From the NCBI GenBank assembly GCA_964559135.1, contig CAZLGG010000001.1, positions 72,163 through 136,162 of the forward strand: a stretch of 64,000 nt of DNA, in the 5' to 3' direction. The stretch's first letter is position 1. The number at the start of each line of letters is the position of its first letter. A program made the position numbers and the translations under genes. The notes under the pieces are model-generated. The model was not told where the DNA came from. It ran no database searches and saw nothing but the letters and a program-made list of their open reading frames with translations. The DNA is from an uncultured Planctomycetia bacterium. GTDB lineage: Bacteria; Planctomycetota; GCA-002687715; DRQF01. Shown here one piece after another: positions 1 to 64,000 of the stretch.

Positions 1-2
1 CT

Positions 3-1853
3 CTCCTGGGCCCGCCTTTTCGCGGACAGAGTCTCGGATTACGGCTGTATCTGTCTCGTGCCGTGGACGTCGGCGTGGAGTGGCAGGGTGGAGAACGAGA
101 GGAAATCCTCGCGGTCAAGGAGGTGTCGATTCGTCTCGAATCCGCCCAATTCTTTTCCACCGTCCCGAGTCTCGGGCTTGTTCTGGGAGATCGAGGTCGG
201 CATGTGGCGGATGTCCTTTCCACCCGCGGCGGTCGCCTGGGCTCGGCCAATTGGCTTTTCCATGCCTCCGATCAGTTCGTCCCTCTCGTGTCCATGGACC
301 CCATCAGTTTCCCGGATTCTCATCTCGCGTTGGACGGGGTTCCTCTCATCTTTTGGTTTGACCCCGAACCCGGCGCGTGGCAGAACCCCGCACAAGCGGA
401 TGCCCTCATGGATTGGGTCCGATTCGGCGGGATTCTGGTCATCTTCACGGCCGACCGAGCGGATCGTCTGCGCGACCCGAGCCTCACGCCCTTCCTCCCC
501 GTCCATTCGGCGGCGGTGGGCGTCATGGCCTACCCGAGGTTGCGATCCGCCTCCAGGGTCGATCCGGGACGCGGGCCGGTCCTCCGGGGGGCTCTGCGCG
601 CCGACGCCGTGTGGAAGAGTGCCGCGTCACGATTCGAGAAAGGGACGACCGCCGACGTGGGGCTTGGTCGGTACGAGTGGAGCGTCGGGCGGGGACGGAT
701 CGTTCTTGCGAACTTCGACCCTTTGAACTGGGACCAGGGAGACGGGACGGCTCTCGCCTGGGCCCTGGCCTCCTCGGCCGGAATCGCGGTCCGGAACGGA
801 AGCGTGCGAACGGGAGGTTACGTCGGTCGAAGGAGCGTTGCCTTCGCCGCCCCGATGCTCGACGGCGTGCTGCAGAATGGCAACATCCTCGCTCCCAACG
901 TCGGACTCTTCGTCTTCCTGGGCCTCGTGTTCGTCGTTCTGATCGGACCCGTCGACTACATGGTCCTCAAACGGCGGGGCAAGCTGCATTGGAGCCCGAT
1001 CACGCTTCTCGTTTACTCTGCACTCTTCTCAGGGGGGGCATTCCTCGCAACCATGCTGCTCTTCGCTCCCGATGAGGAGGTCAATCGCGTGGTCGTCCTC
1101 GATCTTTTGCAGGACGAACAAGGTCGGGAGCTGGCCGAAGGATACCTTTACCAGGGTGTCTATGAACCCCTCGGCGCCACCGTGCCTTGCGATGTGCCCG
1201 CCTGGCGCATCTATGGGCTGACCGCGACCGGCAACGAGTTCAATCGGCTGGGGGGATCCGGTCGGCAGGTTTGGGACGGCGCGGGAAGACAATTTCCCGT
1301 CATGGAGATCCCGTTCAACGGTTTCCGATTGTCGGGAAATCGTATTTCGGGAGAGGTGTCCGAGACCGTGACGTGTCGGTGGGAACGGCAAGAGGACGGA
1401 TCCTTCGGCCTCGTGGTCCACAACGGTTTCGGGAACGCTCTGGAGAACATGCGTGTCGTCAAGGACGGGAAGCTGTACCTTTTTCGGGGCACCCTGAGGG
1501 CCGGCGAATCCAAGACGTTCGCTCTGGTGAGGGCTCGCGACATCCGGGGCGGGAATCTCGCCGTGCTCAGGGGCTCATCGCAGCGCGATGCGTTGGAATT
1601 GAGCCACGCGGCTCGAGTGCTCCTTCGAACGATGAGTCGTCGAGTGACGGATTCGGCGGACGACCGACATCGGTATCGTCGCAATGTCAGCCCGCCTTTC
1701 CCCTGGGTCAGCCCGCCCGGCGGCGAGACGGGGGATGCGTTTTTTCTGGCGTCCACGACGGCGCCTCCGTTCGAAGACGCTTTGGTCGGAAGGCGTCATG
1801 GTTTCGATCTGGTCATCGTGAGGCGACGGGTTCCCTCTCGAAATTCGGAGTGA
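3..1853 (+). CDS. Hypothetical membrane protein, likely 5'-partial. First gene of the ABC/MoxR operon.
   Basis: Long ORF in frame with GTG at 63. The frame has no stop back to position 3, so the gene probably starts upstream of the window. One strongly hydrophobic segment (LFVFLGLVFVVLIGPV...LLVYSALFSGGAFLATMLLF) mid-protein. No family assignable by eye. A GldG-like ABC auxiliary role is only a guess from context. Confidence 0.5.
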   Translation, partial: LLGPPFRGQSLGLRLYLSRAVDVGVEWQGGEREEILAVKEVSIRLESAQFFSTVPSLGLVLGDRGRHVADVLSTRGGRLGSANWLFHASDQFVPLVSMDPISFPDSHLALDGVPLIFWFDPEPGAWQNPAQADALMDWVRFGGILVIFTADRADRLRDPSLTPFLPVHSAAVGVMAYPRLRSASRVDPGRGPVLRGALRADAVWKSAASRFEKGTTADVGLGRYEWSVGRGRIVLANFDPLNWDQGDGTALAWALASSAGIAVRNGSVRTGGYVGRRSVAFAAPMLDGVLQNGNILAPNVGLFVFLGLVFVVLIGPVDYMVLKRRGKLHWSPITLLVYSALFSGGAFLATMLLFAPDEEVNRVVVLDLLQDEQGRELAEGYLYQGVYEPLGATVPCDVPAWRIYGLTATGNEFNRLGGSGRQVWDGAGRQFPVMEIPFNGFRLSGNRISGEVSETVTCRWERQEDGSFGLVVHNGFGNALENMRVVKDGKLYLFRGTLRAGESKTFALVRARDIRGGNLAVLRGSSQRDALELSHAARVLLRTMSRRVTDSADDRHRYRRNVSPPFPWVSPPGGETGDAFFLASTTAPPFEDALVGRRHGFDLVIVRRRVPSRNSE

Positions 1854-1857
1854 GTGG

Positions 1858-2832
1858 ATGACTGCGATTCTCGAATGTCGTCATTTGAGCAAGTCCTACG
1901 GCAGACTTCGCGCCGTCGATGACTTCACGGTCACCGTCGAGGCCGGAGAGATCCTCGGTTTCGTGGGCCCGAATGGCGCCGGAAAATCGACGGCCCTCAA
2001 GATGATCGCCACGATCTTGAAGCCCTCGAGTGGTGACGCGCTCGTCTGCGGGTACTCGATACGTAGGGATCCCCAGGAAGTCCGCCGACGGATCGGATAC
2101 ATGCCCGACGTCTGCGGTCTCTATGAAACCCTTACGGTCGAGGAATACCTGAGCTTCTTCGCTTCCGTCTACAAGATCTACGGGGAAGCGCGCAAGAGAA
2201 TCGTCAGAGAAGTCCTGGAGCTCACGGGTCTGGAATCGAAGTCGGCCGCCCGCTGCGGCGCCCTATCGCGTGGGATGTCCCAGCGTTTGCACCTCGCACG
2301 TGTCCTCATCCATGATCCGTTTCTCTTGCTCCTGGACGAGCCCGCTTCGGGGCTCGATCCCCGCGCCCGGGTCGAGTTGAGGGAACTCCTCACCACCCTC
2401 AAGGACATGGGGAAGAGCATCATCATCTCCAGCCACATTCTGTCGGAGCTGGGTGAGATGTGCGACACCGTGGCCATGATCGAGACGTCCAAACTCGTCT
2501 ACGTGGGGCACGTGGACGACGCGGGGCGCGGCATGGCGCATGAGGGCAGGGTCTACCGGTTGAGGTTGAGCGCGGCCGAAGCGACACAAGGCGTTCAGGG
2601 CGGCTCGCGAGCGGATCTCGTGGAATTGCTCAAGGGAATTCGCGGAGTCGACGGGGTTCGGGATGGCGAAGACGAGCAGACGCTGTTGCTCCGTCTCCTC
2701 CCGAGCGAGGCCCGTCCCCACGCGATCCTGAAGTCTCTTCTCGACCGGGGTTTTCCCATCGAGGAGTTCGCATCGGAGCGTTTGGGTCTCGAGGACGCTT
2801 TTCTTCATCTCACCACCGGAAAAGTCCAATGA
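1858..2832 (+). CDS. ABC transporter ATP-binding protein, ABC-2 type, with a ~90-aa C-terminal extension (DUF4162-like)
   Basis: Walker A GPNGAGKST, ABC signature LSRGMSQRL, Walker B LLLLDEP, H-loop SSHIL. Starts 4 nt after the previous stop. Confidence 0.9.
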   Translation: MTAILECRHLSKSYGRLRAVDDFTVTVEAGEILGFVGPNGAGKSTALKMIATILKPSSGDALVCGYSIRRDPQEVRRRIGYMPDVCGLYETLTVEEYLSFFASVYKIYGEARKRIVREVLELTGLESKSAARCGALSRGMSQRLHLARVLIHDPFLLLLDEPASGLDPRARVELRELLTTLKDMGKSIIISSHILSELGEMCDTVAMIETSKLVYVGHVDDAGRGMAHEGRVYRLRLSAAEATQGVQGGSRADLVELLKGIRGVDGVRDGEDEQTLLLRLLPSEARPHAILKSLLDRGFPIEEFASERLGLEDAFLHLTTGKVQ

Positions 2833-4514
2833 AGGCGATCTTCCGGCAGGAATTCATCCTTTACGCCCAGAGCAAGGCGTTTTTCTGGTTGAGATCCGGG
2901 GCCTTCGCCTTGCCCCTGCTTCTTTCGACGGCTGGAATGTCGGAGGCGAGGACACCCGACGAAAAAGGGTATGTCCTTTTCATCACCACTTACCTCTCCC
3001 TGATTGCGGTCGTCTTGTTCATGGGGCCCGCGCTCTTGGCCCCGGTCATCGCCGAGGAGCGAAAGAACAATCGTCTCGACGTGCTGCGCAGTGCCCCCGT
3101 CGGGAGCTGGGGAATCGTGTTCGGCAAATGGTCGGCCCGCGGCGCATCGCTTGGCGCCGTCGTGCTCGCCGTCATGCCCTTGGCGGCGACGGCGCTCCTG
3201 TTCGGCGGTGTCGCGCCCGGGCAATTCCTCGAGGGTGCCGCGATCACCTTGGCCACGCTGTTCTGGGTCACCGCGTGCGCATTCTGGATCGGGAGTATCG
3301 TTCGAGACCCGTCGTCGTCGGCTCGGATCGGCATCGTGGCGGTTCTTCTTTTCGGAAGTGTGACAGCTCTCGGTCTGGCCGCGGGTGAGATCTATCGGGA
3401 ATTGACCGGGTCTTCGTCGTGGGCCGTCTCGACGGGGGGAAACCTTTTGGCCTTCCTCAATCCTTTCGTCGTGTTTGTCAACGTCTTCGAACCCCTACCG
3501 ATGAGCTTCGCGGTCTCGAGTGTGACCGGCCTGAGTCCCCTTGCGTTCTATGCCGGTGCATCGACGGCGGCGGGGGCGGGTTTCCTCGTGCTGGCTCGCC
3601 GCGCGATCGGCCGCGAACCCAGGACCTCGGCAGGGAAACGAAGGATGCCGTGGCGTCGTCCCGAATCGAAGACGGCCTTGGCGAAGATCTGGATCTTGGA
3701 CTCGCATCCTCTGGTGTGGCTGGACGGGATGCTGTCCGGCCGGGGGAAAGGAGGGCTTCTGCGGAGAGTGTTCTTTCTCGTCGCGGTCGTCGGCGGTGAG
3801 ATCCTTTTCGCGAGTCTCTATTCCACGATTCGAGACAGACGGTTTCGCCCGGACGAGATTCTCGTCCTCCATGCCTTTGCCGCCGGCATCGCGCTGTTCT
3901 TGGCTTTCGTCTCGGTGGCCAGTGTGGGGGCGACCGTGTTTCACCGGGACAGCGAAGCCCGATCCTTGGAGGTCCTCCACGCCGCACCTCTCGACACGCG
4001 TTCGATGGTGATGGAACGGATGGGCGTCGTCTTGCGGGCCGGAGGCCTCTATTGGTTCCTCAGCGTTCTGCATGTCGTCTTCGGTTGCGCCGCGGGGGAT
4101 CTCGCCCCCTGGGTGCTGCCCATGTACGTCACCTACTCGGGGATTCTCGTCTTCGCCTTGGCCGTTTTCGCCGCTGCCGTCTCTTTGCACCGGGAATCGG
4201 CCCGTAAATCCGTGCTCTGGGTCTTCGGCAGCATGGTGGCGTTCACGGTGGTCCTGCCGATTTTTCTGGGTCTCATGGTTTCCGGCAAGAGTGTGAACGA
4301 AGTCGGCGTTCTGCTCTTGTTGGGCCATCATCCTTATCTGATCGCGATGGACCCCTTTGTCCTTGCCTCCCTGTCTGACCTTCGAAATGACATGGACTGG
4401 GTGATCGCACCTTTCATCTACCTGGCGCAGTATGCTCTCGTAGCCGGCTATCTGTGGAGAAACATGTCGAGGCAATACGCGAAGAGGCGAGCGGCGAATT
4501 GGGAATTGAAATGA
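2829..4514 (+). CDS. ABC-2 family transporter permease, large multi-TM protein (561 aa)
   Basis: ATGA start/stop overlap with the ATPase gene. Hydrophobic helices throughout (e.g. AFALPLLLSTAG, LIAVVLFMGPALLAPVIA, VFFLVAVVGGEILFASLY). Confidence 0.8.
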   Translation: MKAIFRQEFILYAQSKAFFWLRSGAFALPLLLSTAGMSEARTPDEKGYVLFITTYLSLIAVVLFMGPALLAPVIAEERKNNRLDVLRSAPVGSWGIVFGKWSARGASLGAVVLAVMPLAATALLFGGVAPGQFLEGAAITLATLFWVTACAFWIGSIVRDPSSSARIGIVAVLLFGSVTALGLAAGEIYRELTGSSSWAVSTGGNLLAFLNPFVVFVNVFEPLPMSFAVSSVTGLSPLAFYAGASTAAGAGFLVLARRAIGREPRTSAGKRRMPWRRPESKTALAKIWILDSHPLVWLDGMLSGRGKGGLLRRVFFLVAVVGGEILFASLYSTIRDRRFRPDEILVLHAFAAGIALFLAFVSVASVGATVFHRDSEARSLEVLHAAPLDTRSMVMERMGVVLRAGGLYWFLSVLHVVFGCAAGDLAPWVLPMYVTYSGILVFALAVFAAAVSLHRESARKSVLWVFGSMVAFTVVLPIFLGLMVSGKSVNEVGVLLLLGHHPYLIAMDPFVLASLSDLRNDMDWVIAPFIYLAQYALVAGYLWRNMSRQYAKRRAANWELK

Positions 4515-6178
4515 CGTATGCGGACCTGCATCGCCGCGCCGCGGCCCGGATTCTACGCGGCCGCGCGTGGGATCGATCGACTCGGGGATTGTTTTGGGGA
4601 GCAGCCTTAGGGAGTCTGTTGTCCGTCGTTCACGCCTTCATGGGGTGGCCCATATTCTGGCCCCTCGTATTCGCGCCTCTGAGCGCGCTGGCGGGCGGCG
4701 CCGTCGCCCTGTGGCGAGGCCGTCCGACACGAGACCATGTCGCCCACGAATTGGATCGTCGTCTCGGCTGGAAGGAAGCCGCGCTCACGGAGTCCTGGTT
4801 GGCGGCTCGTGGTGCGTATGAAGAGTCCGACGAAAGCTTGGCTCCCCTGGTGAGCGAAACTCTGGAGGGCAAGCTCCAGGCGATCACTCCCCGCAAACTG
4901 AGAGACGTTTTCCCTCTTCCGAGACGTGGCCGCCGCGTGACGGCGGCTGTCGTTTTCCTGGCGATCGCCGCGGTCGTGTCGCCCGGAATCCCTTCCCTTC
5001 GCGCCGACGACCCGGCCGCGCGGAGGGGCAAGCAACAAGCCGCAGCGCGCCGCAAGGAAGACGCCGCCGCTCGGAAACTCGTGGCCAAAGTCAAGAAGGC
5101 AGCGAGCGAGCTGGAGAGGCTGGCCGCGCAACGCAAGTGGAAGAAACTGCTTTCTGCCGCCAAGGCTTTGAAGACCCGAGCGGTGGGGTTGGAGAAGCGA
5201 TTCCCCGGGGCGATCCGTGCAAAAGTGCGGATGGAAGCATGGTCGAAGGAAGCGGCCAAGGCGATCACGGACGCAATGGACGGTCCTGGCGGCACGGGTC
5301 GCGGTCGGGGGGCAGCCAAGTGCTCTGAAGATGTCGAGGAGATGACCGCCATGGCCCGGGCACTGGAATCCCTGGGCCTCGAGAGCTTGGCCGGCGACTT
5401 GGAAAATGCCGCTCGCGACCTCCGAGAGTTTGCCGACGGTCAGCGAGACGCGGGGGAGATCGAGGAGCATCGCGGTGACCTCGATGCACGTCGTCTCGAG
5501 GACCTGAAGGAACGCTTGGAGAGCGCCGCGCGCCGACTGGAAGATCTACGGAAACTGCTGGACGCCCATCCCGAGTTGAAGAGTCTCCTCGGTGGACTCA
5601 CTCGAGAACAATCGGAGAAGCTGAAGGAGATCGTCAAGGAGTTGGACCGTCTGCTCGCGGGCATCGAAGCTGATCCCTCCGGCACGATGCCGACCCCGGA
5701 GGAATTGCAACGACTGGCGAAGCTGATGAAGGACCTCTCGGTCGATGACCTCCAACGAATTCTCGACACGCTTCGGGAGCTGGAGGCCCTCCAAGCCCTG
5801 GAAAACCTGGCCGATGCGGCCGCATCCGGGGCGCCGCTGCCGTCCTTGGAGTCGCTGCTTCAGGGGATCTCATCCGGGATGGGGCCGGGGATGGGAAGCG
5901 GGGCTCCGCGTCCCAAGGCGGAGACGGCCAACACCGAGGCGAAGACGGAGCACCTACGCGGCTCTCTCGACCCCGAGGGGCAGGTGATCCGGAGACAACG
6001 ATTCCGGGGACTCCCGCGAACGGCGACCTCGAAGGAGGAGTTGGATCGCTTGGCGAAACTTGTGGAGGGGGCCCAGGAGGGAGTGATCCGCCGGGGGCTT
6101 TCTCCGTCCGCTCGTCCGTGGGTCAAGCGCTACTTTGAGGCCCTGCGAGCGGCGTCACATGGCGGGGACAAGCATTGA
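4511..6178 (+). CDS. Uncharacterised membrane-anchored coiled-coil protein
   Basis: ATG at 4511 overlaps the permease stop (ATGA). The ORF frame opens at 4454, but translational coupling favours 4511. Two N-terminal TM helices (WGAALGSLLSVVHAFMGWPIFWPLVFAPLSALAGGAVALW) and a third (VTAAVVFLAIAAVVSPGI). The rest is long and charged, with Lys/Arg/Glu/Ala-rich heptad-like stretches (AARRKEDAAARKLVAKVKKAASELERLAAQRKWKKLL...). Confidence 0.6.
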   Translation: MTYADLHRRAAARILRGRAWDRSTRGLFWGAALGSLLSVVHAFMGWPIFWPLVFAPLSALAGGAVALWRGRPTRDHVAHELDRRLGWKEAALTESWLAARGAYEESDESLAPLVSETLEGKLQAITPRKLRDVFPLPRRGRRVTAAVVFLAIAAVVSPGIPSLRADDPAARRGKQQAAARRKEDAAARKLVAKVKKAASELERLAAQRKWKKLLSAAKALKTRAVGLEKRFPGAIRAKVRMEAWSKEAAKAITDAMDGPGGTGRGRGAAKCSEDVEEMTAMARALESLGLESLAGDLENAARDLREFADGQRDAGEIEEHRGDLDARRLEDLKERLESAARRLEDLRKLLDAHPELKSLLGGLTREQSEKLKEIVKELDRLLAGIEADPSGTMPTPEELQRLAKLMKDLSVDDLQRILDTLRELEALQALENLADAAASGAPLPSLESLLQGISSGMGPGMGSGAPRPKAETANTEAKTEHLRGSLDPEGQVIRRQRFRGLPRTATSKEELDRLAKLVEGAQEGVIRRGLSPSARPWVKRYFEALRAASHGGDKH

Positions 6179-8949
6179 ATTGGGTCTTTCCGGCATGGCT
6201 TTTCCTTCTCGTCGTTCCCCTCGCGCTCATGGTTTGGGCAGTCCTCGTGCGACGTCGTCTGGGCCGTCGCCGTTTCGTCTCATTGATCCTTCGATCGTTC
6301 GCCTTGGCGGCGCTCGTCGCGGCGATCGCCCGTCCTCGACTCGTCGATACGGTCGAGGACTTGGGGCTCGTCTTCGTCCTCGATGTCTCCAAGAGTGTTC
6401 CCGTCGAGGCGAGAGATGACGGTTTGCGTTGGGCTCTCTCCGAGATGGCGAAAGGCAAAGGGAACGACCGTGCGGCGCTCGTCGTCTTCGGGTCCAATCC
6501 CGCCGTCGAGATTCCGTTTTCGGCGCCCCCCAAGGAGCCAGGGAGCGATTCCGAGGCCGGCCCCCTCCTCGAACTCGAGAGCCGCGTCGATCTCCAGGAG
6601 ACGGATATCGCCGAGGCCTTGGCCCTGGCTCGCTCCCTCGTCCCCGAGGAGTTGGCGGCCCGTGTCGTTCTCATCTCCGACGGCAACGCGACCCGTGGGG
6701 AGACCGATCTCGCGATTCGCGAATTGGGCTCATCCGGAGTGAGTGTCGATGTCCGTCCCCTCCACTACGTGCATGACGACGAAGTCATGGTGCAAAGTCT
6801 CGAGGCATCGCCGCGCACCCATGTCGACGAACCTCTCGAGCTGGTTCTCGTGGTTCGTGCCCTCGGCGAGGGTGCGGCCACGGCCCAGGTCTTCGAGGAT
6901 GGTCGCCCCGTGAGCGAACCGGTGAGGCTGCGCGTTCGCTCCGGAGACCAGGCCTACCGCTTCGTCGTGGCGCCCCCCGAGCCGGGATTCCACACCTACC
7001 AAGTGCGTCTCAACCCGGACCGGGACGGCAACCGCCGCAACAACGTCGGGCGGTGCGGTGTCGTCGTGCAAGGTCGTTCGTCCGTCGCGGTCGTGTCGTC
7101 CTCCGATCACGACCAGCGTCTCACGGGAGTCTTCCGGAAATCCGGGCTCGACGTCGCCCATGTCTCGGCCTCCAACCTCCCTCGCCACCCGGCGGATTGG
7201 ATCGGTCGCGGCGCGGTCGTACTCGACGATCTGCCGGCCTGGGACATGGATCGGGAGCAGATGCTGGCCCTTGCCGTGGCCGTGAAGGATTTGGGAATGG
7301 GGTTGTTGGTCGTCGGCGGGCCCACTTCGTTCGCCCCGGGCGGCTATCGGGGGACGCCCCTCGAGCCCGTTTTCCCGGTTCGCCTGGACGTCCTCAACGA
7401 GAAGCTCACCCCCAAGGGCGCTCTCGTCGTCGTGTTGCACAGCGTTGAGTTCGATCAGGGCAACACGTGGGCCGAGCGAATCTGCGAGACGGCTTTGAAA
7501 TCCCTCTCACCCCGTGACGAGATGGGAATCGTCTACTTCGATCCCTCCCAGGGCGAGCGCTGGCTGTTCAACCTCGGTCCGGTGGGCGATGGCGCGGCGC
7601 AGAAACAACTCATCCGAAACGTCACGGTGGGGGACATGCCGTCCTTCCACAAGTGTTTTCTGCTCGCTCTCAAATCGTTGGCTCGAAGTCGGGCATCGGT
7701 CAAGCACGTCGTCGTGATCTCGGACGGCGATCCACAGGCGCCGTCCCCTCAGGTTCTTCAGACCCTGAAGACAATGAAGGTCACCGTCTCCGGTGTGGCC
7801 GTCGCACCTCACGGCCTCAATGTTCTCGAGGACTTGGCAACTTGCGGAGGCGGCCGCTACATCCAACTCGATCGCAGTTCGGCGGACCTTGCGAGGATTC
7901 CCCGCTTCATCGTTCGTGAAGCCTCCAGGATCCGGCGGCCCAGCGTCGAGGAAAAGCCGTTCACACCCCTCGTCTCTCTGCCGGGCTCGATCCTGATTCG
8001 GGGAATCGATTCGGGATTCCCCCGGCTCCTCGGGCACGTCGTGACGTCGGCCCGCGCCGAGGCCGACACGGTCCTCTTGGCCGACGAGAAAAGGGGCGAC
8101 CCTCTCTTGGCGACATGGAATTTCGGCCTGGGGAGGGTGACCGCCTTCACCTCCGATGCCACGTCGCGGTGGTCCAAGGAATGGCTCTCCTGGGACGGAT
8201 TCACCCGATTCTGGACCCGACAGATTCGAGCGGTCCTCCCCGCGTCCGAGGGCAGTGGATTCCCCCTGCGTGCCACGTGGAGCGGTTCGCGTCTCGATCT
8301 CGAAATGGAAGCCGAAGACGGGCAGGGGCGCCCGCTGACGGCCTTGGAACCGCGCGTCGCTCTTCTCCGGGAGGGTGGGGCATCACGGGACATTTCCCTC
8401 GTGCAATCCGAGCCTGGCCGCTATGTCGCGTCCGTCGCGGTTGTCGAACCCGGGGACTACCTCGCCCGCGCCCGGTACGACGTCGAAGGAAAGCGACGGG
8501 TGAGTCTGGCCGCGGCCTCTTTGTCTTTCGGGCCGGAGGACAGGAGTCTTCGCAGCGCCGATGACAAGCTCGCCTATTGGGCATCTCTCGCCGGCGGCAT
8601 CGACCTCTCTTCGGGGGGAGACCCCTGGCGTCACGACATGGTGAGCGTCCGATCCCGCCGGGAACTGTGGCGAGACCTCCTCGTCGCAGGTCTCCTGCTC
8701 ATGCTGCTCGACGTGGGAACGCGGCGCATCCAGCTCGGCCGGACACCTCGTGCCGTGAGATCCGCGCCGTCCGCGGCCTCGCCGCGCCGGGCACGCGAAT
8801 CTCGAGCCCCGCCTCTCCCCGAGGCGGAACCCGAGGCCGAACCCTCGAAGGATGAGGTCGTGACCGATCCGGCGGCGACCGAAGAACAACGCATGCGCGC
8901 TCTCAAGTCCGCGAAGAGGCGGGCGCGCAGAAGACAGGAGTGGCAATGA
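6175..8949 (+). CDS. Large BatA-like membrane protein with VWA domain(s) (924 aa)
   Basis: ATGA overlap with the previous gene. BatA_N-type N-terminus (MNWVFPAWLFLLVVPLALMVWAVLVRRRL). VWA/MIDAS-like DxSxS motif (VFVLDVSKSV). A second VWA-like block (ALVVVLHSVEFDQGNTW...HVVVISDGDP). A late TM segment (LLVAGLLLMLLDVG). Pro/Arg/Glu-rich C-terminal tail. Confidence 0.75.
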   Translation: MNWVFPAWLFLLVVPLALMVWAVLVRRRLGRRRFVSLILRSFALAALVAAIARPRLVDTVEDLGLVFVLDVSKSVPVEARDDGLRWALSEMAKGKGNDRAALVVFGSNPAVEIPFSAPPKEPGSDSEAGPLLELESRVDLQETDIAEALALARSLVPEELAARVVLISDGNATRGETDLAIRELGSSGVSVDVRPLHYVHDDEVMVQSLEASPRTHVDEPLELVLVVRALGEGAATAQVFEDGRPVSEPVRLRVRSGDQAYRFVVAPPEPGFHTYQVRLNPDRDGNRRNNVGRCGVVVQGRSSVAVVSSSDHDQRLTGVFRKSGLDVAHVSASNLPRHPADWIGRGAVVLDDLPAWDMDREQMLALAVAVKDLGMGLLVVGGPTSFAPGGYRGTPLEPVFPVRLDVLNEKLTPKGALVVVLHSVEFDQGNTWAERICETALKSLSPRDEMGIVYFDPSQGERWLFNLGPVGDGAAQKQLIRNVTVGDMPSFHKCFLLALKSLARSRASVKHVVVISDGDPQAPSPQVLQTLKTMKVTVSGVAVAPHGLNVLEDLATCGGGRYIQLDRSSADLARIPRFIVREASRIRRPSVEEKPFTPLVSLPGSILIRGIDSGFPRLLGHVVTSARAEADTVLLADEKRGDPLLATWNFGLGRVTAFTSDATSRWSKEWLSWDGFTRFWTRQIRAVLPASEGSGFPLRATWSGSRLDLEMEAEDGQGRPLTALEPRVALLREGGASRDISLVQSEPGRYVASVAVVEPGDYLARARYDVEGKRRVSLAAASLSFGPEDRSLRSADDKLAYWASLAGGIDLSSGGDPWRHDMVSVRSRRELWRDLLVAGLLLMLLDVGTRRIQLGRTPRAVRSAPSAASPRRARESRAPPLPEAEPEAEPSKDEVVTDPAATEEQRMRALKSAKRRARRRQEWQ

Positions 8950-9941
8950 TGGATGCGGTTCTCGAAGAGTTTCCTCGACGGTTCCAGGCCCTGAAGGAAG
9001 CGGTTGGTCAGGTCATGGTGGGGCAGGCGAACGTCGTCGACCTCGTCTTGACGGCTCTTTTCTCCGACGGGCACTGCCTTTTGGAAGGCTTGCCCGGGCT
9101 GGGAAAGACGCAGCTCGTCAAGACCCTTTCGGAAGCGTTGGGACTGAAGTTCTCGCGTATCCAGTTCACGCCGGATCTCATGCCCGCGGATGTGACGGGA
9201 ACAAACATCATCGAGGAGGACGAGAACGGGAGGAAGCGCTACGCGTTCCGCAAGGGCCCTATTTTCTCGCAGCTCGTCCTCGCGGATGAGATCAATCGGG
9301 CCACGCCGAAAACGCAGTCAGCTCTGCTGGAAGCCATGCAGGAGCGGACCGTCACGTCCTGGGGAGAAACCCGTCCCATCGAGCGGCCCCTTCTCGTCTT
9401 GGCGACGCAGAACCCCATCGAAATGGAGGGGACCTACCCGTTGCCGGAGGCCCAGCTCGACCGCTTTCTCTTCAAGGTCCTCGTACCCAGACCGAACAGG
9501 TCGGAATTGGTGGAGATCGTGGAACGGAGCACGCGCAGTCGAGCGCCGCGGGCGGAGGCGGTCATGGACCGGGATGAACTCCTACGGTGGCAATCGACGG
9601 TTCGCGACGTGGCGGCGGCGCCGCAGGTTCTGGATTTTGCGGCCCGTCTCGTCGAGGCAAGCCATCCCACGGGCGCCGGTGCCCCGGAACTCGTGGACCG
9701 CTACGTGCGTTTCGGCGCCAGCCCCCGTGCAGCCCAGAGTCTCGTGTTGGCGGGAAAGGTGAGGGCGCTCGCCGACGGCAGGCCGCAGCTCGCCTACATG
9801 GATCTCCGCTGGGCAGCCACCGCGGTCTTCCGCCATCGCCTCGTCTTGGGCTACGAGGCCCAGGTGGATGACGTCACCCCGGACACGATCACCGCGGCCC
9901 TTCTCGAAGCCGTTCCCGATCTCGCCGAGGACGCGGCATGA
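8946..9941 (+). CDS. MoxR-family AAA+ ATPase
   Basis: Walker A GLPGLGKT, then the MoxR-typical block LVKTLSEALGLKFSRIQFTPDLMPADVTGT. ATG at 8946 overlaps the upstream stop (ATGA); the ORF track starts at GTG 8940. Confidence 0.9.
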   Translation: MMDAVLEEFPRRFQALKEAVGQVMVGQANVVDLVLTALFSDGHCLLEGLPGLGKTQLVKTLSEALGLKFSRIQFTPDLMPADVTGTNIIEEDENGRKRYAFRKGPIFSQLVLADEINRATPKTQSALLEAMQERTVTSWGETRPIERPLLVLATQNPIEMEGTYPLPEAQLDRFLFKVLVPRPNRSELVEIVERSTRSRAPRAEAVMDRDELLRWQSTVRDVAAAPQVLDFAARLVEASHPTGAGAPELVDRYVRFGASPRAAQSLVLAGKVRALADGRPQLAYMDLRWAATAVFRHRLVLGYEAQVDDVTPDTITAALLEAVPDLAEDAA

Positions 9942-10816
9942 CGGCGGTGTTGGGGGGAGATTTGAGGGCGAGGTTGGCCCGGCTCGACTTCGTCTTGCGT
10001 CGTTCGCTGACCGGGACCCTGCGAGGGGACCGGCGTGCGCCCAGACGAAAGGGGATCAGCCTCGAGTTTGCGGACTTCCGCGCCTACGCCCCCGGTGACG
10101 ACGTGCGGCATCTCGATTGGGCGAGCCTGGCCCGGCTCGATCAACTTCTCATTCGGCTGTACCACGATGAGGAGGAGCTGAATCTGAACCTGGTGATCGA
10201 CATGAGTCGGTCCATGGCCTACGGGACGCCCCCGAAGCGGGAGCTGGCCATCGGTCTCGCCGCGGCGCTCGCCTGGATCGGGAGGATTCGGGGACATCGC
10301 GTGGAGACCTGGCTTCTCGGAGAGGAGTTGGAACATGCCGAACCCGGCGCGTCGGCGGGAGCCTTCGAGGCTTTCCTCGATCGCCTGGAGGCCATGCCCG
10401 CGACGTCGACCCGTCCCCTCATCGAACACCTCGACCAACTTCGTCTGCGAACCCGACTGCGGGGACTCACGGTCCTGATTTCGGACCTCTTCGAGCCCGC
10501 CGGGCCTCGCGCCGTGCTGAAGCGACTCCTGGGACCACGTAGGTCCCTCGACATCCTCCAGATCCTGGCGCCCGAAGAATTGGAGCCCGATCTTGAGGGC
10601 GATCTCCTTCTCGAAGACATGGAAACCGGGGAAGCGGTCGAGATCACATGGACCAAGGCTTTGGCGGAGATCTATCGACGTCGTCTGACCGGTCATCTTG
10701 CGTCTTGGGCGGAGGCCGCGCGTCGCCGGGGGGCGGCCTGGACGCACCTCAGCTCGAGGCTCACCCTGGAGGACGCCGTTCTGAACGAGTTGGCGCCGAA
10801 AGGGTGGCTCGCATGA
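9938..10816 (+). CDS. DUF58-family protein (MoxR-associated)
   Basis: ATGA overlap with MoxR. Hallmark motif FADFRAYAPGDDVRHLDWASLARLDQLLIRLY. Confidence 0.85.
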   Translation: MTAVLGGDLRARLARLDFVLRRSLTGTLRGDRRAPRRKGISLEFADFRAYAPGDDVRHLDWASLARLDQLLIRLYHDEEELNLNLVIDMSRSMAYGTPPKRELAIGLAAALAWIGRIRGHRVETWLLGEELEHAEPGASAGAFEAFLDRLEAMPATSTRPLIEHLDQLRLRTRLRGLTVLISDLFEPAGPRAVLKRLLGPRRSLDILQILAPEELEPDLEGDLLLEDMETGEAVEITWTKALAEIYRRRLTGHLASWAEAARRRGAAWTHLSSRLTLEDAVLNELAPKGWLA

Positions 10817-12732
10817 CCGCCGCCCTCCCCTTGGCTGTCGCGTTTTCTCACCCTCAGCAGCTCTGGTGGCTCCTGAGCCTCTTCCCGCTCATCATGCTTT
10901 TTTTGATGAAACGCCGTCGGCGGGAACACCAGGTCGGCAGTGTCATGCTCTGGCAGGCGCTGTTGAAGGAGGATGTCGTCCAAAGTCCGTTCCGGGTTCC
11001 CAGGGAGTGGTTGAGCCTGCTGCTTCTCGTCCTGGCCGTCCTGGGTCTCGGCTTGTCCCTGGGAGGCCTCCGCTGGGGGAGCACTCGGCAACCCGGGAGC
11101 CTCACGGCCATCGTGCTGGACGCGAGCGCCACCATGGCCTCCCGCGACGGTGATGCGACGCGATTCGAAAGGGCGCGGAATCTCGCGCGGGACGAATTGG
11201 ACGCGGCCGGCGACGACGTGGGCGTGATCGTCATTCTTGCAGGCGCGGAGCCCCTCTTGCTGGGAGATTCCCGCGACGATCCGGCCCTTCTCCGCAGCCG
11301 ACTCGCCGCTGCGCAGCCGGAGCCCAGATCGAGTGATCTTCTTCAGGCGATGGACCGGGCCGTCGGCTTGTTGTCCGAAGGGAGGAACCAAGGGGCGGCC
11401 GCGACGGAACTCCGTGTTCTCTCCGACTTCGCGGGGGGAAGTCCGGACATGGGGGGATTGGACACCGGGGGCGTGAACGTGAAGCTCGTCGCGTTGGGAG
11501 ATCCTCGACCGAATCGCGGCATCGTCGGCCTGTCCCTGGGAGGGCGGAGCGACGTGAAGCGTCTCGTCGTGCGCGTGTCGGCGAATGCCATGGCTTCCGG
11601 AAAGGTCATCGTTTCCCTCTATCGCGACGACCTCCTTCAGGCCGCACGCGAGGTGGAACTCGAGCCAAGCAAATCGAAGACCGTGCTTTTCCCGATCGAG
11701 CTCGAACCAGGCGCCGAGGCATCCCGTTTTCGTCTGCGTCTGAGCGGTGAGGATGTCTTGTCCCTCGATGATGAGGTGATCTTCGGTGTCGCCCGGGCGC
11801 CCTCGCCCCGCATCCTCGTTCTGGGGGAAGCCTCTCCCTATCTCGCGGCTCTCGGGAGCGTCTTTCCTGAGTTGGACATCGTGCGCGCATCCAGCGAAGC
11901 GGAATTGCCTCCCGGAACGTCGTCCTTCGATCTCATGATCACGACGAGGGCATGGACGGCGAAGGAGCCGCCTCCTGCTCGTCGCGTGTTCTGGTGGGGC
12001 GTCGTCCCGGACGGGCTCATCGAGCGAGGGGACGCCTTGCAGCCCGTGGTCTTGGGTGTGGAGCGGGGAGACCCCGTTCTGCGGCAAGTCGATCTGGGTG
12101 ACCTCGTCGTGTTGCGTCAGCACCGCGTCGAGATCCCCGGCTCGGCCCGCAGACTCGTGAGGACGGATGCCGGTTCCCAGTTTTTCGCCTTCTCGAGACA
12201 GGGGCGTCGGCACTTCGTGTGGGCGAGCCCACCCACCGACAGCAACTTGGCCCTCCTTCCCGCGTTTCCTCTTCTCGTTCGCAACTTGCTCGCGGACCGC
12301 CTCCGGGGCCTCGAGTTGTGGAGCTTTGCGGGCGGTGAGCCGGTGCGTTTTTCGGCTGGGTTGGGGCGGCTGTTGGGGGAGGTGGACCTGCACGTCACGG
12401 GGCCGGAAGGAATGGACATTCGCCGCTCCCTGGAGGGCGGCGCACTCTGGGTGTTGGGGGAGCGCCCTCGGCTCGGGGCCTACACGGCTGAGGTCACACG
12501 GGAGGGGCGGCGCATGGTTCGTCCCTTCGGGGTCGGGCTTCTCGATGAGAGCCTCACGACGTCACGGCCGACGGCCTCCCCCGCCCTCGAAGCGCTGGCG
12601 AAGACCGCGCCCCGTGTCGCCGTGGAACGCGCCGGTTCCACCCCCGACGGGCGGCCTCTTTGGCGTCCGCTCGCCCTGTTCGCATTCCTCCTCCTCACCG
12701 CCGAGATTCTCTGGGCCCATTCCCGCCAATGA
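10813..12732 (+). CDS. BatA-like TM + VWA domain protein
   Basis: ATGA overlap with DUF58. The ORF-track start at 10648 is upstream Arg/Gly-rich noise. BatA_N-like N-terminus (LWWLLSLFPLIMLFLMKRRRREH), VWA motif (TAIVLDASATMASRDGD), C-terminal TM (LWRPLALFAFLLLTAEILW). Confidence 0.8.
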   Translation: MTAALPLAVAFSHPQQLWWLLSLFPLIMLFLMKRRRREHQVGSVMLWQALLKEDVVQSPFRVPREWLSLLLLVLAVLGLGLSLGGLRWGSTRQPGSLTAIVLDASATMASRDGDATRFERARNLARDELDAAGDDVGVIVILAGAEPLLLGDSRDDPALLRSRLAAAQPEPRSSDLLQAMDRAVGLLSEGRNQGAAATELRVLSDFAGGSPDMGGLDTGGVNVKLVALGDPRPNRGIVGLSLGGRSDVKRLVVRVSANAMASGKVIVSLYRDDLLQAAREVELEPSKSKTVLFPIELEPGAEASRFRLRLSGEDVLSLDDEVIFGVARAPSPRILVLGEASPYLAALGSVFPELDIVRASSEAELPPGTSSFDLMITTRAWTAKEPPPARRVFWWGVVPDGLIERGDALQPVVLGVERGDPVLRQVDLGDLVVLRQHRVEIPGSARRLVRTDAGSQFFAFSRQGRRHFVWASPPTDSNLALLPAFPLLVRNLLADRLRGLELWSFAGGEPVRFSAGLGRLLGEVDLHVTGPEGMDIRRSLEGGALWVLGERPRLGAYTAEVTREGRRMVRPFGVGLLDESLTTSRPTASPALEALAKTAPRVAVERAGSTPDGRPLWRPLALFAFLLLTAEILWAHSRQ

Positions 12733-12831
12733 CCCATGGCGTGACGACGTCCGCACGCGAAGGGAGGGGCGAAAGGCTTGGGCCGCGTCACGGGATGGCC
12801 AAGACGACCCGCACGTGCCCACCCCAGGCGC

Positions 12832-15018
12832 TCAACGCCCGTGGGGCTGGGTGTCGGGGAGGGGGGCGCGGTCGCGGACGAAGCGGTCGAACCAGGTGCG
12901 AGTGAGCGCTCGAGCCTCGTCGCGCTTTTCGCTGAGCCCGTGGTCGGCGCCCTCGAAAAGGACGAAGCGCAGCGTGCGGTGGAGGGCTTGCAGCCCCTCG
13001 GCGAGTTCGAAGGCCGAGCCCGGCGGGACGCGCCAGTCCGCGCCACCCTGCATGAGAAGGATGGGCGTCGTCGGGCAAAGTCTCTCCGGCCAGCGTGCGG
13101 GCGATCGGGGCAGGAGGACGGCATCGCCCTCCTTGTCGTAGCCGGGAATGAGTTCCTCGTAGACCTCCTCGATGCCGGGACGATCCTTCTTCCAGCGGAT
13201 GAGGTCCGTGACCGGTCCCTCGAGGGCGAGAGCGCGGAAGCGATCGGTGCGGGAGACGGTGAGCAAGCTCATCATGCCTCCCCGGCTGGACCCGTAGAGG
13301 GCGATGCGATCGGAGTCGGCCTCGGGGAGAGCGTCGAGGAGCGGAAGAAGAGAGAGCACGTCGTTGACTTCGGCGCCGCCGAATTCCTCGAGGCCTTCGC
13401 CTCCGGCCACGCCCCGGTATTGGCTCGCCACAACCACGTAACCCCAGCGGGCCATGGGGAGGAGTCGGCCGAGAACGCGCTTCTCGTCCAGGGCTCCGAA
13501 TTCCCGGTTGCCGCCCCGGCAGTAGACGATGGCGGGATGGGGGCCGGACGCGTTCGGCGTCAACAGCCACCCCTTCACCCGGAGTCCATCGGAAAGATAG
13601 GTGATGCGCTCGATGCGCACTTCGTTCAGCCCCGCCACCGACCCCGCCTCCGCGGACGGCGTGAAGGCCTCTCTCTCCACGATCTTTCCGTCCTTGGGGA
13701 GGGTGAGCAGTTTCTCCCGGTCGAGGAGATGGCCCGCGAGAACGATCGTCGAGATGGACCGAATGGCGCGGATGTCCACACGCGGATCCTCGTCGAGAAC
13801 GAGAATGTCGGCACGACGGCCAGGACGCACCTCGCCCAATTCCTTCCAACCGAAGGCATCGGCGAAATTGCTCGTGGCCGCCGCCAACGCCTCGCGGGGT
13901 GAGAGTCCATAGCGCACGAGAGCATCCAACTCCCACACGAGGGAAATTCCAGGCATGGACCCCCAGACGTCGCAGCCGCTGCCGGCGAGGTACCGCGCCC
14001 CGGCGGCCCGATAGGCCTTCTCGACGATCTCCGTGGCCGCGGCGAGACGAGCGTAGGCCTCCACGTGAGCGGCGTCGTGGTCCTGTTTGCCCGTCTCCGG
14101 GTCGGCGGGTTGATTGATGTCTTTCGGATCGAGGAGGACAGCGGCGGGCTCCTTCCACGGGTTCTTGCTCCAGGGGTGGTGCAGGGCGAGGAGTCCGGCC
14201 GTGGGCAACAGATAGGTCTCGGAGTGCGCCAGGGACTTCGCATAGCGGGCGAGCCGGGGATTGTCGGGTCGGATGGCGGAGAGCCACTTGTACCACTGCC
14301 ACTTCGGGCTCGCGAGGTCGTCGCTGAAGGGCTCTTTCGCCACGCCGTGTCGGTGTTCCTCCGGCGCCATGCCGAGGGAGTAGCGGGTGGTGTGGACGAA
14401 GGCGTCCAGGCCGAAGTCCATGCCCTGCTCGTAGGTGGTGAGGGCCAGTTCACCGATGGTGGCCAGTCCGCGTTCGCGACAATGGTTCGCGACGCGTCGG
14501 AGTTTGTCGGGGGTCAGACGATACATGAGGAGAGCCACCCTTGCACCCTGATCGGCGACGGTGTCGATCCGTGCCAGGAGATCCTCGATGGGGGCAGGCT
14601 CGTAGCCCACGTCTTCCAGGGGATACAGATGGGGCGATGGTCGGGCGCGGGTGAACAGGGGCCCCCGTCGTCCCCCGGACACGGCGAGGATCGACGTCAC
14701 GCCGGAATACAAAAAGGCGTTGGCGTAGGCCTGGTTGTTGAGGACGGCGAAGCCGTCGATGAGGCCGGGGACGAGGTATTTCCCCGTCCCGTCCACGATA
14801 CGGAATCCATCGGGCACCGTGATGTGATTCTTCGGGCCCACGGCGGTGATGATGCCGTTCTCGACGAGGACGACCGCGTTCTCGATGTCCCGGGCGCTCT
14901 GCCCGCGGTCTGCTGTGTCGATGACGACGGCGCCGACGATCGCCAAGCGGTCCTGGGCTGGAAGGAACGTGGAGAGCAGGGCGAGGACGCACGCGAGGTT
15001 GAAGGCTGAATGTCTCAT
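12832..15018 (-). CDS. Secreted two-domain hydrolase: N-terminal amidohydrolase-family domain fused to a C-terminal S9 (prolyl-oligopeptidase/dienelactone-hydrolase-like) alpha/beta-hydrolase domain
   Basis: N-terminal signal peptide MRHSAFNLACVLALLSTFLPAQD. Amidohydrolase-like C-terminal motif (GRRADILVLDEDP). GxSxG nucleophile elbow (YGSSRGGMMS), with downstream Asp (GGADWRVP) and His (GADHGL). Confidence 0.75.
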   Translation of the reverse strand: MRHSAFNLACVLALLSTFLPAQDRLAIVGAVVIDTADRGQSARDIENAVVLVENGIITAVGPKNHITVPDGFRIVDGTGKYLVPGLIDGFAVLNNQAYANAFLYSGVTSILAVSGGRRGPLFTRARPSPHLYPLEDVGYEPAPIEDLLARIDTVADQGARVALLMYRLTPDKLRRVANHCRERGLATIGELALTTYEQGMDFGLDAFVHTTRYSLGMAPEEHRHGVAKEPFSDDLASPKWQWYKWLSAIRPDNPRLARYAKSLAHSETYLLPTAGLLALHHPWSKNPWKEPAAVLLDPKDINQPADPETGKQDHDAAHVEAYARLAAATEIVEKAYRAAGARYLAGSGCDVWGSMPGISLVWELDALVRYGLSPREALAAATSNFADAFGWKELGEVRPGRRADILVLDEDPRVDIRAIRSISTIVLAGHLLDREKLLTLPKDGKIVEREAFTPSAEAGSVAGLNEVRIERITYLSDGLRVKGWLLTPNASGPHPAIVYCRGGNREFGALDEKRVLGRLLPMARWGYVVVASQYRGVAGGEGLEEFGGAEVNDVLSLLPLLDALPEADSDRIALYGSSRGGMMSLLTVSRTDRFRALALEGPVTDLIRWKKDRPGIEEVYEELIPGYDKEGDAVLLPRSPARWPERLCPTTPILLMQGGADWRVPPGSAFELAEGLQALHRTLRFVLFEGADHGLSEKRDEARALTRTWFDRFVRDRAPLPDTQPHGR

Positions 15019-15030
15019 GGGGAGAGTCTA

Positions 15031-15054
15031 CCCCAACTCCGGATGGAGTTGGGG
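15031..15054 (-). promoter_or_regulatory. Perfect 10-bp GC-rich stem-loop (CCCCAACTCC-GGAT-GGAGTTGGGG) between the lipoprotein stop (15095) and the amidohydrolase/S9 start (15018)
   Basis: Inverted repeat read directly. Lies 12 nt upstream of the downstream start codon. No U-tract follows on the transcribed strand. Confidence 0.5.
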
Positions 15055-15094
15055 ATGCGAGGCTGCGCCGCGGACGTCAAAGGATCGGGTCGGA

Positions 15095-16855
15095 TCAGTG
15101 AGCAGGGGGGTGGAGCATGTCGTCCTCCTTCTCCCCGATCTTTCGCCCCTTTCGATTGACGACCTCGTCCCAGGGGACCAAGCGGCGGTTCTTCACGTGA
15201 TACTTGAGGGCCACCTTGCGATTGATCCACTCATAGTAGTCGTAGAATTCCTTCTCGAAGGTCTTCCACTTGGCTTCGTCGCGTTGGCCGTCGGGTCCCA
15301 TGAGCCCCATGCATTGCAGGAAGAAATCGCGACCGGTCTTTCCGTCCAGTTCGCCGCGAAAATACTTGAGCCAGCCATTGCGGTACTTGCCCGGCTTACC
15401 GATTTGAACCACGCCTTCGGAGTCCACGCGGAAGTTGTTGAGGAAGTACACGAGGAACCACCCTTCGGAGTACGCGTAGAGATTGAAGTCCTCGTTGCCC
15501 GAAGCCTTGTTCTTCTCGCGGTCGCCGTAGGTGAGAGCCAGGAGATCCCATAGGGGATAGGCGTTGCGCTCATTCTGGCGCCACCAGGAGAGTCGTCCCT
15601 CTTGGAGTAGACCCATCGTGTATTTCCACTGTTTGGTCTCCGGGTCGAGGGAAACCGACGTGGCACCGAAGTATTCGGCGACGCCTTCCTGGAACCAATA
15701 GGAGCGGTTGAGGAACGCGACCTGAAGACGTCCCTTCGTGTTGTAGGCGATGATCTGGTGCGTGCCCTCGTGAAAAAGCGTGTCGCGATCCGTTTCGTCC
15801 GAGACGAGGAGACGGCCGGTGTCGTGCTCGAAGTGCCCGACGGCGCCGCTGTCCGCTCCTCGTTTCGCGGCATACTGTTGGTAGGCCTCGTGTTTGCGGA
15901 AAACGACGACCGGTACGGGGTCGGTGATGTCGGTGAGGCCGAGGGGCTCCCGGTATTCGCTATAGAACAGGTCGTAGAGCTGAAGCACCATCTCCGATTT
16001 CTGTCGCGCGACCTGGGCCTCGTCCCAGGCCTTGTCTTTTTCCACGAGGAAGAGGTACGGCTTGAAGATCCGGGCCATCCACTTGTACGACTCGTTCAAT
16101 GCCTTGGCCAAGTCGGTTCGGGTCGTGTCGGCGATCCTTCGAGCCTCCTGGAAGAACGGGTCCTTGCCGCGCTCCTCCCATTCCTTCTTCCGCTGGGCGA
16201 CCAGCTCGACGAGCGACGAAACATCCCCCGCGTGCTTCCATGCAGGTGGAATCCAAAGGGTGCCGTCGGGAGCCTTCCAGGCGTCTTTCGCGAGGTGAGT
16301 TTCGAGAGCGTCGACGAGACGGATGTCGGAGTCGGTATCCAGGTAGGGGGCCGTGCGCCAGGCGTCCAGGTCGATGTCGACCGACTTCCAGCCGGCTCGG
16401 CGACGGAGTTCCTGGTCGTCGGGGTGCGCTTTCAATGCGGCCTTGGCGAGCGACCGGAAGCCCGGCTCGAGTTTCTCGACGAGGTCCGCGGGCAGCGTGT
16501 CCTTCAAGCCGCGGGCCCAGTCGCGAAACGTGTCGACGCGAGCCGCCTCGGATCTTTCCATCTTGCGTGCGATGGAGGTGAAGGCACTTACGATGGCGTT
16601 GTCGACCTTCTTCTGGAAAGACTCGAGTGCGACGACGTCGGCTCCGTCGTCGTGGAGGCGCTGATCCACCCATCCGCGCAGTTCCACGAGCTTCTTGACG
16701 TTTTGCCCGGCGGTTTCGAAACGGCTCCGCGCCTCGGAGATGACCTGAAGGCTCTTCTCGGCGTCGTCGCCCTTGTTGTCGCCGCACGCCGGCAGGAAAG
16801 CCAAAGCCAGGACGGCGAGGGACGCGAGGAATGAACCCGTGAGAAGCTTCTGCAT
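15095..16855 (-). CDS. Putative lipoprotein with an HExxH zinc-metallopeptidase-like motif
   Basis: True start is the internal ATG at 16855 (MQKLLTGSFLASLAVLALAFLPACGDNK: signal peptide plus lipobox-like LPAC). The upstream 121 codons of the ORF track are Arg/Pro-rich noise. Motif TLFHEGTHQ. Confidence 0.65.
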   Translation of the reverse strand: MQKLLTGSFLASLAVLALAFLPACGDNKGDDAEKSLQVISEARSRFETAGQNVKKLVELRGWVDQRLHDDGADVVALESFQKKVDNAIVSAFTSIARKMERSEAARVDTFRDWARGLKDTLPADLVEKLEPGFRSLAKAALKAHPDDQELRRRAGWKSVDIDLDAWRTAPYLDTDSDIRLVDALETHLAKDAWKAPDGTLWIPPAWKHAGDVSSLVELVAQRKKEWEERGKDPFFQEARRIADTTRTDLAKALNESYKWMARIFKPYLFLVEKDKAWDEAQVARQKSEMVLQLYDLFYSEYREPLGLTDITDPVPVVVFRKHEAYQQYAAKRGADSGAVGHFEHDTGRLLVSDETDRDTLFHEGTHQIIAYNTKGRLQVAFLNRSYWFQEGVAEYFGATSVSLDPETKQWKYTMGLLQEGRLSWWRQNERNAYPLWDLLALTYGDREKNKASGNEDFNLYAYSEGWFLVYFLNNFRVDSEGVVQIGKPGKYRNGWLKYFRGELDGKTGRDFFLQCMGLMGPDGQRDEAKWKTFEKEFYDYYEWINRKVALKYHVKNRRLVPWDEVVNRKGRKIGEKEDDMLHPPAH

Positions 16856-16927
16856 GAAAGGGAACTCCGATGTGAACCCGGGGATTGTATCCCCAGGTCC
16901 TTCGTCACGCGAGAGAGGGAGACGATC

Positions 16928-16956
16928 GACGGCGGCTCGTTGTTGGAGCCGCCGTC
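16928..16956 (-). terminator. Perfect 11-bp stem / 7-nt loop hairpin (GACGGCGGCTC-GTTGTTG-GAGCCGCCGTC), ~19 nt downstream of the etfA stop
   Basis: Inverted repeat read directly. Placed where an etfBA terminator is expected. No canonical U-run. Confidence 0.45.
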
Positions 16957-16974
16957 GTGGGGGCGGAAGACGCC

Positions 16975-17952
16975 TCAGGCGAGGGTTTCCTGGAATGCCT
17001 TCGTGAGAGCCGGGACGACTTCGAAGAGGTCGCCCACGATGCCGTAGTCGGCGACCTTGAAGATGGGAGCCTCCGGATCCTTGTTGACGGCAACGATGAC
17101 CTTGGCCGTCCGCATGCCCGCCAAGTGTTGGATGGCCCCGGAGATCCCGATGGCGAGGTAGAGATTCGGGCTGACGACCTTGCCCGTCTGACCCACCTGG
17201 CTGGCGTGGTCGATCCAACCGGCGTCCACGGCGGCGCGCGAGGCGCCCACCGCGGCTCCCAGGACCTTGGCCAATTCCCGCAGGGGCTCGAAGCCCTCGG
17301 GCCCCCCCACGCCGCGGCCTCCGGCCACCACGATCTCGGCCTCCGCGACGTCGAGGTCGCCCTTATCGCCTCGGGTGATCTGCTTCACGACGGCGCGGAT
17401 CGTCGAGGGTTCGAAGGCGAGGGGCAAGGCTTCGACCGCGCCTTCGCTTCCCGGGGCGATCTCCTTGGCGGCCATCGTGTTGGGACGCAGGCCGAGGAAG
17501 AACGGTTCACCTTCTCCGTGGGTCCAGGCCAAGGCCTTGCCGGCGAACACGGGGCGTCGGACGCGCAGGGCTCCATCCGCAACTTCGAACCCCGTGCAGT
17601 CCGAGGCCAGAGGAGCCCCCAGCTTCGCGGCCGCCCAGGCAGCGAGGTCCTTACCCATGATCGTTGCGGGGACGATGACCGCTTTGGGAGAGACCATCTC
17701 GATGGCCTGAACCAGACAGCGTCCGTAGCCGCCCGTGGAGTAGAGCGCCAGGAAGTCGTGGTCGGCGGCGAGGATGCGATCCGCACCCCACGCGGCGAGC
17801 CTTGCGGCGTCGTCCTGGATGCCGTGGCCGACGACGAGGGCGGTCACGGGTCCTCCCAGATCCGCCGCGAGATTCTTCGCGGCGGTGATGGCTTCGAAGG
17901 CCGCTTTCTTGCAGCGGCCGTCACGCACTTCGCAAAATGCCAGAACAGACAT
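16975..17952 (-). CDS. etfA: Electron transfer flavoprotein alpha subunit
   Basis: N-terminus [29 protein letters not shown]-terminal FAD-binding block [35 protein letters not shown]. Confidence 0.9.
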
Positions 17953-17964
17953 GGGGATCTCCTC

Positions 17965-18720
17965 TCAGATCACTTTGGCTTCGTTACGAAGCAACTCGAC
18001 GACCTTGATCGCAGCTTCGGGGCCCTCTCCGACGATTCGGCCTTCGGGGCGGGGAGGAGGCAGCTCCAGGGAGTCAATGACGACGATCGGCGCGGGCGCG
18101 TCCACGGGTTTTTCTTCCATGGGTTTTTTCTTCGCGGCCATGATGCCCTTCAGCGAGGGGTAACGGGGCTCGTTCAAACCCTTCTCCGCACTGATCACCG
18201 CCGGTAGGGTGCCCTCGACGACCTCGACGCCTCCTTCAATCTCCCGCTCGGCACGGAACGCGCCGGATTCGATGGACAGACTCGAGACCTTGGTGACCAC
18301 GGGCCATCCCATGGAGGCAGCCACCTGGGAGGGCACTTGGGCGGAGTCGTAGTCCACCGACTGCTTGCCCATGAAGATGACCTCGGGTTCAAGAGCCTTG
18401 ATTTCGGCGGTGAGCAGGGCCGCGACGGCGGAGGAATCCAGATGCGATGTGTCCGCATCCAGGATCACGGCCCGGTCGGCGCCGCGAGCCAAACCCTTTC
18501 GGATCTCCTCCTTGATCGTCGCGGGGGTTCCCACCGAGAAGAGAACCACTTCTCCTTCGCCGACGGACTCTTTCAGCCGAAGAGCTTCCTCGATGGCGAA
18601 TTCGTCGTACGCGTTCAGTTCGAGCTTGACATCGCTCATGTCGATCGTTTTTTCATCGGAGCCGATCTTCACCTTGGTATCGGTGGAAGGGGCCACGACG
18701 ACGCAAACCGCGATTTTCAT
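17965..18720 (-). CDS. etfB: Electron transfer flavoprotein beta subunit
   Basis: Start at internal MKIAVCVVVAPSTDTKVKI (ATG 18720, GGAG upstream). Sits 12 nt upstream of etfA, with a GAGGAG SD between them. Confidence 0.9.
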   Translation of the reverse strand: MKIAVCVVVAPSTDTKVKIGSDEKTIDMSDVKLELNAYDEFAIEEALRLKESVGEGEVVLFSVGTPATIKEEIRKGLARGADRAVILDADTSHLDSSAVAALLTAEIKALEPEVIFMGKQSVDYDSAQVPSQVAASMGWPVVTKVSSLSIESGAFRAEREIEGGVEVVEGTLPAVISAEKGLNEPRYPSLKGIMAAKKKPMEEKPVDAPAPIVVIDSLELPPPRPEGRIVGEGPEAAIKVVELLRNEAKVI

Positions 18721-18857
18721 GGGAGGGTTGCTCCATTGTTGGACGTGGAGGGGGATCCGTGGATCGAGGACGCGGAATCCTACGGACGGCAACGGGGGGG
18801 ATCAACGGGCGACGTTCGGGGAGAAGGGAAGGGGGGGCCCTTTTTCCTCGGGGGACG

Positions 18858-19859
18858 TCAGATGGCGACGACGGTGCGCCTCGGGTGGTGCATCTTGATG
18901 AACACCTCGGAAACGAGCGGGTCGAAGAATGCTCCTTTTTCGTCCGAGATGATCTCCAAGGCCTGTTCGAGGGATGCCGGTTCCCGGTAGGGCCGCTTGG
19001 ACGTGATGGCGTCGAAAAAGTCGCAAAGACAAAGAATTCGGGCATCCAAGGGGATTTCGTCGCCGGCCAAACCGTCCGGATACCCGGCGCCGTCGAAGCG
19101 TTCGTGGTGATGTCGGATGACCGGAGCGATGTCCTGGAAGGCGGAGACGGGCTTCAGGATGTACTCCCCGATTTCCGAGTGTCGCTTCATGACGGTGTAT
19201 TCCGCGGATGTCAGCCGGTCCGGCTTGTTGAGGATGGCGTCGTCGATGCCGATCTTGCCGATGTCGTGGAGCTTTCCGGCGAAAGCGAGCCGTTCCAACC
19301 GCGCTTGTGTGAAGCAGAGGCCCCGTCCGATCTCGACGGCGTAGGCGGCGACGCGGCGTCCATGGCCGATGTTCATGCGATCCCGTTCCTCGGCCGCACG
19401 GGCGAGCGCGAGGGTCGTCTCCTTCTGCATCTGCGACTCGCGGCGTATCAGGAGTTGGCGCACCTCGTTCGCCTTGCGATTCTTGAGATCACGAATGCGT
19501 TCGACGGTGAAGGCGACTTTCTTCAAGTCATGGGGCCTGAGAAGGAAGTCGACCGCGCCCTCGTGCATCGCGGACACGGCTCGATCCAGATCGATCAGGT
19601 CGGCGGTGACGACCACGTCGATCTCGAGGCCTTCGGTCTCCAGACGGGCCGCAAGGTCGAAGAAAGAAAGCTGGGGGAGATCGATGTCGAAGAGGATCAG
19701 ATCGTAGTCGCGCTCTTGGAGAGCGCGCTTCACCTGAAAGGCCGTCGGCGCACAATCGACATCGAGATTGCGATGGGCGAGGAAGCGTGCGAGCTCCCTG
19801 CGCGTGCGTCCCTTGTGATCAGCCAAAAGAATCCGGAAGGCGCTTGTCCGGCTCATCAT
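18858..19859 (-). CDS. Response regulator: receiver domain fused to an HD-GYP phosphohydrolase domain (RpfG-like, putative c-di-GMP phosphodiesterase)
   Basis: Start at internal MMSRTSAFRILLADHKG (by codon count ~19859; ±1 nt uncertainty in my coordinate reading). Receiver with LILFDIDLP. HD-GYP motifs HDIGKIGI...HHERFDGAGYP. The first 125 codons of the ORF track are low-complexity noise. Confidence 0.8.
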   Translation of the reverse strand: MMSRTSAFRILLADHKGRTRRELARFLAHRNLDVDCAPTAFQVKRALQERDYDLILFDIDLPQLSFFDLAARLETEGLEIDVVVTADLIDLDRAVSAMHEGAVDFLLRPHDLKKVAFTVERIRDLKNRKANEVRQLLIRRESQMQKETTLALARAAEERDRMNIGHGRRVAAYAVEIGRGLCFTQARLERLAFAGKLHDIGKIGIDDAILNKPDRLTSAEYTVMKRHSEIGEYILKPVSAFQDIAPVIRHHHERFDGAGYPDGLAGDEIPLDARILCLCDFFDAITSKRPYREPASLEQALEIISDEKGAFFDPLVSEVFIKMHHPRRTVVAI

Positions 19860-20249
19860 GTCCCCCCTGCGAGATCGCGTAATGAATCGCCGAATCCCGT
19901 CGGCGATGCAACAACCGTCCCCATTTAGGGGGAGAGCTCGAGGTTTGGGAAGAGGGAAAACGCCAAAATTGGACAATTTGTATAAGCGATCCTGGGGACA
20001 ACGGCGCGAAAAACGTTGATAACTTTTCGGAAGACTCGGAAGGAACGAGGAATTCGAGGGCGGATCGTGGGATTCAAGGCAGGTCACCCGTTGCGGGCGG
20101 CCCGGGACAACATGTGGAGATCTCCGGGAGAAAATGGGGAACAGGGGGGAAAACCCTACGGGGCGGACTGGTCGACCAAGAGTCGGGCGCCGGGATTGAA
20201 CGACGAACGCGGTCGTCTTCCCCACGTTTTCCACAGACTTCCCAGAGGT

Positions 20250-21002
20250 TCAGTCAGGATCGCGCTCGGCGAGTTCGGGCATGACGAAGCGACGGCCGAG
20301 GTAGGCGCGTCGGACCCTCTCGTCTTCGATGAGGCGCCGGGCCGGACCGTGCTGAAGGATGCGTCCTTCGTGGATGATGTAGGCGCGGTCGGTCACGTTC
20401 AGGGTCTCACGAACGTTGTGATCGGTCATGAGGATGCCCATGCCCCGCTCCTCGAGTCCCACCACGAGTTTCTGGATCTCTTCCACGGCGATGGGATCCA
20501 CCCCGGAGAACGGCTCGTCCAGGAGAAGGAGTTTGGGTTCGGTCACGAGAATCCTGGAGATCTCCAGTCGGCGGCGCTCTCCACCCGAAAGCAGTGCGGC
20601 TCGGCGTGTCGCCAAGCGGTCGAGGTGCATCTCGGTCAGGATGCGATCGGCGCGGTCGCGTCGTTCGCCGCGGCTGAGGCCGGGAATCCACTCGAGGACG
20701 GCCAGGATGTTGTCCCGGACGGTGAGGCCCTTGAAGACCGACGGTTCCTGAGCCAGGTAGCCCATGCCCAGGCGAGCTCGGCGAGCGACGGACTCCCGGG
20801 TGATGTCCTTGCCGCCCAAGTGAATGCGTCCGCGGTCCGCACGGATGAGTCCCATGACCATGGAAAACGTGGTCGTCTTGCCGGCGCCGTTGGGACCGAG
20901 CAAGCCCACGATCTCGCCGGTGTCGACTTCGATGGAGACGTCATGGACGACGATCCGTCCCCCGTACCTTTTGTGCAGGCCCTCGGCGACCAGAAAGCTC
21001 AC
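20250..21002 (-). CDS. lptB: LptB-family ABC transporter ATP-binding protein
   Basis: Walker A GLLGPNGAGKTT, YLAQEPSVFKGLTVRDNI, signature LSGGERRRLEISR, Walker B LLLLDEP. 250 aa. No lptA/lptC adjacent, so the lptB call is family-level. Confidence 0.7.
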   Translation of the reverse strand: MSFLVAEGLHKRYGGRIVVHDVSIEVDTGEIVGLLGPNGAGKTTTFSMVMGLIRADRGRIHLGGKDITRESVARRARLGMGYLAQEPSVFKGLTVRDNILAVLEWIPGLSRGERRDRADRILTEMHLDRLATRRAALLSGGERRRLEISRILVTEPKLLLLDEPFSGVDPIAVEEIQKLVVGLEERGMGILMTDHNVRETLNVTDRAYIIHEGRILQHGPARRLIEDERVRRAYLGRRFVMPELAERDPD

Positions 21003-22648
21003 CGAATCACTCCGATCTGCAGCGGCGGCCAGAAGACCAGATAGGCGCGGCCCAGAACGAATTCCTTGGGTACGTAGTGGTCGTACCAGGTCTCGACGGG
21101 CACGGGACCTCGTTCGGGATGGAAGGGGTCCGGAACCATTTCGATGCGGTCGGGATCGATTTCCCTCAGGTTTCCGAAGACGTCGATGAATCGGGTGTTG
21201 TCGTCGAAGGGGTTGTGCATGGGGCGCAGCGCCAGCTCGGAAGGCGTCGACCCCTCGTGGTGGCGGTTTTCCGCGCCGACACCCTCGAAGTCGCCGCTCA
21301 GGACGGCCACATCGCCGTTCTCACCCCGATAACGAAGATCCGCCCTCTGAAAGGCGCGGCAGTCGAGGCTATTGGGCGAATTGTCTCCCAGCATGAGGTA
21401 GTGGTCCGCAGGAATGGAAAAGTCCGTGACGCCCGAGAAGCTGTAGTAGAGATCGCGAGCGAGATCGATATCTCGCATCCGTACACGGCCGCCGGCACAG
21501 CCGAAACTGACCCCGTTGTCGTAGGGCAAATCGTGCGTGGGCTGGACGGGGACCTCCCTCGGCTCCACGGCCGGAGGCGGGCTGGTTTGGCTGCTTTCGG
21601 GAATCGCCCCGACGACCGGAATCATCGGATGCTCGTAGGTCTTCGAGAAGACCTGGTCGCCATCCACTTCCACAAAGATGGCGTCGTCCACGTTGGCGAG
21701 CGAAACGGGGGTCCAGCTGTCGGTCTCGAGCTTGGCGTCGATGGGGAATGACTGGTCACCGAAGACGAGGCGGCTGGAATCGTCAGACCCCTTGGAGGCC
21801 AACTCCAGCCGAATGACTCGGCCGTGCGTGCCGTCGCGAATCTCCATCACGAACCGTCCCTTGTCCTCTCGGGGATTCACGTCCATGGCCAACCGAATAT
21901 CTCCGACCTCCGCCTCGTGCCCGGGGACGGGCCCAGTCCCCTGGGCGGGGCCTGCAAGGCCGAGCATGAGACCGATGGACGAGCGAGGGGGCACGATGGG
22001 CGCAAAGTCGTCGAAACGGCGGTTGCTGATGGCCGGGCAGGGCTGACCTGCTCGCACCGCGTAGCGGGCTGGCAAGGTGAACGAGACGAGATTCATGCCG
22101 TTTTTCGCGTCGAATTCGATCTCTTCGTCGTCCACGAGAACACGCACGTCACCCTGACCGCGATCGCCTTTTTCCTGTTTCCAGTAGCGCCGGAATGCCT
22201 GCGTATTTCGATCCTCGGGGGGGATGCACTTCAAAAGGTCGAAGAGTTCCTCCTGGACGTTGGCCGGCTTGCGTTGGATCTTGGCCTGCTTCAGCGCTTC
22301 GTCGTGATCCAGCTCCGCGGGCGCCGTGTAGATATCGCCGTTTCGGATGAACAGCCATTCCGGACCGATTCCGACGAGGCGCTTCACGTAGTTCATCAGC
22401 CGTTCGAGCGGGTACCGGAACACGACGACTTCCCAGCGGCGAGGATCGCGCACCTGGTAGACGTACTTGTTCACGATGAGTCGGTACCCCCCCTCGGGTC
22501 TGCCGATGATGACCGGCTCCATCGACTCGGTGGGCACCTGGAAGGCCTCGAACGCGAATTGCTTGATGAGAAGAGCCATCACGACGGCCACGGCCAGGGA
22601 TTCGATCGTTGCCCTGTACCGCCCGCGTTCTTCGGGTTTTGCGCTCAT
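20999..22648 (-). CDS. lepB: Signal peptidase I (S26), long paralog 1 (549 aa)
   Basis: N-terminal TM (LAVAVVMALLIKQFAF). Catalytic Ser box ESMEPVI. Lys box VKRLVGIGPEW. GDN box YLMLGDNSPNSLD. C-terminal LGRAYLVFWP. Large insertion between the boxes. 4-nt overlap with lptB. Confidence 0.85.
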   Translation of the reverse strand: MSAKPEERGRYRATIESLAVAVVMALLIKQFAFEAFQVPTESMEPVIIGRPEGGYRLIVNKYVYQVRDPRRWEVVVFRYPLERLMNYVKRLVGIGPEWLFIRNGDIYTAPAELDHDEALKQAKIQRKPANVQEELFDLLKCIPPEDRNTQAFRRYWKQEKGDRGQGDVRVLVDDEEIEFDAKNGMNLVSFTLPARYAVRAGQPCPAISNRRFDDFAPIVPPRSSIGLMLGLAGPAQGTGPVPGHEAEVGDIRLAMDVNPREDKGRFVMEIRDGTHGRVIRLELASKGSDDSSRLVFGDQSFPIDAKLETDSWTPVSLANVDDAIFVEVDGDQVFSKTYEHPMIPVVGAIPESSQTSPPPAVEPREVPVQPTHDLPYDNGVSFGCAGGRVRMRDIDLARDLYYSFSGVTDFSIPADHYLMLGDNSPNSLDCRAFQRADLRYRGENGDVAVLSGDFEGVGAENRHHEGSTPSELALRPMHNPFDDNTRFIDVFGNLREIDPDRIEMVPDPFHPERGPVPVETWYDHYVPKEFVLGRAYLVFWPPLQIGVIR

Positions 22649-22667
22649 GAATTGCCGTCCTTCCGAG

Positions 22668-24176
22668 TCACCGAATGAATGCCATACGTTCCCAGGGCAG
22701 AAACACCACGAGAGCTCTTCCGAGGATGAGCTTGCGGGGGACGAAGGGAAAGCACGTTCGCTTCAGCCGTTTCCACGGCCTCGCTCCTTGCCCCAGGTCA
22801 TGTATGTTGCCGAACCGATCCAGAAACCTCCAGCGCGACCCGGAGGCGTCTCCGAGTTGGTCCTCGCGCCAAGGATTGTCGATGCGTACGGAGAGGTTTT
22901 CGGGGTCCGGAATGGCCTCCGCGTCGCCCTCGTAGACTTCCCCGTCCTTGGTCTCGATTTCCATCCGCACCCATTCTCGGCTGTCCTTGCTGGACGGTGA
23001 GTTGTCGCCCAGGAAGAAGTACGAGCCTCGAGGGATGTCCCACGAAAAATGGCGCATCCCGCTGCAGTTTCCGCGGCGATAGTAGATGTCCCGGTAGACC
23101 TGCGGTCGACGGAAACGCGCCGCGGCGTCCTGGAGACCGAATGCGATTTTCTGCTGGTCGTTGAACCGATTGGACGTGGCGCGAGGCATGTGCCGGTAGG
23201 TCGCTCGGGCGACGATTTCGCCGTCGACCTCCAAGAGGACTTCGTCGTCCACGTTGGTGAACGCCAAGTTCGTCCATGTGTCGGGGGAGAGGTGGAAGTC
23301 GCCGAGGTCCGCCAGCTGCTCCTCGTCGCGGAGCAGGACTCCCTGCCTGGGTTCATCGCCGATGGGCACCCTTGCTTTCAGCCGTCCCCCGTGTTGCGGA
23401 TCGATGATCTCGAACACGATGAATCCGCGGTGGGTCGTCGGCTTGGTTTCGACTTCGACTTGAACGTCTCCGACGACATACTCCCCCCAGACATTGTTGG
23501 GCGAGAGGTCCTCGAACTTGTTCCTTTGATCCCTGACGGTCTCGCGAAAAATCGCGAACGTCGGCTGTTGGGACGCGGCCAGAACTCCTCCCTCATCGAA
23601 CTCCCAAGTCTTGTGGTCGGGAAGCGGCGACCCTTCGAAGTGCCACGACTTCCGGAGAGTCTCCTCGTCGGTGCGATCGAGGGTCTCGGGGTCGATTTGC
23701 GGGTATCGGTGGAGCATGGCCTCTCGGACGGCATCCGGTTTTCGGGCGATGTGCAGGCGGTTTTCCGCGAAGAGTTTTTCCGGGCGCTCTCCGGCCGCAT
23801 TCACCGGTCCGGTCCAGATGTCGCCGTCGATGATGAACAGGGACTCGGGCCCGATACCGATGACGCGCTTGATGTAGTTCACGCGCAAATCGTTCGGGTA
23901 GCGAAACACCCAGACCTCGAATCGCCGCGGATCGCGAAGGAGTCCGGTGATCTTGTCCACGAGGATGCGGTCTCCGTCGTCCTCGGAACCGTGGATCGTT
24001 GGCTCCATGGAGCCCGTGGGAACCTTGTAGGCCTCGCCCACGAATTGCTTCACGAGGAGGGCGAAGATGATCGCCGAGACGAGAGCTTCGATCGTTTCTC
24101 GAAAGACCGGAGTGCGGTGGATGGATGAGGCCCTGCCCCCCTCCGCGTCGCGGCCGGCCTCCACGGCATCATTCAC
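22668..24176 (-). CDS. lepB: Signal peptidase I (S26), long paralog 2 (502 aa)
   Basis: TM (LVSAIIFALLVKQFVG). TGSMEPTI. IKRVIGIGPESLFI. FFLGDNSPSSKDSREW. LGRALVVFLPW. Blocks collinear and similar to paralog 1. ATGA overlap with the lepA stop. Confidence 0.85.
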   Translation of the reverse strand: MNDAVEAGRDAEGGRASSIHRTPVFRETIEALVSAIIFALLVKQFVGEAYKVPTGSMEPTIHGSEDDGDRILVDKITGLLRDPRRFEVWVFRYPNDLRVNYIKRVIGIGPESLFIIDGDIWTGPVNAAGERPEKLFAENRLHIARKPDAVREAMLHRYPQIDPETLDRTDEETLRKSWHFEGSPLPDHKTWEFDEGGVLAASQQPTFAIFRETVRDQRNKFEDLSPNNVWGEYVVGDVQVEVETKPTTHRGFIVFEIIDPQHGGRLKARVPIGDEPRQGVLLRDEEQLADLGDFHLSPDTWTNLAFTNVDDEVLLEVDGEIVARATYRHMPRATSNRFNDQQKIAFGLQDAAARFRRPQVYRDIYYRRGNCSGMRHFSWDIPRGSYFFLGDNSPSSKDSREWVRMEIETKDGEVYEGDAEAIPDPENLSVRIDNPWREDQLGDASGSRWRFLDRFGNIHDLGQGARPWKRLKRTCFPFVPRKLILGRALVVFLPWERMAFIR

Positions 24177-25987
24177 TCGTCACGGTCCAGCTTCAGGGCC
24201 GCGAAGAAGGCGGACTGGGGAATCTCGACGTTGCCCACCGACTTCATGCGTCGCTTGCCTTCCTTTTGCTTCTCGAGCAGCTTGCGTTTGCGAGTGATGT
24301 CGCCGCCGTAGCACTTGGCCGTCACGTTTTTCCGCATCGCGCGGATGTTCTCGCGGGCGATGATCTTCCCGCCGATCGCCGCCTGCAACGGAATCTCGAA
24401 GAGGTGGCGGGGGATTTCCTTTTTCAACTTGATGAGAAGCTGCCGCCCCTTGCGCGTCGATTCGTCCCGATGGACGATCATGCTCAGCGCGTCCACGTCC
24501 GTCCCGTTCACGAGGACTCTCAGCTTCACGAGATTCGCCGCGCGGTACTCCTTCACATGGTAGTCCATGGTCCCGTAGCCCTTCGTCGACGATTTCAGCT
24601 TGTCGTAGAAATCGAAGATGATCTCCGAGAGTGGGATCTCGTAGTGGAGAAGGACCCGCTCGGTGCCCAGGTATTCCGTCTTGACGTAGGCGCCGCGGCG
24701 CTCTTCGCAGAGCCGCATGATCGCTCCGATGGCCGTGCTGGGGACGATCATGCTGACTTCGGCGATGGGCTCGCGGATTTCCTTGACCGTGCCGTCGTCC
24801 GGAAACTTCGAGGGGCTGTCGATGAGGAATTCGCGGTTGTCGGTCGTCTGGAGTTCATACGTGACATTGGGGGGCGTTTGGACGAGGTCGATTCCCGATT
24901 CCCGTTCCAGGCGCTCCTGGACGATCTCCATGTGGAGAAGGCCCAGAAATCCGGCGCGGAATCCGAACCCCAGGGCATCGGACGTCTCGGGTTCGAAATT
25001 GAAACTGGCGTCATTCAGGTGCAGTTTGTCGAGGGCCGCGCGCAGGTTCTCGTAGTCGCCCGGGTTGCTGGGATACAGCCCGCAGTACACGAAAGGCCTC
25101 GGTTCTTCGTAGCCGGGTAGAGCCTCGACGTCGGTCTTTTGATGAGTGACCGTGTCGCCGATCTTCACGTCATGAATCGTCTTGATATTGCAGATGAGAT
25201 AGCCGACCTCTCCCGTCGAGAGTTCATCCACGGCCACCATGTCCGGGCGGAACTTGCCGAGTTCGAGCACTTCATAGGCCTTGTGGGCGCCGAGCATCCG
25301 GATCCGATCGCGCTTTTTCACGCGGCCGTTCACGACTCGGACGTAGACGATGACGCCCCGATAGTCGTCGAAGACCGAATCGAAGATCAATGCCTGGAGT
25401 TCTGATTCCGGATCGCCGCTCGGCGCGGGGATGCGGTCGACGACACGGTTCAGCAACTCGGCCACGCCGGCTCCGGTCTTCGCCGAGATGTGCATGACCT
25501 CTTCGGCGGGCAATCCCAGGACCGACTCGATTTCCATGGCGACTTCGTCCGGTCTGGCCACGGGGAGATCGACCTTGTTGAGGACCGGAATGATTTCCAG
25601 ATCGGAGTCGACGGCCAACCACGTGTTCGCGGCCGTTTGCGCCTCGACGCCTTGAGCCGCATCGACGAGCAGGACGGCGCCTTCGCAGGCCGCCATGCTG
25701 CGGGAAACCTCGTAGCTGAAGTCCACGTGTCCCGGCGTATCGATCAGGTGCACGATGTAGGGGATGCCATCCTTCTCCCAATGGATCTCCACAGCCTTCG
25801 CCTTGATGGTGATGCCGCGTTCACGCTCGAGATCCATGTCGTCGAGGAGTTGGTCCCTCCGATTGCGTTCATTCACGGTACCCGTGATCTCCATGATCCG
25901 GTCCGCGAGGGTCGACTTGCCATGGTCGATGTGCGCGATGATGCAGAAATTCCGAATCCGCGCTGTCTTGTTGTTCGATTCTGGCAT
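24173..25987 (-). CDS. lepA: Elongation factor 4 (LepA)
   Basis: Start at internal MPESNNKTARIRNFCIIAHIDHGKSTLADRIM (ATG 25987, overlapping the rdgB stop as TGATG). G-domain motifs and C-terminal LepA region. Confidence 0.92.
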   Translation of the reverse strand: MPESNNKTARIRNFCIIAHIDHGKSTLADRIMEITGTVNERNRRDQLLDDMDLERERGITIKAKAVEIHWEKDGIPYIVHLIDTPGHVDFSYEVSRSMAACEGAVLLVDAAQGVEAQTAANTWLAVDSDLEIIPVLNKVDLPVARPDEVAMEIESVLGLPAEEVMHISAKTGAGVAELLNRVVDRIPAPSGDPESELQALIFDSVFDDYRGVIVYVRVVNGRVKKRDRIRMLGAHKAYEVLELGKFRPDMVAVDELSTGEVGYLICNIKTIHDVKIGDTVTHQKTDVEALPGYEEPRPFVYCGLYPSNPGDYENLRAALDKLHLNDASFNFEPETSDALGFGFRAGFLGLLHMEIVQERLERESGIDLVQTPPNVTYELQTTDNREFLIDSPSKFPDDGTVKEIREPIAEVSMIVPSTAIGAIMRLCEERRGAYVKTEYLGTERVLLHYEIPLSEIIFDFYDKLKSSTKGYGTMDYHVKEYRAANLVKLRVLVNGTDVDALSMIVHRDESTRKGRQLLIKLKKEIPRHLFEIPLQAAIGGKIIARENIRAMRKNVTAKCYGGDITRKRKLLEKQKEGKRRMKSVGNVEIPQSAFFAALKLDRDE

Positions 25988-26613
25988 CAGAAGTTTTGTC
26001 GGTTCTCGATGATGGAAAGGAGACTGGGGAACGAGCTTTTCAGTTGCTCGAGAGCGCGGCCTCGGTGGGAGACCTGCGCTTTGCGCGGCCCGTCCACTTC
26101 GGCGAAGGTCTCTCCCCATTCAGGGTACAGAAACAAAGGATCGTAGCCGAACCCCCCTTCGCCCCGAGGACTTTCAAGAATTCGGCCCCGGACCACGCCC
26201 TCGGTCGTCAAATGAACCTCCCCCGGACTGGCCACCGCAATGACGCATCGAAACTGGGCGCCCCGCTGCTCCTCGCAGATGCCTTCCAATTCTTCCAACA
26301 GCTTGGCGTTGTTCGCCGCGTCGTCCCCCTCTTTTCCGGCGTAGCGCGAGGAGTGGACTCCGGGTGCGCCCCCGAGGGCGTCGACTTCGAGGCCTGAATC
26401 GTCCGCGACGCAAATCTCACCGCATTGCTCCGCATACCACAGAGCTTTCTTTTTCGCGTTTTCGGCGAACGTGCGGCCGTCTTCGACGGCGGTTTCCACG
26501 CCTGGACGGACCTCTTCCACGGAAACGATTTCGCAACCCAAGGGGGCAAGGATCTGCTTCATCTCCGAGAGCTTTTTCGGGTTTTTCGTCGCGATGACCA
26601 GCCGTCGAGCCAT
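25987..26613 (-). CDS. rdgB: Non-canonical purine NTP pyrophosphatase (dITP/XTP pyrophosphatase, Ham1/RdgB)
   Basis: MARRLVIATKNPKKLSEMKQIL...GFGYDPLF. 208 aa. Confidence 0.88.
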   Translation of the reverse strand: MARRLVIATKNPKKLSEMKQILAPLGCEIVSVEEVRPGVETAVEDGRTFAENAKKKALWYAEQCGEICVADDSGLEVDALGGAPGVHSSRYAGKEGDDAANNAKLLEELEGICEEQRGAQFRCVIAVASPGEVHLTTEGVVRGRILESPRGEGGFGYDPLFLYPEWGETFAEVDGPRKAQVSHRGRALEQLKSSFPSLLSIIENRQNF

Positions 26614-26622
26614 GGTGTCTCC

Positions 26623-27348
26623 TCAACCCAGGCGAATCAGGGCCCGGTTTTGAATGGACGCGATCGTCTGAATGCCCTGTTCGGCCATCTCCAGACACGA
26701 GAGGAATTGGTTTCGGGGCAACGGGCGCTTCTCGGCCGTTCCCTGGACCTCGATGATTTGCCCCTCGTGGGTCATGACGAAATTGAGATCCGACTCTGCC
26801 TGGGAGTCCTCCTCGTAGGTGGGGTCGAGCAGGGGTTTCCCGTCCACCACCACCACGCTCACCGCCGCCAAGCCTCCTCGGAGGGGGTCTTTCTTGAGAA
26901 CTTTCTCCCCGCGGAGTCGATGCACCGCGTCATACAGGGCGATCCAGGCTCCCGTGATCGAAGCGGTCCTCGTCCCGGCGTCCGCCTCCACGACGTCGCA
27001 GTCGAGCCAGAGCGTGCGAGGCCCCAGAGCCTTTTGGTCCACGATCGTGCGGAGCGATCGGCCGATGAGCCTTTGAATCTCCACGGTGCGCCCGTCCAGG
27101 TTGACGCGGCGACCGTCCCGAATCTTTCGTTGTCCCGTGGAACCCGGGAGCATGCCGTATTCGGCGCTCACCCAGCCCAGTCCCTTGTTGTAGAGGAAAG
27201 GAGGCACCTGCTCCTGGACGGTGGCCGTGACGATCACCCGTGTCCGTCCCCATTCGATGAAAACAGAGCCGGCGGCGGAGGGGACGAAGTCCCGGGTGAT
27301 CTTGATGTCCCGGAGTTGGTCCGGGGCGCGGCCATCGGAGCGCGACAT
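26623..27348 (-). CDS. rph: Ribonuclease PH
   Basis: RAPDQLRDIKITRDF...AEYGMLPGSTGQR...LDCDVVEADAGTRTASITGA. 241 aa. Confidence 0.9.
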   Translation of the reverse strand: MSRSDGRAPDQLRDIKITRDFVPSAAGSVFIEWGRTRVIVTATVQEQVPPFLYNKGLGWVSAEYGMLPGSTGQRKIRDGRRVNLDGRTVEIQRLIGRSLRTIVDQKALGPRTLWLDCDVVEADAGTRTASITGAWIALYDAVHRLRGEKVLKKDPLRGGLAAVSVVVVDGKPLLDPTYEEDSQAESDLNFVMTHEGQIIEVQGTAEKRPLPRNQFLSCLEMAEQGIQTIASIQNRALIRLG

Positions 27349-27738
27349 GACGTATCCTCTTGCTCTGTATATATTTGAGACTCAGTCGCCAAGGCTGCGC
27401 ATTATAGGGGCCCTCCCGGTCGCGAACAAGCGCTCCTCGCCCAGGCCCTCCGGGTGGAAAACGAGCGGATGTGAACGAACGCAGGCCGGGTGGGCGGAGC
27501 CCCACGAGCCTCGAGATTCCCCCAAAGGGTGAGAATCGGCGACACCCGGTTGACGGTCGCATTTGCAAGGTGTCACAACATTTATCTATGTCATGGGTTG
27601 TGTCGCCTCCTTCGATGGGCCGGCCGACTCGGTGCCTGGGAACGGCGCGGACCCATTTGGTGCCACGATTCGGTATGAGGCTTGCGTACATCATGTTGGA
27701 GCGTCTTTTGTAGCTCGGTTCGGAACGGAGTCGACACG

Positions 27739-29883
27739 ATGCGTCGATCACAGTCCTCGATCTTTTTGATCCTCACCTTTCTCCTCGGTCTGGTCGCAAC
27801 GGCCTCGGCCCAAGTCCGTCCCGTACGGCCGGTGACGTCGACTCCCCGGGTCGGTCCGACGGGCAACGGCGGGACCCATCGTCCGACGCGCCCGACACCT
27901 CCCGACGGCCGTCCTGGACGGCGTCGGTCCAGGCCGCAGTCGACGCCGACGCCCGCGGGCGGGGGGGCGCCCGGGTCGTTCACTCCCTCCGGAGTCGGTG
28001 AGGCCAGTCCGCGCCCCGTGGAGGGCGTCGGAAGTCCTTCACCTACCGGCCCCGTCCCCGGAGGGAGCGGCGGGACCACGCCCACCCCCGTCTCGACGCT
28101 GCCCACGCCTCCGGGGCTCGCGGGTTTCGGCATTCCCCGGGCCGCCGACCCCTCGCCTGCGCCCTTGCCCAAGGGGGGCGAGACCGGGCCTTTGGGAGAC
28201 GCGAATTCCGAGGACAGTTGGCTGAATTGGTGGCGGCTCAACGAGGCCTGGTATCTCGACCTCGAGCGCCGCTATCTGTCGAGAAACCGAGAGCGCGAGC
28301 TCGATGCGGATCTCTTCACTCCCGCGGACACTCCGGTCGCCCGTCCCGCGGATGCCACTTCGGAAGTTCTTCGCTCCCGAGTTCTTCCCGTCTTGAAGCG
28401 CCTGACGGCTCACAGTCATCCCGGCGTTCGCGCCGAAGCCGTCTTGGCTCTCGGCAAGATCGGGCAGCGCATCGATCTCCCTTTGATCACGCCCTTGCTC
28501 TCGGATAAGGACAAGAATGTTCGGAAGGCCGCCATCCTGGCCCTGGGACTCTTGAAGACCCCGGCGTCGCGGCCGTTTCTTTCGTCGATCCTCAAGAGCC
28601 GTCGGAGGCAGGATGCGGAGATCGCCTATGCGGCGGTCGCCCTGGGCTTGCTGGGACAAAGAAAAGCTGTTCCTGTTCTGATCCAGCGACTGAAGCAGGG
28701 TCGGGGTGTCCGCGAAGTGGAATCGTCCATCCTGTATGCCCTGGGGCTCCTCGATACGCCCCGGTCGCGCGCCTTCCTCGAGTACTACGTTTTGTCGCCG
28801 TCGCGGGATGATGTCCTCCGTTCGGTGGGCGTGCAGGCTCTGGCTCTGGGCGGCCATCCCGAGTCGATCGACGTGTTGCTCCGCGTCGTGGACGATCCGG
28901 ACGTGAACATCCGCCGCAGCGCGGTCATCGGCCTTGGCCGGGTGCGGTTCGTCAGCCCCTTCGCGATGGACTTGGAGGTCGCTGAACGGGAGTTGGCGGA
29001 GCACTTCGACGGAGACGGTACGGAGCGCGCCGACCTCATCGCCGGCGACTATCTCGGCCGGCTTCGCCTGAAGGCCGAAGAGGACACGCTTCGACTTGCA
29101 GCCCTGAAGGAGGATGTCGTGGCGCGGCTCGTCAAGGACGGTCTCGGGGACAGCGACGTCATGGTGCGGAACTTCGCGGCGTTGGCTTTGGGGGAGTTGG
29201 GGGGCACCCAGGCGCGCAAGGCTCTGCAGCACCTTCTCGAGACGACGCGTCTCAACTCGACGCGGGCTTTCGCCTCACTGGGTTTGGCCGTCGACGGCGA
29301 CAAGGCTGACCGCAAAGTCGTCTTCCGGCGCTTGGCCAAGGGACGTATCGATCCGTCGACCCGCGCCGCGATGATGCTTTCGCTGGGTCTTCTGGGTGAA
29401 GGGGGCGTCTCCGACTTCGCCATCCGACGTCTCCAGAACCTGGGCGACACCACCAGTTCTCGCTTCGCCGCGGTGTCGTTGGGGCTCGTCGGTGAGAAGA
29501 GAGCCCTGCCGTTTCTCCGCACTGGGGTGACTCGCAGCGGACGCCCCGAACTGAAGCGCGCCTTCGGTCTGGGCCTGGCTCTCTTGGGTGACACCGAGGT
29601 CGTGAAATCTCTCGGAAAACTATTGAACGCATCCAAAGCCAGTGAAACCCGGATTCAGACGGCGGCCGCGCTTTCCGCGATCAACGACATCTCCGCCATG
29701 GACGTCCTCTTGAAGGCCGCCACGTCGAAGAAGCACAAGGCGAAGGATATCGAGTTGGCGGCGTTCGCGCGCGCCATCGGCGTCATCGGGGAGCGGGGCT
29801 GGCGCCCCATCCTCTCGCCGGTGTTCCGGCATCTGAACTACCTGACGCCGGTTCAGGCCTTGAGGGAGATCGCACTGCTCTGA
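27739..29883 (+). CDS. Secreted HEAT-repeat (PBS-lyase-like) protein with an N-terminal Pro/Thr/Gly-rich linker
   Basis: Start at internal ATG 27739 (MRRSQSSIFLILTFLLGLVATASAQ signal peptide; GGAG 12 nt upstream). ~100-aa P/T/G-rich low-complexity segment. Then repeated xVRxxAxxALGxxG HEAT-like units. Confidence 0.75.
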   Translation: MRRSQSSIFLILTFLLGLVATASAQVRPVRPVTSTPRVGPTGNGGTHRPTRPTPPDGRPGRRRSRPQSTPTPAGGGAPGSFTPSGVGEASPRPVEGVGSPSPTGPVPGGSGGTTPTPVSTLPTPPGLAGFGIPRAADPSPAPLPKGGETGPLGDANSEDSWLNWWRLNEAWYLDLERRYLSRNRERELDADLFTPADTPVARPADATSEVLRSRVLPVLKRLTAHSHPGVRAEAVLALGKIGQRIDLPLITPLLSDKDKNVRKAAILALGLLKTPASRPFLSSILKSRRRQDAEIAYAAVALGLLGQRKAVPVLIQRLKQGRGVREVESSILYALGLLDTPRSRAFLEYYVLSPSRDDVLRSVGVQALALGGHPESIDVLLRVVDDPDVNIRRSAVIGLGRVRFVSPFAMDLEVAERELAEHFDGDGTERADLIAGDYLGRLRLKAEEDTLRLAALKEDVVARLVKDGLGDSDVMVRNFAALALGELGGTQARKALQHLLETTRLNSTRAFASLGLAVDGDKADRKVVFRRLAKGRIDPSTRAAMMLSLGLLGEGGVSDFAIRRLQNLGDTTSSRFAAVSLGLVGEKRALPFLRTGVTRSGRPELKRAFGLGLALLGDTEVVKSLGKLLNASKASETRIQTAAALSAINDISAMDVLLKAATSKKHKAKDIELAAFARAIGVIGERGWRPILSPVFRHLNYLTPVQALREIALL

Positions 29884-29916
29884 GCGGCTCGACAACGGAT
29901 TTCGCCGTTTGGGCGG

Positions 29917-32544
29917 TCACGGTTCGACGGCCCTGGCCGCGCGAAGTCCCAAGTTGTAAAGAGGCGTCTCCGGCAAGAGCTTGTCCCTGTTGGCGGAACG
30001 GGCGCGGACGGCCAGATAACTGAAACAGCCGCCTCGAAACACCCGTTCCGCGGTGGACGATTTCAGGAGAAGCCCGGTACCCGGGGTGTGTCCTCCTTCA
30101 TAGGGTCCGAAAGCGTCCTCGCACCACTCCCAGATGTTGCCATGGACGTCGTAGAGCCCGTAGCCGTTGGGGGCGAAGCTCCCCACGGGAGCTGTCATCG
30201 GAAACCCGTCTTGGATCCCCTGCTCATAGATCACGCCGGCTCCGAATCCTTCGAGGAATGACTCGTCGGCCAGGTTGGCGTACTTCGCGCACTGGAAGAC
30301 GTCGTCGCCGAAACTCCAGGGCGACGTCGTGCCTCCCCGCGCGGCGAATTCCCACTGAGATTCCGTGGGCACGGCGAGCCCGAATCTGGTGAGCAGTTGT
30401 CTTGCCCTGAACCACGTGACGTTCTCCAAGGGTCGCATCAGGCATCCCTCGTCATCGAGACGTCCACCGCTGGTTTTCGCGGTCCAATAGGAGGGGTCGT
30501 GTCCCCCCGACATCCTCATCCATTGCGCACGCGTGATCTCGAACTTCCCGATGAAGTAACTCGTCAAACTCACCGGATGAGGGGGCGATTCGTCCTCTTC
30601 GGCTGAAGAATCGTAATTCGCCTTGTCGGCTGAGGAGGCCTGAGCTCCCTGCAGGAAGGTCTTGGCGGGGAGGAGAACCAGGATGATTCCCGTCGTGGCG
30701 TCAAACGGAGTCAGGAGTCCCGCCGCATCCCGATGGGGATAGGGGGCTCCTCGCTCGTGACTGGCCCAGTGGAGAAACTCCTCGTGGCCGGAACTGGGGT
30801 CGGGGCCCAGCGGAACGAGGCCCTCCTGCGGACGGACGACGAATCCCCGATACCGCTCGTTGCGTCGCATACGATCGGCGCAGGCCTTCCAGCGAGATTC
30901 GGCGTCGACAAGCGTGGCAAAGACCAGGGCTTCGGAGGCCTCTCGGCGTTTTCGGAGTTCGGCGAGGCCTCCGTCCGGGGCGTTCACGAATCGCCCGAGA
31001 TCCCTCACCAACTCCGTGAGAACCTCGTGTTTCCAAGCGAGAAAATTGGCATCGGGTTCGGGGAAGGTCCAGGATTCGTGGGGGGCGGACGGCGGCCGGC
31101 CCAACGCCTCGAGCTTTCGCAGGGCGCGTTCATGCTCCGCCAGCCGTTCCACCAAGGCCCGGTAGCGGGATTGAAACGCGTCGATTCTCGGGATGAGAGC
31201 TCGTCCGAGCGGCCAGAGGTCTTCGATATCCCGCTGGGCTTCGGCCATCAGTCGCACGTCCGCCATGCGCCGGGCCTCCGCGAGGGCGCCGACGGCTTCG
31301 TTCGTCTTGGTAACGAGGAGTCGATTCGTTCGATCGAGTTCCTTGTTTTTCCAAGTCGTCCAGGCGAGTCCGGCCACGAGAAACAAAAAGAGCGCGGAAC
31401 CCAGCGAGGCGATGACCGGATTGCGTCTGGCCCAGAGCGTCAATCTCGTGACGGCTCCCGTGGAGCGCGCTTGAATGGGCTCGAAGCGTTGAAAGCGTCT
31501 GAGGTCGTCGGCGAGACCCCTCGCCGTCTGGTAGCGGCGGTCCGGGTTCTTCTCCAGGCACCGGTGGACCACGACCTCGAGGTCCTTGGGGATTTCCGCA
31601 TTGAGGCGACGGAGCGACGGTGTCGGCTCGAAATTGATTTTTCGATAGAGCCCTTCACGGGTGGGGGATTCGAAGGGGCGCTGAAGCGTGAGGCTCTCGA
31701 ACAGGGCGACTCCCAGGGAATAGATGTCGGAGCGTCGATCCACGCGAATGCGATTGGCCGCCAATTGCTCAGGAGACATGTAGGCGGGGGTTCCCATGAA
31801 GTCGCCTGTCATCGTCAGCTGGGGCCCGTCGCCTCTCTCGTCGTGAGCGAGGCCGAAGTCGAGGATCATCGCCCCGCCCGTCGGTGTGACCATGAGGTTG
31901 CCCGGTTTGATGTCGCGGTGCACCAAGCCCGCTTCATGAGCTTCGTGAAGAGCGTCGGCCGCACTCTCGAAGAACCGCACGATGCGGAGGATTTCGGGTC
32001 TGGCAGGTCCCCCGGTGCGGCTCGCGCCCGGTGAGCGTGATGCGTCATCCCGGCGGACATCCGGAATGGCGACCGTGGAGATGAATTCATCGTGTTGGGC
32101 GGGGGCGTCGGGCCCCTTCGTGGCGTGGCTTTCCGCGATGCGTTGCTGGAGAGAACTTCCGTCCACGAGTTGCATCGCGATCCACGGCAGGCCGTGGGCT
32201 TCACCGAACTCGTAGACGGAGCAGATCCCCGGGTGGTCCAGCCGCGAGGCGACTTCGGCTTCGCGGGCGAAGCGCGCCACGATGCGGGAACGGAGGGTCG
32301 GGTCGACGAAGTCGAGGCGTCGGCTGAGCAGCTTGAGAGCCACCTTGCGGTGCAGGCGATTGTCTACCGCAAGGTAGACCTCGCCCTGCCCTCCGCTGCC
32401 CAGCAGACGGAGGAGCGTGAAATGCGCGATCGTCTTTTGGGCAGGTTCCGACGAGCCGTCGATCCCACCTCCGATGACGGTGGGCGGACTCAGGTCATCG
32501 ACCGGTTCGGTCGGGGAGTTCTTCGGGGGATCGTCATTCGTCAT
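29917..32544 (-). CDS. Ser/Thr protein kinase with a TM segment and a C-terminal FGE-sulfatase (SUMF1-like) domain
   Basis: Kinase motifs GSGGQGEVY, VALKLL, HRDIKPGNLMV, DFGLA, SPEQ. Hydrophobic helix VIASLGSALFLFLVAGLAW. C-terminal WEFAARGG...YGLYDVHGNIWEWCED...RVFRGGCF, typical of the formylglycine-generating-enzyme fold. Confidence 0.85.
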   Translation of the reverse strand: MTNDDPPKNSPTEPVDDLSPPTVIGGGIDGSSEPAQKTIAHFTLLRLLGSGGQGEVYLAVDNRLHRKVALKLLSRRLDFVDPTLRSRIVARFAREAEVASRLDHPGICSVYEFGEAHGLPWIAMQLVDGSSLQQRIAESHATKGPDAPAQHDEFISTVAIPDVRRDDASRSPGASRTGGPARPEILRIVRFFESAADALHEAHEAGLVHRDIKPGNLMVTPTGGAMILDFGLAHDERGDGPQLTMTGDFMGTPAYMSPEQLAANRIRVDRRSDIYSLGVALFESLTLQRPFESPTREGLYRKINFEPTPSLRRLNAEIPKDLEVVVHRCLEKNPDRRYQTARGLADDLRRFQRFEPIQARSTGAVTRLTLWARRNPVIASLGSALFLFLVAGLAWTTWKNKELDRTNRLLVTKTNEAVGALAEARRMADVRLMAEAQRDIEDLWPLGRALIPRIDAFQSRYRALVERLAEHERALRKLEALGRPPSAPHESWTFPEPDANFLAWKHEVLTELVRDLGRFVNAPDGGLAELRKRREASEALVFATLVDAESRWKACADRMRRNERYRGFVVRPQEGLVPLGPDPSSGHEEFLHWASHERGAPYPHRDAAGLLTPFDATTGIILVLLPAKTFLQGAQASSADKANYDSSAEEDESPPHPVSLTSYFIGKFEITRAQWMRMSGGHDPSYWTAKTSGGRLDDEGCLMRPLENVTWFRARQLLTRFGLAVPTESQWEFAARGGTTSPWSFGDDVFQCAKYANLADESFLEGFGAGVIYEQGIQDGFPMTAPVGSFAPNGYGLYDVHGNIWEWCEDAFGPYEGGHTPGTGLLLKSSTAERVFRGGCFSYLAVRARSANRDKLLPETPLYNLGLRAARAVEP

Positions 32545-32559
32545 GGCGCAATCCCCACC

Positions 32560-32579
32560 CTCCCCGATGAGACGGGGAG
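32560..32579 (-). promoter_or_regulatory. 7-bp perfect stem-loop (CTCCCCG-ATGAGA-CGGGGAG), 15 nt upstream of the kinase start codon, in the nadC–kinase intergenic region
   Basis: Read directly. GGAGG within/adjacent to the 3' arm could act as an SD. Confidence 0.4.
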
Positions 32580-32668
32580 TGTCAAGATGACCCTCTTGAT
32601 GGGAGTCACGAAGTCGTGGGATCAGCGGCCTCGGTCGCCATCGGCAGCCCTCCCGCGTGCTTGATGCC

Positions 32669-33559
32669 TCAGTCGAAAAGAAGGGTCAGATCGGGGGCGC
32701 GAACGCTGTGGGTCAGGGCTCCCATGGAGATCCGGTCGACACCGGTGGCCGCCACCTCGCGGAGGGCCTCCGGACGGATTCCACCCGAAGCTTCGAGCAG
32801 CGGCCGGCCGCCCTGGGCGTCTCGCAGGGAGACGGCTCGGCGAAGGGCGTCGGTCGGCATGTTGTCGAGCAGGACGATGTCCACGGTGGGATCGAGGGCG
32901 AGGACGGAGTTCAATTGTTCGAGGGATTCCACCTCGATCTCGACGAGCATGCCCTCGGGGCGTGCGGCCAGGAGCGCGGCCACGGTGTGCGCGAAGTCTT
33001 CCCCTTGCGATCCGGAGAGTGCGAAGTGGTTCTCCTTGGCGAGGATCTGATCGTGGAGCCCCAGACGGTGGTTGGTGCCACCGCCCATGAGGACTGCGTA
33101 CTTGTCGAGGCGCCTCCACCCGGGAAGTGTTTTTCGGGTTTCTAAAAGGCGGACCTTCTCGTTCGCCATGAGCTTCACGCAATGACGCGTGATGGTCGCG
33201 ATGCCCGTCATCCGCTGCAGCAGGTTCAGGAGGAGTCGCTCGGCGGAGAGGATCTCGCCGGCCGGCCCCTCGATCTCAGCCAGCACTTCGCCGGCGGTGA
33301 GGGTCCGGCCGTCTTCGACCGCCTCCTCGATATGAAAGGTCGCGCCCATGAGGTCCCGCACCCGCGATAGCAGGGGAAGGCCCGCCACCACCACGTCCTC
33401 GCGCGTGAGAATGCGGGCGTGTCCCGCGCGGCTTTCCGGGACCATGAGCTCGGTCGTCACGTCACCGCGCCCCAGGTCCTCCTCGAGGGCGAGCTGGAGC
33501 AACGTGTCCGTACTGGGGTGGTTGAGGAGGGCGAGGGGGTCGGTGGAGGTCGGGGTCAT
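32669..33559 (-). CDS. nadC: Nicotinate-nucleotide pyrophosphorylase (quinolinate phosphoribosyltransferase)
   Basis: 296 aa, full-length collinear with the NadC family (…LETRKTLPGWRRLDKYAVLMGGGTNHRLGL…). Confidence 0.85.
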   Translation of the reverse strand: MTPTSTDPLALLNHPSTDTLLQLALEEDLGRGDVTTELMVPESRAGHARILTREDVVVAGLPLLSRVRDLMGATFHIEEAVEDGRTLTAGEVLAEIEGPAGEILSAERLLLNLLQRMTGIATITRHCVKLMANEKVRLLETRKTLPGWRRLDKYAVLMGGGTNHRLGLHDQILAKENHFALSGSQGEDFAHTVAALLAARPEGMLVEIEVESLEQLNSVLALDPTVDIVLLDNMPTDALRRAVSLRDAQGGRPLLEASGGIRPEALREVAATGVDRISMGALTHSVRAPDLTLLFD

Positions 33560-33945
33560 CGCGGGTCCATGTCCAACAGAGGAAGAATCGACTGTAACTG
33601 ATTCTTCCCGAGACCGGGGATGAGAGACAAGTCGCCAGCGGAATGAAAGGGGCCCAGCCGTCGACGGTAGGCCACCACGCGCCTGGCGAGGGCCGGACCG
33701 ATTCCGGGCAAAAGCTGGAGCCGCGCCGCCGGGTCCACGTTGGGGCGAAACGATCCAGGCGCCGACCGGCGGAGCCCGCGGGCCAGGCGCAGCGATCGTT
33801 TGACCTCGTCGTCGCGAAGCGCGGGCTCCAATCCGGCGCGGAGGAGTAGAACGGCGAGGAGGACGAGGAGGAACAGGTGAGCACTGCGGCGGGTCCGGCG
33901 TCGTCGTGCTTGGTGTCGCAGCCGGGCGTCAATCATGGGTCGCAA
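33556..33945 (-). CDS. comEA: ComEA-like helix-hairpin-helix DNA-binding protein
   Basis: N-terminal TM (HLFLLVLLAVLLL). Tandem HhH (LLPGIGPALARRVVAYRRRLGPFHSAGDLSLIPGLGKNQL). ATGA overlap with nadC. Confidence 0.8.
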   Translation of the reverse strand: MRPMIDARLRHQARRRRTRRSAHLFLLVLLAVLLLRAGLEPALRDDEVKRSLRLARGLRRSAPGSFRPNVDPAARLQLLPGIGPALARRVVAYRRRLGPFHSAGDLSLIPGLGKNQLQSILPLLDMDPR

Positions 33946-34307
33946 GTCGGTTGGCCTTTTCCCTCCTGACGTGGAGGGGCTTGCGGGGTGACGCGAATTC
34001 CCGTGTCGGCCGAGGCCTGGGTTGTCTTTTTCTCGATCCGGTGCTCACAGAAAACTTGAAGAATGGTTGATGCGGTCGACGGGGGGTGGTGAAATGGATT
34101 CGAGAAGGTCGCGAGCGCACCCGTGTCGTCGGAGGTGCCCCGAGACGGGGCCGCAGTGACATGGGACCCCTCGGCGGCCCCATGCGCGGAAGGGAAAGAG
34201 ACATGGCGAGACATGCGTTTGAATTGAAAAGGGGCGACGTTCACGGGCCAAGCTGTGGGGCGGCGCGGACGAGGTATCCGTGGAGTCGGGTGGCGCTGGC
34301 GTCGTGA

Positions 34308-35153
34308 GTGTTGTCGCTGGTCGCCGCCGCCCAACTGCCTCTTCGGTACGAGTTCCAAGACTCCAAGACCGATGTGGCCTCCATGAGCGTTGCTCCCGTT
34401 GGAGACGTCAATGGGGACGGCGTCGGCGACATCATCTTGGGCGACCAGCACTTCCCGCACATGGGTTTCTCCACCCAGGCCACGGGAGCCGTGGCCGTTC
34501 TTTCGGGCGTGGATGGGACGCCCGACTTCGCCGCGTCGGGACCTTGGTGGGGAGATCCGTCCCTCGGGATGGATGGTTCGGGCTTCGGTTTCATCCGCGC
34601 TTACTCAGGCGTGGATCTCTCCGTCATCTTCGAGGTCTTCGGGACAGGCCTCGACCGGTTGGGTCTCGGACTGGCGGGAATGGGGGACCTGAACGGCGAC
34701 GGGTTCTCCGAGATCGGGGCCTCGTTGCTGTCGTTCTCATCCACGCCCGGAGTGGCCGGCGCCAGGGTCTACAGCGCGGGCGGCGTGAGGCGCTACGGTG
34801 TGGGCTTGGGCGGACTGCAGACTTTGGATGCGGATTGGATGCCCGCTCCGGCGGGGGATCGCGCCCTGGGGTCGGTGGTTTGCACCGGGGGCCAGCCGGG
34901 GGGAGCGGGCTTGCTCGGCGTGAGTTTGGGCGAGGCCGACGCTTCGGTGATGGGGGTTCCGGTCCTGATCGATCCGAACTCCACCCAACTCTTTTTCACC
35001 TCACCCTTCGTGTTCGATGGAACGGGAAGCTACTCCGCGTCGGCGTTCCTTCGGGTTCCGTCGGCGGCCGGGCTGTTGGTTCGCGCCCAATTCTTCGATC
35101 TGGCGCCGCCCTTCGGGTCTTCCAACGGGTTGGAGTTTCTCCTGTTGCCTTGA
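34308..35153 (+). CDS. FG-GAP (integrin-alpha-like) repeat protein
   Basis: Repeated DxNGDG motifs (GDVNGDGVGDIILGD; GMGDLNGDGFSEIGAS). ORF begins with GTG at 34308, immediately after an in-frame TGA. No clear signal peptide; an internal ATG at 34383 is an alternative start. Confidence 0.6.
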   Translation: MLSLVAAAQLPLRYEFQDSKTDVASMSVAPVGDVNGDGVGDIILGDQHFPHMGFSTQATGAVAVLSGVDGTPDFAASGPWWGDPSLGMDGSGFGFIRAYSGVDLSVIFEVFGTGLDRLGLGLAGMGDLNGDGFSEIGASLLSFSSTPGVAGARVYSAGGVRRYGVGLGGLQTLDADWMPAPAGDRALGSVVCTGGQPGGAGLLGVSLGEADASVMGVPVLIDPNSTQLFFTSPFVFDGTGSYSASAFLRVPSAAGLLVRAQFFDLAPPFGSSNGLEFLLLP

Positions 35154-35348
35154 GCCCCGGCAGTCTCCGGCGCTCCCCGGCCGCGACCGCCGCCTCGCGC
35201 CGCGGTGGCGCGGCATCGGGATAAGTGTCTGTGATTTCATCAATAGCGCCGATGAATCCTTCCGATAGAAACACGGAGCCGGTCGCCAGGGGAGCGGCCG
35301 GAGACGAGTGCACCCGTCCCGGGGCGCCGAGGGAAGGAGGCTGCAAGG

Positions 35349-35729
35349 ATGGCCACGATCACGAAGAAGGAACTCGTCAACCGGATCGCCGCGAAGACGG
35401 GTCAGACCAAGGTGGTGACGAAGCTCATCATCCAGATGTTCCTGGACGAGATCATCGATGAGCTCAGTCGCGGTAACCGTCTTGAATTCAGAGAGTTCGG
35501 TGTTTTCGAGGTGAAGGAGAGGGCCGCCCGCAAGGCTCAAAATCCCCGCACTCTCGAAAAGGTCGAGGTGCCGGCGAAAAAGGTGGTCAAGTTCAAGGTG
35601 GGACGACTGATGAAGTCGGTCGTCGCCGGGGAGGAGAGCTTGCCCGCCCACGGAAGCGACCCGTCGCCCGCATCGCAGCCGATCCAGGATTCCAACGGCT
35701 CTCGCCCGCATCCATTCTCGGACTCCTGA
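35349..35729 (+). CDS. HU/IHF-family nucleoid DNA-binding protein with a ~35-aa C-terminal extension
   Basis: MATITKKELVNRIAAKTGQTKVVTKLIIQMFLDEIIDELSRGNRLEFREFGVFEVKERAARKAQNPRT…KVVKFKVGRLMK. Confidence 0.85.
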   Translation: MATITKKELVNRIAAKTGQTKVVTKLIIQMFLDEIIDELSRGNRLEFREFGVFEVKERAARKAQNPRTLEKVEVPAKKVVKFKVGRLMKSVVAGEESLPAHGSDPSPASQPIQDSNGSRPHPFSDS

Positions 35730-35757
35730 AGACCTCGAACTTCGAGCATGATAGGGC

Positions 35758-37860
35758 ATGGACGCACATGCCCTTGAAGTTCTGGAGTTCCATCGGCTCC
35801 GAGATCACCTCGCCTCGCGCTGCCAGTCGGAGCCCGGCCGCGGCGTCGCCAAGTCTCTCGAGCCTTCGGCGGACCGTGAGCGTATCCAGACGGCGCTGCG
35901 GCAGACCGACGAGGCACGGGCCCACCTGGACCGAGGCGAATCCCTTCCCCTGACCGGAATCGGCTCACCCCGCGCCCTTCTCCACCGCGTGCGCAAGGCG
36001 GGTCGCCCCCTCGAGCCCCGGGAGCTCCTCGAACTCCACCGCACGCTTCGCACGGCCCGCGATCTGAAGGCCGTGCTCGACCGTGAACGCGCTCGCATGC
36101 CCTCTCTGGCGGCCCTCTCCGATCAGTTCCTGGATCTCTGTGCCCTGGAGGACCTCATCGATGCCGCCATCGAGACCCCCGGCCGACTGCGCGATCGGGC
36201 CAGTGCGAAGCTGTGGGAGATTCGACGCGCCCGTTTGGAAGTCGAAGAGACCATCCGGGGGAAACTGAAGGAGCTGGGAGAGCGCAAGGAATACCGCAGA
36301 GCCCTCCAGAACCCGGGCTTCACCCTTCGCGGCGGACGATACGTCTTCGCCGTGAAGCTGGAAATGAAGGGGCACGTGCCGGGCATCCTCCACGATCACT
36401 CCCAAACCGGCGCCACCGCCTTCATCGAACCTCAGGCCGTCGTTCCCCTCACCAATCGCCTTCGCGAACTCAAGGACGACGAACGGAAGGAGGAGGGGCG
36501 TATCCTCTGGGAACTCACTCACGCGGTGCACAGGGAGAAGAACGCCTTCGTCCACACGGAGAGCCTGTTGGCCTGGTTCGACTTCACCTGGGCGAAGGCT
36601 CTACTTTCCAAGGAATTCTCCATGCGATCGCCCGAGGTCTCCCGTGATGGGACCTTGGTGGTCCCCGACGCCCGTCACCCGCTGCTCCTCCTCGAGCGTT
36701 CCCCGGACGAGCGGGGCGAGGTCGTTCCAGTGAGCTATCGCTTGCGGGATTCCTTCCGAATCCTCGTCGTCACGGGTCCGAACACGGGAGGCAAGACCGT
36801 CACCCTCAAGACGGTCGGTCTGCTGCAGTTGATGTTCCAGGCCGGCCTTCACCTCAGCACCGGGGAAGGCGCGCGGCTTCCCGTCTTCCGCGACGTGGGC
36901 GCCGACATCGGCGACGAGCAGAGTCTGACGCAGAATCTGTCGACGTTTTCGGGACATGTCCGCAACATCGCGCGCATTCTCGAGGGTGCGGACAAACGGT
37001 CGTTGGTGCTCCTCGACGAGTTGGGCGCCGGCACCGATCCGGCCGAAGGAGCGGCCTTGGGGCTGGCGATCCTGGAGGCGTTGCGCGACCGCCGCGCGGC
37101 GGTGGTGGTGACCACTCACCTCGGGGGGTTGAAGGAATTCGCCTACCGTCACGGGGACGTGGAGAACGCCAGTGTCGAATTCGACGCCCAGAGTCTGAAG
37201 CCGACGTATCGCCTCATGATCGGCATTCCCGGAAACAGCAACGCCTTGGAGATCGCTGGACGGCATGGCATCGATGCGGCCCTCATCGATCGGGCCAAGG
37301 AATTGCTGGGGGACGGGAGCCGTCGGGCGGAGCACCTCATCGAGAGCCTCGTCGAATCCCGCCGGACGGCGGAGGAAGTCCGCACCCGCAGTGAAAAGCA
37401 CCTCCAGAAGTCCAAGAATCTCCAAAAGGCCGCTGAGGAGCGGCATCGGCATCTGGAGAAACGAGAGCGCCGCCTGCAGGCCGAGGCTCGCAAGGTCCTC
37501 GACGAAGCGCTTCGGGTGTTTCGCAGTCGCGTCGAACCGGTGATCAAGCAGCTCAATGGGTCGGGCAAAGCGGGGCGGGAGGCCGCCCGGACCTTGGAAG
37601 AGGCCTTGAGGCATCTCGGACGGGACGGCGACCTGGGCCGTCGGCGGCGGGAGTTCCTGGACGGGCTGAGGAAAGAGGACCGGGTGTGGATCCCGCGATT
37701 CGGAGAACTCTGTCGCATCCGCAAGATCCATCGGGCGGATGAACGCCTGACAGTGATCTTGGGGGGCCTCACCGCCGACGTGTCGTTCGACGACGTGAGT
37801 CTGGTCCCGGCGGAGGAGATCCTCGCTCTTCTCGACCTCGTGGGGCGGGACGGGACTTAG
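35758..37860 (+). CDS. mutS2: MutS2-family protein (endonuclease MutS2) apparently lacking the C-terminal Smr domain
   Basis: MutS domain with Walker A GPNTGGKTVTLKTVG and Walker B LVLLDELGAGTDP. KOW-like C-terminal segment. The ORF stops right after LLDLVGRDGT, where an Smr domain would normally begin. Confidence 0.8.
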   Translation: MDAHALEVLEFHRLRDHLASRCQSEPGRGVAKSLEPSADRERIQTALRQTDEARAHLDRGESLPLTGIGSPRALLHRVRKAGRPLEPRELLELHRTLRTARDLKAVLDRERARMPSLAALSDQFLDLCALEDLIDAAIETPGRLRDRASAKLWEIRRARLEVEETIRGKLKELGERKEYRRALQNPGFTLRGGRYVFAVKLEMKGHVPGILHDHSQTGATAFIEPQAVVPLTNRLRELKDDERKEEGRILWELTHAVHREKNAFVHTESLLAWFDFTWAKALLSKEFSMRSPEVSRDGTLVVPDARHPLLLLERSPDERGEVVPVSYRLRDSFRILVVTGPNTGGKTVTLKTVGLLQLMFQAGLHLSTGEGARLPVFRDVGADIGDEQSLTQNLSTFSGHVRNIARILEGADKRSLVLLDELGAGTDPAEGAALGLAILEALRDRRAAVVVTTHLGGLKEFAYRHGDVENASVEFDAQSLKPTYRLMIGIPGNSNALEIAGRHGIDAALIDRAKELLGDGSRRAEHLIESLVESRRTAEEVRTRSEKHLQKSKNLQKAAEERHRHLEKRERRLQAEARKVLDEALRVFRSRVEPVIKQLNGSGKAGREAARTLEEALRHLGRDGDLGRRRREFLDGLRKEDRVWIPRFGELCRIRKIHRADERLTVILGGLTADVSFDDVSLVPAEEILALLDLVGRDGT

Positions 37861-38119
37861 AGGGCGGGAACGGAAATCCGCGGGGTGAAGCGTGAGGCAC
37901 AGGGCTGCGCATGGCCCTTCGACCCCGCGAGCCCAAGGCCCACCTTGACGGCGAGGGCGATTCTTGCCAAGCTGATCCGCTTCGGCTTGTCCTCCTTCTC
38001 TTGCCTATCATCTGCTGGGAAAGGGACTTCGGATCGCTCGGAGTATTTCGTCTCCTTGGCCTTGATCGGCCCCGTGCGCCCAATAAGATCTGGGCTCATT
38101 TGGCGAGCGGGGTCGCCCT

Positions 38120-38192
38120 GCCAGCGTAGCTCAGTTGGTAGAGCAGCGGTTTTGTAAACCGCAGGTCGTCGGTTCGAGCCCGACCGTTGGCT
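38120..38192 (+). tRNA. tRNA-Thr (anticodon UGU)
   Basis: Cloverleaf read by eye. Acceptor GCCAGCG/CGTTGGC (one G-U), D-arm TAGCTCAGTTGGTAGAGC, anticodon loop TTTGTAA, T-arm GTCGG-TTCGAGC-CCGAC. Confidence 0.8.
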
Positions 38193-38306
38193 CTTCAATC
38201 ACCGGCTGCGAGGCTGGGCGTTCGTTAGTCAAAGGCATGTGAGGCAGAGGGTTACGACAGAATCTCTTTTCGGGATCTGAGGTATTCCTTCGGCGGATCA
38301 GCCTCG

Positions 38307-38390
38307 GGAGAGATGCCGGAGTGGTCAAACGGGGCGGACTGTAAATCCGTTGCGCATCGCGCTACGAAGGTTCGAATCCTTCTCTCTCCA
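38307..38390 (+). tRNA. tRNA-Tyr (anticodon GUA), long variable arm
   Basis: GGAGAGATGCCGGAGTGGTCAAACGGGGCGGACTGTAAATCCGTTGCGCATCGCGCTACGAAGGTTCGAATCCTTCTCTCTCCA. Acceptor GGAGAGA/TCTCTCC. Anticodon loop CTGTAAA. Confidence 0.85.
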
Positions 38391-38459
38391 CTGGGAGGCC
38401 GCGCCTCGCGGTCAAGTTTTTTGGGATGCCTTCCCTGGAAGGCTGTTGATGAATTCGCT

Positions 38460-38531
38460 GCTGCTGTGGCTCAGAGGTAGAGCACGTCCTTGGTAAGGAC
38501 GGGGTCGCGGGTTCGATTCCCGCCAGCAGCT
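38460..38531 (+). tRNA. tRNA-Thr (anticodon GGU)
   Basis: Acceptor GCTGCTG/CAGCAGC. Anticodon stem-loop CGTCC-TTGGTAA-GGACG. T-arm GCGGG-TTCGATT-CCCGC. Overlaps the spurious N-terminal extension of the tuf ORF in the track. Confidence 0.8.
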
Positions 38532-38636
38532 CTTCGTGTTGCTGCCGGGACGGACCGGCGGCGAGCCTGTAGTGAAGGATCGTTGCTGGGAACGGCCGCA
38601 TCCGGCGGTCCCCGAGACGCAAGGAGTAAGTCCAAG

Positions 38637-39842
<1,206 letters not shown>

Positions 39843-39892
39843 GACCAAGGCGGTGTGGTCGTGGTCGACCAGCCGTGAGAAAAGAACCGTTG

Positions 39893-39921
39893 ACCGCGGG
39901 AGCTTTCAAGGCTCCCGCGGT
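39893..39921 (+). terminator. 11-bp perfect hairpin (ACCGCGGGAGC-TTTCAAG-GCTCCCGCGGT), 50 nt after the tuf stop and before secE
   Basis: Read directly. Weak T content downstream (GTCCTGTCT). Candidate terminator/attenuator separating tuf from secE–nusG. Confidence 0.45.
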
Positions 39922-39971
39922 GTCCTGTCTGGCGAAGCCGCCGGACGTCAACCGAGACACGAGGGCGCAGC

Positions 39972-40397
39972 GTGGAGATCTACAAGAAAGGGGACGGCAA
40001 GCTGACCCGTCGAGTGGCCTTCTACGGCCTGCTCATCCTCATCGTGTGGGGATTCAAGGATCTCAGTTTGTGGCTGTCTCGGTGGGAGGTCTGGAGGCAC
40101 GTCATCATGGGCGCCTTTCCGCTGCCTCTGTACGAGCAGCGCCTCACCACCGGCGTGGCCCTCAGCATCGTCTTGACGATTGTGACGGCCTATCTGTGTT
40201 TCAAATGGTTGAACGGGCCGAAGCTCGGTCAGCTGTTGATCGACACGGAAACCGAACTGCGCAAGGTCGCTTGGCCCAGTTGGGATGACGCTCGTCAGTC
40301 GACGGTGATCGTGTTGATCTTCGTCGCGTTCACCGCTTTCTATCTCACGGTGGTCGAAGTGGTCTTGAAGAAGATCTTCGATCTGATCCTGATATGA
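39972..40397 (+). CDS. secE: Preprotein translocase subunit SecE (three-TM form)
   Basis: C-terminal ELRKVAWPSWDDARQSTVIVLIFVAFTAFYLTVVEVVLKKIF matches the SecE signature. Two additional N-terminal TM helices. Start codon is GTG, so the start is uncertain. Stop overlaps the nusG ATG. Confidence 0.75.
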   Translation: MEIYKKGDGKLTRRVAFYGLLILIVWGFKDLSLWLSRWEVWRHVIMGAFPLPLYEQRLTTGVALSIVLTIVTAYLCFKWLNGPKLGQLLIDTETELRKVAWPSWDDARQSTVIVLIFVAFTAFYLTVVEVVLKKIFDLILI

Positions 40398-40966
40398 CGG
40401 AGGCGGATTCGATGCCCGAAGCCGAGGCTCCCTCCTGGTACGCCATCCGGGTCCAGAGCAACAAGGAGGAACAGGTCAAACGGACCCTCCTCCGCAAGAT
40501 CGAAACCCACGGTCTCGAAGACAAGATCAAGGATGTCGCGGTTCCGGTCCGCAAGTTCGAGGAAATCAAGAATGGCCGCAAGCGGGTGCGTTCGGAAAAA
40601 GTCTATCCGGGCTACGTCCTCGTTCAGATGATCCTGGACGATCAGGCCTGGCTGTTCATCCGAGAAACCGCGGGGGTCCGCGATTTCGTCGGGTCCCATG
40701 CAGGAAGCAACAAGAAGCCCTATCCTCTCACCGACGAAGAGGCCGCCCAGATGTTCGGTGGCGGCGAGGAGGAGGCTGAGAAGCCCGTCCTGAAGATCGA
40801 CTTCAAGGTCGGCGAGCAAGTGAAAATCAAGGACGGCCCCTTCGAGGACTTCGACGGTGTCGTCGAGGAAATCATGCCCGACAAGGGCCGTATCCGCGTC
40901 ACCGTAAACATTTTCGGCCGTGCGGCTCCCGTGGAACTGGAGTACTGGCAGGCCGAGAAGATCTGA
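40394..40966 (+). CDS. nusG: Transcription termination/antitermination factor NusG
   Basis: [16 protein letters not shown]…PGYVLVQM… KOW region [21 protein letters not shown]. Confidence 0.9.
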
Positions 40967-40979
40967 AGGAACGACCACC

Positions 40980-41405
40980 ATGGCCAAGGCAGTCAAAGCC
41001 AAGATCAAATTGCAGTGCCCTGGGGGGCAGGCCACGCCGGCGCCGCCGGTGGGTCCGGCCCTCGGTCAGCATGGCGTCAACATCGGCGAGTTCGTCAAGC
41101 GTTTCAACGACGCGACCCGGGATCAGGCGGGAATGATCATCCCCGTTGAGATCTCGGTGTTCAGTGACCGGACTTTCGATTTCATCCTGAAGTCGCCTCC
41201 CGCCGCCGTCCTCTTGAAGAAAGCGGCCGGAGTCGTCAAGGGTTCCGGTGAGCCCAATACCCATTTCGTGGGGACGGTGACGCGGGACCAGGTGAAGGAG
41301 ATCGCTGAGATCAAGAAGGAGGGGCTGAACGCCGCTTCGACGGATGCCGCGATGCGCATCATCGAGGGGACGGCCCGGTCGATGGGAATCAAGGTCGTCG
41401 ACTGA
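40980..41405 (+). CDS. rplK: 50S ribosomal protein L11
   Basis: [43 protein letters not shown]. Start by codon count from the ORF track. Confidence 0.95.
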
Positions 41406-41518
41406 CGATCGAGAACGAGCGGCGTCGCCAACGACGTCGCCGCAGGGTTTCGGTGGGAGACGCCCGGGGCGCCGTTTGACCACCGAAGTCATCACCCGCG
41501 CCCCATGGAGTGAGTTAT

Positions 41519-42196
41519 ATGCCGAAACGAAGCAAGCGCTTCCTCTCGGCGAAGCAGTTGGCCCCGCAGGAGCCCCAGGACGTGTCGACCGCGGTCGGCA
41601 TCCTTCAGGGTATGCCGAAGGCCAAGTTCGACGAGACCGTCGAGCTGGCCGTCAAGTTGGGGGTCGACCCGAAGAAGTCGGACCAGATGGTGCGTGGAGC
41701 GATTTCGCTTCCCCACGGTATCGGCAAGACTCTTCGCGTCATCTGCTTCGCGGAAGGCCCCAAGGCCGAGGAAGCCAAGGCTGCCGGTGCCGTTGAGGTG
41801 GGGTCCGCCGACTTGGCCAAGAAGATCGAGGGGGGATGGATGGACTTCGACGTCGCCGTCGCCACGCCCGATCAAATGCGTCATGTGGGTCGACTCGGCC
41901 GCATCTTGGGACCGCAGGGGAAAATGCCGAGCCCGAAGGCCGGCACCGTGACCACGGATGTGACCACCGCGGTGTCCGAATTCGTGGCCGGAAAGATCGA
42001 GTTCCGAGTGGATTCGGGGGGAAACGTCCACGCACCCGTGGGCAAGCGTTCGTTCGATGCGCAAAAGATCGTCGACAACGTGGAATTCCTCCTGCGCCAT
42101 CTCATTTCGGTCAAGCCGTCCGCGGCCCGCGGGACCTACATGCAGAAGGCAGCTTTGAGCGCCACCATGAGTCCCTCGGTGTCGTTGAAGGTCTGA
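41519..42196 (+). CDS. rplA: 50S ribosomal protein L1
   Basis: MPKRSKRFLSAKQ… ATG 41519 with GGAG upstream. The track's GTG at 41510 is less likely. Confidence 0.93.
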   Translation: MPKRSKRFLSAKQLAPQEPQDVSTAVGILQGMPKAKFDETVELAVKLGVDPKKSDQMVRGAISLPHGIGKTLRVICFAEGPKAEEAKAAGAVEVGSADLAKKIEGGWMDFDVAVATPDQMRHVGRLGRILGPQGKMPSPKAGTVTTDVTTAVSEFVAGKIEFRVDSGGNVHAPVGKRSFDAQKIVDNVEFLLRHLISVKPSAARGTYMQKAALSATMSPSVSLKV

Positions 42197-42221
42197 CGTT
42201 GACGACGAAAGGAAAACCATC

Positions 42222-42746
42222 ATGAGTCGAGCCATGAAGGAAGCCATCGTCGGGCAGATCCGCCAGACCCTCGAGGGGCAGGATTCGCTTGTACTGGTCG
42301 ACGAGTCCAAGTTGACCGTGGAAGAGAATCAGACCTTGCGCGAGGAGCTGAGGAAAGAGGACATCCACCTCTTCCACCTCCGCAATCGTCTGGCCGGAAT
42401 CGCGTTCGAACAACAAGGCTTCCAAGGATTGAAGGACTTGCTTGCTGGACCGGTGGCCATGGCCTTCGGCGGCGAGGGGGCCATCGCGATCTCGAAGATC
42501 GTGGTGGACCAGGCGAAGAAGCTCAAGGCGCTGAGAGTCATCGGAGGCTTCATCGACGGGAAGGTCATCGACCCGCCCGGCGTCGAAGCTCTTTCGAAGA
42601 TGCCCGGTCGCAAGGAGCTGCAGTCCATGGTGCTTCAGGGGTTCTTTGGCCCCGTGAGCGACTTCCACGCCTCCATGGAAAACCTCTTCACCGAGGTCCA
42701 CGGTCTGTTGGAGGCTTTGGAGACGAAGAAAACGGAGGAAGGCTGA
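42222..42746 (+). CDS. rplJ: 50S ribosomal protein L10
   Basis: MSRAMKEAIVGQIRQTLEGQDSLVLVD…. Confidence 0.93.
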   Translation: MSRAMKEAIVGQIRQTLEGQDSLVLVDESKLTVEENQTLREELRKEDIHLFHLRNRLAGIAFEQQGFQGLKDLLAGPVAMAFGGEGAIAISKIVVDQAKKLKALRVIGGFIDGKVIDPPGVEALSKMPGRKELQSMVLQGFFGPVSDFHASMENLFTEVHGLLEALETKKTEEG

Positions 42747-42816
42747 ATCGGCCTTCCAGGGATGAATTTTGGAACTCCCGCGCCTCGGACGGGCGCGGAA
42801 TCGCAGGAGCAGAAGA

Positions 42817-43206
42817 ATGTCGGAATATACTGAGAAGACTCAGCAGATCTTGAACAGCATCGGTGAGATGACCGTCATGGAACTCGTCGAGCTGAAGGAA
42901 GCGTTCAAAGAGACCTTCAAGGTCGAGGCTGCGGCGCCGGTTTTCGCGGGCGCGATGCCCGGCGCGGGCGGCGGCGAGGCCGAGGCCGAAGAAAAGACGG
43001 AGTTCGATGTCGAGCTGAAGGGTATCGGCGGCAACAAGATCGCCGTGATCAAGGCCGTTCGATCCATCACCGGTCTCGGACTGAAGGAAGCCAAGGAGCT
43101 GGTGGACGGCGCCCCCAAGGTGGTGAAGTCCGGCGTCTCCAAGGACGAGGCCGACGAGATCAAGAAGCAGCTTGACGACGCCGGGGCCGAAGTCGAGATC
43201 AAGTAG
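42817..43206 (+). CDS. rplL: 50S ribosomal protein L7/L12
   Basis: [31 protein letters not shown]… Ala/Gly hinge, C-terminal [19 protein letters not shown]. Start at internal ATG 42817. Confidence 0.95.
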
Positions 43207-43219
43207 GCTTGGTTCGCAA

Positions 43220-43236
43220 GGATGCCTTCGGCGTCC
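43220..43236 (+). promoter_or_regulatory. 7-bp stem-loop (GGATGCC-TTC-GGCGTCC, one G-U), 14 nt after the rplL stop, within a 277-nt rplL–rpoB leader
   Basis: Read directly. Position analogous to the rplL–rpoB attenuator known in E. coli. Confidence 0.3.
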
Positions 43237-43483
43237 GGCCTGAAATCGGAGGGCTGCCGGCCTGCAGCGACTTCGAAGCGAGGACAGGGACGGCGAGGCG
43301 CGGAAGCAGGACTTTCGCGCCTGCGCCCTCTGTCCGTTGAGACCTGGAGGGGGCGGGATTTCACGCCCCTGGAATCGAAATCGGGACTCGGCGGGAGCCG
43401 AATCCCTCATCGCGGATGTGAGCGCCGCGGCGTCCCCATGGCGGCAGGGGACGCGGTTGGGCGCCGGCGAATAGGGAGCGAAC

Positions 43484-46400
43484 ATGGCACGGGCAGCATT
43501 CCCCACTGAAATCCGCAACTACGGCAGGCATCGGACCGTCCTCGACGTTCCGAATCTCATCGCGCTCCAATTGGACGCCTATGAGCAGTTTCTCCAGCCC
43601 AATGTTGCACCCGCCGATCGGGCGGCGCAGGGTCTCGAGGCGATCATTCGGGAGGTGTTCCCGATCGAGAGTTACGACAAGACGTTGTCTCTCGAGTATC
43701 TGGGGTACGAGTTGGGGCGACCACGGTATACACCGTCGGAGTGCCGCAACCTGCGCCTGACTTACAGCATGCCGTTCAAGGTCCGGTGTCGCCTCAACAA
43801 GGCGGAGCCGGTGGAGGAAGACGTCTATCTCGGCGAGATCCCCATCATGGTGGGGGGAGGCGAATTCATCGTGAACGGTGCGGAGCGGGTCATCGTGAGT
43901 CAGCTCCATCGCTCTCCGGGCGTCGACTTCTCGGTGGACGTTCAGGCCAACGAGAAGAAGCTCCATTCCTGTTGGATCATTCCGGAGCGGGGCTCCTGGA
44001 TCGAGATCTCCGTCAGCAAAAAGGACGTGCTGCAGGTCAAGATCGACCAGAGCGGAAAGTTCCTCGCGACGACGCTTCTTCGGGCGATGGACAGCCGCTA
44101 TTCCAGCGACGAGGACATCATTCGCCTCTTCCATGACACCAAGAAGTTCACCGTCAATACCCGCAACCTTCCGAAGCTCAAGGACAAACACGTCGTCGGC
44201 GACATCGTGGATACCGAGACGGGTGAGGTGCTCATGTCCAGCGGCGAGCAGCTCACCGAGGAGTATCTGAAGATCCTTCAGGCCTCGAAGATGAAGAGCG
44301 TCGAGGTGATCGAGAAGGTCTCCGATTTCCTCGTCTTGAACACGCTGCGCGAGGACAATGTCAAGACCCACGAAGACGCGTTGCTGAAGATCTACAGCCG
44401 TTTCCGTCCCGGGAACCCGCCGCAGATCGAGAAGGCGAAGGATCTTTTCGATGAGAAGTTCCGCGACCCGGCACGGTACCGCTTGGGGAAGGTCGGTCGG
44501 TTCCGATTGAACCGGAAGTTCAAGCAGGACGTGCCCGAGGATTGCATGACGCCTCAGGTCGAGGACCTGATCAGCGCCATGAAATACATTCTCGACCTAC
44601 GTGCCGGCAAGGGGCAAGTGGACGACATCGATCACTTGGGCAACCGGCGTGTGCGAACCATCGCGGAGCTGGCCGCGGACGAATTCCGCAAGGGGTTCTT
44701 GAAGCTGCGCAAGACCGCTCAGGAGAGGATGAATATCGAGAAGGAGAACGTCACTCCTCGCACGCTGATCAACGCGAAGACCATCAGCTCTTCCATCGAT
44801 TACTTCTTTGGACGGGGCGAACTCTCCCAGGTCGTCGACCAGACGAATCCGTTGTCGCAGCTCACGCATGAGCGGCGACTTTCGGCTCTCGGCCCTGGGG
44901 GATTGAACCGGAAACGTGCGGGTTTCGAAGTTCGAGACGTGCACATTTCGCACTACGGGCGCATCTGCCCGATCGAGACGCCGGAAGGTACGAACATCGG
45001 CCTCATCGCTTCCGTGGGCCTCTTCGCCGACGTCGATGAATACGGCTTTCTGATCACGCCGTACCGAGTCGTCGAGAAGCGGAAGGTGACCGACGAGGTC
45101 AAGTGGTTGCGCGCCGATGAGGAGAGCGAGTCCGTCATCGTTCCGGCGGACACCGCGCTCGATCGGAACCGTCGCATTCCGGCCGGACGCGCCCTCGCTC
45201 GTGCTTGGGGGGATATGAAGTGGGTGGACGCGAAGGAAGTCCAATACATGGACGTATCTCCCATGCAGATCGTGGGAGTTTCCTCGAGCCTCATCCCCTT
45301 CCTCGAGCACGACGATGCCAACCGAGCCCTCATGGGTTCGAACATGCAGCGTCAGGCTGTCCCTCTCGTCGTGACCGAGCCTCCGCTCATCGCCACAGGG
45401 ATGGAAAAGGAGGTTGCGAAGAACTCGGGCATGGTGGTCCGGGCACGGCACGCCGGCGTGGTCAAGAAAGTGACGTCCGTCGAGATTGAGGTGGGGGATG
45501 ACCTCTATCCCCTTCGGAAATTCGTCGGCCTCAACGAGCGGACCTGCCTCAACCAGACGCCCACGGTGCGGCTGGGCGACAAGATCGAAGAGGGACAAAT
45601 CATCGCGGACGGCGCGGCCACCCACAATGGTGAGCTGGCGCTCGGTCGCAACGTCTTCGTCGGGTTCATGACGTGGGACGGCTACAACTTCGAGGATGCG
45701 GTCCTCGTGAGCGAGAAACTCGTGAAGGAGGACGTTTTCACGTCCATTCACATCGACGAGTTCGAGATCGAGATTCGCGAGACGAAGCTGGGCCGCGAGG
45801 AATTCACGCGTGACATTCCCAACGTGCCCGAGCGGATGCTGAAGAACCTCGATGAGTCCGGCATCGTGCGTATCGGCACACATGTCCGCCCCGGGGACAT
45901 CCTCGTCGGAAAGGTGGCGCCAAAGAGCAAGAACGAGCTTTCGCCCGAGGAAAAACTCCTCCACGCCATCTTCGGACGTGCGGGTGAGGACGTGAAAAAC
46001 GATTCCCTCGAAGTGTCTCCCGGTGTGGAAGGCGTGGTCATCGATGCTCAGAAGTTCTCCCGCAAGGTGAATATGACCGAGGAGGAGCGTCAGAAGAATT
46101 TGGCCGAGATCAAGAAGGCCGAGACGCGTTTCCTCGAGCGCTACCGCGAGAGCCTGAAGCAGCTCATCGACCGTTTGGTGGAGATCGGGAAGGGCGACCT
46201 CATCGATCCCAACACCAAGGAGGCCGTGACTGCCGACGCAGCGGAAAACTATTACCTCTGCAAGTTGGTTCGCGAGCAGATCCTGGCCGCGGTCGATGCC
46301 ACCTTCACGAAGGGCAAGAAACGCGAATCGGCCCTGCACGCCATCAAGACCTACTTCGAGCGGATCGACTCCTTCGAGAGCGAGAAGACGAAGCTCGTGA

Positions 46401-47197
46401 ACCGTTTGTCGCGAGGCGACGAGTTGCCCACGGGCGTCTTGGAGATGGTGAAGGTCTTCATCGCCACCAAGCGACGGTTGTCGGTGGGGGACAAGATCGC
46501 CGGTCGTCACGGCAACAAGGGTGTCATCGCCCGAATCCTCCCCGAGGAGGACATGCCGTTTTTGGCCGATGGAACGCCCCTCGACGTCTGCTTGAACCCT
46601 CTGGGCGTGCCGAGTCGAATGAACGTCGGTCAGATCCTGGAGACCCACTTGGGGTGGGCCGCCATGGTCAGCGATTTTCAAGCCGTCACGCCTGTTTTCG
46701 ACGGCGCGACCGAGGCCGACATCGAGGACGCCCTCGAGAAGGCCGGCCTTCCGAAGGAGGGCAAAGTTCAGCTGTACGACGGTCGGACGGGCGAGCCCTT
46801 CGAGCAGAAGACGACGGTCGGCTGCATGTACATCTTGAAGTTGCACCACCTGGTGGACGAGAAGATTCACGCCCGCGCGACGGGGCCCTACTCGCTGATC
46901 ACGCAGCAGCCTCTCGGCGGCAAGGCACGCTTCGGCGGTGTGCGGTTCGGAGAGATGGAAGTCTGGGCACTCGAAGCGTACGGCGCGGCCTACATCCTTC
47001 AGGAACTCCTGACGGTGAAGTCGGACGATGTGGACGGGCGGACGAAGATCTACGAATCCATGGTCAAGGGCGAAAACACGCTGGAGGCCGGTACGCCGGT
47101 ATCCTTCGACGTGTTGTGTCACGAATTGCGCGGCCTTTGCCTGAACGTCGAGTTGAGGCGGCGTTCAACGGAAGAGACTGCGGTCCTGGGACTCTGA
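43484..47197 (+). CDS. rpoB: DNA-directed RNA polymerase subunit beta
   Basis: 1237 aa, collinear with RpoB (…[22 protein letters not shown]…). Confidence 0.97.
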
Positions 47198-47216
47198 GCG
47201 ATAGGGGACGGCGAGC

Positions 47217-51305
<4,089 letters not shown>

Positions 51306-51503
51306 CCGAACTCATGTCTTGACGCGGGCATGGAACGTCCTTTCGGGCGGCCTTTCCGCGAAAGAGAGGCGGGTGCGATTGATCGGACCTCTTCGCCTTC
51401 TTAGAATCCGCCCCCTCCGGGATGCCCTCGTCTCTCCGAACGAGATTCGGGACGGGACGGGAAACTGATCGAATTCATTGACCTATTGGGATTTACGTCT
51501 GTT

Positions 51504-51875
51504 ATGCCGACGATCAACCAGCTGGTTCGCAAGGGCCGCAAGAAGATCAAGAAGAAGAGCAAAGCACCGGTTTTGCAGGGTTGTCCCCAGAAAAGTGGCG
51601 TTTGCCTCCAGGTGAAGACCCTCACGCCGAAGAAACCGAACTCCGCTCTCCGGAAGATCGCCCGTGTTCGCCTTTCCAATGGAAAGGAGATCACGGCCTA
51701 CATTCCCGGCGAGGGACACAACCTTCAGGAGCACTCCATCGTGCTGGTGCGGGGAGGCCGGGTGCGCGACCTTCCCGGTGTGCGTTACCACGTGCTCCGG
51801 GGCTGTCTCGATGCCACGGGTGTGGACGATCGTCGCCGAGGACGTTCGAAGTACGGAACGAAGCGGCCTAAGTAA
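51504..51875 (+). CDS. rpsL: 30S ribosomal protein S12
   Basis: [14 protein letters not shown]… (ATG 51504). Confidence 0.95.
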
Positions 51876-51899
51876 GGCCCCTGGAAGGAGACCAGACAG

Positions 51900-52373
51900 G
51901 TGCCCCGTAAGTACCAGTCCACGGAACGGTTCCTGAAGCCGGATCCGAAGTACAAGAGCAAACTCATCGCGAAGTTCATCAATTGCGTCATGTGGGACGG
52001 ACGGAAATCCGTCGCCCAGAAGCTCGTGTATGATGCGTTGGATCTCGTCGCTCAGCGGATCAAGGATCGCCCTCCCGAAGAGGTCTTTGCCGTTGCAGTC
52101 AACAACGTGAAGCCTCTCGTCGAGGTCCGATCGAAACGTGTTGGCGGTGCCACCTACCAGGTGCCGATCGAGGTCAATCGCCGCCGCCAGCAGAGCTTGG
52201 CGTTTCGTTGGATTCTCGATGTCATTCGCAAGAAGAAGGGGCGCCCCGCGCACCGGAGCCTCGCGGATGAGATCCTTGCCGCCTTCAACAAGGAGGGGGC
52301 GGCGATGACCACCCGTGAGAACACTCACAAGATGGCCGACGCCAACAAGATGAACGCCCACTTCGCCTGGTAG
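51900..52373 (+). CDS. rpsG: 30S ribosomal protein S7
   Basis: GTG start with GGAAGGAG SD upstream. PRKYQSTERFLKPDPKYKSKLIAKFIN…. Confidence 0.93.
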   Translation: MPRKYQSTERFLKPDPKYKSKLIAKFINCVMWDGRKSVAQKLVYDALDLVAQRIKDRPPEEVFAVAVNNVKPLVEVRSKRVGGATYQVPIEVNRRRQQSLAFRWILDVIRKKKGRPAHRSLADEILAAFNKEGAAMTTRENTHKMADANKMNAHFAW

Positions 52374-52388
52374 GCTCCGTGGGGAGCC
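52373..52388 (+). promoter_or_regulatory. 6-bp hairpin (GGCTCC-GTGG-GGAGCC) overlapping the rpsG stop, at the start of a 308-nt rpsG–rpsJ leader
   Basis: Read directly. A second 7-bp hairpin, CGCCGCA-GGT-TGCGGCG, lies ~70 nt downstream in the same leader. Confidence 0.35.
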
Positions 52389-52681
52389 CCGGCGAACCGG
52401 GATTTGAAGGTCCCCATTGAGGTGGGGCCGACCGTTGTTAGAAGGGTCCTCGCCGCAGGTTGCGGCGGGTGATCACCGAGGACCACCTGAAACCCCACCT
52501 TGGGTTCCTTTCAGGCAGGCTCGAACGCTCGACCATGACTCCCGAGGGAGTTTCGAAGCGTGCAACCCCTGCGGGGGACGTTACTTATGGATGCCGTGGA
52601 ATCTCGCCTCGCGAACGTTCCGGGCGTGTTTTGTGAAACCATTTCGGCGGAAGCCGGGTTCAGCCCACTTTCGGCAAGGTT

Positions 52682-52987
52682 ATGAACGACAAGATCAAGA
52701 TCCGACTCGAAGGCTACGATCACGAATCGATCGATCAATCCACCTCGGAGATCGTCGAGGTGGCGCGCAGGACGGGAGCGACCCTGGTCGGCCCGATCCC
52801 GCTGCCGACGCGGATCGAGCGTTTCACCGTTTTGCGCTCCCCCCATATCGACAAGAAGTCGAGGGAGCAGTTCGAGATCAGGACCCACAAGCGGGTCCTT
52901 TATCTCAAGGACCCGACCAAGAAGACGGTCGATGCCCTGAGCAAGCTCAACTTGCCCGCCGGCGTCGAGGTCAAGATCAAGGCGTGA
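52682..52987 (+). CDS. rpsJ: 30S ribosomal protein S10
   Basis: [20 protein letters not shown]…. Confidence 0.95.
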
Positions 52988-53045
52988 GTTCACCGAGCCG
53001 ACGTCCTTCGGGATGTCGGCCGGTTGCGTTCAGAGGAACGAAAAG

Positions 53046-53696
53046 ATGTCCATGAAATTCATGCTCGGCCGCAAAGGGCGCATGACGCAGATCTTCACCG
53101 AGGACGGAGAGTGCGTCCCAGTGACGATTCTCGAAGTGGGGCCCTGCTGGGTGACGGGAGTCCGTTCCACCGAAAAGGACGGCTACGACGCCGTTCAGAT
53201 CGGCTTCGATCAGGTGCGAGAGAAGGTGCTGAGCAAGCCGGAAGTCGGCCATTTGAAGGCCAACGATTTGCCGCCGTTGCGGGTCCTCAAGGAATGCCGC
53301 CTCGACGCCGCTGCCGACTTGGAGGTTGGGGCGCAGTTGGGTGTCGACGTCTTCGAGGTCGGCGAGCGGGTGGATGTGACGGGCGTTTCGAAAGGGCGCG
53401 GCTTCGCCGGCGCCATGAAACGCTACAACTTCGGCGGCGGTCCGATGACCCACGGTGGCATGTGTCGCCGTTTTCCGGGCGCTATCGGTCAGCACACCTA
53501 TCCCGGCCGCGTCTTCAAGGGTAAGCGGATGCCGGGGCATTTCGGGACCGATCGCATCAAGGTGAAGAACCTGGAAGTGATGCACATCGACACGAAACGA
53601 AATCTTCTGCTGGTTCGGGGCGCGGTCCCGGGCCATCGCGGGGCCCTGGTGGAGGTCTCCTATGCGAAGTGCGCAAAGGCAAGCCAACAGGCCTGA
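53046..53696 (+). CDS. rplC: 50S ribosomal protein L3
   Basis: MSMKFMLGRKGRMTQIF… GAGGAA SD upstream of ATG 53046. The track's start at 53013 is probably too far upstream. Exact start ±2 codons. Confidence 0.9.
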   Translation: MSMKFMLGRKGRMTQIFTEDGECVPVTILEVGPCWVTGVRSTEKDGYDAVQIGFDQVREKVLSKPEVGHLKANDLPPLRVLKECRLDAAADLEVGAQLGVDVFEVGERVDVTGVSKGRGFAGAMKRYNFGGGPMTHGGMCRRFPGAIGQHTYPGRVFKGKRMPGHFGTDRIKVKNLEVMHIDTKRNLLLVRGAVPGHRGALVEVSYAKCAKASQQA

Positions 53697-53713
53697 ATTG
53701 AGGAACTGAGACG

Positions 53714-54334
53714 ATGGAAACCAGCGTCTGGAGCGACGGGCAAGTGAAGACCGAGGACTTCGACACGGAGTTCTTGGGACAAAGGGTGAAGGTGCGACTC
53801 CTGCGCCATGCCGTTCGCATGTATCAGAGCAATCTCAGGGCGGGAACGCACAAGACCAAAAGCCGCGGTGAACTGCCCTATCGCAAGGCTCCCCTTTTCA
53901 AGCAGAAGGGAACCGGGCGGGCGCGCGTGCGCCATCAAGCGGCCACCCAGTGTCGTCACGGCGCGGTCCCTCACGGCCCCAAGCCCAGAGACTATTCGTA
54001 CCACATGCCCAGGAAGGCCCGCGTGGAGGCCCTGCGGTCGGCCCTGCTTTCGAAGTTCAGGGACGGCGAAGTCACCTTGGCACGCCATTTCAGTTTTTCG
54101 GAGCCCAGGACGAGCCGTCTGGCAGGCATCTTGAATGATCTCGGCTATGCCAAGAGCTGCCTCATCGTGGTCGCCGAGCGAGATGACAACCTTCTCCTCT
54201 CCGCGCGCAACCTTCGGAGGGTCGACGTCATTCCGGCGGACGATGTGAATGCCTTCCACCTGTTGCATTATCGCAACGTGATCATCACGGACGACGCCCT
54301 CGAGACCTTGAGGAAGAGAACCGATGAGTCGTGA
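53714..54334 (+). CDS. rplD: 50S ribosomal protein L4
   Basis: …FKQKGTGRARVRH… 206 aa. Confidence 0.92.
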   Translation: METSVWSDGQVKTEDFDTEFLGQRVKVRLLRHAVRMYQSNLRAGTHKTKSRGELPYRKAPLFKQKGTGRARVRHQAATQCRHGAVPHGPKPRDYSYHMPRKARVEALRSALLSKFRDGEVTLARHFSFSEPRTSRLAGILNDLGYAKSCLIVVAERDDNLLLSARNLRRVDVIPADDVNAFHLLHYRNVIITDDALETLRKRTDES

Positions 54335-54611
54335 TAACGAGTATCAGATCATCCGTCGGCCGCTGTTGACGGAAAAGAACATGCACCGTGCGGATGCACG
54401 GAATACCTATACCTTCGAGGTGTCTCCGGACGCCAACAAGGTCGAGGTGCGCCAAGCCGTCGAGCGTTTGTTCAACGTGAAGGTGAAGGCGGTCAAGACG
54501 GTGCGCTACAAGGGCAAGCCCAAGCGGCGCGGATTCGACTTCTACACTCAGGGTGCGATGAAAAAGGCCATCGTCACCTTGCAAGAGGGGCACAAGATCG
54601 ACCTCATCTGA
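54324..54611 (+). CDS. rplW: 50S ribosomal protein L23
   Basis: [20 protein letters not shown]… 11-nt overlap with rplD. Confidence 0.93.
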
Positions 54612-54630
54612 GGATTCGAGGAGCACAACC

Positions 54631-55470
54631 ATGGCCATCAGGCGATTCAAGCCCACATCTCCAGGACGACGTCACGGCTCGGTGATCGACTATCGCGATA
54701 CGATCACCACCGACACGCCGGAAAGGTCCCTTCTGGAGCCATTGAAGAAGACCGGTGGTCGGAATGCCCACGGGCACATCACCTCGCGGCGTCGCGGCGG
54801 CGGTGCGCGTCGGCATTACCGGATCATCGACTTCAAGCGCAACAAGGACGGTATCCCCGCCCGTGTCAAGTCGATCGAGTACGACCCGAACCGTTCGGCC
54901 AACATCGCCCTTTTGGCGTATGCGGATGGGGAGAAGCGGTACATTCTCGCCCCGAAGGGCCTCGAAGTCGGCCGGATCGTCATGAACGGTTCCGAGGCCG
55001 AGCCCAAGGTCGGGAACTGCATGAAGCTGAAGGACATTCCGGTCGGACTGGACATTCACAACATCGAATTGACCCCGAACAAGGGGGGGCAAGTGGCACG
55101 CGGCGCGGGTTGTGTGTCCCGACTGATGGCTCGCGAAGGCAACTACGCCGTCGTCGTCATGCCGTCGGGTGAAATGCGACGGATCCATGTCGAGTGCCGT
55201 GCGACCATCGGTTCCATCGGCAACGCGGACCACCAGCACGTGTCCCTGGGCAAGGCGGGGCGCCGCCGGCACATGGGGCGTCGTCCCAAGGTTCGCGGTT
55301 CCGCCATGAACCCGGTCGCCCACCCGATGGGCGGCGGCGAAGGGCGAAGCGGCGGTGGTCGCCACCCCTGTTCGCCCACGGGTGTTTTGGCCAAAGGCGG
55401 TAAGACCCGTAGGCCCAACAAGGCCAGCGACAAGCTGATCATTCGCCGTCGGAAGAAGAAGAGGCGTTGA
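54631..55470 (+). CDS. rplB: 50S ribosomal protein L2
   Basis: [15 protein letters not shown]…. Confidence 0.95.
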
Positions 55471-55486
55471 GGAGTAGGAATTCACG

Positions 55487-55756
55487 ATGAGTCGTTCCAC
55501 AAAGAAGGGCCCGTACATCGACGCAAAGCTCCTGAAGAAAACCCTGGCGCAAACCGCCAACGGGACGAAGGAGCCCATGAAGACTTGGGCGCGTTCTTGC
55601 ACCATCGCGCCCGAGTTCGTCGGGCACACCTACATGGTGCACAACGGCCGCACCCATCTGCGCGTCTTCGTTACGGAAGACATGGTCGGCCACAAGCTCG
55701 GTGAATTCTCGGTGACCCGGACCTACCGCGGCCACGGCAAGGACAAGAAGAAATAA
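55487..55756 (+). CDS. rpsS: 30S ribosomal protein S19
   Basis: [18 protein letters not shown]…. Confidence 0.95.
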
Positions 55757-55791
55757 CTCGACCGAGGAGAGATCCCCTGGGAGTTTTCGCG

Positions 55792-56193
55792 ATGGAATAC
55801 AAAGCCAGTCACAAATACGCGCCCATCTCCGCCCGCAAGGCTCGCCTTGTCGCGGACATGATCCGCGGTATGCCGGTGGACGCGGCCCTCGACGCACTGA
55901 GGACCACGCATCGAAGAGCGAGCTTCATGCTGGACAAGGTGATTCGGTCGGCGGCGGCGAACGCCGGCCAGCAGACGGCCCTGTCGAGCAGCGAACTCTA
56001 CGTCAAGGAGGCCTTCGTGAACGAGGGACCTCTGCAGCAAGGGCGCATCCGTTGGCGTCCGGGCGCCATGGGCCGCATCAAGCCCTACCGGAAACGGACG
56101 AGTCACATTCACGTCACCCTCGATGTGGCGGAATCGAAGAGCGGGCGGTCCAAGCGCCCGGTCGCTCAGGAGCAGGAAGGGGGCGAGGAGTAA
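55792..56193 (+). CDS. rplV: 50S ribosomal protein L22
   Basis: …ISARKARLVADMIRGMPVDAALDAL…. Confidence 0.93.
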   Translation: MEYKASHKYAPISARKARLVADMIRGMPVDAALDALRTTHRRASFMLDKVIRSAAANAGQQTALSSSELYVKEAFVNEGPLQQGRIRWRPGAMGRIKPYRKRTSHIHVTLDVAESKSGRSKRPVAQEQEGGEE

Positions 56194-56196
56194 CCC

Positions 56197-56853
56197 ATGG
56201 GTCAGAAGATTCATCCCACCGGATTCCGCATCGGTGTCACTCTCCCGTGGATCAGCCGCTGGAATGCGTCCAAGAAGGACTTTCCTCGCCTGATCGCGGA
56301 AGACGCCCGAATTCGCGAGTTCATTCAGAAGAACTACGACTACGCCGGCGTCTCGAAGATCGAGATCGAGCGGTCCGGGGACAACGTCACCGTCATCATC
56401 TCCACCGCTCGCCCGGGGCTTCTGATCGGGCGTAAGGGCAAGAAGTTGGACGAGATGAAGGTGGACTTGCAAAAGCTGCTCGGTAGCGACAACCGGGTGA
56501 TGAAAGTTCACATCACGGAACTCGGTCGTCCCGAGTTGGATGCCGAGATCGTAGGTCAGAGCATTCGGGAGCAGCTGCAAAAGCGCATCGCTTTCCGCCG
56601 CATTCTTCGCAAGACCCTTCCCGCCACCATGGCGGCGGGTGCCGAGGGGATCAAGGTGCGTTTGGCGGGGCGACTCGGCGGAGCCGAAATGGCGCGCGTG
56701 ATGATTCAAACGGAGGGCCGGGTTCCTCTGACCACCTTGAACGCTGACATCAGCTACGCCTGTGTGGTGGCACGCACCACCTATGGAGTGATTGGAGTCA
56801 AGGTCTGGATCAATCGTGGGGAATTTGGGGACGACCAGCGTCCGCGACTTTGA
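56197..56853 (+). CDS. rpsC: 30S ribosomal protein S3
   Basis: MGQKIHPTGFRIGV… KH domain. Confidence 0.95.
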   Translation: MGQKIHPTGFRIGVTLPWISRWNASKKDFPRLIAEDARIREFIQKNYDYAGVSKIEIERSGDNVTVIISTARPGLLIGRKGKKLDEMKVDLQKLLGSDNRVMKVHITELGRPELDAEIVGQSIREQLQKRIAFRRILRKTLPATMAAGAEGIKVRLAGRLGGAEMARVMIQTEGRVPLTTLNADISYACVVARTTYGVIGVKVWINRGEFGDDQRPRL

Positions 56854-56881
56854 GCGCGGGTTCTGACGAGGAGATCAAACC

Positions 56882-57304
56882 ATGGCTCTGATGCCAAAGA
56901 GAGTCAAGCACAGAAAGCAGCAGCGCGGACGCATCCGCACGAAGGCGGCGCGTGGCAACACGGTGGCCTTCGGGGATTACGGGCTGCAAGCTCTCGAACC
57001 GGGATGGATCACGGCACGCCAGATCGAGGCTGGCCGTATTTCCGCCAACCAGGTGGCGAGAACGGTCGGGGGCCGTATCTGGATTCGCATCTTCCCCCAC
57101 AAGCCGGTCACCTCGACGCCCCTCGAAACCCGGATGGGTAAGGGCAAGGGTGACATCGAGTTCTGGTGCGCCGTCATCAAGGAGGGGACCATCCTCTACG
57201 AGGTGGGCGGCGTTCCCGAGGAAGTGGCCCGCAAGGCGATGGCCCGGACCGCGCACAAGTTGCCGATTCGGTGCCGCCTCGTTCGTAGGAGGCACAGAAC
57301 ATGA
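56882..57304 (+). CDS. rplP: 50S ribosomal protein L16
   Basis: [26 protein letters not shown]… Start could be 56891 (MPKR). Confidence 0.93.
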
Positions 57305-57522
57305 GACTGGATGAGATTCGAGCCCAAGACGATGCGGACCTGGAGGTCGTCCTTCAGAACAGTCGACGTCAGCTTTTCGAGTTCCGACTGAAGTCGGCCA
57401 CGGGGGAGAACGAGAGCCCCCATCACGCTCGACAGCTTCGCCGCACGATCTCCCGCATCCTGACGGTCTTGAGCGAACGTAACCAAGGAATTCGCGGCCA
57501 ACGACCGCACGTGAGCGAGTAG
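57301..57522 (+). CDS. rpmC: 50S ribosomal protein L29
   Basis: [30 protein letters not shown]… ATGA overlap with rplP. Confidence 0.88.
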
Positions 57523-57526
57523 AGCC

Positions 57527-57823
57527 ATGAGCGAAACGACACAACGAAATCGTCGCAAGGCCGTGGTCGGCCGCGTGACCAGCGACAAGATGGCGAAGAC
57601 GATCGTCGTCGAGGCGGAGAGGATGGTCGAACATCCCCACTTCCGCAAATACATCAAGCGCAGCACGACCTACAAGGCCCACGACGAGAACGAAGAAGCT
57701 CGCGTCGGCGATGTGGTCGAGCTCATGGAGTGCCGACCCTTGTCCAAGACGAAGTACTTCCGCTTGACGCGGATCGTACGACGGGGCAAGGCCCATGCCG
57801 CCGAGCAGGGAGGTGAATCATGA
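57527..57823 (+). CDS. rpsQ: 30S ribosomal protein S17
   Basis: …[44 protein letters not shown]…. Confidence 0.93.
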
Positions 57824-58188
57824 TTCAGATGCAGACCCGGCTCGACGTGGCCGACAACACGGGCGCGAAGGAAGTGATGTGCATCAAGGTCCTTGGCGGC
57901 TCCCGACGCCGATATGCCAGCGTGGGGGACGTGATCAAGGGCTCGGTGAAGAAGGCGATTCCCGGCGGCAGCGTCAAGACCGGTGACGTCGTACGCGGGG
58001 TCGTCGTTCGCACGCGCAGTGCGATGCGTCGAGCGGACGGTTCCTACGTGCGCTTCGACAAGAACGCTTTGGTGATCATCGACAACGACGGCAATCCCAA
58101 GGGTACGCGTATCTTCGGTGCTGTGGCCCGTGAGCTGCGCCAGAAGAACTTCATGAAAATCGTGTCTCTGGCTTCGGAGGTGGTGTGA
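57820..58188 (+). CDS. rplN: 50S ribosomal protein L14
   Basis: [28 protein letters not shown]… ATGA overlap with rpsQ. Confidence 0.95.
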
Positions 58189-58565
58189 CCATGGCTGCCC
58201 GGATCAAGAAAGACGACATCGTCATCGTCATTGCCGGCAAGGACAAAGGGCGCCAGGGTCGAGTCCTACAGGTGATGCCCGAGGCGGATCGCGTGGTCGT
58301 CCAGGGTGTGAACATCCAGGTGCGTCACCTGAAGCAGAACCCTCAAGACCCGTCCCAGGGCGGGCGGAAGGAGAGGGAGGCGCCGATTCACATCTCCAAC
58401 GTCATGCCGTGGTCCGACAAGGACGGCAAGGGCGTGCGCGTGCGGGCCGGCGAGGCCAAGGGAAAGAAGGTTCGAGTGTCTGCGGCATCGGGAGCACGCA
58501 TCGTCGCGCACGCCCCCGCCGCGGATGCGAAGCCGGCCAAGAAAAAGTCCGGCAAGGAGGAATAG
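58185..58565 (+). CDS. rplX: 50S ribosomal protein L24 with a Lys/Ala-rich C-terminal tail
   Basis: KOW motif [28 protein letters not shown] overlap with rplN. Confidence 0.92.
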
Positions 58566-58571
58566 TCGCCC

Positions 58572-59132
58572 ATGACCGCGACCAAGACAAAGCCCCGGCT
58601 GCTCGAGAAGTACGAGAACGAAATCGTCCCCAGCCTCCGGGAGAAGTTCAAACTCGGCAATCCCCACCAGGTGCCGCGTTTGCAAAAGATCACCGTCAAC
58701 ATGGGAGTCGGGAGCGCCATCGAGAACAAAAAGCGCCTCGAGTCGTCGGCGCGAGACCTGGGCGTGATCACGGGGCAACGGCCTCAGATCATCAAGGCCA
58801 AGCGTTCGGTGGCCGGCTTCAAGTTGAGGCAGGGAGTGCCGATCGCATGCCGTGTCACCCTGAGGGGCGACCGCATGTGGGAGTTCCTGGATCGTCTGCT
58901 CACCTTGGCGATTCCTCGAATTCGAGACTTCCGCGGAATCAAGCGCAAGAGTTTCGATGGACGTGGAAACTTCGCGATGGGGCTGCCCGACCAGCTCGTG
59001 TTTCCGGAGATCCATGTGGACAAGGTGGACTGGAACCAGGGTATGGACATCGCCTTCACCATCTCGGGTGGGAACGATGCTTTGTCTCTGGAGTTGCTGA
59101 CCCAGCTCGGCATGCCCTTCCGTAAGGACTGA
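58572..59132 (+). CDS. rplE: 50S ribosomal protein L5
   Basis: …PRLQKITVNMGVGSA… 186 aa. Confidence 0.95.
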   Translation: MTATKTKPRLLEKYENEIVPSLREKFKLGNPHQVPRLQKITVNMGVGSAIENKKRLESSARDLGVITGQRPQIIKAKRSVAGFKLRQGVPIACRVTLRGDRMWEFLDRLLTLAIPRIRDFRGIKRKSFDGRGNFAMGLPDQLVFPEIHVDKVDWNQGMDIAFTISGGNDALSLELLTQLGMPFRKD

Positions 59133-59148
59133 ATAGGAAGAATCAATC

Positions 59149-59334
59149 GTGGCCACGAAAGCCCTGATCGAAAAGTGTCAACGCAAACCCAAATTCAAGG
59201 TTCGGGGATACCACCGCTGCAATCTTTGCGGGCGCCCTCGCGCCTACTATCGCAAGTTCGGACTTTGTCGGGTCTGCTTGCGGAATCTTGCCCATCAGGG
59301 CGCCATTCCCGGCCTCAAGAAGGCCAGTTGGTAG
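59149..59334 (+). CDS. rpsN: 30S ribosomal protein S14, type Z (zinc-binding)
   Basis: 61 aa, [20 protein letters not shown] four-Cys motif. Confidence 0.93.
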
Positions 59335-59387
59335 GCCATGAGTTACACACACACACCGGGCTCTTCGATTGAACGAGGAACGCTGAA

Positions 59388-59792
59388 ATGAGCATGACCG
59401 ATCCGATCGCGGACATGTTGACACGCATCCGCAATGCAAATGCCATCAAACGGCGGAGCGTCGACATGCCGCTGAGCAAGATCAAACTGGGCATCGCGGA
59501 GACGCTGAAGCGCAGTGGATTCATCAACGACTTCCGGGTGATGGAAGGGGAACGCCCCATCGATCGCACGCTGCGGATCGATCTCAGGTACGGTCCTGAC
59601 GGGGAGTTCGTCATCAACGAAATCAAGCGTTACAGCAAGCCCGGTTGCCGGGTTTATCGAGGCGCGAAGGAACTGCCGAAGGTTTTGGACGGGCTGGGAA
59701 TCGCCATCGTGAGCACCTCCCACGGCATCCTGAACGATTTCGAGGCGCGACAGAAGAATTCCGGTGGCGAGGTTCTCGCCACGGTCTGGTAG
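59388..59792 (+). CDS. rpsH: 30S ribosomal protein S8
   Basis: [28 protein letters not shown]…. Confidence 0.95.
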
Positions 59793-59804
59793 GAGAGACC
59801 CACC

Positions 59805-60353
59805 ATGTCCCTCATTGGAAAAAAACCGGTTGCCATTCCCGCCGGGGTCACCGTCCAGGTGGAAGGTGACGAGGTGAAGGTCAAGGGGCCGAAGGGCGAA
59901 CTGACGCAGTCGTTCGAACCCTATTACGTGGCCGTCGAGGTGGACGGAACGGATGTGAAGGTCACGGCGAAGGCCGAGTCCCGGGCCCACAGCGCTCGGC
60001 ACGGCCTCTATCGTTCCCTGATTTTCAACATGGTCGAAGGGTGCGCCAAGGGCTTCGAGCGCCAGTTGGAAATCAATGGCGTGGGCTACACGGCGAAGGC
60101 CGGCGGCCCGTCGAAGCTGACCTTGAACATCGGCTTTTGCCACCCGGTGGAGTTCGAGATGCCGAAGGGTGTCACGGTCGAGACGCCTTCGAACACGCGC
60201 ATCATCATCAAGGGCGCGGACAAGCAGGCCGTGGGACAGATGGCGGCCAACATTCGCAGGGTGCGTCCCCCCGAGCCCTACAAGGGCAAGGGTATCAAGT
60301 ACGTGGAAGAGCAGATTCGTCGGAAGGCCGGTAAGGCCGTGGCCGGCAAGTAG
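59805..60353 (+). CDS. rplF: 50S ribosomal protein L6
   Basis: [33 protein letters not shown]…. Confidence 0.95.
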
Positions 60354-60364
60354 GAGTCTTCAAG

Positions 60365-60739
60365 GTGTCGAGCAGAACGATCATTCAAAAGCGGAAGCGC
60401 CGCCTTCGTCGGAAGTTGGGTGTGCGGAAGAAGCTCTTCGGTACGGAGACGCGGCCCCGGCTGACGGTTTTCCGCTCCTCGAAGCACATCTACGCGCAAC
60501 TCGTCGACGACATGAACGGGCGAACCCTGGTGTCGGCGTCGACGGCCTGCAAGGAGTTGCGTTCTGCGATCCCTCACGGCGGGAACGTTGCGGCCGCAAA
60601 GGCTGTCGGCGAGAAGCTGGCGGAGCGGGCGTCGGCGGCGGGCATCAAGTCCGTCGTCTTCGATCGAAACGGATTCAAGTACCATGGCCGCCTCCAGGCG
60701 TTGGCCGAAGCGGCGAGAGAAAAGGGGCTCGAGTTCTGA
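60365..60739 (+). CDS. rplR: 50S ribosomal protein L18
   Basis: …[31 protein letters not shown]…. Confidence 0.93.
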
Positions 60740-61278
60740 TGGCAAATCCCAGAGGCAACAATCAGGGGCGCGGACGCCGGGGACGCGACGGCCGTGGCGA
60801 TCAGGCGGATTCCGAGTTTCGCGAACCGACCGTCGTCACCATCAACCGCTGCGCGGCCGTGGTGAAGGGTGGTCGACGCTTCAGCTTCTCGGCCCTCATC
60901 GTGATGGGCGATGGCCGCGGTCGGGTCGGTCACGGCTTTGGCAAGGCGAAGGACGTCGCCGGCGCCATCGAGAAGGGAAACAAGGATGCTCGCCGGAACA
61001 TGGTGAAGATTGCCATGGCGGGATCGACGATTCCCCATCAGATCGTCGGTCGCTTCGGCGCGGCGCGCGTGAAGTTGCGTCCGGCGCCCAAGGGGCGAGG
61101 TATCGTCGCCTGCGCGGCGGTGCGAGCCGTCCTCGAGCACGCGGGTATCCACGACATCGTCACCAAGTCCCTCGGGAACAACAATCCCATCAACTTGGTG
61201 AAGGCCACCTTGGACGCCATCAGCCGCCTTCGCACGAAGGAACAGGTCGAGGCTCTGCGCGGAGTGAAAATCGGATGA
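60739..61278 (+). CDS. rpsE: 30S ribosomal protein S5
   Basis: Start at ATG 60739, overlapping the rplR stop (TGATG). [20 protein letters not shown]…VVTINRCAAVVKGGRRFSFSALIVMGDGRGRVGHGFGKA… The track ORF 60169–61278 is this frame spuriously open upstream. Confidence 0.93.
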   Translation: MANPRGNNQGRGRRGRDGRGDQADSEFREPTVVTINRCAAVVKGGRRFSFSALIVMGDGRGRVGHGFGKAKDVAGAIEKGNKDARRNMVKIAMAGSTIPHQIVGRFGAARVKLRPAPKGRGIVACAAVRAVLEHAGIHDIVTKSLGNNNPINLVKATLDAISRLRTKEQVEALRGVKIG

Positions 61279-61727
61279 ATCTCTCGGATCTCAATGCCGT
61301 GCCGATGAAGCGCAAGTTCCGGAAACGGAAGGGGCGCGGACCCGGTTCGGGCGCAGGCAAGACGGCCGGGCGCGGTACCAAGGGACAGAGGTCGCGTTCA
61401 GGTTTCTCTCGACGGATGGGTTTCGAAGGCGGGCAGATGCCCCTCTATCGTCGCCTGCCCAAGAAGGGTTTCACCAACGCGCTCTTCAAGGTCGAGTACG
61501 AGATCGTCAACACCGGGCAGCTCGAGCTGTTCGACGAGGGGACCACCGTCGACCTCGAGGCCTTGAAGACCCACGGCTTGGTCAAGAAGAACACGAAGAG
61601 GGTGAAGATCCTTGGGAAGGGAACCTTGGGCAAAAGCTTGGTCATCAAGGCCGACAAGTTCAGCGCGACGGCGCGCCGGATGATCGAGGAGGTCGGAGGG
61701 ACCGCCGAGGAGTTGAAGGCGCAATGA
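61275..61727 (+). CDS. rplO: 50S ribosomal protein L15
   Basis: ATGA overlap with rpsE. MNLSDLNAVPMKRKFRKRKGRGPGSGAGKTAGRGTKGQ…. Confidence 0.93.
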   Translation: MNLSDLNAVPMKRKFRKRKGRGPGSGAGKTAGRGTKGQRSRSGFSRRMGFEGGQMPLYRRLPKKGFTNALFKVEYEIVNTGQLELFDEGTTVDLEALKTHGLVKKNTKRVKILGKGTLGKSLVIKADKFSATARRMIEEVGGTAEELKAQ

Positions 61728-63088
61728 GCGGCACCAGCGCATTTCTGAACGTCTTCAAATTGCCTGAGCTCAGGAAGAAGATCTTCATCACGCTGGCGTT
61801 GCTCTTCGTCTACCGGATCGGGTTCCACATTCCTCTTCCGGGGACGAACGTTCTCGTCCTGCGAGGGGTGGAGGACCAGATCTCGGGCAACGCGGTGTTG
61901 GGCCTCATGAACGTTCTTTCGGGCGGGCGGCTCCAGTTCCCGGTGCTGTTCTCCTTGGGCATTCTCCCCTACATCAGCGCCTCGATTATCTTCAGCCTCC
62001 TTGTGAAGGTGATTCCCCAGTTGGAAGCCCTTTCGAAGGAGGGGCCGGCCGGTCAGCGGAAGATCAACCAGTTGACTCGATTGGCGACGGTCCCTCTCTG
62101 CGTCATTCAGGGACTGATCCTCGCCTTCACCCAGTTCAAGAGCTTGAAAGGCACCGTCTACGGCCAGAACGTCGAGGACTTCATGGTGCCGCTGCTCCAC
62201 AGCGACAGTTTCTTCGCCAGCATCGGGGCGGTCCTCATGATCGTCGCCGGGTTGACGGCGGGGACGCTTTTCATCATGTGGCTGGGTGAACAGATCACGG
62301 AATACGGCATCGGCAACGGCGCCTCCCTGATCATCATGGCGGGCATCATCGCGGCCTTGCCGGCGGCTGCCGGTCGCATCATCAGTGATGCCGTGGAGAA
62401 TCGCAGTCGGATTCTCATCATCGCCGTTCTGGTCCTGTCCTATGTGGGTGTCGTCCTGGCGGTGGTGATGATCACCAAGGGGCAAAGGCGAATACCGATT
62501 CAGCAGGCGAAGCTGATGAAGGGGCGCCGTATGTACGGCGGAGCGCGCCACTATCTCCCGCTGCGGGTGAACATGGCGAACGTGATGCCCGTGATCTTTG
62601 CGGCGAGTCTCTTGATGTTCCCGAACCTCATCAGCAACGCTCTTGGCAACACGGAGCCGCTTCTTTCCCCCGGTGGCTGGTGGTACGTCACCCTCGAGAT
62701 CGTCTTGATCTTCTTCTTCAGCTTCTTCTGGACATCCATGATGTTCCAACCCCAGGAGATGGCCAACAACCTGAAGGAGCACGGTTCATTCGTCCCGGGC
62801 ATTCGACCCGGTCGCAAGACCGCCGAGTACCTGGAGCGGATCATGGTGCGCATCACCCTGGCGGGAGCTGCGTTCCTGGCCGTGATCGCCATCATTCCCA
62901 CGATCGTCACGGGCTCTCTCAACGTCGACTGGATGACCGCGCGATTCCTCGGCGGTACCGGAATCCTCATCGTCGTGGGTGTGGCGTTGGATCTCGTGGA
63001 CAAGTTGAATGCGGAACTGATGACGCGCAACTACGACGGTTTCATGGGTTCGTCCGCATCGAAGAAAGGCGCCCGCGGCGGGCGCTGA
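61724..63088 (+). CDS. secY: Preprotein translocase subunit SecY
   Basis: ATGA overlap with rplO. 454 aa, 10 TM. …KIFITLALLFVYRIGFHIPLPG…. Confidence 0.95.
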   Translation: MSGTSAFLNVFKLPELRKKIFITLALLFVYRIGFHIPLPGTNVLVLRGVEDQISGNAVLGLMNVLSGGRLQFPVLFSLGILPYISASIIFSLLVKVIPQLEALSKEGPAGQRKINQLTRLATVPLCVIQGLILAFTQFKSLKGTVYGQNVEDFMVPLLHSDSFFASIGAVLMIVAGLTAGTLFIMWLGEQITEYGIGNGASLIIMAGIIAALPAAAGRIISDAVENRSRILIIAVLVLSYVGVVLAVVMITKGQRRIPIQQAKLMKGRRMYGGARHYLPLRVNMANVMPVIFAASLLMFPNLISNALGNTEPLLSPGGWWYVTLEIVLIFFFSFFWTSMMFQPQEMANNLKEHGSFVPGIRPGRKTAEYLERIMVRITLAGAAFLAVIAIIPTIVTGSLNVDWMTARFLGGTGILIVVGVALDLVDKLNAELMTRNYDGFMGSSASKKGARGGR

Positions 63089-63093
63089 AGGAC

Positions 63094-63756
63094 GTGAGCG
63101 AAGACATCAAAAAGCTCGTTTTCCTTGGCCCTCCGGGAGCCGGCAAGGGCACCCAGGCCGTACGCTTGGAAGCCGAACACGCCTGGACGCACATCTCCAC
63201 CGGAGACATGCTGCGGGCGGCCGTTCGTGCCGGCACGGAAGTCGGTCTGAAGGCCAAAGGGTTCATGGACGCGGGAGAGTTGATTCCCGACGACATCATG
63301 TGCCAGATGGTCCTCGAGCGATTGAATCAGCCGGACTGCGCCAAGGGGTGGATCCTCGACGGATTTCCGCGGACTGCGGTTCAGGCCGAGGTCTTGGACG
63401 AGTCTTTGGAGGACCATCATTGGACCTTGGACGCGTGTGTCTACTTCCACATCCAGTGGCGGGTCCTCGTCGAACGCCTCTCCGGCCGATTGAGCTGCAA
63501 GCAGTGTGGGGCCGTCTATCACCAAATCTACTCGCCGCCGAAGCAGGACAACCTCTGTGACCTGTGTGGCGGAGAACTTTTTCAAAGGGAGGATGACCGG
63601 CGGGAGGCGGTGGAACACCGGCTCCAGGTCTACAAGAAATCCACGAAGTCGTTGGTGGAGTATTACCAACAAAAAGGGAAGCTCGTGACCGTCGAGGCGG
63701 AAGGCTCGATGGATGAGGTTTCCGAGCGGCTTGAGGCCGCTCTAGCGGCTTTGTAG
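63094..63756 (+). CDS. adk: Adenylate kinase (long form with Cys4 zinc lid)
   Basis: P-loop VFLGPPGAGKGTQA. Lid CKQCGAVYH…CDLCGG. Probable GTG start at 63094. The ORF-track frame is open far upstream. Confidence 0.88.
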   Translation: MSEDIKKLVFLGPPGAGKGTQAVRLEAEHAWTHISTGDMLRAAVRAGTEVGLKAKGFMDAGELIPDDIMCQMVLERLNQPDCAKGWILDGFPRTAVQAEVLDESLEDHHWTLDACVYFHIQWRVLVERLSGRLSCKQCGAVYHQIYSPPKQDNLCDLCGGELFQREDDRREAVEHRLQVYKKSTKSLVEYYQQKGKLVTVEAEGSMDEVSERLEAALAAL

Positions 63757-63788
63757 AATCGCGGGCTTCCAACAGTCGGCACGATGTC

Positions 63789-64000
63789 ATGATCTTCTAT
63801 AAGTCCCGGCGTGAAATAGACTTGATGCAACACGCCGGTCAGGTCCTGGCTCAGTTGTTTGACCGTGTGGAAGAAAAAATCGTTCCCGGCGTGACCACGG
63901 GGCAACTGGATGAATGCATTCACCGATGGATGCTGGAAGAAGGTTGCATCCCAAGTTTTCTGGGATATAGAGGGTTTCCCGCCGTGAGTTGCATCTCCGT
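63789..64000 (+). CDS. map: Methionine aminopeptidase type I, 3'-truncated by the window end
   Basis: MIFYKSRREIDLMQHAGQVLAQLFDRVEEKIVPGVTTGQLDECIHRWMLEEGCIPSFLGYRGFPAVSCIS. Canonical position after adk. Confidence 0.8.
   Translation, partial: MIFYKSRREIDLMQHAGQVLAQLFDRVEEKIVPGVTTGQLDECIHRWMLEEGCIPSFLGYRGFPAVSCIS

Follow-up and report, generated by a model that had tools for sequence, protein, structure and literature searches.

A recurrent operon joining an ABC-2 transporter to a MoxR/DUF58/VWA module: a candidate cell-envelope machine in an uncultured Planctomycetota bacterium

Eight consecutive open reading frames, g1 to g8, all on the + strand, span positions 3..12732 of the window (the whole 64,000-nucleotide stretch of DNA analysed, from an uncultured Planctomycetota bacterium). 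The initial annotation counted the same eight genes, and the reading frames are indeed there, but g1 is cut at its 5' end by the window edge, with ~100 codons missing, and in a close relative, locus L007, an NHL-repeat (beta-propeller) gene overlaps the start of g1 by ATGA. Eight is therefore a lower bound, and nine genes or more make up the operon; it is incomplete within the window, which holds most of it. The next gene 3' of g8 is convergent and unrelated, and terminator-like sites show no excess across the locus (15 found versus 11.8 +/- 4.0 expected).

The g1/g2 junction (1853/1858) is a gap of 4 nt, as first described. Of the six ATGA start/stop overlaps said to follow it, five are present (2829, 4511, 8946, 9938 and 10813); the one at 6175 is TTGA, instead, and supplies the TTG start of g5. 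This start is backed by an N-terminal alignment of 77 homologues, 75 of which keep P6, and the TTG itself is conserved in L007. Overlaps of 4 nt point to a compacted operon and, probably, to translational coupling, and the 'obligate co-translation' read into them earlier goes too far.

The first three genes constitute an ABC-2 type transporter—an ATPase (g2), a duplicated permease (g3) and an accessory protein (g1)—that we call module 1. g2 (1858..2832) belongs to the DrrA/GldA/NodI-like (ABC-2 type) group of ATPases (Pfam ABC_tran, 5.8e-28, above cut-off) and has a DrrA-like C-terminal tail. The drrA profile TIGR01188 covers its full length, yet the score lies below that profile's cut-off, and the tail that the initial annotation assigned to DUF4162 (now DrrA1-3_C) is sub-threshold, at 19.3 bits versus 27.4. 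g3 (2829..4514) is a 561-aa ABC-2 permease with ~10 TM segments in a TM scan, and matches ABC2_membrane_2 above cut-off (33.9 versus 27.2 bits); the ATPase and permease calls thus both stand. Its N-terminal and C-terminal halves align with each other on an ER..L..L...P signature (hhalign, 90%, E 1.5e-6), and the protein is an internal tandem duplication that unites both permease halves in a single chain.

g1 (3..1853) comprises 616 of ~714 codons, the total being that of its full-length orthologue P0125 (714 aa). From its reading frame and TM segments we read a membrane protein made up of a beta-sandwich, an alpha/beta ectodomain that is DUF4350-like/GATase1-like, a TM hairpin and, at the C-terminus, a portion rich in beta structure, although the AF2 model is poor (pLDDT 45). 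No Pfam family matches g1 above threshold. DUF4350 does come up, but weakly, in 6 of 11 members of the g1 family and at best with 1.3e-5, below the Pfam threshold; ABC_transp_aux and DUF4340 were found in none of the eight products. With the GATase1-like part of g5, on the other hand, g1 aligns well (hhalign, 95.3% probability, E 2e-8), and the two have a half-domain in common. Because an ABC ATPase always adjoins g1, and because of the nature of its ectodomain, g1 seems to be an analogue of GldG-type accessory subunits, though not a member of the GldG family.

g4 (4511..6178) encodes a membrane protein with three TM segments and a long charged helical or coiled-coil region, predicted from topology counts to be extracytoplasmic, followed by a linker rich in Gly and, at the C-terminus, a motif conserved in the family (consensus P..YR..VR.YF..L). 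Searches of Pfam, NCBIfam and the PDB returned coiled-coil-type matches only and no family, but g4 has a family of its own, of 326 representative clusters, and adjoins the MoxR module in 33 of the 80 loci compared below. The NHL propeller, a lipoprotein in the relatives, is encoded ahead of g5 in 51 of these 80 loci; in L007 it comes before g1.

The most elaborate product is g5 (6175..8949), a double-anchored membrane protein of 924 aa. It begins with a BatA_N-like TM hairpin, a VWA domain with an intact MIDAS (D70, S72, S74, T143 and D169) and a beta-sandwich; continues with a GATase1-like domain into which a second, MIDAS-degenerate VWA domain is inserted; and ends with two beta-sandwiches, a TM segment and an acidic and basic cytoplasmic tail that has a terminal helix. 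Pfam finds VWA_2, VWA and GATase1_like, with two VWA domains in all. The BatA_N+VWA assignment made earlier is sound for VWA, but BatA_N is sub-threshold in g5 (E 0.06) and is assigned because of profile-profile homology to g8 (99.6%). In Foldseek, the AF2 model of g5 (pLDDT 82.6) matches VWA proteins, BatB (3ibs), 4jdu and STM3548 (2gk3). g8 (10813..12732) has, between a BatA_N TM hairpin and a C-terminal TM segment, a VWA domain, a beta-sandwich and what is probably a GATase1-like domain; it was rightly called a second BatA_N+VWA protein, since both domains exceed their Pfam cut-offs (BatA_N 8.9e-6; VWA_2 1.3e-7). Its MIDAS reads DxSxT here and DxSxS in 50 of 52 relatives. hhalign matches g5 to g8 at 99.6% over 1-357/9-384 and at 88% over 604-849/419-634, and g8 is a g5 paralogue that lacks the inserted second VWA domain. 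Across the g5 family, the GATase1-like domain has no conserved Cys or His triad, and in the ectodomains of both proteins it is predicted to be non-catalytic. Positive-inside counts find the TM1-TM2 loops and the post-anchor tails rich in K/R, which places the VWA domains of both proteins, by prediction, in the periplasm; that of the BatA-type protein BB0173 is periplasmic by experiment (PMC5700661).

g6 (8946..9941) is a cytoplasmic MoxR AAA+ ATPase of the AAA_3 type (AAA_3 1.1e-61, 206.9 bits; AAA_lid_2 8.8e-11), with intact Walker A (GLPGLGKT) and Walker B (DE) motifs that are conserved in 48 family members. It also matches bpMoxR (5.6e-11), at 42.3 bits versus a cut-off of 27. The usual partner of MoxR is a DUF58 protein, and g7 (9938..10816) is one, with a VWA-like fold and an intact DxSxS MIDAS (DUF58 3.5e-32); the D/S/S and SD motifs are kept in 50 of 50 family members, and since g7 lacks a TM segment we place it in the cytoplasm. 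Both calls agree with the initial annotation and exceed the Pfam cut-offs. Throughout the families compared, the MIDAS and Walker motifs are intact. Module 2 consists of these two cytoplasmic proteins together with the paralogues g5 and g8.

How firmly the two modules belong together can be judged from 80 species-level loci, anchored on g5. The g1 family lies beside the MoxR module in 22 of the 80, in three gene orders and under five phylum labels, and 22 of the 23 loci in this g5-anchored set that contain g1 carry the MoxR module, too. The order found here, g1-ABC-permease-g4-g5-MoxR-DUF58-g8, recurs in L007, at 79-80% nucleotide identity (86% for the g5 protein), and in L001 (45%). In 13 Chloroflexota-labelled loci, a Rubrobacter MAG and L005/L006 the order is g1-ABC-permease-g4-MoxR-DUF58-g8-g5, and a third order, g4-(NHL)-g5-MoxR-DUF58-g8-g1-ABC-permease, is found in Planctomycetota, Hydrogenedentota and Nitrospirales MAGs. 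In all three the junctions overlap or are spaced by a few bases, and the families remain contiguous and co-directional across lineages whose 924-aa proteins are only ~30% identical. L005, labelled Polarisedimenticolia, has long downstream synteny with Limnocylindria loci; MAG taxon labels are thus not fully reliable, and the independent lineages may be fewer than the labels.

The linkage is real, then, but facultative rather than universal. g1 is missing from the retrieved stretch in 22 of 44 loci with a MoxR module; Pirellulaceae have g1 and its ATPase with no MoxR within 10 kb; and in L080 the ABC and MoxR modules are divergently transcribed. Where ABC-2 and g1 are absent, other ABC parts stand directly before g5, instead: a permease fused to NHL together with a solute-binding protein, an ATPase-TM-NHL fusion, or a half-transporter of the ABC_membrane family. 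The initial annotation's proposal of a single envelope system gains from the recurrence of the linkage and from the half-domain common to g1 and g5, and loses from the many lineages in which the modules are separate.

By the measure of conserved neighbourhood, the exporter and the MoxR/DUF58/VWA genes are found together more often than expected of chance neighbours, and since the gene set recurs in other lineages in different orders, it is probably one cell-envelope machine. We would give roughly an even chance to a specific form of this idea, in which the operon encodes one inner-membrane/periplasmic complex with two ATP-driven modules. In such a complex, g1, g4, g5 and g8, with the propeller, would form a periplasmic scaffold whose MIDAS sites bind an envelope ligand. 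MoxR-DUF58, on the cytoplasmic side, might work on the scaffold proteins' short loops and tails, the DUF58 MIDAS perhaps gripping the acidic C-terminal tail of g5, so that the scaffold is assembled or switched. The ABC module, through g1, would deliver substrate to the scaffold or pass on ATP-driven movement. Cytoplasmic MoxR could not directly load VWA domains that, by prediction, lie in the periplasm, and the earlier suggestion of such loading is not supported. By analogy with Bat-type MoxR operons, the role is likely to be envelope assembly or maintenance; a part in secretion is less likely. MoxR/VWA clusters have envelope-related phenotypes elsewhere (PMC5700661; Arc2, PMC8926400). The loci hold no conserved enzyme genes that point to a ligand or a substrate.

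Other explanations deserve a hearing. An ordinary ABC-2 exporter for some unrelated lipid, glycan or drug might simply share a transcript with an independent, Bat-like MoxR/DUF58/VWA module. ABC transporters are among the commonest genes of bacteria, many lineages have g5-MoxR-DUF58-g8 with no g1/ABC-2 nearby, Pirellulaceae have g1 and its ATPase on their own, and in L080 the two modules face away from each other. We consider this rather unlikely, nonetheless, given the three compact gene orders kept by such divergent proteins, the near-constant company of g1 and MoxR in the g5-anchored set, the domain common to g1 and g5, and the varied ABC parts that fill the ABC-2 position, some fused to the g5-associated NHL propeller. 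Characterised MoxR-VWA pairs often mature metalloenzymes, and the operon could be pictured as a chaperone dedicated to a metal cofactor or to enzyme maturation, after the pattern of NorQ/NorD, CoxD/CoxE or CbbQ/CbbO, with MoxR-VWA activating a single specific enzyme and the ABC transporter supplying the metal; genes for a Fe(III)/thiamine-type solute-binding protein and permease do flank g5 in relatives. That picture is highly improbable: none of the 80 loci has a conserved target enzyme within it or beside it, g5 and g8 are predicted to expose their MIDAS-bearing VWA domains outside the cytoplasm, and this MoxR belongs with the DUF58-linked AAA_3 proteins rather than with NorQ or CbbQ.

A novel apparatus for protein or polymer secretion or surface assembly, after the archaeal DUF4350 prediction of Makarova et al. 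2015, would have ABC-2 move the cargo, g1, g4, g5 and g8 (with the propeller) pass on or anchor it, and MoxR assemble the whole. Membrane and ectodomain proteins make up most of the components, g4 is predicted to carry a long helical stalk outside the cytoplasm, and a DUF4350-GldG relation was found by HHpred, according to PMC5898192. An AlgX-like polysaccharide-modifying gene lies just upstream in L007, but in L007 alone. The 80 loci contain no recurrent cargo, outer-membrane channel or glycosyltransferase gene; leaving aside synteny blocks restricted to a lineage and a shadow ORF antisense to the NHL gene, NHL and solute-binding-protein are the only recurrent extra families. Neighbouring ABC parts are importer-type in many lineages (solute-binding protein, BPD_transp_1), and we regard such an apparatus as unlikely. 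Quite unlikely, in our estimation, is a trans-envelope sensor of threats or signals akin to the MoxR-vWA-beta-propeller systems (Kaur et al. 2020; Esr pathway, 2026), one whose NHL propeller and VWA ectodomains would detect a ligand, MoxR-DUF58 transduce the signal and the ABC transporter act as output. The bpMoxR match of g6 and the frequent propeller gene before g5, or before g1 in L007, fit such a sensor, and experiments in Actinomycetales support surface beta-propeller sensors that signal via MoxR-vWA (bioRxiv 10.64898/2026.09.08.750141). AAA_3 is a far better match for g6, however; no effector, kinase, FHA or VMAP-type domain was detected, and PADLOC gives generic P-loop matches and no specific one; the propeller, an NHL lipoprotein, differs from the effector-linked WD40 type; ABC, NHL and DUF58 are nowhere mentioned by Kaur et al. 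(PMC7159879); and the locus looks housekeeping-like across many lineages, unlike a variable defence island.

Our literature search turned up no paper naming an ABC-2 plus MoxR/DUF58/VWA architecture, in keeping with the initial annotation, and comparison must be made with partial likenesses. The GldA/GldF/GldG transporters of Bacteroidota likewise combine an ABC-2 ATPase, a permease and a large accessory protein, whose ectodomain is GATase1-like or flavodoxin-like. The likeness to GldA/GldF noted earlier does appear in NCBIfam—GldA comes second to drrA for g2, and GldF is the sole match for g3—but the scores fall far short of the equivalog cut-offs (219.8 versus 402.6 and 22.6 versus 288.5), and no member of the g1 family matches GldG or ABC_transp_aux. 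Here, too, the permease is duplicated and the other gld genes are absent. None of the host lineages is, to our knowledge, a known glider.

RL3499-RL3502 of Rhizobium leguminosarum is reportedly a four-gene alphaproteobacterial operon of MoxR, DUF58 and two membrane proteins, and is said to be broadly conserved. It resembles ours by description, with no ABC transporter reported, and its mutants have cell-envelope and morphology defects, as summarised in PMC5700661. The uncharacterised Arc2 cluster of Pseudomonas aeruginosa (PA4317-PA4323; Ting et al. 2022, PMC8926400), which protects the envelope against the toxin ColA, is comparable in its MoxR-like AAA+ and VWF-domain proteins, but its accompanying genes are phospholipid-synthesis-like and no ABC-2 module is described. 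In the MoxR-vWA-beta-propeller ternary conflict systems of Kaur et al. 2020 (PMC7159879), and in Esr, MoxR is likewise encoded with a beta-propeller and a partner of vWA fold, the likeness resting on the NHL gene of relatives and the secondary bpMoxR match of g6; here, by contrast, MoxR is of the AAA_3/DUF58 type and the propeller is a periplasmic NHL lipoprotein.

The nearest kin of the operon, on our best reading, are the Bat-type operons and the archaeal DUF4350-MoxR-vWA complex predicted in 2015. The latter (arCOG01314; Makarova, Galperin and Koonin 2015; PMC5898192) was proposed as a secretion or membrane-remodelling complex; it pairs an anchored DUF4350/flavodoxin-like (GldG-related) ectodomain protein with COG0714 MoxR and vWA, and its components are mostly membrane or extracellular. 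The archaeal operons described there include Ig-like or S-layer proteins, and the section on them does not mention ABC transporter genes, whereas our operon includes an ABC-2 ATPase and permease, its VWA proteins are BatA_N-anchored and its DUF4350 similarity is below the Pfam threshold. Compared with the Bat operons (B. fragilis batI, Leptospira bat, Borrelia bb0170-bb0176), ours is without BatB/BatC TPR, BatD and BatE/SH3 proteins; has VWA proteins 2-3 times larger, double-anchored and equipped with GATase1-like and beta-sandwich domains; and has in addition an ABC-2 transporter, a membrane protein with a coiled coil and a DUF4350-like protein. VWA structures of BatB and a B. fragilis aerotolerance protein (3ibs and 4jdu) are matched by the g5 model, and both kinds of operon proceed from MoxR (AAA_3) to DUF58 to inner-membrane, BatA_N-anchored VWA proteins with a MIDAS that is periplasmic, in ours by prediction; all are encoded in one operon, of a poorly defined function that is envelope-related and in ours probably so.

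The eight genes referred to here as g1 to g8 follow one another on the + strand from 3 to 12732, as the initial annotation described and as ORF listing and direct translation bear out. In order, they encode a DUF4350-like membrane protein, an ABC ATPase, an ABC-2 permease, a coiled-coil membrane protein, a 924-aa VWA protein, a MoxR ATPase, a DUF58 protein and a BatA_N+VWA protein. A gap of 4 nt separates g1 from g2 (1853/1858), and all six junctions that follow are 4-nt overlaps. Five of these, at 2829, 4511, 8946, 9938 and 10813, read ATGA, as was claimed for all six; the sixth, at 6175, where g5 starts with TTG, reads TTGA instead. The TTG start is credible because the N-terminus of g5 aligns residue for residue with those of 77 homologues (P6 is kept in 75 of the 77), and because TTGA is retained in L007, the closest relative, at 79–80% DNA identity. 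Overlaps of this kind signify compaction of the operon and, probably, translational coupling; the 'obligate co-translation' originally proposed is too strong. Terminator-like sites are not enriched inside the block (15 seen; 11.8 +/- 4.0 expected from shuffles).

The operon is not complete as eight genes. No start codon for g1 occurs inside the window, and the g1 orthologue of L007 (P0125) is 714 aa long as annotated, so approximately 100 codons are missing. In L007, moreover, an NHL-repeat gene (L007:2435-3538) overlaps the start of g1 (3535) by ATGA. The operon is thus cut by the window edge, and comprises at least nine genes. Preceding the NHL-repeat gene in L007 is an AlgX-like SGNH-domain gene (PF16822, 4.6e-17; the two genes span L007:1516-3538 and both lie 5' of g1) that none of the other 85 loci shares. 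The stretch from MoxR to DUF58 is also ~600 bases longer in L007 (L007:13767-14367), an insert absent at window 9930-9941; the ATGA overlap at the MoxR stop is kept. At the other end, the operon is bounded by an unrelated gene on the - strand (12835-15018), convergent with g8, whose 728-aa product has an amidohydrolase region (residues ~323-419) and a C-terminal prolyl-oligopeptidase S9 domain; DUF1570, ETF and other genes lie beyond it. Also on the - strand, at 21002-24176, two signal-peptidase-I-like genes in tandem, whose products are unusually long (549 and 502 aa) and have Peptidase_S26 confined to the N-terminal part, fill the interval from an ABC ATPase gene (20253-21002) to lepA (24176-26119).

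The MoxR module (g6, g7 and g8) is as the initial annotation had it, with MoxR and DUF58 scoring far above the Pfam cut-offs. In g6, AAA_3 scores 206.9 bits (1e-61; cut-off 27) and AAA_lid_2 41.8 bits (cut-off 22.7), and both Walker A (G47-T54, GLPGLGKT) and Walker B (D113-E114) are kept in 48/48 family members. The adjacent DUF58 gene by which Snider & Houry recognize MRP MoxR proteins (as cited in PMC12067865) is g7, which overlaps the stop of g6. On domains, motifs and neighbor alike, g6 is a MoxR AAA+ protein of the MRP/AAA_3 subfamily. DUF58 itself (PF01882) scores 111.8 bits in g7 (3.5e-32; cut-off 23.4), and the D, S and S of its VWA-like DxSxS motif are kept in 49–50 of 50 family members. 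The g8 protein matches BatA at 26.5 bits (cut-off 25.9) as well as VWA_2, confirming it as a BatA_N+VWA protein, and its MIDAS motif is kept: DxSxT in the window, DxSxS in 50/52 relatives.

The large VWA protein, g5, was also described as BatA_N+VWA. The VWA part of that description stands; BatA_N does not reach threshold, and the Pfam matches are VWA_2 (65-170), VWA (448-568) and GATase1_like (605-683). Profile–profile comparison of g5 with g8 gives a 99.6% match over the stretch that runs from TM hairpin through VWA to beta-sandwich and an 88% match over the C-terminal part, so the two are paralogues. The AlphaFold model of g5 (pLDDT 82.6) and its Foldseek matches support the view that g5 is g8 plus an extra VWA. 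In this model, an N-terminal TM hairpin leads into VWA1 and a beta-sandwich; next comes a GATase1-like domain, into which VWA2 is set, and then two more beta-sandwiches. A C-terminal TM follows, and the chain ends with a disordered acidic stretch and a basic helix. The MIDAS of VWA1 is complete (D70, S72, S74, T143 and D169, each invariant or nearly so). VWA2, inserted in the GATase1-like domain at residues ~358-603, lacks the DxSxS part of the MIDAS; D517/G518 are invariant. The GATase1-like domain matches STM3548 (2gk3, TM-score 0.72), which is non-enzymatic. We rejected g5 as a class I glutamine amidotransferase, since it has no conserved Cys-His-Glu triad, no Cys or His being invariant among either 26 or 77 homologues, and the fold search found no catalytic fold in the protein, only VWA, non-catalytic GATase1-like and beta-sandwich matches. 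An exact-sequence look-up of the window's own g5 returned no record. Counts of K and R around TM segments, taken across the families, predict that the large parts of g5 and g8, together with the helical part of g4, lie outside the cytoplasm, and that the hairpin loops and C-terminal tails lie inside. The predicted topology of g5 and g8 agrees with experiment on the BatA-type protein BB0173, the VWA domain of which is periplasmic (PMC5700661).

The other half of the operon centers on an ABC-2 type transporter, as proposed. The ATPase, g2, matches ABC_tran at 98.6 bits, and the permease, g3, matches ABC2_membrane_2 at 33.9 bits (cut-off 27.2) and ABC2_membrane_4 at 31.8 bits (cut-off 27). The two halves of the 561-aa permease are homologous to each other by profile–profile comparison; g3 is therefore a fused pair of permease domains. 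The DUF4162-like tail ascribed to g2 scores 19.3 bits for DrrA1-3_C (formerly DUF4162), short of the cut-off of 27.4; g2 also matches NCBIfam drrA over its full length, below its cut-off, and ATPases adjoining g1 homologues in two loci (L088 and L089) carry the DrrA1-3_C domain. No Pfam or NCBIfam family is found in g1 above threshold. DUF4350 is matched at 15.1 bits in the window copy and weakly in 6/11 members of the family (best E 1.3e-5), in every case below the gathering score. Profile–profile comparison shows that g1 has an alpha/beta domain homologous (95.3%, E 2e-8) to part of g5, namely the first half of its GATase1-like domain. A PDB profile search with g1 yielded marginal matches alone (E 0.2-0.4), and an AF2 model built from a 9-sequence alignment was poor (pLDDT 45).

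The coiled-coil protein, g4, combines three TM segments with ~350 residues of charged helix and a Gly-rich linker, and toward its C-terminus carries the conserved motif P..YR..VR.YF..L. Its family occupies 326 representative clusters in a library of 1.8 billion proteins. Pfam and NCBIfam hold no relatives of g4 above threshold, and Pfam searches with 30 diverse members plus a PDB profile search produced coiled-coil noise alone. At four loci (L020:6189-7973, L022:7281-8984, L023:923-2578 and L028:4105-5823) two ORFs make up the g4 homologue, one encoding the N-terminal TM/coiled-coil part (~430 aa) and the other the C-terminal part, and the representative library also holds stand-alone proteins of 140-190 aa that match the C-terminal domain alone.

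Is the association of ABC and MoxR modules conserved? As the anchor of our survey we took g5, which is central in the operon and its largest gene; the g5 family comprises 137 clusters by word-indexed search and at least 592 genome matches. The sample consisted of 80 loci at species level, each taken with flanks of 10 kb, and six more from exact-protein look-up; ORFs were allotted to the eight families by phmmer and hmmsearch, those for g4 and g1 being built from the fetched loci (word-index homologue searches gave 4 and 8 proteins, respectively). The linkage is conserved in relatives, and in three gene orders. The window's own, g1-g2-g3-g4-g5-g6-g7-g8, recurs in L007 and in L001, where g5 is 45% identical and one extra gene is present, a 473-aa ORF without relatives in the locus set. 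A second, g1-g2-g3-g4-g6-g7-g8-g5, occurs at 13 Chloroflexota-labelled loci, in a Rubrobacter MAG, and in L005 and L006, two loci labelled Candidatus Polarisedimenticolia (Acidobacteriota). The third, g4-(NHL)-g5-g6-g7-g8-g1-g2-g3, occurs in MAGs of Planctomycetota, Hydrogenedentota and Nitrospirales. In all three the modules are co-directional, with junctions that overlap or lie a few bases apart. Over ten genes downstream of the operon in L005/L006 are syntenic with loci labelled Limnocylindria/Chloroflexota (L057, L063, L070 and others). A taxon label on one side or the other is probably mistaken, and for the second order a count of independent phyla by MAG label is therefore too high.

The linkage is conserved, then, but not universal. 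MoxR, DUF58 and g8 occur together at 44 or more of the 80 loci, g4 at 33 or more, g1 at 23 or more, and g1 together with the MoxR module at 22 or more, all lower bounds given that many contigs or flanks end early. In Isosphaeraceae-like and many other Planctomycetota loci, g5-MoxR-DUF58-g8 occurs without g1 after g8; in Verrucomicrobiota the layout is g4-MoxR-DUF58-g8, then ~3 kb, then g5; and two Pirellulaceae loci, found through g1, have g1 and an ABC ATPase with no MoxR within 10 kb. In a Thermomicrobiales MAG (L080:3-9854), g1-g2-g3 are divergent from g4-DUF58-g8-g5, and the search of the interval between g4 and DUF58 revealed no MoxR gene.

In lineages without the ABC-2 genes, the gaps adjoining g5 are occupied, not empty. 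An NHL beta-propeller gene lies directly 5' of g5 in 51/80 loci, and the stand-alone propellers have signal sequences like those of lipoproteins. The propeller of Verrucomicrobiota and some Phycisphaerae forms the C-terminus of a 12-TM BPD_transp_1 permease (~805 aa) preceded by a solute-binding protein gene, and these two genes have g8 or g4 on one side and g5 on the other (L011:6572-9980, L060:6515-9920; also L013, L069, L027 and L079). In several Planctomycetes, an ABC_tran ATPase, one TM segment and an NHL propeller form one chain of 627-789 aa directly 5' of g5 (L029:7305-9671, L038:7813-9693, L036:7833-9737 and L021:374-2356); an ABC ATPase tethered across the membrane to a periplasmic propeller is a non-standard architecture. 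Other loci have an ABC_membrane/ABC_tran half-transporter 3' of g5, and L029 has an importer-like set upstream plus g1 downstream. Clustering all unassigned ORFs of the 80 loci revealed no recurrent partner besides the NHL and solute-binding-protein families; the remaining clusters were an antisense shadow ORF of the NHL gene and single-lineage synteny blocks. The recurrence of non-orthologous ABC machinery at the cluster strengthens the case for a functional link to ABC proteins, and also tells against the simple reading in which the exporter supplies the substrate.

How might these parts work together? The initial annotation envisaged one envelope-associated system joining exporter and MoxR/VWA machinery, a view supported in part, by the conserved linkage and the domain common to g1 and g5, and weakened by the exceptions to that linkage. 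Whether the products form a single complex we regard as evenly balanced. If they do, the ectodomains of g1, g4, g5 and g8 would join with the propeller in one assembly in the periplasm, the MIDAS sites of which would bind an envelope ligand. From the other side, MoxR-DUF58 would act on those loops and tails that face the cytoplasm and so assemble or switch the complex, in a manner formally like the inside-out activation of integrins; DUF58 could plausibly have the acidic stretch of the g5 tail as its MIDAS ligand. The ABC module may act through g1, either delivering substrate or passing on movement as a mechanotransducer. Envelope maintenance is the likeliest role, on the analogy of Bat-type operons, the Rhizobium leguminosarum operon RL3499-3502 and the Pseudomonas aeruginosa cluster Arc2. 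That the cluster represents a previously unrecognized envelope machine, present under many phylum labels, in which a single periplasmic scaffold, made of integrin-like, double-anchored proteins with MIDAS sites, is driven by MoxR-DUF58 and the ABC ATPase alike, with NHL propeller and alternative ABC partners included in other lineages, is a tentative proposal that we consider doubtful. Were it true, the cluster would represent a new class of system for secretion, surface assembly or mechanotransduction, and the MoxR-DUF58-VWA modules, so long enigmatic, would have a defined physical partner.

Other explanations must be weighed against a single complex. The ABC and MoxR modules might be two systems that are merely adjacent, as loci with one and not the other might suggest; with three gene orders preserving the linkage and non-orthologous ABC proteins taking up the same position, we think this unlikely. 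A secretion or surface-assembly apparatus is a decidedly slim prospect. Slimmer still is a MoxR-vWA-propeller sensor, and least probable is a chaperone for metalloenzyme maturation.

The observations of the initial annotation were largely correct, and the comparative evidence suggests that the cluster belongs with the known MoxR-DUF58-VWA envelope modules, as a new variant. Few gene modules of undefined substrate and mechanism, in bacteria or archaea, are as widespread as operons of this type; Bat operons have been under study since 1999, and no mechanism has emerged. The rearrangement-resistant ABC link, the GATase1-like ectodomain common to g1 and g5, and the recurrent propeller lead to concrete, testable hypotheses about binding partners, the membrane side of each part and two separable ATPase activities; together with the propeller fusions, they make an old question experimentally approachable. 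Through the ABC link, three observations hitherto treated separately also come together, one on GldG-like accessory proteins of ABC transporters, one the prediction for DUF4350 and MoxR in archaea, and one the envelope phenotypes of Bat-type operons. Should the parts prove to form one complex, they would amount to a new type of envelope machine, with Planctomycetota, Verrucomicrobiota and Chloroflexota among the many phylum labels under which it occurs.

The operon cannot be assigned to the GldA/GldF-type gliding transporters, which ABC-2/DUF4162 exporters were said to resemble, on any of three proteins: g2 scores 219.8 bits against the GldA equivalog TIGR03522 (cut-off 402.6), g3 scores 22.6 bits against the GldF equivalog TIGR03518 (cut-off 288.5), and g1 is ruled out as GldG, neither the window copy nor the 11 family members matching ABC_transp_aux or TIGR03521 at E <= 0.1. 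Anti-phage defense was likewise rejected, PADLOC giving generic P-loop matches alone and Pfam no effector domains. The ternary conflict systems of Kaur et al. (PMC7159879), who mention neither ABC, NHL nor DUF58, differ from the cluster in MoxR clade signal (g6 scores 42.3 bits for bpMoxR, cut-off 27, versus 206.9 for AAA_3), in propeller type and in effectors. The literature searched, which excluded most subscription-journal papers, held no description of an ABC-linked MoxR-DUF58-VWA architecture. Membership of the Bat aerotolerance operon is partial: the core of MoxR, DUF58 and BatA_N-anchored VWA (g6, g7 and g8) is common to both, whereas BatB/BatC TPR, BatD and BatE (SH3) have no match in any of the eight products. 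The closest published concept is the 'secretion or membrane remodelling complex' that Makarova et al. 2015 (PMC5898192) predicted for archaeal DUF4350 (GldG-like)-MoxR-vWA genes. COG0714 MoxR and vWA proteins share one operon there, as they do here (g6, g7, g5 and g8), and to that concept the present cluster adds an ABC-2 ATPase and permease, BatA_N double anchors, a coiled-coil protein and a propeller.

Follow-up and report, generated by a model that had tools for sequence, protein, structure and literature searches.

Two adjacent minus-strand genes encode signal peptidase I (SPase I, LepB) proteins of about twice the usual length. They lie in a 64,000-nucleotide stretch of DNA (the window) from an uncultured Planctomycetota bacterium. 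This raises the questions of where the extra length comes from and whether both copies work as peptidases. The reading preferred here, with a probability of roughly 0.75, is that rph-rdgB-lepA-lepB1-lepB2-lptB is a conserved housekeeping cluster of this bacterium, and that its two lepB genes are old tandem paralogs, most likely both active. LepB1 and LepB2 are regarded as ordinary enzymes whose domain architecture is under-described.

The six minus-strand open reading frames reported by the first-pass annotation are all present at the coordinates listed here, and every one of their products passes the curated cut-off of its family.

26623..27348, minus strand: rph, RNase PH, 241 aa, first gene of the cluster (TIGR01966, 320 bits against a cut-off of 141.5)
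25987..26613, minus strand: rdgB, XTP/dITP diphosphatase, Ham1 family, 208 aa (NF011397, 247 bits against 234)
24173..25987, minus strand: lepA, elongation factor 4, 604 aa from the ATG at 25987 (TIGR01393, 934 bits against 534)
22668..24176, minus strand: lepB1, signal peptidase I paralog 1, 502 aa, GTG start (TIGR02227, 89 bits against 47)
20999..22648, minus strand: lepB2, signal peptidase I paralog 2, 549 aa (TIGR02227, 82.5 bits against 47)
20250..21002, minus strand: lptB, ATPase of the LPS export ABC transporter, 250 aa (TIGR04406, 334 bits against 240)

The rph product also matches RNase_PH and RNase_PH_C in Pfam, the rdgB product matches PF01725 (E = 3e-65), and LepB1 and LepB2 match PF10502 with 92.5 and 86 bits, respectively. 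The rph and rdgB genes are separated by 9 nt, with GGAG upstream of the rdgB start. The lepA start was set at the ATG at 25987 (MPESNNK), which gives a TGATG junction with a 1-nt overlap with rdgB; it matches the gene calls of close relatives (602-604 aa, the same 1-nt overlap), while the longest lepA open reading frame, from 26119, would overlap rdgB by 133 nt. The lepA/lepB1 and lepB2/lptB junctions are both GTGA with a 4-nt overlap, and lepB1 and lepB2 are separated by 19 nt containing GGAAGGA. The 9-nt gap, the overlaps, and the 19-nt gap described earlier are thus correct, but the junction given as ATGA between lepA and lepB1 reads GTGA, with GTG as the start codon. The six genes probably share one transcript, with coupled translation.

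LepB1 and LepB2 are 30% identical over their full length (E = 6e-61), and their earlier recognition as two adjacent S26 signal peptidases is upheld by TIGR02227. The boxes quoted at that time are found and are collinear in both proteins: GSMEP, KRVIGIGPE, GDNSPSSKDSR, and LGRALVVFLP in LepB1, and ESMEP, KRLVGIGPE, GDNSPNSLDCR, and LGRAYLVFWP in LepB2. In the alignment with Escherichia coli LepB, the catalytic Ser and Lys of both paralogs fall on S90 and K145.

24039..24107, minus strand: N-terminal membrane anchor of LepB1, residues 24-46, a helix in the AF2 model, aligned to E. coli TM2
24009..24011, minus strand: codon of the catalytic Ser56 of LepB1, TCC in GSMEP, aligned with E. coli S90
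23868..23870, minus strand: codon of the catalytic Lys103 of LepB1, AAG in YIKRVIG, aligned with E. coli K145
22977..23009, minus strand: GDN box (box E) of LepB1, GDNSPSSKDSR, residues 390-400, aligned with E. coli G272-R282
22523..22525, minus strand: codon of the catalytic Ser42 of LepB2, TCG in ESMEP, in the E. coli S90 column
22382..22384, minus strand: codon of the catalytic Lys89 of LepB2, AAG in YVKRLVG, in the E. coli K145 column

Of 236 homologues, 234 retain the catalytic Ser (two have a gap at this column) and all retain the catalytic Lys. S396, D398, and R400 of LepB1, aligned to E. coli S278, D280, and R282, are also retained in 236 of 236, and G390 and D391 are invariant across a 40-sequence alignment. 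In both proteins, strong hydrophobicity is confined to a single segment in the place of E. coli TM2; the anchor of LepB1 is its sole strongly hydrophobic 17-residue window (Kyte-Doolittle 2.08). The AF2 models have a pLDDT of 87.9 for LepB1 and 87.1 for LepB2, with a pTM of 0.85 for both. Strong purifying selection is seen on lepB1 (dN/dS = 0.11 against a relative 88% identical) and on the more constrained lepB2 (0.057), and the values for each of the insertions described below, in both paralogs, are between 0.05 and 0.13. It is likely that each protein is held in the membrane by a single N-terminal anchor and has its N-terminus on the cytoplasmic side, and that its periplasmic Ser-Lys catalytic domain removes signal peptides from exported pre-proteins. 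Both LepB1 and LepB2 are probably enzymatically active.

An insert of more than 200 aa between the Lys box and the GDN box had been proposed, and measurement bears this out: LepB1 has 287 aa and LepB2 332 aa from the Lys to the G of GDN, where E. coli has 127 aa.

23043..23819, minus strand: insertion 1 of LepB1, residues 120-378 (AF2 secondary structure and Foldseek)
23082-23645, minus strand: ConA-like beta-sandwich of LepB1, residues ~178-365 (AF2 and Foldseek)
21422..22333, minus strand: insertion 1 of LepB2, residues 106-409, linker and ConA-like beta-sandwich (AF2 and Foldseek)

In the AF2 models, insertion 1 of LepB1 includes a helical linker (residues 125-177), and that of LepB2 a Pro-rich loop at ~345-375 with low confidence. 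The structure search with Foldseek retrieved CBM66 (4b1m, E = 1e-7, TM-score on the target 0.6), as well as GH16, DUF1080, and BoNT HcN, for LepB1, and levanase BT1760 (8a9y, 6r3u), BoNT/B binding-domain entries, DUF1080 3u1x, galectins, and LG domains for LepB2. E. coli SPase I was also retrieved (E = 7e-7 to 9e-7); these alignments have an rmsd of 12-18 Å and a TM-score of ~0.5 on the target, which would fit a match restricted to the catalytic domain. At the sequence level, insertion 1 of LepB1 weakly matches Laminin_G_3. The weak matches of the insert profile are mostly ConA-like (the SHBG LG domain, galectins, neurexin, laminin LG, and the thrombospondin N-terminal domain), with 3keto-disac_hyd and Laminin_G_2/3 in Pfam, and none of the Pfam ConA-like families reaches its gathering score against the insert. 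The predicted structures support the earlier suggestion of an extra folded periplasmic domain, and indicate the ConA-like lectin/glucanase fold and not an E. coli-type domain II. The variable cap slot, occupied by domain II in E. coli, would hold a helical linker and a ~190-residue ConA-like beta-sandwich, which would act mainly as an enlarged non-catalytic cap. These LepBs are about twice the usual length because the predicted lectin-like beta-sandwich stands in place of the small cap domain of shorter enzymes.

This length was first described as unusual for the locus, which does not hold. The insert profile matches 2,936 representative proteins at E ≤ 1e-10, the named ones being nearly all from Planctomycetota, and LepBs that carry this insert and are 440-700 aa long form a family of thousands of clusters. 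In all 10 of the top-ranked proteins sampled, the domain lies within an S26-type peptidase. Since thousands of related proteins share the insert, this build is common in Planctomycetota and not peculiar to this genome.

The beta-sandwich may also bind a ligand or partner. It is conceivable, but on balance doubtful, that it is a working carbohydrate- or ligand-binding module, which either anchors the enzyme to a glycosylated partner, peptidoglycan, or LPS, or selects substrates that are glycosylated or particular in some other way. The insert would then contribute to function, in line with the substrate-selecting module suggested by the first-pass annotation. Its closest structural neighbours are carbohydrate binders (CBM66, galectins, GH16, and DUF1080 3-keto-sugar enzymes), although ConA-like sandwiches also widely serve as inert scaffolds or protein-binding domains, and the insert joins no lectin or CBM family at the sequence level. 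Residues R145, D237, D310, D363, and Y366 of the insert are invariant across distant clades, and insertion 1 is under purifying selection (dN/dS = 0.12 in LepB1 and 0.07 in LepB2), but these residues may be invariant just because they maintain the fold or the contact with the catalytic domain. A link between lepB and the cell-envelope gene lptB, which would suit a binding role, recurs in most Planctomycetota loci that were examined: by tblastn, 65 of 80 have an lptB match downstream of their lepB match. The residues distinguishing the two paralogs are mostly in the catalytic core, not in the insert.

It is improbable that the insert is no more than an enlarged form of the domain II known from long Gram-negative LepBs. 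Domain II is variable in size and without conserved motifs (PMC4049620), the insert fills exactly its slot from the Lys box to the GDN box, and the terminal YY motif of the insert aligns with MYYQQ of E. coli. However, the insert exceeds E. coli domain II by 160-205 aa, sequence homology between the two was not detected by hhalign (0.1% probability), and for LepB1 Foldseek ranks CBM66 above E. coli SPase.

Besides insertion 1, which stands, the earlier single-insert account overlooked a second source of length. Insertion 2, of ~75-90 aa, separates the DSR-x-W/F of the GDN box from the FVP..LGRA box near the C-terminus; the distance from the Arg of the GDN box to the Gly of LGRA is 86 aa in LepB1 and 102 aa in LepB2, compared with 12 aa in E. 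coli.

22746..22970, minus strand: insertion 2 of LepB1, residues 403-477, beta-rich
21077..21349, minus strand: insertion 2 of LepB2, residues 434-524

The LepB1 segment contains strands with high pLDDT at residues 403-409, 414-418, 448-452, 458-463, and 468-475, has no match in a Pfam search, and shows a dN/dS of 0.13. The LepB2 segment shows a dN/dS of 0.05, and its motifs GD..E, NP, and F.D..GN are conserved within the clade.

Orthologues of LepB1 and LepB2 adjoin on the same contigs in relatives down to 30% identity, and the order rph-rdgB-lepA-lepB-lepB-lptB-RR/HD-etfB-etfA-DUF1570 is kept in relatives whose LepB2 is 93%, 50%, and 30% identical. Phylogenetic analysis was by neighbour-joining only. 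LepB1 and LepB2 form a clade with moderate bootstrap support (70%), whose members all come from the window's own lineage; the tandem pairs of other Planctomycetota fall outside it. The upstream lepB copy of locus L083 has no firm position in the tree (36% support). These sequence comparisons support the proposed lineage-specific duplication in that it would belong to one deep lineage, but not a recent origin; with the pair kept down to 30% identity, the duplication is evidently old. The tandem pairs of other Planctomycetia are in separate clades; in these lineages, lepB was apparently duplicated independently at the same locus. A single lepB is found there in related lineages (for example, L001-L006 and L008-L009).

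The strict adjacency and conserved gene order could be explained by an obligate hetero-complex of LepB1 and LepB2, and the same pair order and tight spacing do persist in relatives down to 30% identity. This is quite unlikely, as bacterial SPase I is known as a monomer and a single lepB suffices at the same locus in the related lineages just named. The residues that consistently set the two paralog clades apart correspond to E. coli F84, G89, and A279, and adjoin the nucleophile and the substrate pocket in the catalytic groove. LepB2 has Glu for Gly directly before the nucleophile, and Cys for the second Ser of DSR. The secretome may be divided between old paralogs that are both active. SpsA of Staphylococcus aureus is an inactive SPase-like paralog. 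Although inactive paralogs beside active ones are known (PMC4049620) and the Glu and Cys of LepB2 could be taken as signs of one, it is very unlikely that either protein is a catalytically dead scaffold or chaperone like S. aureus SpsA or S. pyogenes SipA, because both LepBs and all orthologues retain the Ser, the Lys, and the S, D, and R of the GDN box, and purifying selection is strong on both and tighter on LepB2.

E. coli LepB (MEROPS S26; PDB 1B12, 1T7D, 9NLO) has the Ser-Lys dyad in common with LepB1 and LepB2. Boxes B to E are collinear, S90, K145, G272, S278, D280, and R282 all align, and the TM2-equivalent anchor is present. The Lys box and the GDN box are likewise separated by an inserted non-catalytic domain, and lepB is directly downstream of lepA, as here. 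E. coli LepB differs in having two membrane segments instead of one, a beta-ribbon of 55 aa instead of 47 aa from the Ser box to the Lys box, and domain II instead of the ConA-like domain in the cap slot; the extra 75-90 aa of LepB1 and LepB2 sits between the equivalents of W284 and F286.

The ConA-like superfamily includes CBM66 (4B1M), GH16 glucanases (1GBG), DUF1080/3-keto-disaccharide hydrolase PF06439 (3U1X, 8V31), and LamG/LG (SHBG 1KDK). The LepB insert shares their predicted jelly-roll beta-sandwich (Foldseek E = 1e-7 to 1e-5, TM-score ~0.5-0.6 on the target), and its LamG-like motif W..v.F.NvDD.l.l.VDGe.V yields weak profile matches. In contrast to these proteins, it scores below the curated threshold of every family and is embedded in an S26-type peptidase.

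The long LepBs of cultured Planctomycetia (Pirellulaceae and Isosphaeraceae, such as Stieleria and Tundrisphaera; P0059-P0088) carry the same ConA-like insert in the cap slot and the same lepB-lptB linkage, often with lepA upstream too, and tandem lepB pairs are also found in Isosphaeraceae and some Planctomycetaceae, in clades separate from LepB1 and LepB2. Unlike LepB1 and LepB2, they are without insertion 2 (15-19 aa from Arg to Gly) and have 105-162 aa, against 47 here, between the Ser box and the Lys box.

Multi-paralog SPase I sets are represented by SipS/T/U/V/W of Bacillus subtilis, sipWXYZ of Streptomyces lividans, sipXYZ of Listeria, and spsA-spsB of S. aureus. Their genes are often in tandem and are thought to share or partition the secretome, and the enzymes are ~170-260 aa with a minimal cap domain. 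Here, in contrast, both copies are long, intact, and embedded between lepA and lptB.

Six open reading frames on the minus strand constitute the cluster that includes the adjacent signal peptidase I paralogs LepB1 (502 aa) and LepB2 (549 aa). They are present where the first-pass annotation had placed them, and all six score above the curated cut-offs for their families.

Genes of the cluster, with window positions and profile scores
26623-27348, minus strand: rph; TIGR01966, 320 bits (cut-off 141.5)
25987-26613, minus strand: rdgB; NF011397, 247 bits (cut-off 234)
24173-25987, minus strand: lepA; TIGR01393, 934 bits (cut-off 534)
22668-24176, minus strand: lepB1; TIGR02227, 89.2 bits (cut-off 47), and PF10502, 92.5 bits (cut-off 22.9)
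20999-22648, minus strand: lepB2; TIGR02227, 82.5 bits (cut-off 47), and PF10502, 86.3 bits (cut-off 22.9)
20250-21002, minus strand: lptB; TIGR04406 (equivalog), 334 bits (cut-off 240)

The junctions were read from the sequence. The genes rph and rdgB are separated by 9 nt, with GGAG ahead of the start codon; rdgB and lepA overlap by 1 nt in TGATG, provided that lepA starts at the ATG at 25987, the start also chosen by the gene calls in relatives. The lepB1 gene lies directly downstream of lepA on the same strand; the ATGA junction reported earlier is in fact a GTGA overlap at lepA/lepB1, and the start codon of lepB1 is GTG. The two lepB genes are separated by 19 nt containing GGAAGGA, and lepB2 and lptB are joined by another GTGA. 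A scan for promoters and terminators yielded no more sites than shuffled sequence did. No RNA element was detected in the cluster region by Rfam or ARAGORN, and the only Rfam matches were three tRNAs far away. Spacing and conserved gene order suggest co-transcription from rph through lptB. The cluster is a conserved housekeeping cluster with nothing exotic in it.

The order rph-rdgB-lepA-lepB-lepB-lptB, followed by a response regulator/HD gene, etfB, etfA and a DUF1570 gene, is shared with three relatives, whose LepB2 proteins are 93%, 50% and 30% identical to that of the window. Orthologues of LepB1 (39-88% identical) and of LepB2 (39-93%) share contigs. In a tblastn survey of 80 Planctomycetota lepB loci (L001-L080), an lptB match lies downstream of the lepB match in 65, and this linkage spans widely separated lineages, among them Scalindua, Kuenenia, Pirellulaceae and Isosphaeraceae. 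The lepA gene is directly upstream of lepB in most Planctomycetota loci with enough upstream sequence. Neither lptA nor lptC is evident beside lptB in the window.

Several features of the surrounding sequence were recorded as well. Downstream of lptB, the relatives carry the response regulator with HD/HD_5, etfB, etfA and the DUF1570 gene even at 30% LepB2 identity. In the window, four minus-strand frames in approximately 15095-20234 (18858-20234, 17965-18792, 16975-17952 and 15095-17218) were matched to the relatives' genes by position only, and the true start of the first is probably near 19860. A 733-aa frame (27682-29883, plus strand) diverges from rph and has a Pro/Gly/Thr-rich N-terminal region; its counterpart in relatives is a HEAT-repeat protein. 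An MsbA-like ABC exporter gene lies between the HEAT-repeat gene and rph in two relatives (L081 and L083) and is absent from the window and from two others (L084 and L085). An 875-aa frame (29917-32544, minus strand) has an equivalent in L084 with a Pkinase domain and a C-terminal FGE-sulfatase domain, which indicates by homology that its product combines a Ser/Thr kinase with a formylglycine-generating-enzyme-like domain in one fusion protein. The plus strand also carries a cluster of tRNA-Thr(TGT), tRNA-Tyr(GTA) and tRNA-Thr(GGT) at 38120-38532, and two very long frames (1237 and 1362 aa) at 43484-51305, whose lengths would suit rpoB and rpoC. The AT skew changes sign near 36 kb.

Aligned end to end, LepB1 and LepB2 share 30% identity (E 6e-61), and in both the signal peptidase I profile match is cut into two parts by an insert. 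Their active-site boxes align with those of E. coli LepB.

Equivalent residues in E. coli LepB and the two paralogs, from the alignment
E. coli S90 (nucleophile, SMxP box): LepB1 S56, LepB2 S42
E. coli K145 (general-base Lys, Y(I/V)KR box): LepB1 K103, LepB2 K89
E. coli G272: LepB1 G390, LepB2 G421
E. coli R282: LepB1 R400, LepB2 R431
E. coli G294: LepB1 G486, LepB2 G533

The catalytic Ser and Lys are thus intact in both paralogs, and the objection that the catalytic residues do not align fails. The GDN box (box E) reads GDNSPSSKDSR in LepB1 and GDNSPNSLDCR in LepB2; the equivalents of S278, D280 and R282 are kept, and E. coli S281 corresponds to Cys in LepB2. Among 236 aligned homologues, the nucleophile Ser is kept in 234, and the Lys and the Ser, Asp and Arg of the GDN box in all. 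Each protein has one strongly hydrophobic predicted helix (LepB1 24-46, LepB2 10-32), which is aligned to E. coli TM2 and preceded by an Arg/Lys-rich stretch. By every sequence-level criterion, LepB1 and LepB2 are true S26 signal peptidase I members. The possibility that one paralog is a dead pseudo-enzyme was rejected on the grounds of the intact catalytic residues and of low dN/dS, which is 0.11 for lepB1 and 0.057 for lepB2 against the relative L085. In the same comparison both insertions show dN/dS of 0.05-0.13, against 0.05 for lepA and 0.03 for lptB.

The extra length of the two proteins resides in two insertions. The stretch between the Lys and the GDN box measures 287 aa in LepB1 and 332 aa in LepB2 versus 127 aa in E. 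coli, which bears out the large insert (>200 aa) described by the first-pass annotation. A second insertion, absent from that account, separates the GDN-box Arg from the Gly of the C-terminal LGRA box by 86 aa in LepB1 and 102 aa in LepB2, versus 12 aa in E. coli.

The fold of the insertions was analyzed with AlphaFold2 models built from alignments of 40 and 47 homologues (pLDDT 87.9 for LepB1 and 87.1 for LepB2; pTM 0.85 each). In the LepB1 model, insertion 1 consists of a helical linker (approximately residues 125-177) followed by an all-beta domain (approximately 178-365). The Foldseek search of this model against the PDB found CBM66 (4b1m) with an E-value of 1e-7 and a TM-score on the target of 0.59-0.62, along with GH16 glucanases, DUF1080 3-keto-sugar enzymes and botulinum-toxin entries; E. 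coli SPase I ranks below the concanavalin-A-like (ConA-like) domains in this list (E 7e-7). The LepB2 model matched E. coli SPase I, levanase BT1760, BoNT/B binding domains, DUF1080, galectins and LG domains. Nearly all the non-peptidase matches of both models have the ConA-like lectin/glucanase fold. Insertion 1 is thus predicted by the models to contain a jelly-roll beta-sandwich of the ConA-like lectin/glucanase superfamily.

Sequence comparisons are weakly consistent with these structural matches. A profile of 29 inserts gave marginal matches, mostly to ConA-like domains (SHBG LG, galectins, neurexin, laminin LG and thrombospondin N-terminal domains), and three of the 29 inserts touched Pfam 3keto-disac_hyd, with a best E-value of 5e-4. 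With relaxed Pfam thresholds, the LepB1 insert had only a sub-threshold match to Laminin_G_3 (E 0.1, 13 bits, below the cut-off of 27.6), and no match was obtained for the LepB2 insert or for insertion 2 of either paralog. None of the curated ConA-like families Laminin_G_3, Laminin_G_2 and 3keto-disac_hyd reaches its curated score. The idea that D237 and D310 might make up a LamG-type calcium site was considered and dropped, as D310 sits in a hairpin turn typical of the ConA-like fold.

Insertion 1 fills the same slot as domain II, the cap domain of E. coli LepB, and it could therefore be a plain domain II of the E. coli type. The slot is described as variable in size and devoid of conserved motifs (PMC4049620). 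The hhalign comparison of the insert profile (A3) with E. coli LepB residues 150-274 gave a probability of 0.1%, with the terminal YY motif alone aligned, and the reading of the insert as simply the known domain II was rejected for want of detectable homology. The earlier proposal of an added region is upheld, though the slot is shared.

The long form is widespread. Homologues were searched for twice, which gave 192 and 178 proteins with lengths of 291-711 aa, all except one of at least 373 aa, and the named ones were almost always "signal peptidase I" of Planctomycetota MAGs. When each species was represented by one genome, at least 544 loci were confirmed, and the best 80 of these are almost all from Planctomycetota, including Kuenenia, Scalindua, Tundrisphaera, Stieleria and Roseiconus. 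Used alone, the insert profile had 4,323 matches among representative proteins at E ≤ 1e-3, a number that falls to 2,936 at E ≤ 1e-10; the 150 best matches have lengths of 360-699 aa, with the insert internal. Of ten proteins sampled, nine gave a Peptidase_S26 match, which the insert divides in the seven that are full-length and which is C-terminal only in two that are apparently N-terminally truncated; the tenth, also short, had no Pfam match. The extra length noted earlier as unusual is real, but this genome is not peculiar in having it. An artefact of assembly or fusion was rejected, since the architecture is common to thousands of clusters. One homologue of 711 aa (P0040, JGI) carries both Peptidase_S26 and Ham1p_like (RdgB) domains, and could be either a genuine fusion or the result of an erroneous gene call; the pair echoes the rdgB/lepB neighbourhood.

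An insertion 2 longer than 50 aa occurs in 164 of the 236 sequences of the alignment. The long LepBs of cultured Planctomycetia (P0059-P0088) differ in this respect: the eight sampled have only 15-19 aa at the site and no insertion 2, and their Ser and Lys boxes are instead separated by 105-162 aa, versus 47 in the proteins of the window. This Ser-to-Lys segment is a third variable site in the LepB family.

A bootstrapped neighbour-joining tree (390 columns, 100 replicates) supports a LepB1 clade (91%), a LepB2 clade (93%) and the grouping of LepB2 with more distant orthologues (92%). LepB1 and LepB2 form a joint clade with 70% support, whose members belong exclusively to the lineage of the window. 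The tandem pairs of the Isosphaeraceae group (sampled at L018, at L025 in the genome of Tundrisphaera lichenicola, and at L046 and L050) fall apart from this pair, the upstream and downstream copies forming two clades of their own (98% and 100%), and the pairs at L011 and L068 each group with themselves (84% and 81%). With moderate support, the simplest reading of the tree is one old duplication in the lineage of the window and several independent ones elsewhere at the lepA-lepB-lptB locus. The lineage-specific duplication suggested by the first-pass annotation is retained to that extent, but duplication is not confined to this lineage.

The search for paralog-specific residues was too noisy on the 236-sequence alignment, where it gave one column, and 87 sequences of the relevant clades were re-aligned with E. 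coli LepB, giving six.

Paralog-specific residues of the LepB1 and LepB2 clades
LepB1 Y50, LepB2 F36: E. coli F84, a substrate-pocket residue
LepB1 G55, LepB2 E41: E. coli G89, adjoining the nucleophile
LepB1 N95, LepB2 L81: E. coli E137
LepB1 A268, LepB2 L281: no E. coli equivalent (in insertion 1)
LepB1 K397, LepB2 L428: E. coli A279, within the GDN box
LepB1 P477, LepB2 H524: no E. coli equivalent (in an insertion)

This pattern would fit two active enzymes with somewhat different preferences. LepB1 and LepB2 would be membrane-anchored Ser-Lys signal peptidases on the periplasmic face, acting on pre-proteins exported by Sec or Tat. The ConA-like sandwich would form an enlarged non-catalytic cap, and insertion 2 a further periplasmic elaboration beside the active-site box. 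It is a tentative suggestion, more doubtful than probable, that either of them serves as a recognition module for a glycan, a partner protein or the substrate. The wider reading, to which a probability of roughly 0.2 is assigned, is that the sandwich, possibly together with insertion 2, is a recognition module widespread in Planctomycetota and coupling signal-peptide cleavage to an envelope glycan or to particular classes of exported proteins; the repeated tandem duplications would then reflect selection for differing substrate or location preferences in bacteria whose secretomes are very large and whose envelopes are unusual.

Signal peptidase I is essential and is the target of arylomycin-class antibiotics. 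To our knowledge, it is not yet understood what the variable cap domain of the enzyme, domain II, does. A bacterial group with a lectin-like beta-sandwich in the cap slot, purifying selection and apparent repeated duplication at one locus offers a natural system for addressing that role. For annotation, the proteins of 450-700 aa are correctly named signal peptidase I, and half of each long LepB, comprising the ConA-like domain and insertion 2, lies outside any Pfam model found. The searchable literature yielded no account of long signal peptidases in planctomycetes or of an SPase I with a lectin-like domain; a paper on protein sorting in Kuenenia terms the Sec and Tat components canonical (PMC2881027).

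There is ample precedent for tandem SPase I paralogs and for lepA-lepB linkage. The planctomycete linkage of a signal peptidase gene with that of the LPS-export ATPase differs from the arrangement in E. coli. The less familiar part is the domain architecture, a lectin-fold cap with a second insertion, which is not captured by Pfam. This architecture is common among the sampled Planctomycetota and would be visible to anyone inspecting the predicted structures.
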